Of a stretch of 47,298 bases of DNA, positions 1 through 47,298 are shown piece by piece. Position 1 is the first letter of the stretch. Every line of letters begins with the position of its first letter. Made by a program: the position numbers and the translations under genes. This DNA comes from Nanobdellota archaeon. Its GTDB lineage: Archaea; Nanobdellota; Nanobdellia; SCGC-AAA011-G17; GW2011-AR17. The notes beneath the pieces were generated by a model. It saw only the letters and a program-made list of their open reading frames with translations, did not search any database and was not told where the DNA came from. The DNA is taken from positions 1 through 47,298 of the forward strand of contig JAHIMK010000004.1 of NCBI GenBank assembly GCA_018896675.1. Direction: 5' to 3'.

Positions 1-20
1 TATGTCTTTAAAATATCAAA

Positions 21-389
21 TCACCTATTCACAAAAAACTGAAAGGAATTTATAAACCTTATTCGCATCTTTGTCAAGTGGCAAGTGGTTAAATAATTCC
101 GCAGCAAGCTGCGGGGTATTCCTATCCCATCAAGGAATAAATAATCGAAAGTTGTGCAATGTAAATATCTAGATTTCTTCCAAATCTTCTCTAAGTCTGT
201 TGTAAGCAAACTAAAGAACATTAAGAAAGTTCTTAATTTTTGCCCATAATATTTTGAAGTAAGGATTGCATAAGTTTTTTTCAAACAATCCAATTGATTT
301 TCAGATCTTTTTAATTCCTGAATAACTAACTGCATCGATTTAGGAATCTTTTCAGGGATTTTTTTCTTCCAAAATAAGTTGCTTAACAT
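21..389 (-). CDS. hypothetical protein (123 aa if started at Met62 of the 21..572 track ORF)
   Basis: This is the only long open frame in 1-470. The ATG at 389 lies ~26 nt downstream of an AAAACTTTTATAT box (plus coordinates 410-424, read on the minus strand), which is leaderless geometry. The upstream part of the track ORF overlaps the promoter of the 477 gene and looks like AT-rich shadow. No domain recognised. Confidence 0.4.
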   Translation of the reverse strand: MLSNLFWKKKIPEKIPKSMQLVIQELKRSENQLDCLKKTYAILTSKYYGQKLRTFLMFFSLLTTDLEKIWKKSRYLHCTTFDYLFLDGIGIPRSLLRNYLTTCHLTKMRIRFINSFQFFVNR

Positions 390-476
390 AAGATAATGAT
401 GGTTTTTAAGGATATAAAAGTTTTTTGACCTAAAATTATATAAATAAGATATCCTTTTTACATAAAAGGTGATAAT

Positions 477-749
477 ATGACAATTGAACAAGTAATAAAT
501 CCAAAAAAGAAAACAGATAAAGATCCAAAAGAAATATGGGCTAATACAGAAATGGATGTAACAAGAAGACAAGAATGTTTATGCTATAATTGTAATTGTA
601 TGAATGATCAACCACCTTATACTTCTTGCCCGGCAGCAAAAGCGCTTTTCGATGTTTGTGTAAATCATGCTATGGCAATGATGATAACAAGGTGCGGTGT
701 ACAAGATGAAGATGGAAACTTGCTTTACAAACCATTAAAGAAACAATAA
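477..749 (+). CDS. small Cys-rich hypothetical protein (90 aa)
   Basis: TATA-like AAAATTATATAAAT at ~432-445 and SD-like AAGGTGAT at 465-472 precede the ATG. Cysteines include CLCYNCNC.. and TRCG. No family recognised. Confidence 0.65.
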   Translation: MTIEQVINPKKKTDKDPKEIWANTEMDVTRRQECLCYNCNCMNDQPPYTSCPAAKALFDVCVNHAMAMMITRCGVQDEDGNLLYKPLKKQ

Positions 750-780
750 CGTTTAAATAACTCTTTATTTTATTTATTGT

Positions 781-1233
781 ATGCATAAAAGGGGTATGAG
801 TGCAATTATTGCTACAGTCTTAATAATAGGCTTAACAGTTGTAATTGCTGCAGCGATTATCATATGGGGTATAGGTTTTTCTTCTGATATTCAGGAAGGT
901 GCTGATGATAAGAATGACCAAACAATGTTCTGTGCAAATTCTAAAATTAAATTAAGAAATGGATGTTTAGAAAATAATCAACTTAAGTTACTGATAGAAA
1001 ATCAAGGCCAGGTAGCTTTAACAGGATTTAATGTAAGAGTTATTGGGTCAGCAAGTGCTTACGGCTCAAAAATAGAAAAAGATTTAGGAATAGCAGGAAT
1101 AACCCAAATTTTAGTAGATCATGATGATACAATCGGGACAATTAAATCAGTTGAAGTGTTGCCTATGCTAAAAGTTAAAGAAATGATTTCTTGTGCACAG
1201 AGTGATGAATTGTATTCTATAAAACCTTGCTAG
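781..1233 (+). CDS. archaeal type IV pilin-like protein (class III signal peptide, DUF361-type N-terminus)
   Basis: The N-terminus MHKRG|MSAIIATVLIIGLTVVIAAAIIIWG matches the archaeal pilin/flagellin prepilin pattern: K/R-G, then a hydrophobic helix of the 'SpvIatvLli' type. Confidence 0.7.
   Translation: MHKRGMSAIIATVLIIGLTVVIAAAIIIWGIGFSSDIQEGADDKNDQTMFCANSKIKLRNGCLENNQLKLLIENQGQVALTGFNVRVIGSASAYGSKIEKDLGIAGITQILVDHDDTIGTIKSVEVLPMLKVKEMISCAQSDELYSIKPC
1215..1232. repeat. 18-bp perfect direct repeat, copy A (TTCTATAAAACCTTGCTA)
   Basis: Identical to 1911-1928. It covers the stop and last 4 codons (SKVL*) of the methyltransferase and the last codons of the convergent pilin-like gene. Confidence 0.9.
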
Positions 1234-1909
1234 CCACTAAAAGATATTCATAAATTAAAGATTTTGAAGTATTTATGTCATAAAGTCTTTTTATTTCTTG
1301 AATTTCTTTTTTAGTTTTTAAAAATACTTTTTTAAAATTATAATCCTGAAAATTTGATTTTCTCATTAAATCTTTAATAGAATCAGGCGTATGATAACAT
1401 TGCCAACCAATGGTATCATTAACTCTTAATTGTTTATCATCTATTTTTAATTTCATATTAAAATATTTCATACCTTTTTGGGTGCTATCATAAGATACAA
1501 GAAAAGCAATAAATTTTCCATCTTTTTTTAGAACTCGATTAATTTCTTTTCCCATTTGATACACTTCTTTTCTTTCAGGAGGTAAAATAGAATTAACAGA
1601 TATAATGTTATCAAAAGATTCGTTTTCAAAAGGTAAATTTTTAGAATCTGCTAAAATATATTCTAGATTAGGATGTTGAAAATTCTTTTGTGCTATATCT
1701 AACATAGCCTGGCAAAAATCTGTAGCTATTACTTTATTATCTTTAACTAAATCTTTATTTAAATAAGTAGCTGAACCACAACCTAAGTTTAAAATTAAAC
1801 CTGAATTTATTAAATCTAAAATTTGTTTTCTTCTCTGTGGGATACTAGTTAAAGAAAAAACTTTCTTGTCATAATCTTCACTAAATCCATCCCATTCATC
1901 ACTTTGCAT
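1217..1909 (-). CDS. class I SAM-dependent methyltransferase
   Basis: Motif I ILNLGCGSATY, an acidic loop ..VIATDF, post-I/II motifs ADSKNLPF..FDNIISVN, and LKKDGKF. The start is 3 nt after the rad50 stop with no promoter of its own. Confidence 0.85.
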   Translation of the reverse strand: MQSDEWDGFSEDYDKKVFSLTSIPQRRKQILDLINSGLILNLGCGSATYLNKDLVKDNKVIATDFCQAMLDIAQKNFQHPNLEYILADSKNLPFENESFDNIISVNSILPPERKEVYQMGKEINRVLKKDGKFIAFLVSYDSTQKGMKYFNMKLKIDDKQLRVNDTIGWQCYHTPDSIKDLMRKSNFQDYNFKKVFLKTKKEIQEIKRLYDINTSKSLIYEYLLVASKVL

Positions 1910-1910
1910 T

Positions 1911-1928
1911 TTCTATAAAACCTTGCTA
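1911..1928. repeat. 18-bp perfect direct repeat, copy B (TTCTATAAAACCTTGCTA)
   Basis: Identical to 1215-1232. It covers the stop and last 4 codons (SKVL*) of rad50. Confidence 0.9.
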
Positions 1929-4006
1929 ATATGTTCATTCTTTTCAAACCTAATTACATTCTCAACAAAACTTTCAATCTTAGGTTCATGACTAACAATA
2001 ATTATTTGTCCAATGCTTAATTCATCTAATACTGCCCTCATATTATCTAATTGTTCACTTGAAAATCCGTCAGTAGGCTCATCTAAGATAATAATAGATC
2101 TAGTCTTTATAGAGCTCATAATGTTGTTGATTACTTGGTTTAAAGCTAATCTGTAAGCTAAGGCAGCCCCTGTCTTTTCACCACCAGATAAAAAGTCATA
2201 ATCTGTTTCATAACCATTCTGCTCAATTAATGGCGTAAATTCATTATCTAACTTGACTTCCATTGAATCATTTTCAATCAACATAGAGAACCATTTAGAG
2301 AATAAAGAACTAAAATCTTCATGCACTCTAAACATGATATGTTTTTCCATATTTCCCATTAATGGAATGAATTGGTCATTTAACCATGTTTGTAAACTAG
2401 AAATATGTTCAAAGTTTTTTCTGGCAGCCTCTTTATTGGCAATCTCTTTCTCTAAAGATTCAATAACAGTTTTTAACATTCTACAGCTAGTATCTAATTC
2501 AGCCTTAAGAACTTCTAATGTTCTATGTCCGTCTAAAGCTTTATCCAAATCTTCTTTTGCATTGCTAAATTCTGCATCAAAATTTTCAAATTGTTTTAAT
2601 CCTAATAATTTAGAATCTTTTTTGAATTGAAGGTCTTTACTTTCTTTATCTATACTTGACAATTGTTCTTCTAAAGATTTTTTCTTATTAATTTTTTCAT
2701 CAAACTCTCTTAGTTTAGACTGAGCAACCAAAATTAATTTTTCTTCTTCTCTTAATTTATCTAAATCTTCATTCAATTTAGATTTTAAGGCATTCAATTC
2801 TTGTTCTTTCTCCCCATTTAATTTATATTTTAAAGTTAAATCATTCAACTTAAATGTCTCTTCTTCGATTATGTTTATTTTATGTTCTGAACTAACTTCT
2901 TGGAAACAAGTAGGACAATTGTTTAATTCAGAAATCTTAGATTTCTTATCTTCAGCATGTAATTTTTTAACTTTCAATTCTTGAATCAAGTTTCTGATTT
3001 CAGTTAAAGAATTTTCAAGCTCCAGAATATCTTTTTTCTTGTTTTCAATATGCAAATGCAAATCTTCTTTAATCTCAACTTTTTTAAAATTAGTGATAAC
3101 AGCATCTAATTGTTTAATTTCCTCTGAGTTTCTTTGCTTTTGTTCATATAAATGTTTTAATTTTAAATCAGCCAACTCAATCTCTTTTTTTAATTCCCTA
3201 ATCCTTTCCATCTTTTTTTCAATTAAACTAATATTTTCTTTTTTGTTTTTAACATTCAAATTAGAACTTTCAAGTTTAGGCGTTAAATTCTTTAATTTTA
3301 ACTCAAACTCTAATAACTCTTCTTTCTTAGCTTTTTCAGAATCTCTTTTATTTACTAAATCTGAAATATAACCAGCTAGTTCTTTTCTTTTATCTTTCAA
3401 TTTAGAAATTACAATCTTGGCATTTTCACTTATCCTTTTATATTTGTCAATTCCAAAAACTTTTCTTAAAGTGTTTAATCTATCCTCTTTATCGCATGTT
3501 AAAATCTGTTTCATCTGTTCTTGTGAAGTGTAAACAGTATATCTATACAATAAATCATTCTTAGTCAAGGCTTCCTTAGGATAATTTAACATATCTAAGA
3601 TATGCTGTTTAAGCTCAATAGGCGTTCCTTTCTTTTCTTCATCATCTATAGAAATAAATCCTGAGTCTTGAATAACACTTGTTTTGCTTCTCTTTAAACC
3701 TCTGTTAATGACAACATTCTTGCCATCAATATCAAAATGTAATTCTACCCTGCCTTTATCTTCCCCGTTTCTTAACAAGGAAGCGCCTGAAAGTTCTCCC
3801 CTTCTAATACCGAACAAGGCAAAATCTATTGCCATTAAGATTGTGGATTTGCCGGAACCGATATTTCCTGCTAATAACAAGCTTCCCGGAGGAATATCTA
3901 TTTCGGCATTTAAATATGAACGAATGTTGTCCAAAACCACCTTTTTTATTATCATCAGCAGAAAGAATAAAATAGGACTATTTAAAGTTTTATTTAACTT
4001 AAGCAA
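1913..4006 (-). CDS. rad50: DNA double-strand break repair ATPase Rad50 (short coiled-coil form)
   Basis: Walker A GNIGSGKST, a long K/E-rich coiled coil with a central CxxC zinc hook (NNCPTCFQEV), ABC signature LSGGEKTGAALAYRLAL, Walker B IIILDEPTDGF and H-loop VSHE. An alternative start at 3955 (MIIKKVVLDNIRSY) fits the usual Rad50 N-terminus better. Confidence 0.9.
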   Translation of the reverse strand: MLKLNKTLNSPILFFLLMIIKKVVLDNIRSYLNAEIDIPPGSLLLAGNIGSGKSTILMAIDFALFGIRRGELSGASLLRNGEDKGRVELHFDIDGKNVVINRGLKRSKTSVIQDSGFISIDDEEKKGTPIELKQHILDMLNYPKEALTKNDLLYRYTVYTSQEQMKQILTCDKEDRLNTLRKVFGIDKYKRISENAKIVISKLKDKRKELAGYISDLVNKRDSEKAKKEELLEFELKLKNLTPKLESSNLNVKNKKENISLIEKKMERIRELKKEIELADLKLKHLYEQKQRNSEEIKQLDAVITNFKKVEIKEDLHLHIENKKKDILELENSLTEIRNLIQELKVKKLHAEDKKSKISELNNCPTCFQEVSSEHKINIIEEETFKLNDLTLKYKLNGEKEQELNALKSKLNEDLDKLREEEKLILVAQSKLREFDEKINKKKSLEEQLSSIDKESKDLQFKKDSKLLGLKQFENFDAEFSNAKEDLDKALDGHRTLEVLKAELDTSCRMLKTVIESLEKEIANKEAARKNFEHISSLQTWLNDQFIPLMGNMEKHIMFRVHEDFSSLFSKWFSMLIENDSMEVKLDNEFTPLIEQNGYETDYDFLSGGEKTGAALAYRLALNQVINNIMSSIKTRSIIILDEPTDGFSSEQLDNMRAVLDELSIGQIIIVSHEPKIESFVENVIRFEKNEHISKVL

Positions 4007-4039
4007 TAATTTTAAATATTCTCTAAATACTTTATAAAT

Positions 4040-5011
4040 ATGCGAAAAAAGAGGTCTTCTAAATTAAAGTATTTAATAGTAATAACTGTAATAATTTCAT
4101 TATTTTATTTGATTCTTTACTTATATTCATCGGGACATTTTTTTATTGAAATATCTTGCCCAGATGAAGGTGGCACCTGTAAATCTTCATGTAGTTCTTG
4201 GGAGTTTGAAGGTTTGGCATGTAGTCAAGATAATGTTTGTTGTATCCCATTAGAAGAAAATACTATCAAATTAGCAATGGAAAAAAGAGATATTAGCTTA
4301 TGTCAATTCATTACAACTACTATTGCGAAAAAATCTTGTGAATTAGCTGTTTTGGATATAATGGATTTTGATTTAGCATTAAATTTTAAAGATAGCAAAT
4401 ATTGTATTAATATTAAAAATCCATCAATAAAAGATTCTTGTTTTGAAGAATCTGCTTTACAAACAAATAATAAATCCTTATGTAGTTCAATAACTTCGAT
4501 AGAACTTAAAGATGTTTGTTTTCTAAATTTTGTTAACTCCAGAGAAGATAAAGTAATTTGTGATTTAATTTCTTCAGATTTTTACAAGGAAAGATGTTTA
4601 AAGAAAATAGCTGAAATTACTCAAGACATTTCAATTTGTTCTCAATTAAAGATTTATTCTGAATATTATGATTGTTTTAGCAAAGTTGACTTAAGAAAGC
4701 ATGCTACTTTTAATGCTGAATGTGAAAATCTTAACAAAGAAGACTGTAAAAGTCAAAGAGGTTGCAAACCTTTGATTATAAATGAGTTAAAACAGGCAGT
4801 TGAAGCTTATGGTGGTTGTGCAAGAGATGAAGAATTGTTTTGCACATTAACTCAGGGTTCATGGGAAGACATGCCTAACGCAATTATGCAAACTATAGAA
4901 AAAGGTTGCATCTGTAAAAATAACAAGGTATATTATAGGGGATATGGTTGTTTTGATTGCGATATCTTTTCAAATGAAAATGTAAGAAAAGATTGTAAAG
5001 ACAAATTATAA
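4040..5011 (+). CDS. membrane-anchored Cys-rich repeat protein, unknown function
   Basis: N-terminal K/R-rich segment plus a TM helix. Five or more degenerate ~30-aa units of the form D/N-x-S/K-x-C-x(10-13)-C (e.g. DISLCQFITTTIAKKSC, DSKYCINIKNPSIKDSC). TATA-like TTTTAAATAT lies ~26 nt upstream of the ATG. Confidence 0.7.
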   Translation: MRKKRSSKLKYLIVITVIISLFYLILYLYSSGHFFIEISCPDEGGTCKSSCSSWEFEGLACSQDNVCCIPLEENTIKLAMEKRDISLCQFITTTIAKKSCELAVLDIMDFDLALNFKDSKYCINIKNPSIKDSCFEESALQTNNKSLCSSITSIELKDVCFLNFVNSREDKVICDLISSDFYKERCLKKIAEITQDISICSQLKIYSEYYDCFSKVDLRKHATFNAECENLNKEDCKSQRGCKPLIINELKQAVEAYGGCARDEELFCTLTQGSWEDMPNAIMQTIEKGCICKNNKVYYRGYGCFDCDIFSNENVRKDCKDKL

Positions 5012-6208
5012 TCCTAATGATTTTAAAGCTTCAGTAGAAATTCTTATTTCAAAATCTGCACTTTTTTCGCCTTCAGTTCTTTCTTTGTCTAACAACTGAA
5101 TTAAATCGGTAATTAATCTCTTTTCAATTTTGGAATCATTAAACAATTTCGTGTTATAAGCATGCATTTCAATTAATTCAGGCTCAACATTTTTAACATC
5201 TTTGATTTCGTCATTTTGTTCAAACTGTATTGATAAAACTTTATTGGAATTTTTCATAATAAAATAAGCATCATCCATCTTAGAAAATATTTCTTTAAAA
5301 TCTAAATCAGATGGTTTGCCTTGCTTTAAAGTTCCTTTTAACCTCAGTAACACAATTTTGTCATTTGAATCTAATATAGAGCATTTTTCTATTAATTCAT
5401 CATTGACTTCTGAAGAAGTTTTATTGTCAACACTATAATCAATAGTAACAACATCTTTTAGCTTAACAGGAACATATTCTTTTGTTAAATTTCCATCATA
5501 ATTCACAACATAAAATCCTCCTTGCTTAAACTCTTCCATTTCTTTGAAATTATTTGGAAATAAAGCTCCTGGAAAAACTAGTTTGCCAGTACTATAATCT
5601 TTTTCTAAGATTGAATGTACGTGGCCACCTGCATAATAATCGAAATTTTTTGGCAGCTCAGCTTCTTTCATACTTTCCATCATTTCCATACCTTGGGGTT
5701 TAAGTTCATCAATAGCAGTATGGAACATAAAAATCTTAAAGCCTGATTCATTTTCTATGTTTGAAAAATCTAACTCTTTATAATCTTCTTTTTCTAAGCC
5801 ACCTTTTTTCCCGAGCATACCTGTAATCTTAATATCTCCTACTTGAGTAAATAATAATTTATTATCTTCAATTTTTACAACATTTTCGCACAATCCGGCT
5901 TTTTCTAAAACATCAAGCATAGTTTTGCCACTTGGAGAGAAATCATGAGATCCAGGTATAACATAAATTTTTATGCCTGCATCTTTTACTCTTTTCATAA
6001 TTCCAACAGTTTCTTTAATCAAATCAATTTGTGGTAAAGCTGTATTGAATAAGTCTCCAGCAATTAAAACAAAGTCCATAGAATGTTCTACACAGTATTT
6101 CATTGCTTTATCAAAAGCTTTCAAACTAAGCTTTTTCATTTTTGGATCTGACCAACCACCTATATGGCAGTCAGCTATATGTGCGAATTTCATTTTTAAA
6201 ATTAACAA
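5006..6208 (-). CDS. mre11: DNA double-strand break repair nuclease Mre11
   Basis: Calcineurin-like phosphoesterase motifs in order: HIADCHIG, AGDLFN, PGSHD, MFHTAI, GGHVH. The likely true start is MKFAHIADCH at 6193. Confidence 0.9.
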   Translation of the reverse strand: MLILKMKFAHIADCHIGGWSDPKMKKLSLKAFDKAMKYCVEHSMDFVLIAGDLFNTALPQIDLIKETVGIMKRVKDAGIKIYVIPGSHDFSPSGKTMLDVLEKAGLCENVVKIEDNKLLFTQVGDIKITGMLGKKGGLEKEDYKELDFSNIENESGFKIFMFHTAIDELKPQGMEMMESMKEAELPKNFDYYAGGHVHSILEKDYSTGKLVFPGALFPNNFKEMEEFKQGGFYVVNYDGNLTKEYVPVKLKDVVTIDYSVDNKTSSEVNDELIEKCSILDSNDKIVLLRLKGTLKQGKPSDLDFKEIFSKMDDAYFIMKNSNKVLSIQFEQNDEIKDVKNVEPELIEMHAYNTKLFNDSKIEKRLITDLIQLLDKERTEGEKSADFEIRISTEALKSLGL

Positions 6209-6456
6209 TCTTGTGGACAGTTATAATGGTATTCATTTATTTCACAAAGACTATTACCGCAACTATTTCCAGGATCCATGTTTCTTATAGGTTCTGATTT
6301 ATGTACTACAGGAGTTGGGTCTTTACTATTCAAGGTAGCCATTCCACTTAATAAAATTCCTTCTTTACCATAAATTTCTGAAAATAAAGCTATTTGTGAA
6401 ATTCCACAAAAAACTAAGATTCCAATTATAATCAAAGTAATTACAATTTTTTTCAT
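6202..6456 (-). CDS. small secreted Cys-rich protein
   Basis: SD AGGAGGT before the ATG, an N-terminal signal/TM segment, and a C-terminal CGNSLCEINEYHYNCPQDC motif (CGxxxCE..NCxxDC type). Confidence 0.65.
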   Translation of the reverse strand: MKKIVITLIIIGILVFCGISQIALFSEIYGKEGILLSGMATLNSKDPTPVVHKSEPIRNMDPGNSCGNSLCEINEYHYNCPQDC

Positions 6457-6549
6457 ATTATACCTCCTTTGTTTTTTAAATAAAATCTCTTTATCATTAT
6501 AAATTTATCTATCAAAATGTTTAAATAAGTTAAAATTATTAAAATAGAT

Positions 6550-7011
6550 ATGGAAGAGAGGCGTGAAATTCTTGTTAATTATGTTAAAGATGCTTTAAGC
6601 AAAGGATATTCTGAATCAGTCTTAAGAAAACATTTGCTAGATAATGGTGTTTCTTGGGTTGAAGCTGCTAGCATATTAACTGTAGCCAAGACAGAGTTAG
6701 GCTTAAATGGTAATTCTAAAGAGGAAATTGTTGAGAAACCTCAATCTGGTCTACCGCCTGTATTAATTGCTTTAGCAGGTTTGTTTGGCATGATTATAAT
6801 TTATTTTTATAGGATGTTAAACGGCATGTTTAATTATTCAGTTTTAGGAGATTCATTAAACGCAGTATGGCCTTTAGTATTTCCAATAATGTCTAATATG
6901 GTAAATTTAGTCTTTTTTAGAAAGAAATTCTTATTTAGTTTAATATTGACTTTAGTTGTTATAATAATCTTAGCAATGATTCTTACAATACTTCCTTTAA
7001 TTGGAATTTAA
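6550..7011 (+). CDS. membrane protein, unknown function
   Basis: A soluble N-terminal ~60 aa is followed by three predicted TM helices. No family recognised. Confidence 0.55.
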   Translation: MEERREILVNYVKDALSKGYSESVLRKHLLDNGVSWVEAASILTVAKTELGLNGNSKEEIVEKPQSGLPPVLIALAGLFGMIIIYFYRMLNGMFNYSVLGDSLNAVWPLVFPIMSNMVNLVFFRKKFLFSLILTLVVIIILAMILTILPLIGI

Positions 7012-7023
7012 AAAATAAAAAAA

Positions 7024-7611
7024 TTAGCAGCAAAGTGCTGCGGTTGGTTCAGTTTGTATTAAAATTGGACCTGCATAAGGTTCTGAGTATAGTGAAGTAG
7101 GCATCTCTTGATTTTGAGATACTGGTTCTATTCTAAACCCACAATTTGGTGATTCTTGTAACCACTTATGATTTTTATCTTCAAATTGAATCTTACCTTC
7201 ATTATTATATAATTTTATTGTTTTAAGAAACTCTACTCCTTTACATTCTAATCCTTCTTCTTGACATATATCATTTAAAGTGCTTTCTAGATCATGATTG
7301 AAAGTGTTTACAATTTTACATGTTTCTTCTAAATCTTCTCCTGGCAAATCAGGATTATTTGGGTTGTCCACTTCTGCATCGTTATTATTTGGCAAATCAG
7401 GATTATTTGGGTTGTCCATTTCTGCATCACGATTAGGCAATGAATTTTCTGTTGCTACCGAAGTAACTTTGATTCCAAATAACTTTTGAAAGAAATTCAT
7501 TTCTGCTGTTGTATGTCCAGTTACAGGGTCATCATTTTTTAATCCTATCATTAATCCAGAAACACCAATAACTAAAACAATTAAAGTTAAAATAACATAT
7601 AATTTTTTCAT
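7024..7611 (-). CDS. secreted/anchored protein, VTG..FFxKLFGIK family, C-terminal CC
   Basis: SD GGAGGA precedes the second ATG (MKKLYVIL..). TM helix, then VTGHTTAEMNFFQKLFGIK, an internal DNPNNPDLP duplication, and the protein ends ..AALCC. Confidence 0.7.
   Translation of the reverse strand: MKKLYVILTLIVLVIGVSGLMIGLKNDDPVTGHTTAEMNFFQKLFGIKVTSVATENSLPNRDAEMDNPNNPDLPNNNDAEVDNPNNPDLPGEDLEETCKIVNTFNHDLESTLNDICQEEGLECKGVEFLKTIKLYNNEGKIQFEDKNHKWLQESPNCGFRIEPVSQNQEMPTSLYSEPYAGPILIQTEPTAALCC
7343..7428. repeat. in-frame 48-bp tandem duplication
   Basis: GGCAAATCAGGATTATTTGGGTTGTCCA(C/T)TTCTGCATC occurs at 7343-7380 and 7391-7428 with 37/38 identity. It encodes DAE(M/V)DNPNNPDLP twice. Confidence 0.9.
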
Positions 7612-7683
7612 TTTATCCTCCATTTTAATGTTAATTATTAAGAATTAATTAATATAAATACTTAACTAAAAAAAGTAAAAAAA

Positions 7684-8766
7684 TTAACCTAGGAATCTTC
7701 CTAGGATTTTTAAAAACCAACTTTGTTTTGAGGGTTCAGGTTCTTGATTTTTAATACATTCTCCCATATAGCAGGAAAAATCTTTAGGACAGCTTGTAAG
7801 GTTGGATAAGCAAAGATTATTATTGCATGACCATTCCTTTAATTCTCCAGTTTTCAAGCAAGAATCTTCGTTTAGTTTTGAAGTAATATCAACGCATTTT
7901 CCTTTTTTAAAAATATCAGAACCACCATCACTATCTTTGCATCCAGTAGCAGGTTCTTGTAAAGCTTCTTTATCTTCAACTAATATCCAAACATCTGAAG
8001 TAAATCTTACTACATCTCCGCCCATTAATGCAAAACCTTCAACACTCATATTAGAGAATATATGGATTACTTTTTCGCAAGAACCAGCAACACCTGAATC
8101 AGTTAAATCTTCACAATTGTTAAATTCAAATATTACATCCTGCGGAATATTTAGTCTAACTCTATCAGAACTGCTCATTTGTCTTGGATTAATTACTATT
8201 GCTCTGCTTGACATGTTGACATTTCTATTGCTTAATCCATTGCCTATAATGTTTCCATATTGCTTTATTTGCAATTCTTGTTCTTCTTCAGTTACTAAAT
8301 AATCTCCTAATGATTGCAATTGATTATTTTCTATGTTCCATCTGCTTAAAATGCTTGCATTATATGCCTGCCAATTAAGCATACTTTTCAGTTCAATTTC
8401 TAATTTATTGCTGTGATTCCCAATACCTTTTTTTGCATTTACAATAAAATTATCATAAGTTCCTTGTATCCTTAGAAAATTTAATGCTTCTTCACCGAAA
8501 TCTCCGTAAAGCGTTGGCTTTCTGGGAGCTTGGATAGTTTTATAAAATATTTTTATATTCAAAGAATTGTCTTCTGCATACCCATTTGTCTTTTTACTTA
8601 TAGTTTCTTTAGCTTCAATATTTGACTTTTTTTCAACAGCTATTTGTTCACTTTGTTTAACTGTTAATTTTTTCCCAAATAATTGGTCAAAGAAACCAGC
8701 TGAAACCAAGCCACTTACCAATAATAGAGAAATAATCATTACGATTAAAATACTTCTTTTTTTCAT
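7684..8766 (-). CDS. secreted protein with GFFDQLFGKK motif and C-terminal Cys-rich module
   Basis: SD GGGGGA precedes the ATG of MKKRSILIV... Signal/TM segment, then GFFDQLFGKK; C-terminal Cys cluster CKDSDGG..C..C..C..C; amphipathic tail SWFLKILGRFLG. Confidence 0.7.
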   Translation of the reverse strand: MKKRSILIVMIISLLLVSGLVSAGFFDQLFGKKLTVKQSEQIAVEKKSNIEAKETISKKTNGYAEDNSLNIKIFYKTIQAPRKPTLYGDFGEEALNFLRIQGTYDNFIVNAKKGIGNHSNKLEIELKSMLNWQAYNASILSRWNIENNQLQSLGDYLVTEEEQELQIKQYGNIIGNGLSNRNVNMSSRAIVINPRQMSSSDRVRLNIPQDVIFEFNNCEDLTDSGVAGSCEKVIHIFSNMSVEGFALMGGDVVRFTSDVWILVEDKEALQEPATGCKDSDGGSDIFKKGKCVDITSKLNEDSCLKTGELKEWSCNNNLCLSNLTSCPKDFSCYMGECIKNQEPEPSKQSWFLKILGRFLG

Positions 8767-8843
8767 TTTGTCCCCCATTTTAAAATATTTAGTATGGAAA
8801 TTAAACACTTACAAATATAAATAATTAACTAAAAAAGAAAAAA

Positions 8844-9401
8844 TTAGCAACACATTACTTCAAATGGTTGATATTCTGAAACTTTAACATCACCTAGTCT
8901 AGGTTCATCACTTGCAACAGTTGTCATTCTTGAACAAGATTCTGAATTAAATCCTGTAGATATTCCAGAGCAAGCAATTGCGCTAAAAGAATACTCTTTT
9001 ATGACGGCCTGAATTTTACCTTCACAATTGATTTGTGAACCTTCTAATTCTGTTTCATAGTAAGTTCTTGTTCTTTCAGCAAATATCCATTGACAATTTT
9101 TTCCAGTATTTGAACAAATATTGTCCCCATTTAATTGAGAATTTTCAACTTTAACAGCTCTACAATTTTCATTAATTAAAGCATTTCCCATTTGTTCAGC
9201 TTGTTGTGTTTCTTCTATAAGTTCAGCTTGTACTTGTTCATTAACAGCTTTTTTAATACCAAATAGTTTAGCAAAAAAACCAGGGTTAGATGCCTGAACT
9301 TCAATAGCATCTCCTGTAACATCAGGATTAATTTGCGTTATTGCAATAGTTACAACAAACAAAGCTACAACAAAAATTCCAATTACATATCGTGTTTTCA
9401 T
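8844..9401 (-). CDS. secreted/anchored protein, VTG..FFxKLFGIK family, C-terminal CC
   Basis: SD AGGAGGA. TM helix, then VTGDAIEVQASNPGFFAKLFGIKK, with multiple Cys, and the protein ends ..FEVMCC. Paralogous architecture to the 7024 gene. Confidence 0.7.
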   Translation of the reverse strand: MKTRYVIGIFVVALFVVTIAITQINPDVTGDAIEVQASNPGFFAKLFGIKKAVNEQVQAELIEETQQAEQMGNALINENCRAVKVENSQLNGDNICSNTGKNCQWIFAERTRTYYETELEGSQINCEGKIQAVIKEYSFSAIACSGISTGFNSESCSRMTTVASDEPRLGDVKVSEYQPFEVMCC

Positions 9402-9412
9402 TTTTTATCCTC

Positions 9413-10276
9413 CTAAAACATTAACGGCGTTATATATACTTCTATAACTCCTGCAATTAATATGGTTATAAAAGCTAACATAAATAAATCTAACGCATCA
9501 AACATTACTTTTCTGAAGTTTGGATCTCCAGGCTCGTGCCTAATTACAGCTACTGATATCAAACCGCCAGCTAGGCCACCAATAAAATAAGCTAATATTT
9601 CAAATATGCCGTGAGTCATATATCTTAACAAAGCAATTGAAAAGACGTGAAAGTAAGCCGCTACTTTGACAAAACCTGCTTGTGCAGCATATTTTTCTAA
9701 ATTGCTTCTCACAAAAGTACCGACGGCAGCTGAAATTACAGATGCATTCCATGTTAAGATAAATATTGCTCCTGCACCATAAAAAAATGCAAAAAAGATA
9801 CAGAAAAATAAAACTTTAAGATTATTTAAAATTATATTTCCCATCAAACCAAAACTTGTTGCAAAGGTAGTTACAGAATTTGCAGTAACTTGATTATTAA
9901 TTAGATTTATAGTTAACATTTGTGCGGAAAATAAATTTTGTACAATATGTGCTGGCAAAAATATGAACCATGCTGCAAAAGCAACAACAAATCCCATGAA
10001 TAGATAAATGAAGTAAGTTAGGGCTTTTCTATGATGCTTTAACCTGCTCATTTCATCTTTAAGTTCAGTATCTTTTTTTTCTTCATAACGTATTGTTCTA
10101 TATATTAAAGGAACACAAGCTAATACTGTTAAGAAAACTACAATTAAGCTTGCTTGGTCTTTGAAAATCCAAAGTGATAAGAAAACAGCTATAGATGCAT
10201 ATAATATTCCTAATATAAACATATACAATGGCTTTTCTTCTGCCAACTTTGGTGATATTAATGTCTCTAGAACCAT
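9413..10276 (-). CDS. SpoIIM-like (DUF95) integral membrane protein
   Basis: Six predicted TM helices. Conserved-looking NNLKVLFFCIFF..GAGAIFILTWNASVI and HGIFEILAYFIGGLAGG are typical of the stage II sporulation protein M family. Confidence 0.6.
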   Translation of the reverse strand: MVLETLISPKLAEEKPLYMFILGILYASIAVFLSLWIFKDQASLIVVFLTVLACVPLIYRTIRYEEKKDTELKDEMSRLKHHRKALTYFIYLFMGFVVAFAAWFIFLPAHIVQNLFSAQMLTINLINNQVTANSVTTFATSFGLMGNIILNNLKVLFFCIFFAFFYGAGAIFILTWNASVISAAVGTFVRSNLEKYAAQAGFVKVAAYFHVFSIALLRYMTHGIFEILAYFIGGLAGGLISVAVIRHEPGDPNFRKVMFDALDLFMLAFITILIAGVIEVYITPLMF

Positions 10277-10338
10277 ATCCTAATTGTGGAATTTTAAATT
10301 TAAATAGTTTTGGGATAACATTAGAACCGTTTAAGTAA

Positions 10339-10848
10339 TTATTTTATATTTAAATAAGTTTTAATTTCATCAAAGAATTTATTTGATTCACCTAATAATC
10401 TATCTTCAGTCTCGCTTAGTCTGTCTCTAATTAATATTTTTTCATAGATGGCGCCTAATAATTGTCCAAAAAACTTTTTCTCCCAAACTTTAGTATTCTT
10501 GTTCATAGTTCCTTTAAACCTGAACTCAACACTTCCTTTGTTCATCTTTTTCTTGACATTATCTATATTGACTTCAACATCACTAATAGTAGCTTTAAAA
10601 TCTACATTAAAATTATAAGAAACATATTCATCTACTTTTTTATTGCAAACCCAAGAAATTTCTGAAAGTCTTGAACCATTAGGCAAATCAGATATTAAAT
10701 ATCTAGTTTCTGTCCAATTGTATCCAAAATGCACAAACCAACGCTGCATTTCTATATATAGTTCTTCAAAATCAAATATAGTTGAAGCTTTAATCTTGTA
10801 GCCATTTGGAATAATTTCTAAACTATCTTCTATTTTTGCCCAGGCCAT
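10339..10848 (-). CDS. hypothetical protein (169 aa)
   Basis: Long ORF, co-oriented with and 33 nt downstream of the 10882 gene. No family recognised. Confidence 0.6.
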   Translation of the reverse strand: MAWAKIEDSLEIIPNGYKIKASTIFDFEELYIEMQRWFVHFGYNWTETRYLISDLPNGSRLSEISWVCNKKVDEYVSYNFNVDFKATISDVEVNIDNVKKKMNKGSVEFRFKGTMNKNTKVWEKKFFGQLLGAIYEKILIRDRLSETEDRLLGESNKFFDEIKTYLNIK

Positions 10849-10881
10849 ATTGCTTATAATCTCTCATTACCTTAATAAGGT

Positions 10882-11157
10882 TTACTTTTTTGATTTATCT
10901 TCTATGGCTTTTAAAGCATCGCTTAAAGCCATAAATAAATTATCTCCTTCTGCTCTTTCTTCTAATTTTTTATCTTTAGAGCTAACTTTTATTGTAATTT
11001 TTTTATCTTCTTTTATTACTTCAAAAGCTTCTAGCTCTCCAATATTTTCAGAAACCTTTCTTGCAAACAAACCAACCATTTTTTTAACAACAATCAACAT
11101 GCCATAGTCAAGTTTGTCAAATCCATCTAATTTAATGTTACCACCTAAAGTTATCAT
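10882..11157 (-). CDS. small protein with HPF/RaiA (S30AE)-like pattern (tentative)
   Basis: 91 aa. MITLGGNIKL.. at the start and ..RAEGDNLFMALSDALKAIEDKSKK at the end resemble the bacterial HPF/YfiA signature (..AEGxDxYxAIDxxxDKLxxQL). Pattern match by eye only. Confidence 0.5.
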   Translation of the reverse strand: MITLGGNIKLDGFDKLDYGMLIVVKKMVGLFARKVSENIGELEAFEVIKEDKKITIKVSSKDKKLEERAEGDNLFMALSDALKAIEDKSKK

Positions 11158-11261
11158 TTAGTCACCTCTTTAATAATTAAAGCAAAATATCTTATGTTGA
11201 AATGTTTTAAATAATTTTCTAATACTAAACTTTTATATATTGTGCTTTAAATCTTAGGTTA

Positions 11262-11579
11262 ATGAGCTTATTCCAATGCGATAGATGTGGATGTTTAGAA
11301 AATACTGCTTTAACCGAGTGTTCTTCTGATTATATGAAAATTTTTATTAAAGAATCTAAAGAGCTTAAAGAATATAAAAAAGAATTAGGCTTAAATGAAA
11401 ATCAAGAATTTGGAAATTATTGCTCTGCATGTTGTCCATTAGGAGAGAGAAAATGGCATGGAGAATTTCCTAGAATCTTTTTACCCAAAGGTGAATTTGA
11501 AACAGCTCCGAATGGAAATATAAGGCCTAAGAAAATATTAGATGAAGATGTTGAAAAATATGCTTTAAAAATTGAGTAA
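11262..11579 (+). CDS. Cys-rich hypothetical protein (105 aa)
   Basis: CDRCGC...C and CSACC pairs suggest a zinc ribbon-like module. A TATA-like box is upstream. Confidence 0.6.
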   Translation: MSLFQCDRCGCLENTALTECSSDYMKIFIKESKELKEYKKELGLNENQEFGNYCSACCPLGERKWHGEFPRIFLPKGEFETAPNGNIRPKKILDEDVEKYALKIE

Positions 11580-11596
11580 CAAAAACCTTTATATAA
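11578..11596 (+). promoter_or_regulatory. BRE/TATA promoter (AACAAAAACCTTTATATAA), leaderless geometry for the 11618 gene
   Basis: The 19-mer is identical to 11988-12006. The TATA core is centred ~26 nt upstream of the ATG at 11618. Confidence 0.7.
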
Positions 11597-11617
11597 CAGA
11601 TAATTGTCATTTTTTCC

Positions 11618-11983
11618 ATGACTTCGCAAAACATTTATGAAATAATGGCCAAAGTATTTAGTGAGATTGAAAAAGAACCTACTAAATTAACTAATTTACC
11701 TTTTGAATATGTTGGGATGGAAGATGAAAGGGCTTTCACAGTAGAAAATTTAGAAACTATTGCTTGTAATCATGTATTTGATGATAATCCAATTTTTTTT
11801 GGGATAACAGAACTTGAAGGATGGACAATAAGGTCTTATTTCACAACAGGTGCTGTAACTTATGATTATGTTCAAGATTTACGAAGAGAATTTCCAGATT
11901 TCTTCAAATGTCCTGAATCACAAGAATATATTAATTCTGTAAATAAACGTAGAAAAAAATTAGGATTAGATTCTATTTCTTGA
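11618..11983 (+). CDS. hypothetical protein (121 aa)
   Basis: The ORF has a canonical upstream promoter box. No family recognised. Confidence 0.6.
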   Translation: MTSQNIYEIMAKVFSEIEKEPTKLTNLPFEYVGMEDERAFTVENLETIACNHVFDDNPIFFGITELEGWTIRSYFTTGAVTYDYVQDLRREFPDFFKCPESQEYINSVNKRRKKLGLDSIS

Positions 11984-11987
11984 TTCC

Positions 11988-12006
11988 AACAAAAACCTTT
12001 ATATAA
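11988..12006 (+). promoter_or_regulatory. BRE/TATA promoter (AACAAAAACCTTTATATAA) for ppsA
   Basis: The 19-mer is identical to 11578-11596. It is followed by SD-like GGGGTGAT at 12033-12040 and the ATG at 12044. Confidence 0.7.
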
Positions 12007-12043
12007 TCTCTAGCATTAATGATTCTGTAATCGGGGTGATTTA

Positions 12044-14383
12044 ATGGCTGATATCGCATGGTTTAGAGAAATTTCTAATCAAGATGTAGGAACAGTTGGC
12101 GGAAAAGGAGCATCATTAGGAGAAATGTTCAATGCAGGTTTGCCAGTACCTCCTGGATTTATAGTAACTGCTCAAGCTTATGAAAAATTTATAACAAAAT
12201 CTGAAATAGATAAAGAAATGTATGTAGTCCTAAAAGATTTAGACATTGAAAATAATACTGCTTTGCAAGAAGCAGCAAAAAAAGTACAAAAAATTATTCT
12301 AAAAACTCCTATGCTAGAAGATATCAAAAAAGAAATTGTAGAAGCTTACAATATTATGACTATTGACCATGCATCAAAATTAGGTAAAGATGTTTTAGAA
12401 GATAAAGGAGCTAAGGCTCCATTTGTAGCTGTAAGAAGTTCTGCAACAGCTGAAGATCTTCCGACAGCATCATTTGCCGGACAGCAAGCAACTTATCTTA
12501 ATGTTCGAGGTAGTACTGAGTTAGTAGAAGCAGTACAAAAATGTTGGGCTTCATTATTTACAGCAAGAGCAATTTATTATAGGATTAAAAATAATTTTGA
12601 ACATTCAAAAGTTTTTATTGCAGTAGTTGTACAAAAAATGGTTGACTCAGAAAAATCAGGTGTAATGTTTTCAGTAAATCCAGTAACTAATAATACCGAA
12701 GAAGTTATGATTGAAGCAGGTTATGGTTTAGGAGAAACAGTAGTTTCAGGATCTATAAGTCCTGACCAATATATTGTTGATAAAAATTCTAATGAAGTTA
12801 AATCAGCAAAAGTAAACAAACAAACTTGGATGTTGGTTAGAAGCGAAGAAGGAAAAAATATTAAAAAAGATGTTCCTCAAGAAAAGCAAGAAGCTCAAAT
12901 TTTATCCAATTATGAAATAATGGAGTTAGCTAAGTTAGCTAAAAAAATTGAAGACCATTACAAAAAACCTCAAGACTTGGAATTTGCAATTGAAAATTCA
13001 AAGATTTATATTGTACAATCAAGACCAATAACAACTTTAAAGAAAAAAGCTGTTGAAGAAAAAACAGTAGATGAATCGGATATGGTACCTATAGAAAAAG
13101 CTAAATTAATTCTTTCAGGTATAGCAGCTTCACCTGGGATAGGCATTGGCCCTGTAAAAATTGTTAATACTGCTCAAGATTTAGATAAGATAAAAAAAGG
13201 CGATGTTTTGGTAGCAGAAATGACTAATCCAGATTATGTTTCTGCCATGGAAAAAAGTGTTGCAATAGTAACTGATTCTGGTGGAAGTACTTCTCATGCT
13301 GCAATAGTAGGGAGAGAGATGGGTATACCTGTAATTGTTGGCACAGAAGTTGCAACCAAGCAATTGAAAGAAAATCAGATAATTACTGTAGATGCAACCA
13401 ATGGTAAAGTTTACGACGGAAAAATTAGTTTACATATTGATAAGACTGAAAAAGCTGCCATTATGGCTGCCGCTCCTTCAGTACAAACAGTAACTGAAAT
13501 TAAAGTTATTATGGATCTTCCAGAGTATGCAGAAAAAGCTGCAGCAACAGGAGCAGATGGTGTTGGTTTATTAAGATGCGAAATGATGATGGCTAAACAT
13601 GAACATCCTGCTTATCTTTTGAAACATGGTAAGAAAGAAGTTTTAATGGAAGAATTAGTTTCTAGTATTTCAAAGATTGCAGCTGCATTTAAAGGCAAAC
13701 CTGTTTGGTACAGAACTTCAGATTTCAGAACAGATGAATATAGGAATTTACTTGGTGGTGAAGATGAACCAAAAGAACCTAATCCTATGTTAGGCTGGCA
13801 CGGTATCAGAAGAGGCATGGATCAAATTGAATTATTAACTACAGAATTTGAAGCTATAAAGAAAGTTCATGATATGGGATTGACGAATGTTGGAATAATG
13901 TTGCCGATGGTAACTCATGTTGAGCAGGTTGAGAAGGCAAGAGAATTATTACAAGAGATAGGCATGGAGCCACAAGAGAACATTGATTTTGGTGTAATGA
14001 TAGAAACTCCAGCTTCTGTACAAATAATTGAAGAGATTTGTAAAGTTGGAATTGACTTTGTATCTTTTGGAACTAATGACCTTACACAATTTACTTTAGC
14101 TTTGGACAGGAATAATGCTCGCGTACAAAATTTGTATGATGAAATGCATCCAGCTATATTAAGACAAATAAAACATGTCATTGATATTTGCAAACGTTAC
14201 ACTGTTGAAACTAGCATTTGCGGTCAAGCAGGTTCAAATCCAGAAATGGCAGAATTTTTGGTTAACGCTGGAATAGATAGTATCTCTGCAAACGTAGATG
14301 CAGTAGCTACTATTAAACAAGTTGTTGCAAGAGCTGAACGAAAATTATTGTTAAGTGTTGCAAGAAAGCGTTTGGAAGATTAA
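12044..14383 (+). CDS. ppsA: phosphoenolpyruvate synthase (pyruvate, water dikinase)
   Basis: N-terminal ATP-grasp region (VGGKGASLGEM, VAVRSSATAEDLP..SFAGQQ), phospho-His swivel domain GGSTSHAAIVGREMGIPVIVG, and C-terminal PEP-utilising TIM barrel (GVGLLRCEMM.., SFGTNDLTQ). The 779-aa length is typical. Confidence 0.95.
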   Translation: MADIAWFREISNQDVGTVGGKGASLGEMFNAGLPVPPGFIVTAQAYEKFITKSEIDKEMYVVLKDLDIENNTALQEAAKKVQKIILKTPMLEDIKKEIVEAYNIMTIDHASKLGKDVLEDKGAKAPFVAVRSSATAEDLPTASFAGQQATYLNVRGSTELVEAVQKCWASLFTARAIYYRIKNNFEHSKVFIAVVVQKMVDSEKSGVMFSVNPVTNNTEEVMIEAGYGLGETVVSGSISPDQYIVDKNSNEVKSAKVNKQTWMLVRSEEGKNIKKDVPQEKQEAQILSNYEIMELAKLAKKIEDHYKKPQDLEFAIENSKIYIVQSRPITTLKKKAVEEKTVDESDMVPIEKAKLILSGIAASPGIGIGPVKIVNTAQDLDKIKKGDVLVAEMTNPDYVSAMEKSVAIVTDSGGSTSHAAIVGREMGIPVIVGTEVATKQLKENQIITVDATNGKVYDGKISLHIDKTEKAAIMAAAPSVQTVTEIKVIMDLPEYAEKAAATGADGVGLLRCEMMMAKHEHPAYLLKHGKKEVLMEELVSSISKIAAAFKGKPVWYRTSDFRTDEYRNLLGGEDEPKEPNPMLGWHGIRRGMDQIELLTTEFEAIKKVHDMGLTNVGIMLPMVTHVEQVEKARELLQEIGMEPQENIDFGVMIETPASVQIIEEICKVGIDFVSFGTNDLTQFTLALDRNNARVQNLYDEMHPAILRQIKHVIDICKRYTVETSICGQAGSNPEMAEFLVNAGIDSISANVDAVATIKQVVARAERKLLLSVARKRLED

Positions 14384-14430
14384 ATTTTTAAGAAAAGTTT
14401 ATTAATAGTTTAATTATTCTAGAGAAAATA

Positions 14431-14895
14431 ATGAAATTAATAAATAAAATTTTAGGAACTTTATCCTTAACAGGATTACTTTTGACTAGTGGGGCTTGCG
14501 AAAACAAAGAGATTATAAAAGACATTAGATATAGTATCCAACTTAATGAAATTACAAGATGTGAATCTATTGAAAATAATTATCAAAGAATTGTTAAAGT
14601 TTTTAAAGAGAATAAAGAATTAGGAAATTTATCAACTATTGGAAATAATAAAGAATTAGATTTTGCTATAAGAAGAATGACATATGTTAAAGATTCTAAT
14701 ACAAAATGTAGATTTTATGGTGGGATGGCATATATTGAAAATTCTGATTCGAAATATATATTTAATATGGTAGAGTATAGTCCTATAAATCAAATAGACA
14801 AATTTAATTTAGATGATGAACTTAAAGAGAAAATGAAAGATACTTATTTATTTTTGAAGATGTGTGATTTAAAATTAATAGAAACTTTTGATTAA
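14431..14895 (+). CDS. putative lipoprotein, unknown function
   Basis: Signal peptide ending in the lipobox-like LLTSGAC. Confidence 0.55.
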   Translation: MKLINKILGTLSLTGLLLTSGACENKEIIKDIRYSIQLNEITRCESIENNYQRIVKVFKENKELGNLSTIGNNKELDFAIRRMTYVKDSNTKCRFYGGMAYIENSDSKYIFNMVEYSPINQIDKFNLDDELKEKMKDTYLFLKMCDLKLIETFD

Positions 14896-14936
14896 AAATC
14901 CATAATTATTATAAATTAATTTTATTAAAGAATACT

Positions 14937-15215
14937 ATGTTTGAAAAAGAAGATATTGGAAAAAGAGTATTATTAGAATTAGATATTGAAAAATCCGAAC
15001 TGTTTAACAAGGAATCAGAAATAAATATAGGGCAGATTGCTAAAGGTCTTGGAGCATCAGCAATATTTACAAAGGGAACTATTTTAGAGATTACTGAAAA
15101 TTATGTAAAAATCATGACAGAACCATTAGGTTTAACTCCATTAATTGCTGAAACAGGTAAAAAAGAAAAAGAAGTTCCTTATTCTTTAATTAAAAGTTAT
15201 GAATTTTTACAATAA
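14937..15215 (+). CDS. hypothetical protein (92 aa)
   Basis: ORF in a co-oriented gene string. No family recognised. Confidence 0.5.
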   Translation: MFEKEDIGKRVLLELDIEKSELFNKESEINIGQIAKGLGASAIFTKGTILEITENYVKIMTEPLGLTPLIAETGKKEKEVPYSLIKSYEFLQ

Positions 15216-15247
15216 AGTTTAAATATTGCTAAACTATAAGATTTGTT

Positions 15248-16003
15248 ATGAAAAGGGGCCAAATAACTGTATTTATAGTTCTTGGACTTATTTTTGTAGC
15301 TGTTATAGGTTTATTGATAGCTTATAAGGACACATTAATGGGTTCACAAACTGCTCAAGTTGAGGGCATTGGTACGCTGCAACCAGAATTAATGGGGGCA
15401 GGAGAACTGATTGAAGATTGTATTAAAGAAGTTGCTAAATCTGGATTGTCTGATTTAGGAATGCACGCAGGCATCATAGATAATTCACAATTAGAAACAT
15501 TTGATTTTTCAGGTTTAGATGCAACTTATTTATATTCTAATTCAGAAAGCAAACTTCCCAGTAGGGAAGCAATGGAAGAAAGTTTAGCTTTATTTGTAAA
15601 ACAAAATGTTCGAGACTGTTTAGCAGTTGAATTACCTGGTTTTGAAGTTACTCCAGCTGAAGTAAAAGAAGTTTCAGCAGATATTGGTTCTGAAGAAGTA
15701 GATGTTGCAGTTGAATGGCCTATCACAATTAAGAAAGCTGCTTTAGAATCTAAAGTTGACGGCTTCAAAATATCAGTGCCAGTAAGATTAGGAATAATAT
15801 ATAATGAAGTTGAAAGTTTTATTTCACAACAACTTGAAACACCTGAAGAAGTTTGTTTAAGTTGCCTTTTAGACTCAGCTCAAGAGAAAGATTTATCAAT
15901 AGAAGTTAATAACTTCATTTCAACATATGTTTTCGTCGTAAAAGACACAAAAGTATTGATAAACGACCAGCCATACCATTTCGTATTTGCGAATGGTTAC
16001 TAA
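15248..16003 (+). CDS. pilin-like protein with class III signal peptide
   Basis: MKRGQ|ITVFIVLGLIFVAVIGLLIAY has a K-R-G-Q cleavage-type motif followed by a hydrophobic helix. It overlaps the next gene. Confidence 0.6.
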   Translation: MKRGQITVFIVLGLIFVAVIGLLIAYKDTLMGSQTAQVEGIGTLQPELMGAGELIEDCIKEVAKSGLSDLGMHAGIIDNSQLETFDFSGLDATYLYSNSESKLPSREAMEESLALFVKQNVRDCLAVELPGFEVTPAEVKEVSADIGSEEVDVAVEWPITIKKAALESKVDGFKISVPVRLGIIYNEVESFISQQLETPEEVCLSCLLDSAQEKDLSIEVNNFISTYVFVVKDTKVLINDQPYHFVFANGY

Positions 16004-16013
16004 CGGAGGGAAA

Positions 16014-18584
16014 ATGAATAAAAAAATACTAATAGGTTTAGGAAGTGTTTTGATTCTAACTATATTTCTTATTGGCTTAGTAAGTGCAGCTCTTTCAGAT
16101 TTGGTATATTATGTTGGGCAGGAACAATCTGGAAAATTAACAGCTCAAAGTCCTGAAGCTCAGAAAGCTTTAGAAATTTATAATGTCATGTCTTCTGGAA
16201 ATTATATGGGCTTTGCTCAAAGCCAAGTTTGTAAAGGAGCTGATGCAAAATCAATGTGTGACATGATGAGTACGTTTCAACAATATTCAAGTTATACTGA
16301 AATAATAAATAACCCTAGTTCATATTTCCAAGGAATGATGCAACAACAAGTTTGTAAAGAGAATGCTAATTCTTGTAGCACTTATTCACAAATAATGCAA
16401 GCAAAAGCTCAGGCAAGTACGCCTATAGAAACAGCTAAATCTTATGCAACTCAAATGGCTACAGAACAATTGAGGGGGGTGGTTCCTCAACAAGTTTCAA
16501 CAATAATTAGTTACAAAAGATACTTAGATGTTTTTCAAATGCAACCTAAACAAGGTGCAGCAACTCCTTCTGAACCCGGTAATCCAGCCAAAATTGTTGA
16601 AGGAGAAGTTGACAATTTTGCAGATGAAGATTTTGAAGTTACTAAAAATCAAATTGATAGAGGACATGAAAATGAATGTAGGATTGCTTTCAATTTAGAC
16701 GGTACATTTGGGGATATTTATTCTTGTGAAACAGGAATCCCAGCAGATAGAACTGGATGGAAAGGTCATGATTTAAGCAAAATTTTAGGACAAGATGCTG
16801 GAACTTTATTAGTAGGAACTAAATGTCTTTTAGAAAGACAAGGTACAGGTTTAAAAGTCACAACAGATGATGCTAATGGTAAAGCAGCTACTTGTTTTGT
16901 AACATATAAAGATAATTCATTTACAGACATAGTTGGTGGTGAAGTTAAAAAAGGTCCTAATAATAAAGCAATAAGGAGCGGTATTTTTCAATTTAATGAT
17001 GAAAGCATTTTAATTTACGCTGAATTCCAAGTTGCAGAAGAATCAGAATTTGTCTTTGCTGATAAAAAATACAAATTGCAAAAAGGCACAACTGTTGTAA
17101 TTAATGAGACTGATGTTAAGTTTGGTTTTGATGAAGTTAAAAATAAAAAAATTGAATTGTTTTCATTAAAGAACGGGCAATGGGTAAGTTCAGGTTTAGT
17201 TGTTCCAACTAGTATTGGTGCAGTAACAGTTAAAGCATTACAAGATGGTAGATACTTAGTTACAGGTAATTTTGAAATCAAAGGAAATGTTGAAGATGTA
17301 CAAATTGGTCCTAAATCCATTGCTTCAATTAACGGTATTGAAATGCGAACTACTGAAAACCAATTAAGATATACAAATTGTAAGGAAAGTATTAGGGGAG
17401 ATTGGTTAAATTATTGTAAAAGAGGAAATGATAATGATTTTTATGCAACAGGTAATGGTTTTGCATTTAAACCAAACATCCCAAGAGGAGATTACTATTA
17501 TTTAAAAGGTGGTAAAATGTCTGGTAGATTTACAGAAGTAAAACCTGGATATTTTACAAAAAATACTGTATCAACAGGTTATACTGTTGGTGATATAGGT
17601 AATGGTATATATGTTAAAAGTCATAATAAAGTTCTTTCAATAGATGCTCCTGGACAAATTGAATTAATGGGTATTTCAGGAAATCCAGAAGATGAAGTTA
17701 GAAAATTAGGGTCAGATGTATGGACTAGAATAGAAGGTGAAGGTCCAGTTCCAGACACATTAAAAGGTGGTTTTTTAAATCCTCCAAGTGAAATGACTAT
17801 AAGTAATGTTATTCTTTATGAAGAGGCCGAAGTAATTGCTACAGAAACTGAAGGTGGGATGTGTTTTACTAAAATTAATCAAAATAATGTAATTACTGCA
17901 GCAGTAATAGCAGACATTACTGGCATGGTAACTGATGAACAAAGAGCACAAATTGATGCAGCTAATAATCCTTCACCTGCATGTAATCAACCTGGAGAAA
18001 CAAAACTTAAAACTCCTTCTTCTACACCAAATGTAATTGTAGAATTAAAAGGTTGGATATCAAAAGACCTTTACATTAATGGTGTTGAAGTTACGCTTAT
18101 GACTTTTGATAAAGAAAGAAAGATGGTTATTTTAAAGGCAGATACAAATTATTTAGCAGATCCGTGGAGTGCAAAACTTTTTAAGCCAAATTATTTAGGT
18201 CCACAAGAAGTAGCTACATTAAGTCCTGAAGTTGTAGAATATATTAAAGATCAAGTAGAAGATGAAGAAGAATATATTGCAGTAAATAAACAAATGACTG
18301 AAGGTACTGCTATAACCGTTTTAGCAACAGGAGAATTAGTTTCAAACAGGATTTATGTTATAAAAAAAGGTTCTGGTATGACTAAAGATTGGTATTTCTC
18401 TAGAACAATTCAAGGTGCATGGGGTGGCTGTAAAGAAATTAATGAAAATAGTCCAGCTTGCCCAGTAGATATCTTTATTAAATGTGTTGATGAGTTTGAT
18501 AGAGAATTCTTATCATCTGTAACTGAGGGATGTCCATCAGATAGCCAAACATACGACAAATGGTTAAAACTACAAAATCAATAA
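16014..18584 (+). CDS. large secreted/surface protein (856 aa), unknown function
   Basis: SD GGAGGG precedes the ATG at 16014 (MNKKILIGLGSVLILTIFLIGLVSA signal/anchor). The track ORF starts upstream at 15987. No catalytic motifs recognised. Confidence 0.75.
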   Translation: MNKKILIGLGSVLILTIFLIGLVSAALSDLVYYVGQEQSGKLTAQSPEAQKALEIYNVMSSGNYMGFAQSQVCKGADAKSMCDMMSTFQQYSSYTEIINNPSSYFQGMMQQQVCKENANSCSTYSQIMQAKAQASTPIETAKSYATQMATEQLRGVVPQQVSTIISYKRYLDVFQMQPKQGAATPSEPGNPAKIVEGEVDNFADEDFEVTKNQIDRGHENECRIAFNLDGTFGDIYSCETGIPADRTGWKGHDLSKILGQDAGTLLVGTKCLLERQGTGLKVTTDDANGKAATCFVTYKDNSFTDIVGGEVKKGPNNKAIRSGIFQFNDESILIYAEFQVAEESEFVFADKKYKLQKGTTVVINETDVKFGFDEVKNKKIELFSLKNGQWVSSGLVVPTSIGAVTVKALQDGRYLVTGNFEIKGNVEDVQIGPKSIASINGIEMRTTENQLRYTNCKESIRGDWLNYCKRGNDNDFYATGNGFAFKPNIPRGDYYYLKGGKMSGRFTEVKPGYFTKNTVSTGYTVGDIGNGIYVKSHNKVLSIDAPGQIELMGISGNPEDEVRKLGSDVWTRIEGEGPVPDTLKGGFLNPPSEMTISNVILYEEAEVIATETEGGMCFTKINQNNVITAAVIADITGMVTDEQRAQIDAANNPSPACNQPGETKLKTPSSTPNVIVELKGWISKDLYINGVEVTLMTFDKERKMVILKADTNYLADPWSAKLFKPNYLGPQEVATLSPEVVEYIKDQVEDEEEYIAVNKQMTEGTAITVLATGELVSNRIYVIKKGSGMTKDWYFSRTIQGAWGGCKEINENSPACPVDIFIKCVDEFDREFLSSVTEGCPSDSQTYDKWLKLQNQ

Positions 18585-18602
18585 GAATAAAAAATTAATT
18601 TT

Positions 18603-19400
18603 TTATATTTTTTTCATTCCTTTCCAAGAATTTTGAAAGAATTGATCAAATCCTTTTGCTAGGAAAGGTGAATTAATCCATACACCACAATCATAATTCT
18701 CATGTACTTCTTTATCATCATTTAAAATAAACAATACATGTTCATTATCAACAACAACAAATCTTGCATCTTTGCCGTGATTATTTTTTACATCAATTAC
18801 TTTTTTCAAAGTTGTAGGCAAATCATCTAAGGAATTTAATGGGGCTACTAGTTTAACTGAAACTCCTCTTGCTTTAGCTTTCTTTAATTCTTTTCCAAGA
18901 TTTTCAGCTTTTCTTACAATTCCATCTTTAGTAGTGCAAAGAACTAAAGAGGTTTTAGCTCTTGAAACCAATGATAATAATTGTGCATTAATATTTTTTC
19001 TGCCCTTAATTAAACCAGAAACATCTTTTTCTAAAGCTGGACTTCCTTCTTTGTAAAGAGTTTCTAATTCTTTATATGAAGGGGTTTTCTTAACCTTTTC
19101 AAATTCTTTAGATTCATTTTCAGCATTGATTAAAGCATTATTTCTTGCTGCAGCTAATGCCTCTTCAGGTGTAACTGTTTTATATTTAATTGGGCTGCCT
19201 TTCTTTTTAATTACAAAACCTTTTTGTGTTAAGGATTCTAGAATATCATAAACTCTTGATCTTGGTACTGTACTAATCTCCGCCAATTCACCAGCAGTGG
19301 ATTCGTTTCTTGATAATAGAGCTGTCCAAGTTTTAACTTCATACTCATTTAAATCAAAAGCAGATCGTGCTTTGTTTAGGAATGTTTCTGTTACTATCAT
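18603..19400 (-). CDS. TrmB family transcriptional regulator
   Basis: N-terminal wHTH LNEYEVKTWTALLSRNESTAGELAEISTVPRSRVYDILESLTQKGFV, a coiled linker, and a C-terminal TrmB-type effector domain. Confidence 0.8.
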   Translation of the reverse strand: MIVTETFLNKARSAFDLNEYEVKTWTALLSRNESTAGELAEISTVPRSRVYDILESLTQKGFVIKKKGSPIKYKTVTPEEALAAARNNALINAENESKEFEKVKKTPSYKELETLYKEGSPALEKDVSGLIKGRKNINAQLLSLVSRAKTSLVLCTTKDGIVRKAENLGKELKKAKARGVSVKLVAPLNSLDDLPTTLKKVIDVKNNHGKDARFVVVDNEHVLFILNDDKEVHENYDCGVWINSPFLAKGFDQFFQNSWKGMKKI

Positions 19401-19515
19401 ACTGCGAAGAAAAAATTACTGGTTCTTTATAAATCTTTCGCTCTTTCCACACTTTTTAAGTAGTTACGGATAGAATTTAGGGTAATTTAATAAATAAGTA
19501 TAAGATTATAGGCTT

Positions 19516-20457
19516 ATGTTCAAGAGGTTGGCCATAGGATTAAGTTTAATTAGTTTGTTAAATTCTTGTACTAGTTTAAAAGAAACTATAAAATTGGAGG
19601 TTTTAGACTTTTATGAAACTAAAGTTGATTCTAAAATAGTTAACAAATCAGAACATTCTTTTCCTAAATTATTTGATAGATTTGAAGAAAAAGAGTGTAA
19701 AATATATAATGAAAAAAATAATGTGGAACTAATGAATAGTTTTTTTGCTAGGAATAAGACTGGTCCAATAGGTAAAAAATATGTTAAAGATATGTTAAAG
19801 AAAATAAAAAAATATGATAAAGATTCTTTAAGTGAGTTAGATCTTGCAGTAATTGCTGTTGATATTTTTAGAAAAGATATTAGCAGGACACATGGCAAAG
19901 GACATTATACTTTAAAACATGAATTAAGCAAGCCTTTAGAATTCTTGATTAAATTTCGTAATAATTTAGATGAAATTAATTCTAAAGAGATGATCTATAA
20001 AATTATTTATGATTCTATTCCAGAATCCACACAAACCTTGGACATGTTTTTGTCTCATGAGTCTGGGAAATATGAAGGCGATTGTGATGATTTTGGAAGA
20101 TCTTTATTAACAGCTTATGAAATGATGAAAGATCTTGCAAAAAATGGTAAAGATGAATTTTCTTCAAAACTTTATAATGGATTAAAAAGGCACAGGATTA
20201 TAGGTTTGGATATTAAAGGCCATGCTATGAATGGTTTAATAACTTATAATGAAGATTTTTCGATTGCAGTCTTGGAAGTTATTGAGCCACAAATTTATTT
20301 ATATGGCTCTGAAAAATCTAAAACTTTATCGGATAAATTATTGTTTGAAGATGATAAAATATATATTGTTAGCAAATATAAAACAGGAGTTTTAGAAAAA
20401 AGAATAATTACAGAGCTTTATTCTTCGGAGGTTTGTTATGAACAAATTAGACCTTGA
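19516..20457 (+). CDS. lipoprotein, transglutaminase-like cysteine peptidase core (tentative)
   Basis: Lipobox LLNSC. YEGDCDDFGRSLL .. IKGHAMNGL .. VLEVIEP could be the Cys-His-Asp/Glu arrangement of transglutaminase-like proteins. Confidence 0.5.
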   Translation: MFKRLAIGLSLISLLNSCTSLKETIKLEVLDFYETKVDSKIVNKSEHSFPKLFDRFEEKECKIYNEKNNVELMNSFFARNKTGPIGKKYVKDMLKKIKKYDKDSLSELDLAVIAVDIFRKDISRTHGKGHYTLKHELSKPLEFLIKFRNNLDEINSKEMIYKIIYDSIPESTQTLDMFLSHESGKYEGDCDDFGRSLLTAYEMMKDLAKNGKDEFSSKLYNGLKRHRIIGLDIKGHAMNGLITYNEDFSIAVLEVIEPQIYLYGSEKSKTLSDKLLFEDDKIYIVSKYKTGVLEKRIITELYSSEVCYEQIRP

Positions 20458-21115
20458 TTTAGATAAAATAATTACTAGTTTTGATGAAGTCCAAGATATT
20501 TTAAATAAGGTCTTATCTAAAATGGATGAACCTAAATTAAAAAATAAAAATATTAAGAAACATATTGTTTCAGAAAAAGAGATGATAGAAATAATGAGAT
20601 TATCTAATCTTGAAATAAAAGAAAGTATTAATGAAAATCAATTTAAGAGAGTTTATGGAGTTTGTGTTTCAAATAAAAAAAATCCAAATTATTTTTATTT
20701 AGGTATTAAACAAAACAATTTTGCAACATTTTTTATGACTTATTTTCATGAATTAGGACATATAGCTAATAATGAGTTTAAAAAAGTAAAGCTATCTAGA
20801 TTAGAAACAGTTGTAATTGATGAATCCTTAGCAGAATCTTTTGCTTATTGGGCAACTGAAGAATTTAACAAGATTTATTCGCTTAAGTTTAAAGATATAA
20901 GAATAATATTATCTGCAGAAATTGAAGAACAAAAAATTCCAGAAAAATTATATCAAGTGACCGAAGAAAAAATAATTTTAACTAAATTGTTATTAGATTT
21001 TCATAATATCTTTGGTTCTTCAAAAAAAACATACGAAAAAATACAAGATTTAGCTTATAATCATCCTACAGAATTAGCTAAACTTATTTATGATTGTTAT
21101 ATCTCTAACAAGTAA
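20438..21115 (+). CDS. HExxH zinc metallopeptidase-like protein
   Basis: FHELGHIANNEF followed by DESLAESFAYW (a gluzincin-like third ligand). Overlaps the upstream gene by 20 nt, which suggests an operon. Confidence 0.55.
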   Translation: MNKLDLDLDKIITSFDEVQDILNKVLSKMDEPKLKNKNIKKHIVSEKEMIEIMRLSNLEIKESINENQFKRVYGVCVSNKKNPNYFYLGIKQNNFATFFMTYFHELGHIANNEFKKVKLSRLETVVIDESLAESFAYWATEEFNKIYSLKFKDIRIILSAEIEEQKIPEKLYQVTEEKIILTKLLLDFHNIFGSSKKTYEKIQDLAYNHPTELAKLIYDCYISNK

Positions 21116-21618
21116 ACAGAAACTTTTTCAAAGAAAAATGATTCAGTTTCTAAACATTTAATTTTATAGCCTAAATCTTTAGCAATCTTTTCTATATCTC
21201 CAGTTAAAGTGCTAGCTATCAATAATATTTTTCCTTTTGGATTCAAATGTTTTTTAGCTTGTTTTAAAAAATTCTCAGTCAATTCATGTCCCTGTTTACC
21301 ACCAGATAAAGCTATAGAAATCTCTCCTTCATTTTCTTCTTCAGGTAAATAAGGAGCATTAAAAATAATTAAATCAAATTTATCTTTAACATTAGAAAAT
21401 AAATTAGATACTTTAGCTTTAATTCCTAGTTTATTAACTCTTTCAACAGCATTTTCATTGATATCAACTGCTAATACATCCTTAGTAAATTCTAAAGCAG
21501 TTTGTGCTTGTATACCAGAACCAGTGCCCATATCCAAAACTTTGCATTTAGCATACTTTTTAACATATTTTTGCAATAAATAAGAATCTTCTCTAGGTTC
21601 ATACACTTCAGCTTTCAT
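21097..21618 (-). CDS. HemK/Mtq2-type protein N5-glutamine methyltransferase
   Basis: VYEPREDSYLL N-terminus, motif I VLDMGTGSGIQA, and catalytic NPPY variant FNAPYLP. Confidence 0.8.
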   Translation of the reverse strand: MKAEVYEPREDSYLLQKYVKKYAKCKVLDMGTGSGIQAQTALEFTKDVLAVDINENAVERVNKLGIKAKVSNLFSNVKDKFDLIIFNAPYLPEEENEGEISIALSGGKQGHELTENFLKQAKKHLNPKGKILLIASTLTGDIEKIAKDLGYKIKCLETESFFFEKVSVYLLEI

Positions 21619-22088
21619 TTTAACGCATCAAAATATTCTTTAACCCTTTCTACAATGGCTGGTAAGTAGAACTTCTGTATTTTTTGTTCAAAAATCAAAG
21701 GTAAACTTTCAAATTCTGTAATTCTGTAATTATTATTGACTTTCTCAACTAAATATAAATCTCTTAACCTTTTCAATTGTCTCCTAATATTAGAGGGTGC
21801 AATGCCTAATAATGGCATTTTAGCTTCATTACGTAAATTAACTACTTGTTTAACAATTTTATCAGAGCTTAGCTCAGATTTACAATCCAATAAAACTTGC
21901 AATACATCAACTACAATATCTCTTGAATCTCCAGGCTGCAATAAACCTATGGACAAACACAATTTTCTTATTAAATCTCGCCTATCCGACTCTAAAGAAG
22001 GTCTTTCATATTTTCTTAAAGTTATTTCTGCTAAAGGAGTATCTTTTGCAATAATTTGTTTCATTATAAATTTGTAAGAACCAAGCAT
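21615..22088 (-). CDS. predicted winged-helix DNA-binding protein
   Basis: 157 aa, overlapping the downstream methyltransferase by 4 nt. A basic helical segment IRRQLKRLRDLYLVEKV is present. Family not firmly recognised. Confidence 0.5.
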   Translation of the reverse strand: MLGSYKFIMKQIIAKDTPLAEITLRKYERPSLESDRRDLIRKLCLSIGLLQPGDSRDIVVDVLQVLLDCKSELSSDKIVKQVVNLRNEAKMPLLGIAPSNIRRQLKRLRDLYLVEKVNNNYRITEFESLPLIFEQKIQKFYLPAIVERVKEYFDALK

Positions 22089-22118
22089 TTAAATATCTTC
22101 TTGATTTATTTTTAAAAT

Positions 22119-22457
22119 ATGAAGCAAGTCATTTTAGTAAGAAGAGATTTGAAAATGGATAAAGGAAAATTAGCTGCACAAGTAGCGCATGCTAGTGTTA
22201 AAGCAGTGTTAAAAACTGATAAGAAAAAATTACAGGAATGGCTTGATGAAGGTATGAAAAAAGTAGTTCTAAAAGTAGATTCTAAAAAAGATTTAATTAA
22301 TTACAAAAATTTAGCAGAGGATGTTGGCTTAAAAGCAGCTTTGATTACTGATGCGGCTAAAACCTTTTTTAACAAGCCCACAACAACTTGTTTAGGCATT
22401 GGTCCTGATGATGATGAGAAGATAGATCAAGTTACAGGTAAATTACAAATGTATTAA
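22119..22457 (+). CDS. pth2: peptidyl-tRNA hydrolase, archaeal/eukaryal type (Pth2)
   Basis: KQVILVRRDLKMDKGKLAAQVAHASV .. KVVLKV .. ITDAAKT .. TCLGIGP is the typical Pth2 layout, and the ~112-aa length fits. Confidence 0.9.
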   Translation: MKQVILVRRDLKMDKGKLAAQVAHASVKAVLKTDKKKLQEWLDEGMKKVVLKVDSKKDLINYKNLAEDVGLKAALITDAAKTFFNKPTTTCLGIGPDDDEKIDQVTGKLQMY

Positions 22458-23353
22458 TAGATAGATTGAAATCCTCTTGAACTTCCTGTTTTATCAAGCT
22501 CAGAAATTCTTATAAAAAAACGGTGTTTTAATATTTTTAAAATAAATGTCCTGTTTGGTTTTATTCTTTGTTCAGTTTCATTTGGAATTAAAATATTAAG
22601 ATTATCTGAAGGAATTCCTGTAATATAATTGAAATTTAATTCTATCTCTCTTATTGAATCATGCGTATTCAATAGTTTTTGCAAAAAAACTAATCCTGTA
22701 AAATCGCTTGCAAATTTTTCCAAATTAGTTATAACTTCTTCTTTTTTTGGAATTAATGTATGAAATGTTGTTATTTCTTTTTTATATTGACAATTATAAC
22801 GATGAATTATTTGAGCATAAAGAGTTGTATGATTTTGATTTTTTTTAGAAACGATGAAATCAAGCCTTGTTCCTAAAATGATTCCCGGATCTCGAAGATC
22901 TTTTTTCAAATTAACCATAACTTCTTCAGCTTTTTTTGAAACAAATCTACTTCCAAATTTATAGGCATCTCTTAATTCTTTTATACCTCTGTAAAAGTCA
23001 GCAGCAGAAGCCATTACTCTTCCATCTTTTATTCGTTCCCAATAAAAACACCAATCTCTAAGATTTAATTTAGCATCACTATCTGCCGCAATTTCATCTA
23101 AACTAAAAAGTCTATCAGATTTGCTTTTATTACATTCTTTAGGAGATTCTTTAGGCAAGGATGAAGAATAGGCTTTATTTATGGAATAAACTATTTTTAT
23201 AAGGTTCTTAGCTTCTTGTTTGGTAACTTCTCTTTCAAGATTTTCACACATACTTAATCTTACAGTTTCAACATATTCATCTAAACTGTCATCAGAAGGT
23301 CTAGCAAAAAAATTATTAAAGTCCGTAAAACTAGGATCTTTTTTATCTGCCAT
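22454..23353 (-). CDS. hypothetical protein (299 aa)
   Basis: Long ORF. No family recognised. Confidence 0.6.
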   Translation of the reverse strand: MADKKDPSFTDFNNFFARPSDDSLDEYVETVRLSMCENLEREVTKQEAKNLIKIVYSINKAYSSSLPKESPKECNKSKSDRLFSLDEIAADSDAKLNLRDWCFYWERIKDGRVMASAADFYRGIKELRDAYKFGSRFVSKKAEEVMVNLKKDLRDPGIILGTRLDFIVSKKNQNHTTLYAQIIHRYNCQYKKEITTFHTLIPKKEEVITNLEKFASDFTGLVFLQKLLNTHDSIREIELNFNYITGIPSDNLNILIPNETEQRIKPNRTFILKILKHRFFIRISELDKTGSSRGFQSIY

Positions 23354-23386
23354 AGTTTATTTGTTGTTTAGTAGTTAAATATAAAT

Positions 23387-24262
23387 TTATCGGTTAATAT
23401 ATAGTTTAAGAGCGTTTGAATAGAATATTTTGTCTTTTATCTCATTAGTGCAGTTCATAGCTTCAATACGCCAAAATTCGCTTTCAAACAGCCCCCAAGG
23501 GTTATCTGAAGCAAATAATACTCTATCTAAACCACTAGGATAATGCTCTAAAAGTTCTTGCACAAGCCAATTAGGGCCAAATCCTTTGCACATAGACGTA
23601 TCGCAATAGAAATCATAGCCTTCTTGCAACCATTTGATAAACAAAGGCACAAACATCATATGGCCACCAGCTGAACTTCCCATATGCACAAAATGGATCT
23701 TAACACCTCGGCCATATTCTTCAACAAATGGCATATATTGATATATTCCAGAGTTGTTAGAACCAGTATGCATATGAATAACTAAATTGTATTTCTTAGC
23801 AGTCTCAAGAATCTTAATCATGTTTTCCTTAAACAAAGCATCCCAAGTTGATGGCCTAGGAGTATATTTCCCTTTAGGCCAAGAATCAGGACTTATTTTT
23901 AAAGCAACTATTTTATCATGAGGTAATAAATTTAAAACTTTATCATTCATTTCCTTGTTTTCAGGTAATGGAGAAACCCATAATGCGCCATAAATACCTT
24001 CTAAAGATAAAGCTTCTAAAACTAAGTCATTGTAACCAAAAGCTAATTCTTGCTCAGGCGCATAATTCGGGGTAATTAACATAAAATAAATACCTAAGCG
24101 TTTTTTATAGGCTTCTAACTCTTCCAAAGAATTAATCTCTCTACCTTTGAAAGGATCAATTACATTATGCTTCATTGTTCTAGGACCAAATTTGCCTACA
24201 TGTGAATGAGCATCAAATATCTTCCTATTATTAACATTAAAGTTCATAACTCTTTCAAACAA
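23387..24262 (-). CDS. metal-dependent amidohydrolase (TIM-barrel, Amidohydro_2-like)
   Basis: FDAHSHVG (HxH) at the N-terminus, internal VIHMHTG and HFVHMG histidines, and a C-terminal FASDNPW aspartate. Confidence 0.75.
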   Translation of the reverse strand: MFERVMNFNVNNRKIFDAHSHVGKFGPRTMKHNVIDPFKGREINSLEELEAYKKRLGIYFMLITPNYAPEQELAFGYNDLVLEALSLEGIYGALWVSPLPENKEMNDKVLNLLPHDKIVALKISPDSWPKGKYTPRPSTWDALFKENMIKILETAKKYNLVIHMHTGSNNSGIYQYMPFVEEYGRGVKIHFVHMGSSAGGHMMFVPLFIKWLQEGYDFYCDTSMCKGFGPNWLVQELLEHYPSGLDRVLFASDNPWGLFESEFWRIEAMNCTNEIKDKIFYSNALKLYINR

Positions 24263-24327
24263 ATAATAATATTATAAAACTTGTGATTTAGAAAACTTTT
24301 TATATTACTTAAAAAAGCGTTTAAATC

Positions 24328-24642
24328 ATGGAATTATTAAAACTAAGAGATAAAATGAAAGAGAATTTAATTGTATTAAATCAAGAGCTTGAAAAAGTAG
24401 AACAAGGAGTAAGACATCAAGCACAAAAAGTAGTTCTAGAAGTTTTAACTAAATATGAAAGAACTAATGGTTTGGATTCATTAGGAGTTCCTTTAACTTT
24501 TTTAAAATCAGAGTTATACAGAAATTCTGAAGAATTTACAGAAAAAGATATTTTTGAAGCAATAGAAGAATTAGTTGATAAAAAAGAAATAAAACATAAA
24601 TATTCTTTTGAATTTGAGGACAGTTATTTTACTATTCTCTAA
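24328..24642 (+). CDS. hypothetical protein (104 aa)
   Basis: The ORF has AAAACTTTTTATATT upstream. No family recognised. Confidence 0.5.
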   Translation: MELLKLRDKMKENLIVLNQELEKVEQGVRHQAQKVVLEVLTKYERTNGLDSLGVPLTFLKSELYRNSEEFTEKDIFEAIEELVDKKEIKHKYSFEFEDSYFTIL

Positions 24643-25315
24643 AACTTTCATCTAATTCTCCGGAGTTAGAGTAGCCTCTGCTTTCCCAAAAGCCTCTATA
24701 ATTTTCATCATCAGAAAGTTCTATCTTAGTAATCCATTTAATCCATTTGTAGCCCCACTTAGTTTCAGCTACTAATTGTAATGGGAATCCTCGCTCTGGT
24801 AATAAATCATAACCATTCATTTTATCAGCAACTATAATATCGTGTTCAGTAAAATATTCTATTGGATAAGCTGTTGTATAACCATCTTCAGCATGAAAGA
24901 TAACAAATTTAGCATTATCTAATAGTTTAGCTTCTGCTAACAAATCCCTTAATAAGAATCCTTCCCAAAGGATTGTAGCGCTCCATCCTTCTACGCAATT
25001 TAATGTAACTACTTTTTTGAAATGTTCTCTTTTTATTAAATCATCAAAAGTATATTCCTTCTCTTCTTCAACTAAACCAGTTACTTGTAACCTGTAATCT
25101 TTTTTATCAAGATATTGCGGACCTTTGATTGAATTTTCTCTAAAATCTCCAACTGATGAAAGATCTTTGCCTTCATAATTTTGAATTTCCACTGCTTGTA
25201 ATTCTTTCAAAGTATCACTTTCCTCTTTATTTAGGAAACTTATAACTAAAGCTAATACTATAACACATAAGACTATTATAATAATTAATATACTTTTATC
25301 AGCTCTTTTTTCCAC
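24632..25315 (-). CDS. molybdopterin-binding oxidoreductase domain protein (sulfite oxidase/YedY-like), membrane anchored
   Basis: N-terminal TM helix, then TLNCVEGWSATILWEGFLLRDLL and GYDLLPERGFPLQLV, which are typical of the Oxidored_molyb domain. Confidence 0.7.
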   Translation of the reverse strand: MEKRADKSILIIIIVLCVIVLALVISFLNKEESDTLKELQAVEIQNYEGKDLSSVGDFRENSIKGPQYLDKKDYRLQVTGLVEEEKEYTFDDLIKREHFKKVVTLNCVEGWSATILWEGFLLRDLLAEAKLLDNAKFVIFHAEDGYTTAYPIEYFTEHDIIVADKMNGYDLLPERGFPLQLVAETKWGYKWIKWITKIELSDDENYRGFWESRGYSNSGELDESFRE

Positions 25316-25368
25316 AATAGCTTAATGGAGAGCTGATTTATTAATGTTATTAAAAAGAAAATAAGGAA

Positions 25369-25521
25369 TCCCTCCCGCCGGATTTGAACCGGCAACCTCA
25401 CGGGTACAGCTGACCGCATTTCATACATTGTCTTTTGGACATCGTCGTACGGTATCTACAGCCGTGTGCTCTGCCATTGCTCTTTAACCATTTAATGTGG
25501 AAAAATTTGAGCTAGAGAGGG
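25369..25521 (-). tRNA. tRNA-Tyr (anticodon GUA) with two introns (D-loop and 37/38)
   Basis: Minus-strand read. Acceptor CCCTCTC/GGGAGGG (C1:G72) with discriminator A. U8 A9. D stem GCTC/GAGC. Anticodon stem CACGG/CCGTG with loop CUGUAG..C (anticodon at 25457-25459). Variable loop AGGTT. T arm GCCGG-TTCAAAT-CCGGC. The gene is 153 nt; removing ~29 nt from the D loop (~25479-25507) and 51 nt at 37/38 (25405-25455) leaves a 73-nt cloverleaf. CCA is not encoded. Confidence 0.85.
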
Positions 25522-25556
25522 CTGTAAAGGGATTCTTTAAAAATGAATGATATCTC

Positions 25557-26363
25557 TTATTTAAATATGTTGCTTTTTTCCAAATTTTTTCTTTTTCTAG
25601 GATAATAAGAGCAATTTTCAGAATATAAGTAGGAACATAGTTTTTTACTTTGATTTTTATTGATATGTATTGTCCAAGCAGTTTTTTGTAATTTAGGTAA
25701 TGGTATGTTTATATTGAACCTGTTTAAAGCTTTGATAAAATCCATTAAGAATTCTTTTGAACCGGAACAAAGGCTTATGGTCCATTTGCCTATCCAACCA
25801 TCTCCATCTATTACTCCTCTTAAAAAACTAGCTAAATTTATTTTATCAGATTCAAAGAAAATTTTAGGAAATCTTGTTATTAAAGATTTGTTTCCAAAAG
25901 AGATGTTAAAATATTTATTAATAAAGATACTTAAACTTTTAGAATTTATATAAATGTCATAATTTTGTCTTTTATTAAATCCATGTTTTTTCTTTTTATA
26001 GATGCCGGGATTATAATTAAATAAATTTATTATTAATTTTTTTATTACTTTAACCTCTTCTTCATAACTAGAATATATACTAATTTTAGCTATTCTTTTT
26101 ATTTTATTAAACTGGATATGCCCATCAGTAATAAGTAATCCAATAAAATAAGATAATTCTGGGCTAAGTTTTTTAGGCAATTTTGCCTTTTGAAATTCTT
26201 TAACTTTAAAACCTGCTATTGCCATAGCCTTATTCCATGTTCCAAAATATTTTCTTGAAGCTGAGTAAAGAGTAGAATCCATTCTTTTAGTTGGCCTTCT
26301 ATTTCGTTCTTTTTTTAAATTTAAAATTCTCAAAATTACTTTTTCTTTATTCCATTTAGTCAT
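25557..26363 (-). CDS. LAGLIDADG homing endonuclease (double-motif), free-standing
   Basis: Two LAGLIDADG motifs (YFIGLLITDGHI and FLRGVIDGDGWI). The N-terminus has a homing-endonuclease-associated repeat-like segment (RKYFGTWNKAMAIAGF). The stop is 35 nt upstream of the tRNA-Tyr 5' end on the same strand. Confidence 0.85.
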   Translation of the reverse strand: MTKWNKEKVILRILNLKKERNRRPTKRMDSTLYSASRKYFGTWNKAMAIAGFKVKEFQKAKLPKKLSPELSYFIGLLITDGHIQFNKIKRIAKISIYSSYEEEVKVIKKLIINLFNYNPGIYKKKKHGFNKRQNYDIYINSKSLSIFINKYFNISFGNKSLITRFPKIFFESDKINLASFLRGVIDGDGWIGKWTISLCSGSKEFLMDFIKALNRFNINIPLPKLQKTAWTIHINKNQSKKLCSYLYSENCSYYPRKRKNLEKSNIFK

Positions 26364-26454
26364 AAAGAGGTTTAGTTAATTTTATTTAAAAGGCAATCGT
26401 GAGAACTTGTCAAGTGGCAAATGGGTTGCAAATTTACGGATTTTACAAAAAAAA

Positions 26455-26856
26455 TTAAGAAATTAAATGTCCTAACCAGTCTAATGGTTTTTTAGAGTCT
26501 CCTTGATAACCATCATAAATTTTGCTACCCCCACATTTACCACAAAAATTATCTTGGGATTCTTTACAACAAGGATTTTCTTCTTTTAATTTGAAACCAT
26601 ATCTTCCGGCTTCTTTTTCAAAAGATCCGTCTCCTGTTCCTTTTTTGAAAGCTAAATAAGGTGTTTTAAATCCATGACCTGCACAACTGAATTGAGTATC
26701 GTAACCTTTTTTTAATAATTTGGAAACTAATCCTCTCATACCTAAATCTATTTCCATTTCATCTAAAAGTTTTTCACTAATATTATTAGGGTCAATTACT
26801 AACCTGCTTATTAACGGGTCAAATAAAGGTTTGAATTTAGTTTTTTGTTCTTCCAT
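26455..26856 (-). CDS. hypothetical Cys-containing protein (133 aa)
   Basis: SD GGGAGGT precedes the ATG at 26856 (the track ORF starts at an upstream TTG). Cysteine motifs FSCAGHG and CCKESQDNFCGKCGG. No family recognised. Confidence 0.6.
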   Translation of the reverse strand: MEEQKTKFKPLFDPLISRLVIDPNNISEKLLDEMEIDLGMRGLVSKLLKKGYDTQFSCAGHGFKTPYLAFKKGTGDGSFEKEAGRYGFKLKEENPCCKESQDNFCGKCGGSKIYDGYQGDSKKPLDWLGHLIS

Positions 26857-26874
26857 TTTACCTCCCAAGTGTTA

Positions 26875-26899
26875 CTATTAACTAGTAGTTAATAGTATA
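26875..26899. promoter_or_regulatory. 25-bp palindrome (candidate operator) in a divergent intergenic region
   Basis: TACTATTAACTA-G-TAGTTAATAGTA has perfect 12-nt arms. It abuts a TATA-like AGTATATAAAT and lies between the divergent genes 26455 (-) and 26999 (+). Confidence 0.55.
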
Positions 26900-26998
26900 T
26901 AAATGTTTTGTTTTATAGGTATAATCTTCCTAAAGTCCAAATTTGGCTATTTTAAACTAAAAATTAACTTTAAATATCATTAAATCCTTTAAATATTA

Positions 26999-27889
26999 AT
27001 GGCTTTCACACCTTATAAGATAAGTCTTCTTAAGGAAAGAAATTTAGATGATTTGACACAATTGTTTTATGATGAAATTAAAGAATATAATCTTTTAATT
27101 CAGAACGATATTATGTATTCAAAAGAAATAATATCCAAGAAAAAAGATATGGAACAAATTCTAGAAGAAGTGAAAGTTCCTTTTTATAATTTAACACGCC
27201 TTGAAAAAATAAAAGATCCTAAGGTAATTGTAAAACCTCGAAATATTTATTTAACATATGCTAAACAATTAGCAACGGATAAAGTAGGGATGGGTTTATT
27301 AATAGCAATATCTGGACTTTTAGGTGCTTTTCCCTTGATATTAGGTACAGGAATTGCGAGTTCAATTTTAGTAACAGGAATTTCAGGAGTTTCTTTTTTT
27401 AATATTTTTTCTGGTTTAAATTATTTTAAAGGAAAAGAAAAAATGAAAAAAACTTTAGCATTTCATACAGGAAATAATAGGATTTTTATTCCTAAAACTT
27501 ATAAAGAATATTCTAGATACATTATAACTCATGAATTTATTCATGATATTAATATTAAGTATAATTTAAGGCATGAAGATCCTTTTGTTGATGAAGGGAT
27601 TACAACAGCAACTGCATATAAAGTAATGGATTTATTGGGTAAGTTAGAGCCAAGCAATAGATTATTTTCATTAGAAAATAAACTAATTAATTTAACGGCT
27701 ACTTTATCTTTAATTATAGGAAAAGAAAAGATGGTAATGGATTCTTTTTTAAGTTCTTCAATAGAGAGTGCATTAGAAATAGAACCCTATACTCTTGGTT
27801 CAACAATGGTACAATTAGCAGAAAAAAAATATGGAGAAGAAATATATCCAGAATTATTTAAAGGCAATTACGACTGCCTTATCTTCTAG
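26999..27889 (+). CDS. membrane-associated HExxH metallopeptidase-like protein
   Basis: Central Gly-rich TM region (GMGLLIAISGLLGAFPLILGTGIASSILVTGISG), then ITHEFIHD .. VDEGITT. Confidence 0.5.
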   Translation: MAFTPYKISLLKERNLDDLTQLFYDEIKEYNLLIQNDIMYSKEIISKKKDMEQILEEVKVPFYNLTRLEKIKDPKVIVKPRNIYLTYAKQLATDKVGMGLLIAISGLLGAFPLILGTGIASSILVTGISGVSFFNIFSGLNYFKGKEKMKKTLAFHTGNNRIFIPKTYKEYSRYIITHEFIHDINIKYNLRHEDPFVDEGITTATAYKVMDLLGKLEPSNRLFSLENKLINLTATLSLIIGKEKMVMDSFLSSSIESALEIEPYTLGSTMVQLAEKKYGEEIYPELFKGNYDCLIF

Positions 27890-29330
27890 ATCGCATTATT
27901 TCTTTAGGTCCTGATAAAAATTTCAAAGGATTTGATTGTGAACTTAATATCTTTCCTGCTTTGTTTTTATACCTTAACATAGCTGTAGGTAAAGTAACTT
28001 CTCCTAAAACTCCAACTTTAGTTTCAATATTATAAGTAATAATTCTTTCTTCATGTTTATCTATTGCTGGAATTTCCCACATTAATCTGATACCTTGGCT
28101 ACCTTTTTGAATTCTATCAGGTTTTAAAGTTCCAAAATGCGGCTTAGGATGCAGGTGATGCGGCAACACTTCAATCAAAGCAACTTGTTTTAGTTGTTTA
28201 GAACTTCTATTTTTCACATGGACCATAATTCTAATCTCTGATTTTCCTTCTTTATCAGTCTTAAGATTAATTATTTCTTTTTTGATTGAAACTCCTCTAG
28301 TTAAACTAAAGTAAGCAAATAAACCAAAAGAAACAATTACTATAATAATCCAAAGTGATGTCCTAAAATTAACTACTGTAGTAATATTATATTCTTTATT
28401 TGGAGCCAAGCTAAATCTCCAATGAGCTCCATCTGAATCTGTATAAGTAGGTTCAGGAGAATAAGATGCAAACATTCTTTGCCAGAACCCTAATTCTTTG
28501 TCATAAATTTGTTCAACTGCAGCATTACCTAAATTAGTTAATGTGACTTTTTCCCATGATTTCAAGAAACTCTTTCCTTCTTCTGTTTTAACAACAACGT
28601 CTGAAACAGTTGAAACTCTGAATGTTAAACTTTCTTTGCTAACTAATTGATTGTCATAATAGACTCTTAAATTTAAATCATAATTTCCTGGTTTTGCTGA
28701 TTCTGGAACTTCAACTTCTAAAGTTTCTTCTCTAATTTGTAATGGAAGCAACTTATAAGATTCTCTTTTTTCAAAAAGTTCACTTGCAGCATAAACTTCA
28801 ATTTCAGATAATAACACATTAAGATTATTTTCTAGGTTTAAATCAATTTCTAGTTTTTTTCCTGGATTAACTTTTTCAGGAAGATTAACTTTTGTAGTTA
28901 GTATTTCTTCAGGTTGAACAACCCTGGTAACTAATGTGTGTTTAATACTTTCTTCTGGTTTGCCTACAGGCATAATCTTTATGAATGTGCTATAACTTTC
29001 TCCAGTAGGAACTTTTCTTTTGAATTTAATTGTAACATTAATATTTTTCTTTTCTTTACCACTTAATTCAATTCTATTGGGTTGAACTAGAATATAATCA
29101 AACCAACTTGAAGATAATGTACTGAAAGGATCTTTAGCAATGTCTATAGTCATCCTATTATTGCCTTCATTATAAAGTGTAAGCTTAAATTCAGCAACAG
29201 AACCTGGTGCAACTTTGTCAATACCAGTTCCTAAGATAGTAATGTCGTTTATATTAGCGCTTGCTAAACCAGCTATGGCTATTAAAGTCAATAGCATTCC
29301 AAGAATGATGAATATTTGTTTTCTCCCCAT
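27879..29330 (-). CDS. secreted CARDB/NEW3-like Ig-fold repeat protein with internal TM segment
   Basis: Signal peptide ..IAGLASA. Repeated 'APGSVAEFKLTLYNEGN' and 'KPGNYDLNLRVYYD' type beta-sandwich signatures. TM helix at ~aa 325-345. Confidence 0.6.
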   Translation of the reverse strand: MGRKQIFIILGMLLTLIAIAGLASANINDITILGTGIDKVAPGSVAEFKLTLYNEGNNRMTIDIAKDPFSTLSSSWFDYILVQPNRIELSGKEKKNINVTIKFKRKVPTGESYSTFIKIMPVGKPEESIKHTLVTRVVQPEEILTTKVNLPEKVNPGKKLEIDLNLENNLNVLLSEIEVYAASELFEKRESYKLLPLQIREETLEVEVPESAKPGNYDLNLRVYYDNQLVSKESLTFRVSTVSDVVVKTEEGKSFLKSWEKVTLTNLGNAAVEQIYDKELGFWQRMFASYSPEPTYTDSDGAHWRFSLAPNKEYNITTVVNFRTSLWIIIVIVSFGLFAYFSLTRGVSIKKEIINLKTDKEGKSEIRIMVHVKNRSSKQLKQVALIEVLPHHLHPKPHFGTLKPDRIQKGSQGIRLMWEIPAIDKHEERIITYNIETKVGVLGEVTLPTAMLRYKNKAGKILSSQSNPLKFLSGPKEIMRSRR

Positions 29331-29376
29331 ATTTCTCCCATATTAATTCTTTATTTACTGATATTTAAAAGTTGTG

Positions 29377-29787
29377 CTATCTCATATTATCCTTTAATTT
29401 AGCCAACATTTCTTCCATTTCTCCTTCCGCATATTTAGAAGATTTCCATTTGGCAACATCTAAACCATCGCCATTATTCCTAGGAATAACATGAAAATGC
29501 ACATGTGGTACTAATTGCTCTGCCGCTTTCCTATTATTCTGCATTACATTAAAGCCGTCATTTTCCTTCAACAAAGCACATCCAATCTTTTTTACTACAT
29601 CAATAGTTTTTTCTAATAATGCATTAGGAACATTAGGGATGATTTCATAGTGCTCTTTCGGCACGATTAAAGTGTGCCCCTTTGAAGCAGGCGCTATATC
29701 TAAAAAAGCAATTACATGATTATCTTCATAAACTTTTGAACAAGGTATTTCACCTTTTACAATCTTGCAAAAAATACAATCATCCAT
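29377..29787 (-). CDS. HIT family (histidine triad) nucleotide hydrolase
   Basis: CIFCKIVKGEIP N-terminus and the histidine triad HVHFHVIPR. Confidence 0.9.
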   Translation of the reverse strand: MDDCIFCKIVKGEIPCSKVYEDNHVIAFLDIAPASKGHTLIVPKEHYEIIPNVPNALLEKTIDVVKKIGCALLKENDGFNVMQNNRKAAEQLVPHVHFHVIPRNNGDGLDVAKWKSSKYAEGEMEEMLAKLKDNMR

Positions 29788-29788
29788 A

Positions 29789-29971
29789 TTACTCGCCTTT
29801 TTTCATTCCAGAAAATATTTCCTTTCTTCCTTTTGCTAAATTTTCTAAAATTTGGGATTTTGCCATTTCTAATAAACCAATAGCTTCCTGTGGAGAAATA
29901 TTCTTCTGCTTTATTTCCGTTTGAATATTATTATCTATAACCCTAAATTTTATTTCAAATGACCTATCCAT
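29789..29971 (-). CDS. small hypothetical protein (60 aa)
   Basis: The ORF ends 1 nt upstream of the HIT gene start on the same strand. No family recognised. Confidence 0.4.
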   Translation of the reverse strand: MDRSFEIKFRVIDNNIQTEIKQKNISPQEAIGLLEMAKSQILENLAKGRKEIFSGMKKGE

Positions 29972-30049
29972 CCTCTCTTGAAATATTGCTTAGTTTTTAA
30001 ATCTTTCTTGCGAAGGTTTTTAAATAATCTCTTTATTTTAAATTTAAAG

Positions 30050-30565
30050 ATGATAAAGAGATATGTTTTAGAAGGGGCAGCCAATTCTGGTAAAACAACT
30101 TTATTGCACTTATTGGGCAAAAAAGGATTTCAAGTATGCCCTGAAATTGCTACTGAAATTATAGAAAGAGAACAAAACATAAAAGGTGAATTATTACCTT
30201 GGATAAATAGGATTGCTTTTGATCAAGAATGTTTAAAACAATTAATAGAAAGATATGATTCAATAAATCATGGTATTGTATTTTTTGACAGGGCATTTAC
30301 AACTAATTTGGCATATCACAAAATGTATGGCTCTTGCCCAGAATGTTTGGAAATCATTGACAAATTTCATTATGATAAAATATTCTTATTAGAAAGGCTT
30401 CCAAATTATAAAAAAGATAAAATAAGGAGATTTGATAATGAAACAGAAGATAAGATCCAGTCTCTTATTGAAAAGAGTTGTATTGAGCTTAATTATGATC
30501 TAATTCATGTTCCTTTAATGTCATCTATAGAAGAAAGAATCGAGTTTATTTTAAAAAATCTATAA
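30050..30565 (+). CDS. P-loop NTPase (AAA_28/NadR-like kinase fold)
   Basis: The ATG at 30050 (MIKRYVLEGAANSGKTTLL, Walker A) lies ~26 nt downstream of TTTTTAAATAA. The track ORF starts at an upstream TTG (29978). Confidence 0.7.
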   Translation: MIKRYVLEGAANSGKTTLLHLLGKKGFQVCPEIATEIIEREQNIKGELLPWINRIAFDQECLKQLIERYDSINHGIVFFDRAFTTNLAYHKMYGSCPECLEIIDKFHYDKIFLLERLPNYKKDKIRRFDNETEDKIQSLIEKSCIELNYDLIHVPLMSSIEERIEFILKNL

Positions 30566-30606
30566 TTCTACAAACCTTTATTAATATAAGGATATTCCTA
30601 AGAAAT

Positions 30607-30972
30607 ATGGATTGGATAAGAATTCTTTTAACAGTTGTTGCCCTATATTTAGTTTTTTTAGTATTTACTAAATTTACAAAATGGATTTTCAAGATAGTTA
30701 TTGTAGTTTTATTATTAGGAGTAGTTATTTATGGCAATATAAATTATTCTGATTTAATAGGTGGAGAAGATTTAATTCCTTTAATTGAAGACAATGTTCA
30801 AATTAATCCTTTAGTAGCAGAAGATATAGTATTAGAAGAGGAAATTAATTTAAGCTTAGAAGAAGATATGATATTAATAGAAGAAAATATTAATCAATTG
30901 AACGAAACAATTGAAGAAGAATTCTTAAATGAAACAGAAATAATTAATGTTTTACCTGTAGAAGGGATGTGA
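30607..30972 (+). CDS. membrane protein with acidic C-terminal tail
   Basis: Two TM helices followed by an E/I/N-rich acidic region. No family recognised. Confidence 0.5.
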   Translation: MDWIRILLTVVALYLVFLVFTKFTKWIFKIVIVVLLLGVVIYGNINYSDLIGGEDLIPLIEDNVQINPLVAEDIVLEEEINLSLEEDMILIEENINQLNETIEEEFLNETEIINVLPVEGM

Positions 30973-31929
30973 ATTTTTATATTGTGGCCTTTGCATTGTA
31001 TAAGCTTCAAGTTCTTGTGGCGAATACCAATAAGCTTTTTCACTGAACAATTTAGGCAGAATAAATATTCCCTGTGCTAACATAGGACCAATCCTAATAT
31101 AATCAGCCAAGGGAGCCAAAGGATGCAAAAATAACATCTTTTCAACCATTTCACTCTTCTTCGGCATTAAATCATCGATAAACCTGAATTCTGAAAAAAA
31201 TAATACATGATTCATTTCATGTGATTTTGAACTTAAGTCAAAATTATCAGTTTGACAATTCCGGCAATAAGTCATTATGTTTTGAGAAGCATATCCTCCT
31301 ATAAACTCCCCTTTTTGTTGTATTTCTAAAGGTACTTCAAATGAGAATACAGGGGTGAAATTATAAATTGTTTCTTTTAATTCAAATTTATTTTTGTCAG
31401 CAAAATTCTTTATAATAGATACAATAGGCGATATATGGACATAAATTTTTGTATCTTTGCCTTTTTCAAAATGGACTTCTAATGGTCCAAAATCAGTCAC
31501 ATATCTTGATAGAATAGGTTTGCTTAACATAACATTATCAGACATTGAAACGCCTAAATCATGAACAAGTTTACCAGTAGCCCCTAAAAAAGGAAATTCA
31601 TTGAATGATGCAATTTCTTTTCCGGCATAAACAACTGCTCCTGATAAAATTCCTTTACCAAAAGCAGGCCAAAAATCATCACCATTGTATTTGGCTCCAA
31701 TTCCCGATTTTAAACCATTAATAAGTAAGTCAAAGCCTAAAACAGTTAATCTTCCTTCTAAATTATAATCTCTTGCTTGGGCTTTATTTTGTTCTAAAGT
31801 AATTTCAGTCTTATATTCAACCTTTTGTTCTATTGTTTCTTGTTTAGAATGAATATTTATGGTAGGACCAAATAATGTTATTAAACCTAAGGCGGCAGCC
31901 ATAATTTTGTTTTTTAAGCCCATGATCAT
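30952..31929 (-). CDS. secreted HExxH-motif protein, unknown family
   Basis: The ATG at 31929 (MIMGLKNKIMAAALGLITLF signal) lies ~26 nt downstream of a TATA-like AAAAATTAATAAA. SHEMNHVLFF motif. The track ORF extends to an upstream TTG at 32007. Confidence 0.55.
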   Translation of the reverse strand: MIMGLKNKIMAAALGLITLFGPTINIHSKQETIEQKVEYKTEITLEQNKAQARDYNLEGRLTVLGFDLLINGLKSGIGAKYNGDDFWPAFGKGILSGAVVYAGKEIASFNEFPFLGATGKLVHDLGVSMSDNVMLSKPILSRYVTDFGPLEVHFEKGKDTKIYVHISPIVSIIKNFADKNKFELKETIYNFTPVFSFEVPLEIQQKGEFIGGYASQNIMTYCRNCQTDNFDLSSKSHEMNHVLFFSEFRFIDDLMPKKSEMVEKMLFLHPLAPLADYIRIGPMLAQGIFILPKLFSEKAYWYSPQELEAYTMQRPQYKNSHPFYR

Positions 31930-32020
31930 TTTTGAAAACTTTGCCTTTATTAATTTTTGGTAAATCTCTTTGAATAAACAGAAAGCTTTATAAATAGCTA
32001 CTAGCAAATGGTTACCTGCT

Positions 32021-32971
32021 ATGAAAAAGTCATATATTTATGGAAAAACTTTTATTAAAAGAATATTGAATCATGAAAGGGATTTTACAGGTATAGTGTT
32101 ACAGCCTTTATTTGATTTCAATGAAGATAAAAATTTATTTATGAAATTATCTACATATTTTAAACAATTTTCTAATACTTTCCAAGAAACTCCTTTAATC
32201 TTAAATGAGGCCATTATGAAAGGCATCAAAATGTCAAATTTAGAAATTCCTTATTTACAGGCAGAAAACTTAGATATTTCTGAATCATGGTTGAGAAAAG
32301 TAAATTTACCTAATTCTAATATGCCTATTTTGCATGCATGGGATACAAGAATAGATTTTTGCGATTTTACAGAATCTATTCAAATAGGAGCTAATTATTG
32401 TGATGCTAAAGTAAATAATACCATCTATAAGAAAGCTAATTTAAATCAGATAGTTTGTGACCCTAATACTGTATTTGATAGCTGTATTTTTACAGACGGT
32501 TATATGAGGGGAGTTAATTTAGCACATGTTGGTTTTTATAGATCAATTTTACAAAGATTAGATGTTAATAAAACTGATTTTTATTTTACAAATTTGGAAA
32601 AGGCAGACATAAGAGGATTAAGAAATATTAAGTCTAGTCGGAATTTACATAAAGCATTTTTAGATGGTGCAAGGATGGGTTCAAATGAATATGTTGAAAT
32701 TAAAAGATTAAAAGATTTGGAAGATTTAGATTTGCCTTTAGTTGTAGGTAAATTAATACCAGAGTTAGATTTAGAAATGGAATCTCTTGTACAAAGATTA
32801 GGAGAAGACCATGAACCAGTAACTTTCCCTAAAAAACCAACTAGTTCTACATATTTGGATGATAATTTTTCTTTTGATGAATTTATATTTAGGGTTGCTA
32901 AAATCCCTAACTTAGAATCTGAAGTAGACTTAGATGAAGAATTAAGAAGGGATATTGAATTAAATTTTTAA
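32021..32971 (+). CDS. pentapeptide-repeat-like protein
   Basis: The central region has A(D/N)L-type five-residue periodicity (ANLNQIVCDPNTVFDSCIFTDGYMRGVNLAHVGFYRSILQRLDVNKTDFYFTNLEKADIRGL). Confidence 0.55.
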   Translation: MKKSYIYGKTFIKRILNHERDFTGIVLQPLFDFNEDKNLFMKLSTYFKQFSNTFQETPLILNEAIMKGIKMSNLEIPYLQAENLDISESWLRKVNLPNSNMPILHAWDTRIDFCDFTESIQIGANYCDAKVNNTIYKKANLNQIVCDPNTVFDSCIFTDGYMRGVNLAHVGFYRSILQRLDVNKTDFYFTNLEKADIRGLRNIKSSRNLHKAFLDGARMGSNEYVEIKRLKDLEDLDLPLVVGKLIPELDLEMESLVQRLGEDHEPVTFPKKPTSSTYLDDNFSFDEFIFRVAKIPNLESEVDLDEELRRDIELNF

Positions 32972-33150
32972 TGTCTTGTCGCAGTTGGCTTAGGAATTAA
33001 ATTGTCTTTTTGTGCTTCATTAAAAGCTTGTCCAATAATTTTAATGTCCCATCCTGCATTTAATAAAGCATTTTTTATCTCTAAGGCGGAATGACCATAA
33101 TAAAAGTTGTATTTGATATAACATTTCAATTCAATAAAATCTTCATTCAT
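32968..33150 (-). CDS. small hypothetical protein (60 aa)
   Basis: Overlaps the end of the 33143 gene by 8 nt. No family recognised. Confidence 0.35.
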   Translation of the reverse strand: MNEDFIELKCYIKYNFYYGHSALEIKNALLNAGWDIKIIGQAFNEAQKDNLIPKPTATRH

Positions 33151-34177
33151 CTTTTATAACCTCTTTCTTAATAACTAATTTAGAACTTGCACCACCCATG
33201 CCTAGGATGGCTTGGACTCTATATCCTTCAAAATCAGCATCTAAGATAGGGGTTTCTTCAGATAATGTATTGCCTGTAGCTTTTGCTAAACGGGCTAACA
33301 AAACATTCAAATCTTTTGTTTCTGTAAAAATTAAATTTGTTTTCATTTTCCCATAGCCTTTAAAATCAATTAGTACTGGCTTATTAAGTCCATCAACATA
33401 AATTGCATTAACCTTTTTGTCATACATAATTGGATCTATTTTTCTAAAACCTAGAAGGTCTCTTTTCAAATAATAAATAAAATCTTTAATAATTTCAGGA
33501 GTGCATTCTACATCTTCTTTTTTACAAGCTTTTTCAATCTTTTTATTTATGTAATCAGCATTATCTAAAACTTGAAAATCTTTTTCAAAATCTTTTCTTA
33601 TATATTCCTTTATAAGAAGTAATATCTCTTGTTTAATTAAAGGCTCTTGAAGATTATAAATTGGATTTCCTACTTCATCTTCTTTAACATCTATGCCAAC
33701 ATTAGTATCAAAAGTTGAAACTATATATCTTTGCGGTTGAAATTCAATTGGAGCAGCAGCAGGTGGCAATAAATCAATTTCTCCAAAAGGTTCACCTAGT
33801 TTTGGAGTTAACGGTTTATTGTTAACAGGTACTTCTGGAACAACTTCTTTAACAGGCCCTTTACTAGTAATCATAACTGGGGCAACAACTGCAGTTAGTT
33901 GAGGCATTTGGGCAGGAGGTTTAGGAGCTATAGGCAAGGGTCTTATCTTTGATATCATAATGGGATGACGCATATGTTCAAATTTAGAAGAAACATCTTC
34001 TTCCTGTTTTAGGGGCTTATGTTTTTTTTGATGCACTTGAAACATGGCTTCAACAAAATTTGCAAGAATTGTAGTCTTAGGATCAGGGAAAGGGTCTTTT
34101 CTTACTTGCCTGAATATTTCTTCAATTGTTTCTTCTCTTTCCTTTTGCACTCTATCAAATATAAATTTCGTTGACAT
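33143..34177 (-). CDS. FlaI/GspE-type secretion ATPase N-terminal domain protein lacking the ATPase core
   Basis: YYLKRDLLGFRKIDPIMYDKKVNAIYVDGLNKPVLI .. KTNLIF .. LARLAKATGNTLSEETPILDADFEGYRVQA .. SSKLVIKK matches the N-domain of archaeal type IV pilus/archaellum ATPases up to the 'ftIRKf' strand. The ORF then stops. There is no Walker A/B and no room for one downstream. Confidence 0.7.
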   Translation of the reverse strand: MSTKFIFDRVQKEREETIEEIFRQVRKDPFPDPKTTILANFVEAMFQVHQKKHKPLKQEEDVSSKFEHMRHPIMISKIRPLPIAPKPPAQMPQLTAVVAPVMITSKGPVKEVVPEVPVNNKPLTPKLGEPFGEIDLLPPAAAPIEFQPQRYIVSTFDTNVGIDVKEDEVGNPIYNLQEPLIKQEILLLIKEYIRKDFEKDFQVLDNADYINKKIEKACKKEDVECTPEIIKDFIYYLKRDLLGFRKIDPIMYDKKVNAIYVDGLNKPVLIDFKGYGKMKTNLIFTETKDLNVLLARLAKATGNTLSEETPILDADFEGYRVQAILGMGGASSKLVIKKEVIKDE

Positions 34178-34197
34178 TTTTTTAATACTTAAGATCC

Positions 34198-34563
34198 TTA
34201 ACGTTCGCCGAAAGGTTTAGGAAAAGAAGTGTGCACTACAGATTTTTCTCTAACAAACTTCTCAAGCAATAATAGGCCCTTTGCGATATTCTTGTTTTGT
34301 TCAAGCAAATCATCCAGCTTGTTAATTAATGGGTCTTCATACTTGCCTTTCTTTATATGTTCGCCTGCTTCTGTAAACAGTTTGACCATATTTTTAACAT
34401 TTGAGCTAAGGTCTTTCATATCAAGAATTAAATCTGAGAGCTTGTGTTGTAATGCAATATTATTCTCAATCAATGCGCCAACAAGCTTATCTAACATTAG
34501 ATTGCCTTTTACTAATTGGCCTTCTTTCATTTTTGGATGTTTCATAGAACTTTTTTTTGTCAT
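34198..34563 (-). CDS. hypothetical coiled-coil protein (121 aa)
   Basis: The ORF has AAAAGTTTATATATA upstream on the minus strand. No family recognised. Confidence 0.55.
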   Translation of the reverse strand: MTKKSSMKHPKMKEGQLVKGNLMLDKLVGALIENNIALQHKLSDLILDMKDLSSNVKNMVKLFTEAGEHIKKGKYEDPLINKLDDLLEQNKNIAKGLLLLEKFVREKSVVHTSFPKPFGER

Positions 34564-34633
34564 AAGTATTCCTCTTTTTAATAAATACTAAGTTAGTTTG
34601 AATATATATAAACTTTTCGAGAACTTATTTTTT

Positions 34634-34720
34634 AGTTTTAGAAGCTTTCTTTGTTATTGTTTAGTTTGATTTTGATTGGATTAATTGTTGTTTATTGGCA
34701 GGGGCAAGGTTATTTAATTT
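34634..34720 (+). repeat. repeat R, copy R1
   Basis: AGTTTTAGAAGCTTTCTTTGTTATTGTTTAGTTTG.. matches R3 at 34 of the first 35 nt. The inner end ..GGCAGGGGCAAGGTTATTT is similar to those of R3 and R4. Confidence 0.85.
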
Positions 34721-34729
34721 TTATTATCG

Positions 34730-35020
34730 GAAGATTTTATGTTCCAATTAACAAAAGAAGAAGTTGAAAACTTGAGGTGTCAAAATGGTACTTCAAGAGC
34801 CAAACAATCTTTAAGGTCACAAAATGTGGCTTTAGAAGCAGAAGACTTGATGTCGTAAAATGCGACTTCAAGTAATGAACCTTCTTTAAGATTCCAAATT
34901 GGAACCTTAAAGATTAAAGGAGATTTAAGATTGCAAAATGCGACCTTAGAAATAAAAAGAGGTAAACATAAAAAATATTTGCCTTATGTATTTGCCTTAG
35001 CTAACAAAGCTAGTTGTTGA
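34730..35020 (+). pseudogene. ORF6N-domain protein C-terminal fragment with in-frame stop
   Basis: A single frame reads EDFMFQLTKEEVENLRCQNGTS..LRSQNVAL..LMS*NATS..LRFQIGTL..LRLQNATL..RGKHKKYLPYVF. This is the FMFQLTxEExxNLRSQxxTS...GGRRYLPYAFTE signature of ORF6N proteins. The N-terminal DNA-binding half is absent, there is a TAA at 34856-34858, and the 3' end runs into repeat R2. Confidence 0.75.
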
Positions 35021-35064
35021 TATAAAAGAAAGACAAAGCAATTAATGAAAGCTTCTATAATAAA
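34990..35064 (-). repeat. repeat R, copy R2 (partial, inverted)
   Basis: TTTGCCTTAGCTAACAAAG...AATGAAAGCTTCTATAATAAA aligns with R4 (CTTGCCTCTGCTTAACAAAG...AATGAAAGCCTCTATAACAAA). Confidence 0.7.
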
Positions 35065-35658
35065 TTATTTTTGACTTATAGATATATATGAATCACAAGT
35101 TTTATGAATTTTGATAATATTTAATTTTAAAGAATTTAACATTTCTTGTATCTCTTCTCTTTCATAAGCTTTTACAAAAGTATTGCTCTTTTTCATTAAA
35201 TATCCGTCTTTGAAAGGAATGCCTTTAGGCCTAACATATTTGTTTATGTCATAAGAGTTTCTTAAAGATAAAATAAAGTAACCACTTTCTTTAATTGCAT
35301 TATAAACTTTTTTAAAAACTTCTTGCCTTTGTTTTTCAGTTGGCAAAACTTGAATAACAAAATTTAACATGGCAGCATCATAATTATTTCTTAAAATCTC
35401 TGTAGAAACATTATTTACTTTCTTTACTTTTTCAACATCAATTCTTTCAACTTGCTCTTCTAAATCAACAGCATCAACTTTAAATCCTTGTTCAGCCAAA
35501 AATAAAGAATCTCTTAAGAATTTACCACAGCCATAATCTAAAACTGTTCTAACCTGTTTTTCTTGCAAAAAAGGAAGAATTTTCTCCTTCATTATTTTAT
35601 TAGGTTTTGTCTTGCTTGAAGAAAGGTGGTAAACAACATTTTCAATTGAAGGTTTCAT
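35065..35658 (-). CDS. class I SAM-dependent methyltransferase
   Basis: Motif I VLDYGCGKF, acidic KVDAVDL, and AAMLNFVIQVL. It has its own TATA-like box upstream on the minus strand. Confidence 0.8.
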   Translation of the reverse strand: MKPSIENVVYHLSSSKTKPNKIMKEKILPFLQEKQVRTVLDYGCGKFLRDSLFLAEQGFKVDAVDLEEQVERIDVEKVKKVNNVSTEILRNNYDAAMLNFVIQVLPTEKQRQEVFKKVYNAIKESGYFILSLRNSYDINKYVRPKGIPFKDGYLMKKSNTFVKAYEREEIQEMLNSLKLNIIKIHKTCDSYISISQK

Positions 35659-35698
35659 AAATCGTAGTAAAGTAAATAGTATATATTAAATTAATTGA

Positions 35699-35797
35699 TA
35701 AACTTTATAAAATAGCTATTTTTCAATTAAAAATATGTTAGTAAAAATATATGGTTTACTGGATTTTAATAATATTTAAGCTTAAAGAATTTAACAT
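35699..35797 (+). repeat. duplicated promoter and 5' end of the 37956 gene, fused to a 31-nt methyltransferase fragment
   Basis: 35699-35766 matches 37921-37987, with AAACTTTATAAAA and AAAAATATGTTAGTAAAAATATATGG(T/A)TTACTGGATTT identical. 35766-35797 matches 35112-35142 at 28/31. Confidence 0.85.
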
Positions 35798-35885
35798 AGT
35801 TTTAGAAACTTTCTTTGTTATTGTTTAGTTTGTTTTTTGTTGAGTAGGTTATTTGATGGCAGAGGTAAGTGTTATTGAGCTTAAT
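35798..35885 (+). repeat. repeat R, copy R3
   Basis: See R1. The inner end GCAGAGGTAAGTGTTATTGA matches the reverse complement of R4 at 19/20. Confidence 0.85.
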
Positions 35886-35977
35886 GTATGTTAATTTCAA
35901 TAAAATTTCCATTTTCAATTAATAAAATGCAAAGCTTTATATATTATTGACATCTTCTCTATGACAAGTGATATAAT

Positions 35978-36568
35978 ATGTATGACAAGACAGAAATTAG
36001 GATTTTGGAACAAATATATCTTAATCCCGGGATTCATAAGAGAAAACTTTCCAAGCAACTCAAATTAGGAATGCCATCTATAGATTACGGACTTAAAAAA
36101 ATAAATAAATTAATTAAACAGAAAAATGTAGGTAATCAGATTAATTATTTCTTGGATTATTCAAAAGAAATGCTTAGTTCAGCACTTGGCTCTGTTGAAC
36201 ATTCCAGATTTGAGAGACTCCCACCAAAAGTAAGATTATCTGTAAATGATTTCTTAAAAGAATTAGATGAAAAGCCAATAATTGCTGTTATTTTTGGTTC
36301 TTATGCAAGTAGCACTTATACAAAGAACTCAGATATTGACATTATGTTAGTTTTTCAGAAGATTGAGGATTCTAAGAAGATTGAAAATACTGCAAAGAAA
36401 ATTAGCATGAAAACCAATACACAATTAAATCCCGTTTATCTTAGTTATCAAGAATTCAAAGAATCATTCCACAATTTAACTAAGGAATTTTTCAAAAAGC
36501 TTAAGAAAGACAAGATAATTTTAATTGGAATTGAATGGTGGAGGCAATTAATTGATGAAGAAGCCTAA
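35978..36568 (+). CDS. nucleotidyltransferase (MNT-like) with N-terminal wHTH
   Basis: The N-terminal ~90 aa is HTH-like (ILEQIYLNPGIHKRKLSKQLKLGMPSIDYGLKKI). This is followed by the pol-beta NTase motif IFGSYASSTYTKNSDIDIMLVF (GS..DxD). Confidence 0.8.
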   Translation: MYDKTEIRILEQIYLNPGIHKRKLSKQLKLGMPSIDYGLKKINKLIKQKNVGNQINYFLDYSKEMLSSALGSVEHSRFERLPPKVRLSVNDFLKELDEKPIIAVIFGSYASSTYTKNSDIDIMLVFQKIEDSKKIENTAKKISMKTNTQLNPVYLSYQEFKESFHNLTKEFFKKLKKDKIILIGIEWWRQLIDEEA

Positions 36569-37097
36569 TTGGAAGATTTGGTTAAAAGACAAGAAAGAAT
36601 GTAAATTTTGGCTAGATAGGTATATCAAGAAAAAGATACTTAAGAAAAGTTCTAATGAATCAAGATTACACTTAAGAAGAACAGATCATAACTTAACTTT
36701 TGCCAATTGGATTATTGAAAAGCATAAGAATGAAATTCCAGAAGTTTTTGGTGGCGATAATTTTTATGATTGGGTAATCAGTATTTATTACTACGCAATT
36801 TATCATGCCGCTTTGGCTTTAATAAGTAAAGAAGGATTTACTTCAAAAAATCATTCTGCAACTTTGGCTTTTCTGATTTACCATCATTACCATTTGCAGA
36901 AAGCACTTGAAAAAGAAGATGTTGAATTAATCGCTAGTTCTTTAGACAGAGAAGATATTGAAATTCTTGGTGTTTCAAAGGAATTAAGAGAAAAAGCGTG
37001 TTATGATATTCATGAAATATTTGAGAAGAAATTAGCTGAGCAGATCAAGGAAGAAGCAGTTGATTTTGCAAATAAGATTAAGATGTTGTTGAAATAA
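36552..37097 (+). CDS. HEPN domain protein (partner of the nucleotidyltransferase)
   Basis: Overlaps the NTase gene by 17 nt. The all-helical pattern YYYAIYHAALALISKEGFTSKNHSATLAF is typical of NTase-associated HEPN proteins. Confidence 0.65.
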   Translation: MMKKPNWKIWLKDKKECKFWLDRYIKKKILKKSSNESRLHLRRTDHNLTFANWIIEKHKNEIPEVFGGDNFYDWVISIYYYAIYHAALALISKEGFTSKNHSATLAFLIYHHYHLQKALEKEDVELIASSLDREDIEILGVSKELREKACYDIHEIFEKKLAEQIKEEAVDFANKIKMLLK

Positions 37098-37189
37098 CTA
37101 TTTATCTTTACAGTTATCACACATAAATTGGAAGAATTTTCTGTATCCATCTGTTAACATTTTTCTTTTTAGAATAAATTGTAGACTTC

Positions 37190-37501
37190 AAAAACTGAAC
37201 TGGTCACAAATTGAGACTACTTTAAATCATTAAAATATTCTACTCAATTACCTTATATTTTTACAGAACAGGGTGTTGCAACACTTTCTGGGATTTTAAA
37301 AGCAAAAAAGCAGTTGAAGTTAATATTTAAATTATGAGGGCATTGGGAAATTATCCTAAAAAAAAACAAGATGTTGTAGGAGATTATGTTTCTGAAGAAT
37401 TACGGATAGCATTAGAAACATTGAATTCTATTAATGACCCACCAAAAGAAAATATTGTTTCTGTGGTTAGAGGTTCACTTGGATATTTACAGCGACCTTG
37501 A
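37190..37501 (+). pseudogene. degraded ORF6N-domain gene remnant
   Basis: LNWSQIETT (37198-37224), then in another frame LPYIFTEQGVATLSGILK (37248-37301), then after a further frameshift and stop KSKKAVEVNI*IMRA. These are conserved ORF6N C-terminal motifs scattered over three frames. The 55-aa ORF 37334-37501 is the tail. Confidence 0.65.
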
Positions 37502-37608
37502 GTTTACCCCTTTTCTAAAATTAGCATTTTAAAAATTGATTTTATTTTCTAAAAAAGAAAATTGGTAATTTCATTAATTATATAAAATCTCTTCTATTAA
37601 AACAATTA

Positions 37609-37780
37609 TGAAGATTTTAGCGATAGGAAATCCGCATGGAAAACTTCCAAAAAATTTAGATTCTATCATTAAGAAAAATAAAATAGAAATTATAATTTGT
37701 GTAGGGATATGGCATATATTCCTAAAAAACCTTGGATAGAAGATTCTTGGAAAGGCACCAGTCAAAAAGTAGTCTTTTAG
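37609..37780 (+). pseudogene. metallophosphoesterase N-terminal stub (frameshifted, truncated)
   Basis: MKILAIGNPHGKLPKNLDSIIKKNKIEIIICVG reads on as DMAYIPKK.. only after a 1-nt shift at the GGG run near 37708. It stops after ~57 codons. A leaderless-type TATA (TTAATTATATAAAA) is upstream. Confidence 0.6.
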
Positions 37781-37829
37781 TGTAAGCGTTCTTATCATCT
37801 AGGTCACAAAAAATTGAATATGAACATCT

Positions 37830-37926
37830 ATTAAGTATAATTCAATAACACTTGCCTCTGCTTAACAAAGAATTTCTTCTACCAAAAACAATACAAACAA
37901 AATAATGAAAGCCTCTATAACAAACT
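37830..37926 (-). repeat. repeat R, copy R4 (inverted)
   Basis: The reverse complement reads ..TTATAGAGGCTTTCATTATTTTGTTTGTATTGTTTTTGG...GCAGAGGCAAGTGTTATTGAAT.., collinear with R1 and R3. Confidence 0.8.
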
Positions 37927-37955
37927 TTATAAAACAATTATCTTAAATCAAAAAT

Positions 37956-38219
37956 ATGTTAGTAAAAATATATGGATTACTGGATTTAGCATTAGGAATA
38001 AACTTACTATTCTTATATTGGAATATCTTTCCATTTTCAGTATTAATCTTTGCCTTACCTATTTTAATCAAGGCAATCTATTACATTAAAGATCCTTCAA
38101 GCATTGTAGATTTAGTTGCTGTAATTTTTACAATTCTAGCTTTCTTAGGTTACTTTCCAATCTTTACATTTGTATTTGCGTTTTGGTTTTTACAAAAAGG
38201 CTTTAGAAGTATGTTTTAA
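37956..38219 (+). CDS. small membrane protein (87 aa)
   Basis: Three predicted TM helices. Promoter AAACTTTATAAAAC is upstream. The first 11 codons are duplicated at 35735-35767. Confidence 0.6.
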   Translation: MLVKIYGLLDLALGINLLFLYWNIFPFSVLIFALPILIKAIYYIKDPSSIVDLVAVIFTILAFLGYFPIFTFVFAFWFLQKGFRSMF

Positions 38220-39280
38220 TTATTTTTATAATAATCTTCAGATTCATTAGTATTATTATCACTATCTACACTACCATCAATAGTACCATCTGCACTATCA
38301 CCTGCAACAAATTTCTCTTCATCATCCTTTTCATTATTATTATTATTATTATCTACTATTTCTTCAATCTCTCTCTTGCCAATAGATTCTTCCTGCATTA
38401 TTTCTTGCCCAATCATGTTCAATGCCTTATTGAATGTAGTTCCGGCAATCATGCCTTTGGCTAAGTTGCCTTGACTGCCACCCGGCTTAACAATGTCCAT
38501 AAACTCTGTAGGAATCATCATCTTAGATGACTTCATGTTTTCTAAAGCTTTGATATATAGGTAAGTGGTAGTTTTATCATCAAATGTTTTTGTTCCTTCA
38601 CCTAATGCAGCTGTAATAATTCTTCTAGCTTCTGCCATGAATCTTTTGGCTTCAAGCTCTTCTTGTGCAACTCTCTTACCTCTTAATGCATCCATTATTT
38701 CTTCAGGAGGATCTAACTTTGCAATTTCAAAAGTTGTAATTTCTAGACCCCAATTTTCAGTAACAGAAGCAACCTGTTTTCTTAAAGCATCAGAAATATC
38801 TTCAATATTAATAACTAATTGAGTAAAAGTAAATTCTCCTGCTAAATCTCTAACTCTGCTTCTAATTAGTTCAACTAAGGCTTCTTTGTAATTTTGAATG
38901 TGTAATACAGATTTAACAGCATTAGTAACATAAAAATAAGCTATAGTTCCTAAATTTATCTCCAAACCTTCTTGAGATATGATTGGAATTTCAATATCTT
39001 GCCTTTGTTCTCTTAAATCGACAACAGCCCCAATCCTTTCCATACCAGGTATTAAAATAGTCCATCCAGAAGGTGAAGCTCTATGAAATCTGCCAAACCT
39101 GTAAATTAATGCAGATTCGTAAGGCTCAAACTTTTTAACAAAGAATTTGAAAAATATTACTAGAAACACAACAGCGCCAAACAATAATGCTATAGGGACT
39201 AGTACATTAGCTAATTGCAAAAGAATAATAATTGCTGCAAATATTAATAATGCTATTATGCCCCACATATGCTTTCTCAA
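38216..39280 (-). CDS. SPFH/band 7 (stomatin-prohibitin) family protein
   Basis: N-terminal TM helices, then an SPFH core (YESALIYRFGRFHRASPSGWTILIPGMERI .. RSRVRDLAGEFTF .. WGLEITTFEIAKLDPPEE..) and a coiled coil. The acidic/Asn-rich tail includes N6. Confidence 0.85.
   Translation of the reverse strand: MRKHMWGIIALLIFAAIIILLQLANVLVPIALLFGAVVFLVIFFKFFVKKFEPYESALIYRFGRFHRASPSGWTILIPGMERIGAVVDLREQRQDIEIPIISQEGLEINLGTIAYFYVTNAVKSVLHIQNYKEALVELIRSRVRDLAGEFTFTQLVINIEDISDALRKQVASVTENWGLEITTFEIAKLDPPEEIMDALRGKRVAQEELEAKRFMAEARRIITAALGEGTKTFDDKTTTYLYIKALENMKSSKMMIPTEFMDIVKPGGSQGNLAKGMIAGTTFNKALNMIGQEIMQEESIGKREIEEIVDNNNNNNEKDDEEKFVAGDSADGTIDGSVDSDNNTNESEDYYKNN
38333..38350. repeat. (ATT)6 microsatellite encoding Asn6
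   Basis: A perfect trinucleotide run inside the C-terminal tail of the SPFH gene. Confidence 0.8.
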
Positions 39281-39404
39281 TTAACAGCTGATTTAAATAA
39301 CTTATGCTTTTTCTTGCTAAAAAGTGGTTATATATTTAAAATAATAAATAAATTTATATAGGGGTATTAGATTTCTAACTTTAAAATTTTAAGGAGGAAT
39401 ATAA

Positions 39405-40061
39405 ATGGAGAATAAAATAACTTTAGAAAAAGTTGCAGATTTTAATTTCAATAAGATAAGGGAAGAAAGGATTGCACCACAATCTTTAACTTTTAGTCCT
39501 GATGGAAAATTATTGGCAGTAGCTTCAATAGATCGTGGCTTTAATAGTTTAGTTAATTTGTTTAAAATAGGTAAAAAATTATCTTTGAAAGATGAAGTGA
39601 TTATAGGAGACCATTATACTATTAAAGACGCTTTTTTTGATATTACAGGATCATATTTAATAACTTTAGGCAGTTATCCTTTTTATGGTTATCATCCATT
39701 AAAATCATTTAAATTAAATAAAGAGAAAATAAAATTAGGTTTTAGAAAGGATGGTATTTCAAGATCAGTTTCTTTATTAAAACAGAAAGATTTGAGTATT
39801 TTAGATTGTGCCTATTTGGATTATTGTAAGAAAGAAGAGATAGATAATTATTCATATATAAAACAAAAAGAACTTAAAAAACTTGATCTTGATTTTCTAA
39901 ATGAATTATCTAAAAAATCAAAGTTAAAGTTAAAAAAAGAAGAGAGATTATTATTGCCTGTACTTAGTCCTGATAATAGCCTCTTAGCAACTATTAGGCA
40001 TTTTGAGGGTCTTGGTGTTTCAGAGACATGTTTCTTAGATTTATATAAAATAAAGGCTTAA
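39405..40061 (+). CDS. hypothetical protein with beta-propeller-like SPDG motifs
   Basis: Strong SD AAGGAGG lies 8 nt upstream. LTFSPDGKLLAVAS and LSPDNSLLATI resemble WD40/TolB-like blade motifs. Confidence 0.55.
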   Translation: MENKITLEKVADFNFNKIREERIAPQSLTFSPDGKLLAVASIDRGFNSLVNLFKIGKKLSLKDEVIIGDHYTIKDAFFDITGSYLITLGSYPFYGYHPLKSFKLNKEKIKLGFRKDGISRSVSLLKQKDLSILDCAYLDYCKKEEIDNYSYIKQKELKKLDLDFLNELSKKSKLKLKKEERLLLPVLSPDNSLLATIRHFEGLGVSETCFLDLYKIKA

Positions 40062-40174
40062 ACTGTCTTTTTTTCTTTTTAATTTCTACATAGACCAAAC
40101 CACCCAAACATTTATAAAGGCCGATTTAATAACTACGGAATGATAAACCTAGAAAGCTTTTCGGAGGGCAAAAA

Positions 40175-42112
40175 ATGAAAATTAAGGCATTATTATGCAT
40201 GTTGGCAATTATGATTTTATCTATTGTGCAGGTTTCTGGCGTAGTAATATTCCATGATAGTTATTTGCAATTAAATAGTGTTTCATCAGTATCTGGTAAT
40301 CCAAATGATTTGGTTACTGTTATGTTTGAAGTAGAAAATATAGGTAATGATACTATTAATGAAATTCAAGTAATTAGTTCAAATTTAGTTTTAGTTGGTG
40401 GTGTAGAAACTATTCCAGCACCAGTAATAAATAGTATAACAAACTTACTAAAAAGCACTACACGGCAAAGTTCATTTGCTTTAACTATTCCTTCAGTCCC
40501 AGTAGGGGTTTATACTGGAGAATTAAGAACTATTGATATTAACGACCCTTTAAATGCTGACAAGGTTAATTATTCAGTTACTGTAACTGAGGCAAGGAAT
40601 TTTGATTTATCTACAAGCAGTTTAAAAATTACTTCTCAACCAAATGATGAAGGAGAAGCTAGGTTTACAATAACAAATACCGGAAGTTCAAATTTAATAT
40701 TTGATTTGGATACAGAAGGCAACTTTGTAGATGATGATTATGATCCAATTAACATATACTTTTCTGCAGTAGACCCATTACTTCCAGGACAAAGTGTAGT
40801 GGTAATTGTTACAGCTGATGTTGACAATAGTGTTGATGAAGAAGTATATTCAGGTAAGATTAAAGTTAAATCAGGAGATTTAGAAAAAAAGATTGATTTG
40901 ACTGTTGAAGTACAACCAAAAATTTGTAAGTATGGTATTGTGGGAAACTTAGAAATATCTTTACAAGAGCCAGATAATAATGAAGAATTTAGCCCTGGCG
41001 AAACTATGCAGGTAGAGGTCCGAGTTGACAATAAATATTCTAAAGATTTGGATGTTGTTGTAAAATTAATACTTTATAATATTGATGAAAATGAAGAAGT
41101 TGCTTCAGTAACTTCAGAAGAAGAAGAAATTAATGATGGCGATCATGACACTTATGATTTAAAGTTAAAAATACCAACTTCTGATTTGGATGAAGATGAT
41201 GAATATTTCTTGTATGCCAAAGCTTATGAGGCTGGCGATGAAGATGAACATTGTATCTTTGATAGAGTTAAGATAGTAATTGAGAGAGGCGACGATAACA
41301 TTATCGTTAAAAGTATTGAACTTGATAAAGATACATACTCTTGTAGAGATTTTGTATATGTTGATGTTGAAGTAGAAAACATTGGTACAGATGATCAAGA
41401 AGATGTTTACATCTTGTTAAAAAGCAGAGACTTAGGGGTTGACCTAAGATCAGAAAGATTTGACTTAGATGAGTATGATGATATTGATAGCAGTTATGGT
41501 GTAAGGTTTGAATTTGAAGTTCCAGCCGTTAAATCTGGCGAGTATTTTTTACAAGCTTATGTTAATTACGGTAACAATGAGCTTAATTCAGATTACATTA
41601 AGTTAGTAGTTGATGATTCTGTATGCTCAGTAAAAGAGCTAACAGAAGCTAGAATTGTTTTAACTCTAGTAGAACAAACAATTATAGTAAAACCAAGGCA
41701 AAAGAAGTTTGTAATTCCATTAAAAATTGAAAATATTGGTGGAAGTCAAGCTTCTTTCACATTAGATGTTAAAGAAGAATCTGGTTGGGCTAATGTAATT
41801 GGCGTAGAAGTTCCTGAAATTCTTAATGGTAGGGAAGTATACCATGCATATGTTTACATGGAATTGTTAGGCAATGTTGCTGAAGGCACCCATAACTTAA
41901 GAGTTAATTTAAGGAATGGCGATGCTTTATTGCAGTCAAAAATGCTTAACATTGAAATAGAAGAAGGAACATTAAATACTGGCGTTGAAGAATTGGATGT
42001 GGCTTGGTTAAGTAACATTTTTAGTGACAAAAGCAAATTGTTTTGGTTCATAGGAGATGCAGTTTTGGTAATTATTGCTTTATTCTTTATTAGGATGCTA
42101 CTAAGAAGATAG
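40175..42112 (+). CDS. surface (S-layer-like/CARDB-type) protein with C-terminal TM anchor
   Basis: SD GGAGGG and a signal peptide. Repeated beta-sandwich signatures (VMFEVENIGNDTINE, ARFTITNTGSSNL, VDVEVENIGTDDQEDV, LKIENIGGSQASF). C-terminal TM plus basic tail ..ALFFIRMLLRR. Confidence 0.7.
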   Translation: MKIKALLCMLAIMILSIVQVSGVVIFHDSYLQLNSVSSVSGNPNDLVTVMFEVENIGNDTINEIQVISSNLVLVGGVETIPAPVINSITNLLKSTTRQSSFALTIPSVPVGVYTGELRTIDINDPLNADKVNYSVTVTEARNFDLSTSSLKITSQPNDEGEARFTITNTGSSNLIFDLDTEGNFVDDDYDPINIYFSAVDPLLPGQSVVVIVTADVDNSVDEEVYSGKIKVKSGDLEKKIDLTVEVQPKICKYGIVGNLEISLQEPDNNEEFSPGETMQVEVRVDNKYSKDLDVVVKLILYNIDENEEVASVTSEEEEINDGDHDTYDLKLKIPTSDLDEDDEYFLYAKAYEAGDEDEHCIFDRVKIVIERGDDNIIVKSIELDKDTYSCRDFVYVDVEVENIGTDDQEDVYILLKSRDLGVDLRSERFDLDEYDDIDSSYGVRFEFEVPAVKSGEYFLQAYVNYGNNELNSDYIKLVVDDSVCSVKELTEARIVLTLVEQTIIVKPRQKKFVIPLKIENIGGSQASFTLDVKEESGWANVIGVEVPEILNGREVYHAYVYMELLGNVAEGTHNLRVNLRNGDALLQSKMLNIEIEEGTLNTGVEELDVAWLSNIFSDKSKLFWFIGDAVLVIIALFFIRMLLRR

Positions 42113-42174
42113 TAGCTATTTTCTTTATTTTTTTCATAAAAATATATAAACTCTTATTATATTTTTAGTTTAAA

Positions 42175-43038
42175 ATGATTAAAAAAGGACTTTTAACAGG
42201 TTTAGCTCTTTTACTAACTTCTGGTTGTGTATCAAAAGATTATGTAAAAGAACAAGTACAATCAGCCAAGGACTATGCCAGTATTCAAGCATTTCAATCT
42301 GAGTTAAGAGCATGGAATCTAGAACAAGAATTAGAAAAGTATAAACAAAAGTTTAGTTGTTGTTTTGATAAAGAATATGATTATGATAAGAGATGCATTG
42401 ATGGCACACAGTTTAATCTGGAGGATTTAGCCGGGGCAGTGTATGAGATCCAGATTTTTAATTTTCTTAAAGATAAACATGGCAATGAAATAAAGGCTCC
42501 GATTATTACGAAAGGTGCTGGGATTTTATTGGATAATGGCTATATATTGACTGCCAAGCATATTGTTAATCTTAAGATGATTTATAACTTTCCAAATGGA
42601 CAAACTTTAGAGAAACAAATAATGATTTTGGGAAGTGAAAAAAACTTTGCCTTCATTGAGCTGGTGAAGCAGAGCGAGAAGTATGATGTAGCTTTATTAA
42701 AAGTTAAAAGTAAGCATACTTTGAAATCTTATGATTTTAAATTTGGAAAGGCTGATGAATTGAAAAAGGGAGACTTTCTTTATTTTATCGGCGATCCCTT
42801 AGGTTTAGGAATAAGTTTGAGCCAGGCTATCTATGCCAATAAAAAAGTTCCTTACGACTCAACAATTTTCAATTTGAATATCCCTGTTGCTCATGGATAT
42901 TCTGGCGGACCAGTTATAGCATTTAGGGATGGCAACCCAGAAATTGTAGGAATAATTAAACTGACTTCAGAAAGCAATGCTGGTATTACAAAGATAGAAT
43001 ATGCATTAGAGGAATTTAAGGAGTATCTTCAGAAATAA
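42175..43038 (+). CDS. trypsin-like serine protease (S1 family) lipoprotein
   Basis: Lipobox LLLTSGC. Catalytic triad contexts TAKHIV (His), YDVALLKV (Asp) and AHGYSGGPV (Ser). Confidence 0.8.
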   Translation: MIKKGLLTGLALLLTSGCVSKDYVKEQVQSAKDYASIQAFQSELRAWNLEQELEKYKQKFSCCFDKEYDYDKRCIDGTQFNLEDLAGAVYEIQIFNFLKDKHGNEIKAPIITKGAGILLDNGYILTAKHIVNLKMIYNFPNGQTLEKQIMILGSEKNFAFIELVKQSEKYDVALLKVKSKHTLKSYDFKFGKADELKKGDFLYFIGDPLGLGISLSQAIYANKKVPYDSTIFNLNIPVAHGYSGGPVIAFRDGNPEIVGIIKLTSESNAGITKIEYALEEFKEYLQK

Positions 43039-44092
43039 TTTTTTTTAAATATTCAATTCCTTCTTTTTCTTCTTTAGGAATTTTATTTAATATTTTTATC
43101 AATTCTTCTATATCTGAATATTTTTTATGAACTTTATATAACAATGGAAAATTTTTATTGTAAGGAATAGAGTCCCATAAATCAGCATTATTTTTCATAA
43201 AACTTGAATTCTTAAAAATCTCCTTCTTTTTCTTTAATTTTTCTTCATAATTTAATTTTTTTGAATACAGTCCAATTAATTGTTTATTTAAGAAAATTAA
43301 ATGTTCTGCTAAATCTAATTTAAACTGTAAATTAAGTTTTGACAGAACATATTCTTTAGAATTTTCACCAAAATGTTCTTTAGCATATTGTATGGTGCCA
43401 ATATTTCCAATTAAACAGGCTACACTTTCTTCTAAATTAGGATTCCAATCTTTTTTAAGGACAGTCATATGTAAATCTTCATGCAAAATAGTATTTACTT
43501 TATGTAATAATTTTCTTTTAATAAATTCTGGAGTTATATCACAGTTTCCTGCAAAGTCTGTAATTTTTCTATAAAAAACATCATATCCTCTTCTATAATA
43601 ATAATATTTTTCATCTTTTAAATCATCAACTTTGGAAATAAGCAAGGCATATTTGTCTATGTCATCAACATGCCATCCTTCTTCTTTAATGAATATATAA
43701 TTATCTCTTTTTTGAGGAATAAAAAATTTACCAGTAACATAAAGCCAATAATTAGTTTTAGGGTTTTCGTTTATTTTATTTTTGTAAACCATATAATTTT
43801 TGGATTTTACTAAATCAAATGTTTTCATGCCTAAACTTTTTACATCAGCAATAAATTCAAATTCCGATATTAATTCTTGATTTAAATCAGATTCGCAAGC
43901 ATAAAATTCAAATCCTTTATTTGTAACCTTGGCAACATCTTTACACTTTAAATCAGTATCATGTTTTACATAATGATCAATAACAGTAACAACTTCTTTT
44001 TCAGGTTTTATATCAGGAGTTGGTTTGATATTATGGCATCCTAAAGAAAAAGTTACAAGCCCTAAACCAGCAAGAAGTTTTTTCAAACTCAT
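43016..44092 (-). CDS. putative zinc aminopeptidase-like lipoprotein (HExxH)
   Basis: Lipobox FSLGC. ILHEDLHMT followed by LEESVACLIGNIG resembles the 'putative aminopeptidase' (DUF2265-like) gluzincin pattern. Confidence 0.55.
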   Translation of the reverse strand: MSLKKLLAGLGLVTFSLGCHNIKPTPDIKPEKEVVTVIDHYVKHDTDLKCKDVAKVTNKGFEFYACESDLNQELISEFEFIADVKSLGMKTFDLVKSKNYMVYKNKINENPKTNYWLYVTGKFFIPQKRDNYIFIKEEGWHVDDIDKYALLISKVDDLKDEKYYYYRRGYDVFYRKITDFAGNCDITPEFIKRKLLHKVNTILHEDLHMTVLKKDWNPNLEESVACLIGNIGTIQYAKEHFGENSKEYVLSKLNLQFKLDLAEHLIFLNKQLIGLYSKKLNYEEKLKKKKEIFKNSSFMKNNADLWDSIPYNKNFPLLYKVHKKYSDIEELIKILNKIPKEEKEGIEYLKKIISEDTP

Positions 44093-44178
44093 AAAAACAA
44101 GGAAATCACTAAGGCTTTATATATTTTTATTAAAAAATTGCATAATCTTTATATATTATATAGCAATCTTCTTCTAAA

Positions 44179-45006
44179 ATGAAAGAAAGAGCCACCTTCA
44201 CAATTGAATCTTCTATTCTTGATAAAATAGATACTACTATCGATGGTTATAAAATTAAAAACAGAAGTCATGCTGTTGAATTATTATTGATGAGAGCATT
44301 AAGAGATAAAAGTTTAAACAAAGCTTTGATTCTTGCAGGCGGCAAAGGTGAAAGATTAAAACCAATAACAAATGAAATGCCTAAACCAATGGTACCCTTA
44401 CAAGGTAAGCCTATTTTGCAGCATGCAATTGACTTGATGAAAAGACATGGTATTGCCGAGATTTATCTTTCTATTGGATATAAGGGAGATAAAATTAAAG
44501 AATATTTTGGAGATGGTAGCAGGTTTGGAGTTAAAATAATTTATATTGAAGAAAATGAGCCCTTAGGAACTGCCGGACCTTTAAGATTAGCTAAAAAATA
44601 TTTGACTGAAACTTTTGTTATGTGCAATGCAGATGAATTAAAAAATATTGATTTAATGGACATGTTCTTGTTTCATAAAGAAAAAAATGCTAAAGCAACA
44701 ATTGCTTTAACAACTGTTCCAGATCCTTCATTATATGGTGTTGCAAAGTTGCAAGGCAATTGGATAATGGAATTTTTAGAAAAGCCTCAAAATCCTCCTT
44801 CTAATTTAATCAATGCAGGATTATATATTTTAGAACCAGAAGTTATTGATATGGTCCCTGAAGGCTTTGCAATGATTGAAAAACAAATCTTTCCAAAAAT
44901 AGCGGCAGAAAAAAATTTGTTAGGGTATTCTTTCACAGGTCAATGGATGGATACAGGTACTATGGAAAGGTATGCAAGAGCTCAAGAAGAATGGAAAGGA
45001 TTATAA
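44179..45006 (+). CDS. sugar-1-phosphate nucleotidyltransferase with N-terminal ribbon-helix-helix domain
   Basis: aa 1-45, ERATFTIESSILDKIDTTIDGYKIKNRSHAVELLLMRAL, is a CopG/NikR-type RHH. It is followed by ALILAGGKGERLKPITNEMPKPMVPL (the NTP_transferase G-loop) and GTAGPL, NADE, INAGLYI, WMDTGT. Confidence 0.8.
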   Translation: MKERATFTIESSILDKIDTTIDGYKIKNRSHAVELLLMRALRDKSLNKALILAGGKGERLKPITNEMPKPMVPLQGKPILQHAIDLMKRHGIAEIYLSIGYKGDKIKEYFGDGSRFGVKIIYIEENEPLGTAGPLRLAKKYLTETFVMCNADELKNIDLMDMFLFHKEKNAKATIALTTVPDPSLYGVAKLQGNWIMEFLEKPQNPPSNLINAGLYILEPEVIDMVPEGFAMIEKQIFPKIAAEKNLLGYSFTGQWMDTGTMERYARAQEEWKGL

Positions 45007-47298
45007 TTTAATTTTTCTTTTATTCACAATAAAATGTGCTATGCTTGATATATAAATTAAAGTTATTATTAAAAATAATTTTATTGTAAACTTTTTGTTC
45101 CAAAACTCTTCCTTTGGAACTTCTTCTTTAAGGATTGCTGCGCCTGTAATGCTTGTTTCATTATTAGCTTCAACAGGTTTTTCCTTCACGATTTCATTTG
45201 GTTTCTCTGCTATTGCAAATATTGAAAATCCAGACACTTCAGCTGAGAAGTAATGTTTATTGTTTATAGTCATGAGATATTCTGTTTTTTGTTCTGTCCA
45301 TCCGTCTTTGTAACGGAAAAATGCAATCCTGTCTCTTTGAATATTATTATTGGCAAGCCAGTCATTATCTACCATAAATTCAACTTTTGCATTTTTTATA
45401 TCTGCATCAGTTATTTTTTCAGTTGTTATTTCTAAGTACTTGTACACTTTTTTGTTATACTCATTTATTCCTTCTGGCAAATTGTTTACTCCGCTTACTT
45501 TGACTTTTGCCTGATTAATTTCTTTATTAACTTCTATTTTTAATGAATTTATTGGCAGATATTCATTTTTGATTTCTAGATTAATAGGGTTTGAAGGAGA
45601 GGTCTTAGCTATCACAAAGCTAGTTACATCTTTGGGGGTTACTGTCTTGCCACCACCGCTTCCTCCACCAGAACTAGTTGTTGTTGGGCAGGTTCCACAG
45701 TCATTTGCACATGACGAGCAGCTTTCTCCAGTTTCACATAAATTATTCCCACAACATAAATCTATAGTGAAACTGCCGTTTGCATTGTTTGAAAAGTTGC
45801 TGTTGTTGGCATAGATATAATAATCTACTAACCCACATTGCATCACATTCCAACTATAAGTGAAATTATAGCTACTTACATTTATCATTGTAACATTAGA
45901 TCCGTTAAAATTCAAATTTACAGTTAATGGCTCTTTATCATAAATTAAAGTAGTTATTATTTGCATCTCATTTTGATGTAGGGTTTCCTCCAATTCAGTT
46001 ATAGATTTTATCAAAGGTTTATCAGTGCTGTCATTTACTATGAATGATGCGTTTGTAGAATTCAGGTTGTCCACTATATCAAGGGCATATATAGTAAAAT
46101 CTATTTGTCCTATTAATCTAGGTGTAAAGTTGAAAAAGTAAATATTACTATAATTGTACATGGTTTGATTTAATCCAAGATAAGAGATATTCACGTAATT
46201 TATTCTGTTTTCAGTTATGTTTATTGTAATATATTGCGAAGAACCTAGTTCTATTATGTTGCTGTAATTCAGTGATTCAAATCCGGGCTTAGTATTGTCT
46301 ATTTTAAAGCTATAATTTTGTTGTGCAAAGTTGCAGTTATTCCATGCATCGCATACCTTGCAGTTCCATAAATAATTTCCTTCACCAATATTTAATGTCC
46401 AATTACTTATATTGGATGTGCCACTTACTTCATTGCTAGAATTAAGAAGCCATGTTCCATTAAAATTTCCATAAAGGCTTATGTTATTTAGCCCATTGTT
46501 ATAAAAACTGCTGCAATTGAAATTCAATGAATTCTGTGATGTGTACAAATTATTGGTAGGAGAAATAAGATTGACGCTATAAGCTATTGTTATGTTTACT
46601 TTGTCAGACCAGTTCTGCCTGTAATCCATTTCAAATATTACGAAGAACTCATAAGTATTATTTTCATCTCCTGTTGCCTCAACAATCCAAGTAATATTGC
46701 AACTTTCTCCATCATTAAGAAGGGACAAGCAAGATTCGTTGTGAGGATTAGGTGTTAGGCTGTAGAAAGGTTTTGCTCCAACAGTTGTAGGGATTATGCC
46801 TTTTGCATTAACTGAGTTGAAGGCATTTATCCTGGGAAAATAATTTTTGCTTCCAGAATCATATAGCCAGTCGCCGTTGTATTTCAAGTTATGCTTGACT
46901 TCATCAGGTTTTAATGTTCGGTTGTATTTTAATTTGAAATATTGTTTCATTAATGCTATTGTTCCCGATACATGCGGAGCAGACATTGAAGTTCCACTAT
47001 AAGTAACATGTGTTCCGTCATAATCTGTTGCTGTAATGCTTACTCCTGGAGCAACTAGATCCAATATATTTCCTCTATTGTCAGTAAAACTTCCAGCATC
47101 ATTGATATTTCCAACTGAAGTTGCATTTTCAATGCAGGCAGGTGTACTTATTCCATCAGTATAGTCTTCATTGCCGGCAGAGATTACAACATTTATTCCA
47201 TTACTCGTTGCAGTATCCACACTTGTTTTTTCAGCAGCATATATACAATGGAAATCATGCTTAGAACCACTTTCTCCCAAAGACAAGCTTATTACAGA
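45001..47298 (-). CDS. subtilisin-like (S8) serine protease, partial (N-terminus outside the window), with long C-terminal extension and TM anchor
   Basis: VVISAGNE (oxyanion Asn) and GTSMSAPHVSG (catalytic Ser). The Asp and His regions must lie beyond 47298. Downstream are N-glyco-sequon-rich Ig-like repeats, CCGNNLCETGESCSSCANDCGTC, a Ser/Gly linker, a PGF-pre-PGF-like domain (..YFSAEVSGFSIFAIAEKP), ITGAAI, a TM helix and a basic tail. Confidence 0.85.
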   Translation of the reverse strand, partial: SVISLSLGESGSKHDFHCIYAAEKTSVDTATSNGINVVISAGNEDYTDGISTPACIENATSVGNINDAGSFTDNRGNILDLVAPGVSITATDYDGTHVTYSGTSMSAPHVSGTIALMKQYFKLKYNRTLKPDEVKHNLKYNGDWLYDSGSKNYFPRINAFNSVNAKGIIPTTVGAKPFYSLTPNPHNESCLSLLNDGESCNITWIVEATGDENNTYEFFVIFEMDYRQNWSDKVNITIAYSVNLISPTNNLYTSQNSLNFNCSSFYNNGLNNISLYGNFNGTWLLNSSNEVSGTSNISNWTLNIGEGNYLWNCKVCDAWNNCNFAQQNYSFKIDNTKPGFESLNYSNIIELGSSQYITINITENRINYVNISYLGLNQTMYNYSNIYFFNFTPRLIGQIDFTIYALDIVDNLNSTNASFIVNDSTDKPLIKSITELEETLHQNEMQIITTLIYDKEPLTVNLNFNGSNVTMINVSSYNFTYSWNVMQCGLVDYYIYANNSNFSNNANGSFTIDLCCGNNLCETGESCSSCANDCGTCPTTTSSGGGSGGGKTVTPKDVTSFVIAKTSPSNPINLEIKNEYLPINSLKIEVNKEINQAKVKVSGVNNLPEGINEYNKKVYKYLEITTEKITDADIKNAKVEFMVDNDWLANNNIQRDRIAFFRYKDGWTEQKTEYLMTINNKHYFSAEVSGFSIFAIAEKPNEIVKEKPVEANNETSITGAAILKEEVPKEEFWNKKFTIKLFLIITLIYISSIAHFIVNKRKIKL

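Follow-up and report, generated by a model that had tools for sequence, protein, structure and literature searches.

Foreign DNA can be joined to a genome without any mobile element, as is known for double illegitimate recombination and SPDIR in Acinetobacter baylyi and for MMBIR/FoSTeS. The incoming DNA has no homology, or only a few bases of it, at its ends, and it is joined during replication or repair, accompanied by small, variably sized duplications or deletions of the target. The SPDIR model, as outlined in a preprint, is that ectopic single strands anneal at microhomologies and are built in during replication (bioRxiv 10.1101/2023.11.22.568220). The locus described here shares the element-free insert and the small target duplications of variable size. 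However, the described systems were studied in bacteria and mostly concern short patches, whereas here a whole 0.7-kb gene has been fixed in an archaeal lineage; in addition, the duplication regenerates two overlapping gene ends exactly, and microhomology is only a possibility. In the 47-kb stretch of DNA from a groundwater DPANN archaeon (Nanobdellota) that was analyzed (47,298 bp, hereafter the window), a methyltransferase gene is associated with an exact 18-bp direct repeat at the end of rad50. The comparisons below show that this foreign promoterless gene was inserted where rad50 overlaps a pilin-like gene, with an 18-bp target duplication. On balance, it is probable that this happened by element-independent recombination followed by selection, and that the gene is expressed via rad50.

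Several mobile elements resemble the locus in part. As in insertion sequences and casposons, an exact target repeat abuts both ends of the insert, and relatives contain empty sites with one copy. Typical IS duplications are 2–14 bp and casposon duplications 14–15 bp; the 18 bp found here is longer. Unlike these elements, the insert has no terminal inverted repeats and no associated transposase or casposase, it is present in a single copy in the window, and the duplications vary in length (18, 19 and 39 bp in the cases described below). As to an insertion sequence or another transposon, MITE-like ones included, the insert contains the methyltransferase ORF only, its ends have nothing in common with those of a second insert described below, and Pfam revealed no transposase in the window; neither a Cas1 casposase nor a family B polymerase was found in the insert or in the window. 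Elements integrating into the 3' ends of tRNA or protein genes likewise double the interrupted gene end and leave their target intact, but they encode an integrase and bring the repeat with them as attP. In the present case, a single promoterless ORF was inserted and the repeat belongs to the native target; the 678 bp are filled by the methyltransferase, with no tyrosine or serine recombinase.

Integron cassettes are comparable in that a lone promoterless ORF lies just downstream of a promoter-driven resident gene and would rely on read-through. Unlike them, the locus has no attC, attI or IntI, its non-coding DNA amounts to 1 nt at the 5' side and none at the 3' side, and integrons duplicate no target. 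There is no room for an attC site, the 3' end of the ORF overlapping the pilin-like gene by 17 nt, and searches of the window revealed no tyrosine recombinase. Finally, eukaryotic processed retrogenes are also promoterless genes of about transcript size within a target duplication of ~7–20 bp; in contrast to them, the insert has no poly(A) tail and its 3' edge lies within the coding sequence, and neither a reverse transcriptase nor LINE-like machinery is evident.

The 18-mer TTCTATAAAACCTTGCTA occurs on the + strand at 1215–1232 and 1911–1928, with a spacing of 696 bp, and no further copy was found in the window with up to two mismatches allowed. The original prediction had reported these two copies, a shared ..SKVL-stop ending of rad50 and the methyltransferase, and a methyltransferase ATG 3 nt past the rad50 stop, all of which we found in the sequence. 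On the + strand, the left copy encodes the C-terminus SIKPC of the pilin-like protein and TA of its stop codon, which is the real protein end; on the − strand it supplies the last codons and the stop of the methyltransferase (SKVL-TAG). The right copy contains the native C-terminus of Rad50 (SKVL-TAG) on the − strand, and on the + strand a non-functional ghost of the pilin C-terminus, in which A1929 completes a TAA stop. It had also been noticed that either copy could end the pilin-like gene. The left one reads SIKPC-TAG and the right one would read SIKPC-TAA.

The unique inserted DNA is located at 1233–1910 (− strand) and comprises 678 bp, or 696 bp if one copy of the repeat is counted. It consists of 1 nt followed by the methyltransferase gene from its ATG to the second base of Ala-226, and it has neither a promoter nor a 3' untranslated part. 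Its ends, GCCACTAAAAG... and ...CACTTTGCATT, form no inverted repeat. The claim that the copies exactly bracket the methyltransferase ORF is correct for the insert but not for the ORF itself, since the left copy lies inside it as its last 16 nt. The methyltransferase ATG (1907–1909) and the rad50 stop (1913–1915) are in the same frame. The last 17 nt of the pilin-like gene overlap with the 3' end of the methyltransferase gene; before the insertion they overlapped with rad50.

The rad50 gene (1913–3955, − strand) encodes a protein of 680 aa. Its start was placed at ATG 3955, as in the gene calls of loci L006–L009, and not at TTG 4006, where the mechanical ORF list begins it. The translation contains the Rad50 motifs (Walker A GNIGSGKS, zinc hook CPTC, LSGGE and Walker B IIILDEP) and matches the AAA_23 and SbcC Walker B profiles, and mre11 is found in the neighborhood (5006–6208; partial scores, under the equivalog cut-offs). 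The description of the site as a DSB-repair operon is inexact: an opposite-strand gene (4040–5011) splits rad50 from mre11, and rad50 has a TATA box of its own. The convergent gene (781–1233, + strand) encodes an archaeal type IV pilin/archaellin-like protein (150 aa) that carries a class III signal peptide (N-terminus MHKRGMSAIIATVLIIGLTVV; TIGR02537 arch_flag_Nterm, 23.9 bits with a cut-off of 20). Its homologues occupy the same position in the related loci L014 (82% identity) and L001 (49%). No tRNA or other known RNA was revealed in the window by ARAGORN and Rfam.

The inserted gene (1217–1909, − strand) is intact and encodes a class I SAM-dependent methyltransferase of 230 aa, as follows from Pfam, AlphaFold and a family alignment (A1). 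It scored 61.1 bits with Methyltransf_25 (cut-off 27) and 58.4 bits with Methyltransf_11 (cut-off 21.2), and the motif LNLGCGSA of the glycine-rich SAM loop is conserved across the family. The AlphaFold model (pLDDT 95.4), with alternating strands and helices, confidently predicts a Rossmann-like seven-stranded fold; the best PDB folds were all SAM methyltransferases, with TM-scores of 0.6–0.7. As to a specific function, sequence and fold searches, PDB included, returned only generic class I methyltransferases, and all NCBIfam equivalogs scored far under their cut-offs (e.g., UbiE, 44.8 vs. 216 bits).

As judged from comparison with its homologues, the methyltransferase gene is foreign to the rad50/pilin position, because its closest homologue is just 64% identical, the homologues are found in unlike contexts, and they have TATA boxes of their own while the gene in the window has none. 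In the eight homologue loci compared the neighbors all differ and rad50 is present in none; own TATA boxes were seen at homologues P0002 and P0003. This is the survey of genomic contexts that had been suggested for the gene, and its outcome is in line with an insertion. Nucleotide composition was uninformative as a mark of foreign origin, with GC content (24.5%, z −1.5) and GC3 (12.6%, z −1.2) inside the host range. At the homologues elsewhere, nothing beyond TATA-like matches of 8–10 nt was found as flanking repeats. A viral or plasmid vector was considered and rejected: no viral or plasmid-like contig contained the methyltransferase gene, IMG/VR contained no relative of it or of the 121-aa ORF described below, and two unrelated viral contigs contain the 18-mer a single time each, as would be expected by chance.

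Most genes of this genome have a TATA box 27–31 nt before the ATG. By this standard the methyltransferase gene has no promoter box of its own, in agreement with what had been proposed. The sole promoter-like element upstream of it is the TATA box of rad50, TTTAAATA (3979–3986, − strand), located 31 nt before ATG 3955. Most likely, this promoter would drive the methyltransferase gene as a second cistron behind rad50, and ribosomes would re-initiate 3 nt past the rad50 stop; the arrangement thus suggests co-transcription and translational coupling of the two genes. Three groundwater metatranscriptomes from one source study contained no reads from this locus.

The empty site that the original prediction had anticipated, a rad50/pilin-like overlap with one 18-mer, was found in L014. 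This locus (Rad50 85% identical) contains a single copy of the identical 18-mer, and its rad50 and pilin-like genes overlap by 17 nt. Its two BLAST blocks against the window overlap by exactly 18 nt, and the window minus 696 bp corresponds to L014 nearly base for base. In the more distant L001 (Rad50 64% identical), the two genes likewise overlap by 17 nt, and the register is identical. Both sites support the proposed single-gene insertion with target duplication. The tail of Rad50 is SKVL in the window and in L014 and SRAL in L001; therefore, the SKVL tail is native to rad50. Members of the methyltransferase family end with ..LLVAxK-stop, and the window protein, ending with LLVASKVL-stop, has two extra residues (VL).

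The identities of Rad50 (85/64/65%) and of the pilins (82/49/49%) give the tree ((window, L014), L001), and a single insertion in the window lineage is therefore the most parsimonious history. In the opposite scenario, the methyltransferase gene and its repeats would be ancestral and lost from the lineages of both L014 and L001; direct repeats of 18 bp that recombine would indeed leave precisely the empty site observed. This scenario is very unlikely: the tree demands two independent precise deletions, more distant Rad50 loci (L002–L005) carry other downstream genes, the methyltransferase homologues never adjoin rad50, and the repeats themselves would still require an insertion. A precise deletion between repeats in the L014 lineage is possible and counts against the best explanation.

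The 18-bp repeat by itself is only weakly significant in a 47-kb window with 29% GC: the longest repeat at a spacing of 60–4000 nt reached 17–18 nt in four of 30 Markov shuffles. The decisive test is ORF bracketing. In all 100 shuffles (47 ORFs tested) the longest ORF-bracketing repeat did not exceed 15 nt, while the window has repeats of 18 and 19 nt. The filled form with both 18-mer copies was present in at least five independent assemblies (samples), and contigs from four groundwater runs covered the junctions. An assembly artefact, raised beforehand as a possibility that would overturn the finding, is ruled out by these independent assemblies and by the contigs over both junctions. Although an AT-rich window of this size can occasionally yield an 18-nt exact repeat, chance or misassembly as the origin of the repeat is refuted by these data together with the existence of empty sites, and its probability is negligible. 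Among the assembled contigs examined for population polymorphism, we found no alternative joints.

The arrangement had been called unusual, which needs to be qualified: it recurs, once more within the window and once in a different lineage. In the second event (11578–12006, + strand), a 121-aa ORF (11618–11983) is bracketed by an exact 19-mer, AACAAAAACCTTTATATAA, at 11578–11596 and 11988–12006, which is the BRE/TATA promoter of PpsA. The insert (11597–11987) has 21 nt upstream of its ATG and shares no end sequences with the methyltransferase insert. The corresponding empty site, with a single 19-mer, was found in L057. An analogous case with a 39-bp duplication was revealed in the Pacearchaeota locus L039. 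In addition, at least four other gene-sized indels, seen in comparison with a relative, have no duplication.

The following course of events can be proposed for the methyltransferase gene. A piece of foreign DNA of about ORF size, with neither promoter nor terminator, entered the 17 nt by which rad50 and the pilin-like gene overlapped tail to tail, and 18 bp of target sequence were duplicated. As this 18-bp stretch holds both gene ends, each neighbor keeps its own, the right copy providing that of rad50 and the left copy that of the pilin-like gene. The methyltransferase, reading into the left copy, gains SKVL-TAG of rad50 and restores the 17-nt overlap with the pilin-like gene. As to the molecular route, replication may have switched template to the donor and returned 11–18 nt behind the point of departure, guided by a microhomology of a few bases; alternatively, a staggered break may have captured a fragment, with subsequent filling-in of its overhangs. 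Only products with both interrupted genes restored would survive the selection that follows. The ends of the homologues (GCx-xxx-AAR-TAA) can be compared with the target (ATT-AGC-AAG), and P0002 has AAAATG preceding its coding sequence. Microhomology is thus possible at both junctions, which are resolved to a few bases and not to a single base.

We consider illegitimate, element-independent recombination with selection most likely, and favor it over a dedicated mobile element because the duplication lengths vary (18, 19 and 39 bp), the insert ends are unlike and no recombinase was found: among ~45 ORFs of the window searched with Pfam and NCBIfam, there was no transposase, integrase, reverse transcriptase or Cas1. 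It should be mentioned that the near-equal lengths of 18 and 19 bp in two events within 47 kb could hint at an enzyme with a fixed stagger, and count against a random process. Also, the insert edges are ORF-precise, which is rare for a random fragment and counts against the best explanation. A dedicated sequence-independent integrase, casposase/Cas1-like or other and encoded elsewhere in the genome, could insert DNA of ORF size at the boundaries of genes, its stagger being fixed at ~18–19 bp. It would account for two independent single-gene insertions with exact duplications, for insert edges near ORF edges, and for the fact that both duplicated pieces end with a TATA-like TTTATA[G/T]AA directly upstream of the insert (in the orientation of the inserted gene). 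Nevertheless, such an enzyme is unlikely: none was found in the window, the two inserts have no common ends and no terminal inverted repeats, known casposases duplicate 14–15 bp and not 18–19, the analogue in L039 duplicated 39 bp, and at least four indels have no duplication at all. It is likewise rather improbable that Woesearchaeota-like archaea possess an undescribed sequence-independent gene capture, in which ORF-sized DNA, or cDNA of leaderless mRNA, is placed at gene boundaries or promoters with a duplication of ~18–19 bp. If true, newcomers would receive a resident promoter or transcript while their neighbors stay undamaged, a functional archaeal analogue of integron cassette capture.

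Integration of the Campbell type deserves about as little credence. In this case, a small circle with the methyltransferase gene and the 18-mer, e.g., a cassette looped out of a related genome, would recombine with the chromosome across the 18-bp identity; the junction of such a circle would read ..GTGGC-18-mer-AATGCAAAG.. A single crossover gives exactly the observed structure, and the 696-bp unit is a complete gene (a 693-bp ORF plus 3 nt). However, the 18-mer is part of the native rad50/pilin overlap, so the circle would have to derive from an earlier insertion at the same site, which merely pushes the origin back; moreover, there is no integrase or vector-like contig, and the viral matches are due to chance. 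The same end product would result from two steps, a tandem duplication of 18 bp that separates the overlapping genes and a blunt landing of the methyltransferase gene between the copies. Slippage duplications of this size are common, but two events would be needed, the second at one exact phosphodiester bond; both L014 and L001 still have the overlap and neither contains the tandem intermediate, and the same coincidence would have to occur again at 11578/11988 and in L039, which makes this pathway hardly credible. Even less probable is the insertion of a reverse-transcribed leaderless methyltransferase mRNA in the manner of a processed retrogene. The missing promoter, a 5' edge 1–4 nt ahead of the ATG, at the point where leaderless transcripts begin in genomes of this type, and a duplication within the 7–20-bp range of retrogenes speak for it. 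Against it, the 3' edge falls within the coding sequence or at its end and not at a terminator, the window contains no reverse transcriptase, and the second insert has 21 nt upstream of its ATG. A search of the literature on archaea and DPANN revealed nothing specific on a mechanism with 18–19-bp duplications.

The event is an ordinary gene gain, clean and verified, and not a new kind of system. It provides a clean natural record of gene gain in a compact DPANN genome, with filled and empty sites and junctions resolved within a few bases. An insertion that hits two overlapping, essential-looking genes need not do harm if the overlap is duplicated; the newcomer owes to rad50 its stop codon, two additional residues at the C-terminus and, probably, its transcription, and in the second event duplication of the PpsA promoter gave the newcomer a promoter. 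These events and the many other gene-sized indels relative to an 80–87% identical relative document high gene flux in DPANN genomes. Exact ORF-bracketing repeats that hold gene ends or promoters represent a signature that could be mined across metagenome-assembled genomes and could separate random recombination with selection from a dedicated mechanism.

It should also be mentioned that methyltransferase codons 2–6 (1889–1906) show inverted similarity to the pilin codons QSDEL (1198–1215). As a junction signature it was rejected: AAAGTGATG is already present at the corresponding position of the closest homologue, and pairing would give the opposite gene orientation. The similarity is probably coincidental.

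The DNA is archaeal and AT-rich (29% GC); its relatives and identical proteins belong to Woesearchaeota/Nanoarchaeota (DPANN) genomes that stem from metagenome assemblies of groundwater. The 18-mer TTCTATAAAACCTTGCTA, which according to the original prediction brackets a methyltransferase gene at the rad50 stop codon, was indeed found as two exact copies (1215–1232 and 1911–1928), with no third site in the window when two mismatches were allowed. The copies enclose a gene for a class I SAM methyltransferase of 230 aa (1217..1909, minus strand; Methyltransf_25 and Methyltransf_11 above cut-offs) between rad50 (1913..3955, minus strand; AAA_23 and SbcC Walker B matches, CPTC zinc hook) and a pilin-like gene (781..1233, plus strand; TIGR02537 above cut-off). 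Rad50 and the methyltransferase share the end SKVL-TAG, as predicted, with the methyltransferase starting in frame at an ATG 3 nt beyond the rad50 stop. The pilin end SIKPC-TAG is encoded by the left copy; the right copy would read SIKPC-TAA. At 1907–1915 the sequence reads TAG AAA ATG with both genes in frame, and UAG read-through at the rad50 stop would yield a Rad50-methyltransferase fusion protein.

By itself, an 18-nt repeat at an arbitrary place in DNA of this kind has little significance: repeats of 17–18 nt appeared in 4 of 30 shuffles. Repeats bracketing an ORF, of which the window has one of 18 and one of 19 nt, did not exceed 15 nt in 100 shuffles. An assembly artefact, named beforehand as a possible refutation, is contradicted by five independent assemblies from different samples (L006, L007, L008, L009, and L013), all with the order rad50-methyltransferase-pilin and both 18-mer copies, and by contigs from four groundwater runs, two of which span both junctions and two cover one each; no alternative joints at the junctions were seen in them. 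Two of the five assemblies (L006 and L007) represent a strain that is identical to the window over 171–3622 and differs by 2–5% over 3623–5449, a stretch that takes in ORF 4040..5011 together with the 5′ end of rad50 and the 3′ end of mre11. The mosaic suggests that strains exchanged this tract by homologous recombination.

The empty site expected by the original prediction, with rad50 overlapping the pilin-like gene and one 18-mer, was revealed in the metagenome contig L014, which encodes a Rad50 with 85% identity to that of the window. There rad50 ends with ..ATT AGC AAG GTT TTA TAG AAT TCA ATT CAT CAC.., its overlap with the convergent pilin-like gene (82% identical) measures 17 nt, and the 18-mer, unchanged in sequence, occurs a single time. 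In BLAST comparison, positions 4–4603 of L014 correspond to 6512–1911 of the window and 4586–5078 to 1232–740. The two blocks have exactly 18 nt in common, and the window minus 696 bp matches L014 nearly base for base. A second empty site, L001 (Rad50 64% identical), also shows a 17-nt overlap, in register with that of L014; in the more distant Rad50 loci L002–L005 the downstream genes are unrelated. The tree that follows from pairwise identities is ((window, L014), L001), so that one insertion in the window lineage would suffice to explain the data; the reverse direction would need two precise deletions. The empty site in L014 thus supports the proposed insertion with duplication.

The closest homologue of the methyltransferase is 64% identical. 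Its genomic contexts, to which the original prediction had also pointed, comprise eight different neighbourhoods for eight homologue loci, none with rad50. The predicted fold is a confident Rossmann methyltransferase (pLDDT 95), and sequence and fold matches were to generic methyltransferases only. The family C-terminus is ..EYLLVAxK-stop, whose lysine does not vary among 30 sequences, and the window protein ends with LLVASKVL-stop; the Rad50 tails are SKVL in the window, SKVL in L014 and SRAL in L001. The VL and stop of the methyltransferase were thus borrowed from the duplicated rad50 tail. Since the window codons AGC AAG align with the family xK and homologues end with GCx-xxx-AAR-TAA, the 3′ junction could sit anywhere within at most 7 nt, a possible microhomology, and the duplication actually made may have been 11–18 bp. 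On the 5′ side the insert begins 1 nt before the ATG (at most 4 nt counting ambiguous A's); AAAATG is also found in the homologue P0002.

It should be noted that inverted similarity adjoins each 18-mer copy (1198–1215 and 1889–1906): methyltransferase codons 2–6 (CAAAGTGATGAAT, QSDEW) resemble the pilin codons QSDEL at 15 of 18 nt in the window, and an exact match of 13 nt joins them to the pilin gene of L014. This is probably chance, because the nearest homologue already carries AAAGTGATG at the position of codons 2–6. A further homologue (L018, 2974–3683; 65% identity in the best segment), from a high-GC uncultured archaeon, is split in two frames, which would reflect a frameshifted pseudogene or else misassembly, and places the family outside low-GC DPANN genomes as well.

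Most genes of this genome have a TTTAAATA-like box 27–31 nt upstream of the ATG, a spacing that corresponds to leaderless transcripts. Such boxes precede rad50 (at −31 from the ATG at 3955) and the pilin-like gene (−29), and the homologues P0002 and P0003 have their own. The predicted lack of an own promoter box holds for the methyltransferase, whose upstream region contains neither this box nor the GGAGG that precedes several other genes. Given this distribution of boxes, the likeliest reading is that the methyltransferase gene is transcribed together with rad50 from the promoter of the latter and that translation re-initiates 3 nt past the stop; three metatranscriptomes contained no reads. 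The duplicated overlap preserves two genes and gives the newcomer its stop and probably also its transcription. The term DSB-repair operon in the original prediction is inexact: mre11 (5006..6208, minus strand) and rad50 are parted by an opposite-strand gene (4040..5011; 323 aa, no family match). L014 and L001 share this layout; rad50 thus has a promoter to itself and does not belong to a contiguous mre11-rad50 operon.

A scan of all 47 ORFs for bracketing repeats gave one further case, the exact 19-mer AACAAAAACCTTTATATAA at 11578–11596 and 11988–12006 around a 121-aa ORF. This 19-mer is the BRE/TATA promoter of PpsA and is kept ahead of that gene in L019. In the relative L057 (82–87% DNA identity) a 105/106-aa upstream gene abuts a single 19-mer, with PpsA next in order, and the BLAST blocks overlap by 19 nt. 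Through the duplicated promoter the 121-aa ORF, for which neither a Pfam match nor any relative in GTDB representative genomes was found, has a TATA box exactly 30 nt before its ATG. The stretch 11578–12006 is a second insertion of one gene with target duplication. At an unrelated Pacearchaeota locus (L039, 1277–2383) two copies of an exact 39-mer lie 1068 bp apart, the downstream one shortly before PpsA. The 39-mer holds the final 13 codons of a gene for a uL16/L10e-like ribosomal protein, and its copies bracket a 1068-bp segment with two small genes. The real ribosomal protein gene gains a new TAG stop, completed by the insert; the right copy is left as a ghost C-terminus. The remaining gene-sized differences between the window and its relative L057/L060 are without duplication.

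The methyltransferase insert consists of a single ORF and lacks inverted ends, and the ends of the two window inserts have nothing in common. The 47 kb encode no transposase, integrase, reverse transcriptase or Cas1, and no viral contigs with either inserted gene were found. Duplications of 18, 19, and 39 bp occur alongside events with none. Taken together, these features fit element-independent illegitimate recombination; a dedicated capture mechanism, to which the near-equal duplications of 18 and 19 bp and the ORF-precise insert edges could point, seems to us quite improbable. Illegitimate recombination could proceed by template switching with return to a point behind the departure, or by a staggered break that is filled in and then captures a fragment. 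A bioRxiv preprint (10.1101/2023.11.22.568220) describes microhomology-based integration during replication in bacteria, to which the window event may be likened. Selection would keep duplications holding the 17-nt gene overlap, the ~19-nt promoter or a gene 3′ end, because only such products leave the neighbours functional. The feature is a well-documented case of a known kind of event, horizontal gene insertion with target duplication, and no new system; its worth lies in being a clean example with a signature minable elsewhere.

Gene flux relative to L057/L060 is very high: over ~34 kb (7000–41000; 76–87% DNA identity) at least seven differences of gene size, either presence/absence or replacement, were revealed. 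Some of them fall in variable regions that are treated on their own in this text; among the others, a DegT-like gene is present in the relative only, ORFs 14431..14895 and 39405..40061 in the window only, and an AAA_28 gene stands where the relative has a RelA/SpoT gene. A tRNA-like 5′ portion (~25440–25525, minus strand) has ~29 nt extra in the D-loop region versus the relative and adjoins a LAGLIDADG homing-endonuclease ORF (25557..26363) missing from the latter; neither ARAGORN nor Rfam reported a tRNA in the window, so this may be an intron-containing or split tRNA. The region 34600–38000 is complex and variable. A 137-nt segment, single in L060 (18687–18823, reverse-complement coordinates), is found there twice, once as a complete copy (37852–37987) and once as a split copy (34991–35064 and 35700–35766), with another small SAM methyltransferase gene (35065..35658), the second in the window, interrupting it. 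The space between the copies is taken by a nucleotidyltransferase/HEPN pair (35978..37097); L060 has a MazE-like gene instead.

Follow-up and report, generated by a model that had tools for sequence, protein, structure and literature searches.

A previously undescribed family of ~80-base junctions separates swappable defence and toxin-antitoxin cassettes in DPANN archaea

Results

An island of cassettes and gene fragments between two host genes

The window analysed here, a stretch of 47,298 nucleotides from a Nanobdellota archaeon, contains a 3.3-kb island in which four copies of a repeat of ~75-80 nt, termed R, alternate with intact genes and gene remnants (Table 1). The Pfam searches bore out most gene calls of the initial annotation, namely Methyltransf_23, a winged helix-turn-helix (wHTH) domain with a nucleotidyltransferase (MNT), HEPN and an ORF6N fragment. 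The degraded second ORF6N remnant that it had mentioned was located by tblastn (54% over 39 aa, E 9e-11, to L038_9140-9448; also L026_66-935), and a proposed phosphoesterase stub at 37608-37739 had no Pfam match, even when joined across its frameshift.

Table 1. Coordinates of the island features and of the flanking host genes in the window.
Feature	Position	Strand	Evidence or remark
Host gene, 121 aa, left flank of hot spot	34198..34563	-	No Pfam family
Promoter of 121-aa host gene	34564-34632		Aligns across four species
R1, border repeat	34633-34714	+	nhmmer E 7e-8; outer end toward promoter of 121-aa gene
Decayed ORF6N cassette	34723..34990	+	Pfam ORF6N, E 2e-4
R2, internal repeat	34988-35064	-	nhmmer E 2e-15
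SAM-dependent methyltransferase, intact, 197 aa	35065..35658	-	Pfam Methyltransf_23, E 4e-9; TehB
Chimeric junction	35700..35797	+	Stops exactly at outer end of R3
R3, internal repeat	35797-35876	+	nhmmer E 2e-9
wHTH-nucleotidyltransferase (MNT), toxin-antitoxin pair member	35978-36568	+	Pfam NTP_transf_2/Polbeta
HEPN, toxin-antitoxin pair member	36552-37097	+	Pfam HEPN
Second ORF6N remnant, frameshifted	37188..37322	+	tblastn, ORF6N cassette proteins
R4, border repeat	37842-37924	-	nhmmer E 1.5e-12; outer end touches TATA-like box of 87-aa gene
Host gene, 87 aa, membrane-like, right flank of hot spot	37956..38219	+	Synteny with Band_7 in L045/L046 and L050

The first ORF6N remnant (tblastn 58% over 88 aa) lacks ~45-50 N-terminal codons, carries an in-frame stop at 34856-34858, contains ~75-nt tandem repeats and is truncated at its 3′ end by R2. 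Its homology to an intact cassette at 8211-8660 of contig L025 (76% DNA identity over 230 nt) begins 8 nt inside the inner end of R1, and the R downstream of that L025 cassette is 82% identical to R2. The inner end of R2 takes the 3′ end of the remnant, as in a canonical junction, and its outer end adjoins the stop codon of the methyltransferase, which is placed between the outer ends of R2 and R3. R3 turns its outer end toward the promoter side of the methyltransferase and its inner end toward the promoter of the MNT gene. The MNT/HEPN pair represents the commonest cassette type of the R family, with homologous pairs in cassettes of L026, L029, L030 and L037.

The chimeric junction described in the initial annotation is likewise real. 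Positions 35700-35766 are a copy of 37922-37987, comprising the promoter and 11 codons of the 87-aa gene (88% over 67 nt), while 35754-35797 copy positions 35099-35142 of the methyltransferase (86% over 44 nt); the two copies overlap by 13 nt, indicating a microhomology join.

The four R copies are genuine

Self-BLASTN aligned R1 with R3 (82% identity over 83 nt, E 6e-12), R3 with the reverse complement of R4 (75% over 81 nt, E 1e-8) and R2 with R4 (68% over 73 nt, E 8e-6). As previously claimed, R1 and R3 begin almost identically, with one difference in the first 36 nt, and at the inner end of R3, 19 of 20 nt agree with R4 read as its reverse complement. The composite pattern TAGARRCTTTCWTT-N38-52-GCWRRGGYAA occurs in the window exactly at the four R sites, and a profile built from 53 unique family members and run at maximum sensitivity found no copies beyond R1-R4 across the 47 kb. 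The initial coordinates of the four copies were refined (Table 1).

Given a window of 29% G+C and a T-rich repeat, we also considered chance likeness of AT-rich intergenic DNA or an assembly artefact. This explanation was rejected as extremely improbable: the pattern had no match in 100 dinucleotide-preserving shuffles compared with the four observed, BLASTN E-values reach 6e-12, and ~60 further copies lie on unrelated contigs with nhmmer E-values down to 1e-19. Moreover, the island arrangement recurs at 99.4-100% identity in contigs of at least four independent assemblies and is therefore not an assembly artefact.

R recurs as a polar junction between cassettes in related archaea

With nhmmer E<1e-6 as the threshold for a strong match, the R profile gave 59 matches in the window and 20 other loci, 53 of which are unique sequences; outside the window, ~60 copies lie on 18 metagenome contigs of related Nanoarchaeota. 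Conservation begins and ends abruptly at both termini of R, where two end boxes are strongly conserved, TAGnnGCTTTCTTTG at the outer end and TAGCwGAGGCAAG at the inner end. The copies often form same-direction arrays of up to 10 members with a spacing of 0.3-2.8 kb (10 copies in L038, seven in L025 and four in L039), which separate cassettes of one to three genes; in L021 and L037, a single R lies beside a single cassette.

R is clearly polar with respect to transcription. The gene end that faces the inner end of R is a 3′ end in 33 cases and a 5′ end in 12; at the outer end it is a 5′ end in 32 cases and a 3′ end in eight, and 13 ORFs stop inside R. The stop codon of the upstream gene lies at the inner end and the promoter of the next gene past the outer end. 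In addition, a conserved 5′ module of ~70 nt precedes cassette genes that are unrelated to one another and usually lies 1-7 nt past the outer end of R. The cargo resembles that of the window in kind and includes NTP_transf_2/Polbeta (six), ORF6N (four), Bro-N (four), SLFN-AlbA_2 (three), methyltransferase families (three) and HEPN (two) as well as KilA-N, ParE/MazE and YhcG proteins.

Cassette content differs between orthologous loci, with extra cassettes in L029 compared with L030 and one extra in L027 compared with L023. R copies share a mean pairwise identity of 67% with short blocks of perfect identity, and R identity correlates only weakly with either flank. In two cases related cassettes have the upstream R in common, but solo cassettes retain the downstream R alone. 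The statement of the initial annotation that no described element carries this repeat held in Rfam, the literature, phage and plasmid collections and viral contigs, none of which contained R. R is thus a previously undescribed junction family.

Some arrays start at the RNase P RNA gene

The archaeal RNase P RNA gene precedes R in L013/L032, L029 and L030, with R beginning 7-10 nt past the gene's 3′ end, and a 13-162 nt copy of this 3′ end stands before each later R copy. The gene-adjacent R and one such later copy share a 38-nt block of identity, which comprises the last 13-18 nt of RNase P RNA, a T run and the outer box of R. These repeated 3′-end copies suggest serial site-specific insertion; a literature search found no report of RNase P RNA as an integration target in archaea. 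Moreover, the 3.76-kb contig L013 has one such RNase P-R site and a terminal direct repeat of 136 nt, and the independent contig L032 spans its junction, which is compatible with L013 being a candidate free circle.

R1 and R4 border one hot spot in several species

Orthologues of the 121-aa host gene are syntenic in L045/L046, L050, L048/L049 and L171-L173. The two host genes are directly adjacent without R in the distant relatives L171 and L172; this did not extend to L173, where a 90-aa ORF lies between them, again without R. L050 has just two half-R relics at this position, L045/L046 carry R copies and a ParE/MazE cassette, and the window has its island between the same host genes. R1 has its orthologues in L046 6354-6428 and in the right half-R of L050, and the outer half of R4 shares 90% identity or more with L046 5525-5601 and L050 858-905. 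Judged from these alignments, R1 and R4 are orthologous, long-standing borders of one locus common to three species. The comparison supports the earlier suggestion that R belongs to a family of recombination sites through which defence-type cassettes are shuffled between the divergent 34198 and 37956 genes, and contradicts the division of the island into two separate inverted-repeat-bounded elements.

Such a division would be expected if R formed the terminal inverted repeats of a MITE-like, non-autonomous transposon family, in which units A (34633-35064) and B (35797-37924) were moved by a transposase supplied from elsewhere. R(+)...R(-) units with their inner ends toward the cargo do recur, twice each in the window, L026 and L029 and also in L024, L033, L034 and the L046 locus, and unit A resembles an internally deleted derivative. 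Direct repeats of 8-12 nt lie just beyond the outer ends of four of 12 inverted units (each p<0.01), one of them being TTATTTTT beside unit A, an 8-nt repeat that matches none of the known flank modules. However, at least three of the four are non-identical copies, variable in length, of recurrent flank modules (the RNase P 3′ end; AATTTACTGTTT), so that the predicted target-site duplications exist as repeats but mostly not as fresh duplications, and no flanking duplication is present at unit B or at the R1...R4 pair. Furthermore, same-direction arrays and solo copies are at least equally common, the pair conserved across species is R1/R4 rather than R1/R2 and R3/R4, R is absent from the remaining 44 kb of the window, no transposase was found, and the fixed orientation relative to genes is unexpected for a transposon end. 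We therefore regard this reading, one of two offered by the initial annotation, as quite unlikely.

No recombinase gene was found near R, and R does not fold

In agreement with the initial annotation, no recombinase, integrase or transposase was detected in the window by Pfam searches of 40 of its 53 ORFs, precomputed Pfam hits for the ORFs of ~27955-47298 (the part matched by L001/L002) and a motif scan. Contigs with R, ~150 kb in total, likewise yielded no recombinase of any class; the sole such find, an rve-family IS in L033, is unrelated. As single-stranded DNA, R has predicted folding energies of -1 to -4.7 kcal/mol with z-scores of ~0 and no consensus structure, and it is therefore not an attC site. 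The dyad symmetry typical of a recombinase core site is absent from R as well.

Discussion

Our comparison makes it moderately likely that R is the conserved junction of promoter-carrying, integrase-less small cassettes that gather at a few chromosomal hot spots of Woesearchaeales-type Nanoarchaeota. R would act as ~75-80 bp of double-stranded, non-palindromic DNA: an upstream cassette gene would end in or beside the inner box, and the outer box would be followed by the conserved 5′ module and the promoter of the next gene. In the window, R1 and R4 would represent the fixed borders of the hot spot, their outer ends adjoining the two host promoters, and R2 and R3 the junctions left by cassettes inserted between them, namely ORF6N, the methyltransferase, and the MNT/HEPN pair with ORF6N remnants behind it. 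Later deletions and microhomology joins at or beside R could have left the gene fragments and the chimeric junction as scars. Recombination at R, presumably site-specific and with strands exchanged within the outer box or close to it, may allow cassettes to enter, leave and flip, and its likeliest agent would be a site-specific recombinase whose gene lies at another place in the genome or on a helper element.

Several observations count against this proposal. Inverted R pairs are common and would not be predicted by simple polar site-by-site recombination, the evidence on whether the upstream or the downstream R travels with a cassette conflicts between cases, and a single arrangement is present in all strain contigs of the window's species. 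The missing dyad symmetry and recombinase weigh in the same direction, as do several breakpoints at the ends of R or outside it, which point also to illegitimate joins.

The breakpoints, several of which are microhomology joins at the edge of R or outside it, together with the lack of a recombinase, would fit an alternative in which R and the 5′ module are a regulatory or insulating intergenic linker that provides stop codons, antisense T-run terminators, an upstream promoter element or a site for a regulator to bind. Cassette turnover would then need no dedicated recombinase: it would proceed by ordinary recombination, homologous as well as illegitimate, and the linker would serve only as portable homology. 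The strict polarity relative to transcription agrees with such a role, and the repeat unit often reaches ~70-180 nt on the promoter side, including the shared 5′ module. Moreover, 26 of 53 copies have all three reading frames closed within 45 nt in the reverse complement of R, compared with 22% of shuffles, and terminator-like T runs of the R strand follow the RNase P RNA, a permease gene and the window methyltransferase. However, with their low mean identity the R copies are poor substrates for homologous recombination, because they share only short perfect blocks. The sharp, position-exact ends of R beside dozens of unrelated genes, the RNase P RNA 3′-end copies with their common 38-nt block and the candidate circular form are instead as site-specific insertion predicts, and a purely regulatory role leaves the almost wholly mobile-type cargo unexplained. 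We consider the linker possible but rather doubtful.

Among known systems, MITEs and other non-autonomous TIR elements such as Correia elements resemble R in being short, AT-rich, intergenic and near promoters, and in inverted pairs that enclose short remnants, as in unit A. R differs from them in its lack of target duplications of fixed length, its same-direction arrays, its gene polarity and its non-dispersed distribution in the window. The pdif (Xer) modules of Acinetobacter plasmids are small, often carry toxin-antitoxin or resistance genes between sites of alternating orientation and depend on a host enzyme; pdif sites are 28-bp dyads (11-6-11), and long same-direction arrays are atypical of them. 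R cassettes are similarly small, with a recombinase not encoded in the module, and the + - + - pattern of the window is alike, but R is ~80 bp long without dyad symmetry and forms long same-direction arrays.

Elements whose tyrosine integrases target the 3′ ends of tRNA, tmRNA or other stable-RNA genes leave arrays of partial genes, and the units of L029, L030 and L013 are comparable in being bounded by an RNase P 3′-end copy and R, in the identity block across the gene end and in the intact RNase P RNA gene kept at one array end. In contrast to these elements, R units measure just 1.3-3.6 kb and encode no integrase, and most R arrays, including that of the window, are not located at an RNA gene and contain no copy of this kind.

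A further comparison is with chromosomal integrons and integrase-less attC clusters (CALINs), including archaeal integrons (Ghaly et al. 2022, PMC9668308). As in these, R arrays are tandem short cassettes, mostly in one direction, with a conserved repeat between them that lies against the upstream ORF's stop codon or includes it; genes for toxin-antitoxin systems, for DNA modification and of unknown function abound in the cargo, and cassette content varies between close relatives. R copies within one genome resemble one another like Vibrio VCRs, and like CALINs the arrays have no adjacent integrase. Unlike attC, R is not an imperfect palindrome, has no single-stranded fold and lacks the R′′/L′′/L′/R′ core sites. 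IntI is absent from R loci, inverted copies are frequent, cassettes bring their own conserved 5′ promoter module instead of relying on one Pc promoter, and arrays start at the RNase P RNA 3′ end, a protein-gene stop codon or host promoters rather than at attI. By analogy, with a site of a different type and a recombinase that is not visible, the R family would resemble an integron in its logic.

Sequence and distribution of the repeat R

Direct inspection of 34000-38400, repeat finding, four-way alignment and sensitive self-BLASTN all recovered the four copies of one repeat (R) that the initial annotation had described in the island. The copies are T/G-rich and alternate in orientation; self-BLASTN aligned R1 with R3 at 82% identity over 83 nt, R3 with the reverse complement of R4 at 75% over 81 nt and R2 with R4 at 68% over 73 nt. 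A composite pattern of the two best-conserved R ends matched only these four sites in the window and none in 100 shuffles, and chance resemblance is excluded as the source of the similarity. No fifth copy was detected in the 47 kb by an unfiltered search (nhmmer --max, E<=1) with a profile of 53 unique family members. An assembly artefact is excluded, as contigs from four or more independent assemblies of this species carry the island arrangement at 99.4-100% identity.

Coordinates of features in the window and in compared loci (L numbers; other contigs). R coordinates are refined.
Sequence	Feature	Coordinates	Strand
Window	ORF with LAGLIDADG_3 and HNH_repeat	25557-26363	-
Window	121-aa host gene	34198-34563	-
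Window	R1	34633-34714	+
Window	ORF6N fragment	34759-34961 (tandem repeats)	+
Window	R2	34988-35064	-
Window	Methyltransferase segment copied at the junction	35099-35142	
Window	Junction, copy of 87-aa gene promoter and 11 codons	35700-35766	
Window	Junction, copy of methyltransferase segment	35754-35797	
Window	R3	35797-35876	+
Window	Second ORF6N remnant	37188-37322	+
Window	R4	37842-37924	-
Window	87-aa host gene	37956-38219	+
Window	Strain-variable segment	39334-40094	
Window	218-aa ORF in this segment	39405-40061	
L013	Contig	1-3757	
L032	Contig	1-1330	
L021	Upstream module	7655-7745	
L027	Upstream module	2290-2385	
L033	Upstream module	1172-1260	
L037	Upstream module	2345-2480	
L046	Upstream module	6205-6345	-
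L025	Intact ORF6N cassette	8211-8660	
L033	rve-family (DDE) IS	103-1062	
L050	Inverted R outer halves	858-975	

R belongs to a family: at nhmmer E<1e-6 its profile has 59 strong matches, distributed over the window and 20 further loci and comprising 53 unique sequences, and all R loci have 25-35% G+C. Conservation starts sharply at an outer box, TTGTAGnnGCTTTCTTTG, and stops as sharply some 75 nt further on, at an inner box with the sequence TAGCwGAGGCAAGTG, with a middle part that falls into two subtypes in the 53-copy alignment. A scan of GTDB species representatives gave eight matches, only one of them real (contig L013). Of the 25 loci that one scan of JGI metagenome contigs returned, 17 were true. 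Orthologues of the window's 344-aa neighbour gene are annotated as Nanoarchaeota or Woesearchaeota. Viral contigs of IMG/VR had no match to the strict R pattern; the 120 matches to a loose pattern were all due to chance, with one marginal nhmmer match (E 3e-4). PLSDB plasmids gave one match at chance level and phage genomes none, and our literature search found no paper describing the repeat.

Stop codons lie across the six frames in most copies, so R is not coding, and its interpretation as a gene fragment was rejected. Single-stranded folding of both strands of the four window copies gave -1 to -4.7 kcal/mol (z from -0.7 to +0.45 relative to shuffles), and RNAalifold on the 53 copies returned two trivial pairs at -0.41 kcal/mol. 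The same alignment contained no consensus structure or covariation, and Rfam gave no match at the gathering threshold or at E<=1. Because it shows no fold, consensus structure or Rfam match, R is not an attC site, a hairpin-type transposon end or a structured RNA. A palindromic outer core (AGAAGCTTTCT) was also considered and dropped, since in most copies its symmetry is disrupted by the two variable positions that follow TAG.

Arrangement, polarity and cargo at other R loci

Outside the window, R occurs in same-direction arrays of ten copies in 10.9 kb (L038), seven (L025), four (L039) and three (L044). Neighbouring copies lie 0.3-2.8 kb apart and enclose one to three ORFs. At their heads, R arrays abut the RNase P RNA gene, the stop codon of a permease gene or a host promoter. 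Solo cassettes consisting of an upstream module, one or more genes and R lie between housekeeping genes in L021 and L037. The cargo comprises wHTH-nucleotidyltransferase (MNT)/HEPN pairs, ORF6N, Bro-N, KilA-N, methyltransferases, SLFN-AlbA_2, radical SAM, YhcG and ParE/MazE, and is of the same kind as in the window island.

The initial annotation had considered a TIR/MITE-like family, and the inverted pairs expected of it do exist (unit A, R1 to R2; unit B, R3 to R4; at least seven elsewhere); same-direction arrays and solo copies occur no less often. Candidate target-site duplications did not bear this reading out: four of 12 units have flanking repeats of 8-12 nt, which are imperfect and vary in length. 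At least three of these four are copies of recurrent flank modules, and no flanking repeat accompanies unit B or the R1/R4 pair. We regard the TIR/MITE reading as weak.

The polarity of R relative to neighbouring genes is fixed. Its inner end meets the 3′ end of a gene in 33 cases and the 5′ end in 12, and its outer end meets the 5′ end of a departing gene in 32 cases and the 3′ end in eight. In many copies a conserved module of about 70 nt (CTGAAAATnTGTTCACAAAACCGGACAAGAAAATAAATACTAGTTCTTTAT...) begins 1-7 nt past the outer end and runs to the start codon of genes as unrelated as YhcG, ORF6N, MazE and MNT. The TATA-like boxes that this module carries in many cassettes suggest that it supplies each cassette with its own promoter. 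The module is nearly identical in L021, L027, L033, L037 and L046. Between L021 (YhcG) and L033 (ORF6N) the identity continues across the start codon and takes in about five codons (MDKEV), which echoes the promoter-plus-11-codon copy in the window. On the other side of the repeat, 13 of 33 upstream ORFs terminate inside R, and all three frames are closed within 45 nt in the direction of the upstream gene in 26 of the 53 copies, compared with 22% of composition-matched shuffles; R may therefore act as a universal stop module for any ORF joined to it. Promoter module and stops bear on the main rival to recombination at R itself, according to which R and its 5′ module form a regulatory or insulating linker exchanged by ordinary recombination. 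Such a linker would be an expression module conserved among dozens of unrelated accessory genes, which would itself be unusual. To locate the crossover point, R identity was compared with the similarity of either flank; the association was weak on both sides, at 0.73 and 0.76 against a background of 0.67.

Pfam scans, which took in 40 of the 53 window ORFs and 93 R-locus proteins, detected no recombinase apart from an insertion sequence in L033; a motif regex search likewise found none, and no box-II motif was present in ORFs of at least 150 aa. The L033 element is of the rve family, has inverted repeats (TGTGTTATCC) and lies about 30 nt from an R copy. It takes the place of adjoining array sequence present in the 99.7%-identical L025, and its sequence is unrelated to R.

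Contents and scars of the window island

The methyltransferase, wHTH-nucleotidyltransferase, HEPN and ORF6N fragment named in the initial annotation were all borne out by Pfam, while no confirmation was obtained for its phosphoesterase stub; a second ORF6N remnant is also present. Two junctions on the + strand are canonical: one ORF6N remnant reads into the inner end of R2, and the MNT/HEPN pair followed by the other remnant reads into that of R4. Upstream of the methyltransferase sits R3, whose outer end points to the promoter of that gene, just as the outer ends of R1 and R4 point to those of the host genes. The stop codon of the methyltransferase adjoins the outer end of R2, a convergent layout found also in L023 and L026.

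The proposed chimeric junction upstream of R3 holds in both its parts, the promoter-plus-codon copy at 88% identity and the methyltransferase copy at 86%. The two overlap by 13 nt in a microhomology join, and the fusion stops exactly at the R3 outer end. In addition, the R1 inner end is joined 8 nt from about codon 45 of ORF6N, and R2 cuts the ORF6N fragment at a TTTGCCTTA microhomology. These truncations and joins are decay scars and not functional fusions. Among single-event inversion models (R2/R3 or other pairs), none restores a canonical same-direction array from the window order, and no tRNA, tmRNA or other RNA-gene target was found in the window. The ORF6N fragment next to R1 contains three or four tandem repeats of about 75-78 nt that encode an 'RSQNxTS'-like peptide, and the intact ORF6N cassette of L025 carries the same repeats.

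The locus in related genomes

The orthologous locus was compared in relatives at increasing distance. In the three species that carry R at this locus, the promoter-adjoining copies can be aligned position by position, with at least 90% identity among all three in the outer half of R4. As R1 and R4 align across these species, they are old, fixed borders of one hot spot and not the ends of two elements. The cassette content between them has been exchanged, and the locus is a hot spot with turnover. Eleven strain contigs of the window locus all have one arrangement.

Gap between the 87-aa and 121-aa host genes in the window and in relatives.
Locus	344-aa orthologue	Gap
Window	query	R1 ... R4, 3.3 kb of cassettes
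L045/L046	79%	R(+), second R(+), ParE/MazE, R(-)
L050	70%	200 nt with two truncated R outer halves, inverted
L171, L172	48%	about 200 nt, no R
L173	46%	90-aa ORF and about 380 nt, no R

Each of the two R outer halves in L050 adjoins one host promoter. This 'empty' site is not clean, since the halves enclose a 21-nt spacer, as though an inverted-repeat structure had lost its centre.

Two further observations concern the vicinity. A 761-bp segment 1.1 kb from the island is missing from strain contigs L001 and L002, which are otherwise 99.5-99.99% identical, and also from L045, in which the 642-aa gene comes directly after Band_7; it constitutes a second strain-variable insertion. The window also contains a free-standing ORF with LAGLIDADG_3 and HNH_repeat that resembles a homing endonuclease, and in L045 a LAGLIDADG_3 gene adjoins a PHP-domain gene.

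Arrays at the RNase P RNA gene

In three cases (L029, L030 and the L013/L032 pair), R begins 7-10 nt past the 3′ end of the RNase P RNA gene, and each later R copy of the array is preceded by a partial copy of this 3′ end (P′) of 13, ~20, ~50 or 155-162 nt. The R adjoining RNase P and a later P′-preceded R share a 38-nt block of perfect identity that spans the last 13-18 nt of RNase P, a T run and the R outer box; beyond this block, further into the gene, P′ has diverged. Judged by its sequence, the P′-plus-R pattern is a signature of serial site-specific integration at a stable-RNA gene, and our literature search did not find RNase P RNA described as an archaeal integration site. Content also differs between compared loci: L029 holds extra units relative to its close relative L030, and L027 an extra cassette relative to L023, bracketed by a duplication of about 17 nt immediately inward of the R inner end.

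Contig L013 (3.76 kb) has a 136-nt terminal direct repeat consisting of the 3′ part of an archaeal RNase P RNA, and its end junction is bridged by L032, an independent JGI contig. Its five genes encode HNH, radical SAM/DUF5131 and three proteins without assigned function, with no integrase among them. This structure fits a 3.6-kb circle or tandem copy with one RNase P-end-plus-R site. In GenBank the contig (JAHILT010000014.1) is labelled Patescibacteria; it is most likely an archaeal cassette of 3.6 kb, circular or in tandem, that was mis-binned.

A possible route of cassette capture

DPANN archaea are host-dependent organisms with tiny genomes, and to our knowledge the acquisition and exchange of defence and toxin-antitoxin genes in this group is poorly understood. 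R marks cassette junctions, is polar and unstructured, and is accompanied in some arrays by copies of the RNase P end. We infer that cassettes may move by recombination at R, most likely with a recombinase supplied in trans and an exchange near the outer box. This mechanism has to contend with the lack of an enzyme among the proteins searched, the missing dyad core, the frequency of inverted R pairs and the 8-12-nt direct repeats beside some units, and either the upstream or the downstream R may be the one that travels with a cassette. Our tentative proposal, to which we give somewhat less than an even chance, is that Woesearchaeales-type DPANN have a second, attC-independent mode of cassette capture via R, with a trans-acting recombinase and serial insertion. 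Small circular cassettes, each with a polar double-stranded site of about 80 bp and its own promoter module, would be inserted one after another by this enzyme, with R sites already present and the RNase P RNA gene 3′ terminus as targets. Over many rounds, ten or more cassettes with defence and toxin-antitoxin genes would accumulate in an array, and the window island would be one such platform, scrambled and partly decayed.

If this proposal is true, gene capture by cassettes extends beyond the integron paradigm, and the R platform, which is invisible to current integron finders as it has neither an attC fold nor IntI, would explain hypervariable loci in DPANN genomes. The R profile would then also provide a sequence handle for cataloguing Nanoarchaeota mobile genes in metagenomes. 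The RNase P RNA target and the possible 3.6-kb circular cassette make the idea testable with existing reads.

Comparison with known systems

Integron attC sites are imperfect palindromes that form single-stranded hairpins with paired R″/R′ and L″/L′ sites, and integron cassettes as a rule lack promoters of their own, a shared Pc promoter driving their expression. R loci resemble integrons and CALINs in their tandem, co-oriented short-ORF arrays with R after each ORF, as seen in L038, L025 and L039, but R lacks the attC-type fold. Integrons also have IntI and attI at the array head (absent in CALINs), whereas the scans of the window and of R-bearing loci found no Phage_integrase or other recombinase family. 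Archaeal integrons have already been described and possess canonical folded attC sites (PMC9668308). MITEs form many dispersed copies, in contrast to the four island copies of R within 47 kb. As in tyrosine-integrase elements, a direct repeat of the target-gene 3′ end flanks the insert in L029, L030 and L013/L032; unlike such elements, which encode their own integrase, R-bounded units encode only MNT/HEPN, HNH, radical SAM and similar proteins. Xer/dif sites are roughly 28 bp long with two inverted arms around a 6-8 bp spacer. R has no conserved dyad across the 53 copies, and a CTAGCT-centred mini-dyad occurs in one subtype only. Shufflons show coexisting orientations and an adjacent invertase, whereas the window strain contigs keep a single arrangement and no invertase was found.

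R fails the defining tests of integrons, MITEs, self-encoded integrative elements and dif-type modules. In logic, the closest systems are chromosomal integrons and integrase-less attC clusters; serial integration at stable-RNA genes is close as well. The chance that R-demarcated cassette arrays represent a distinct system is a real one.
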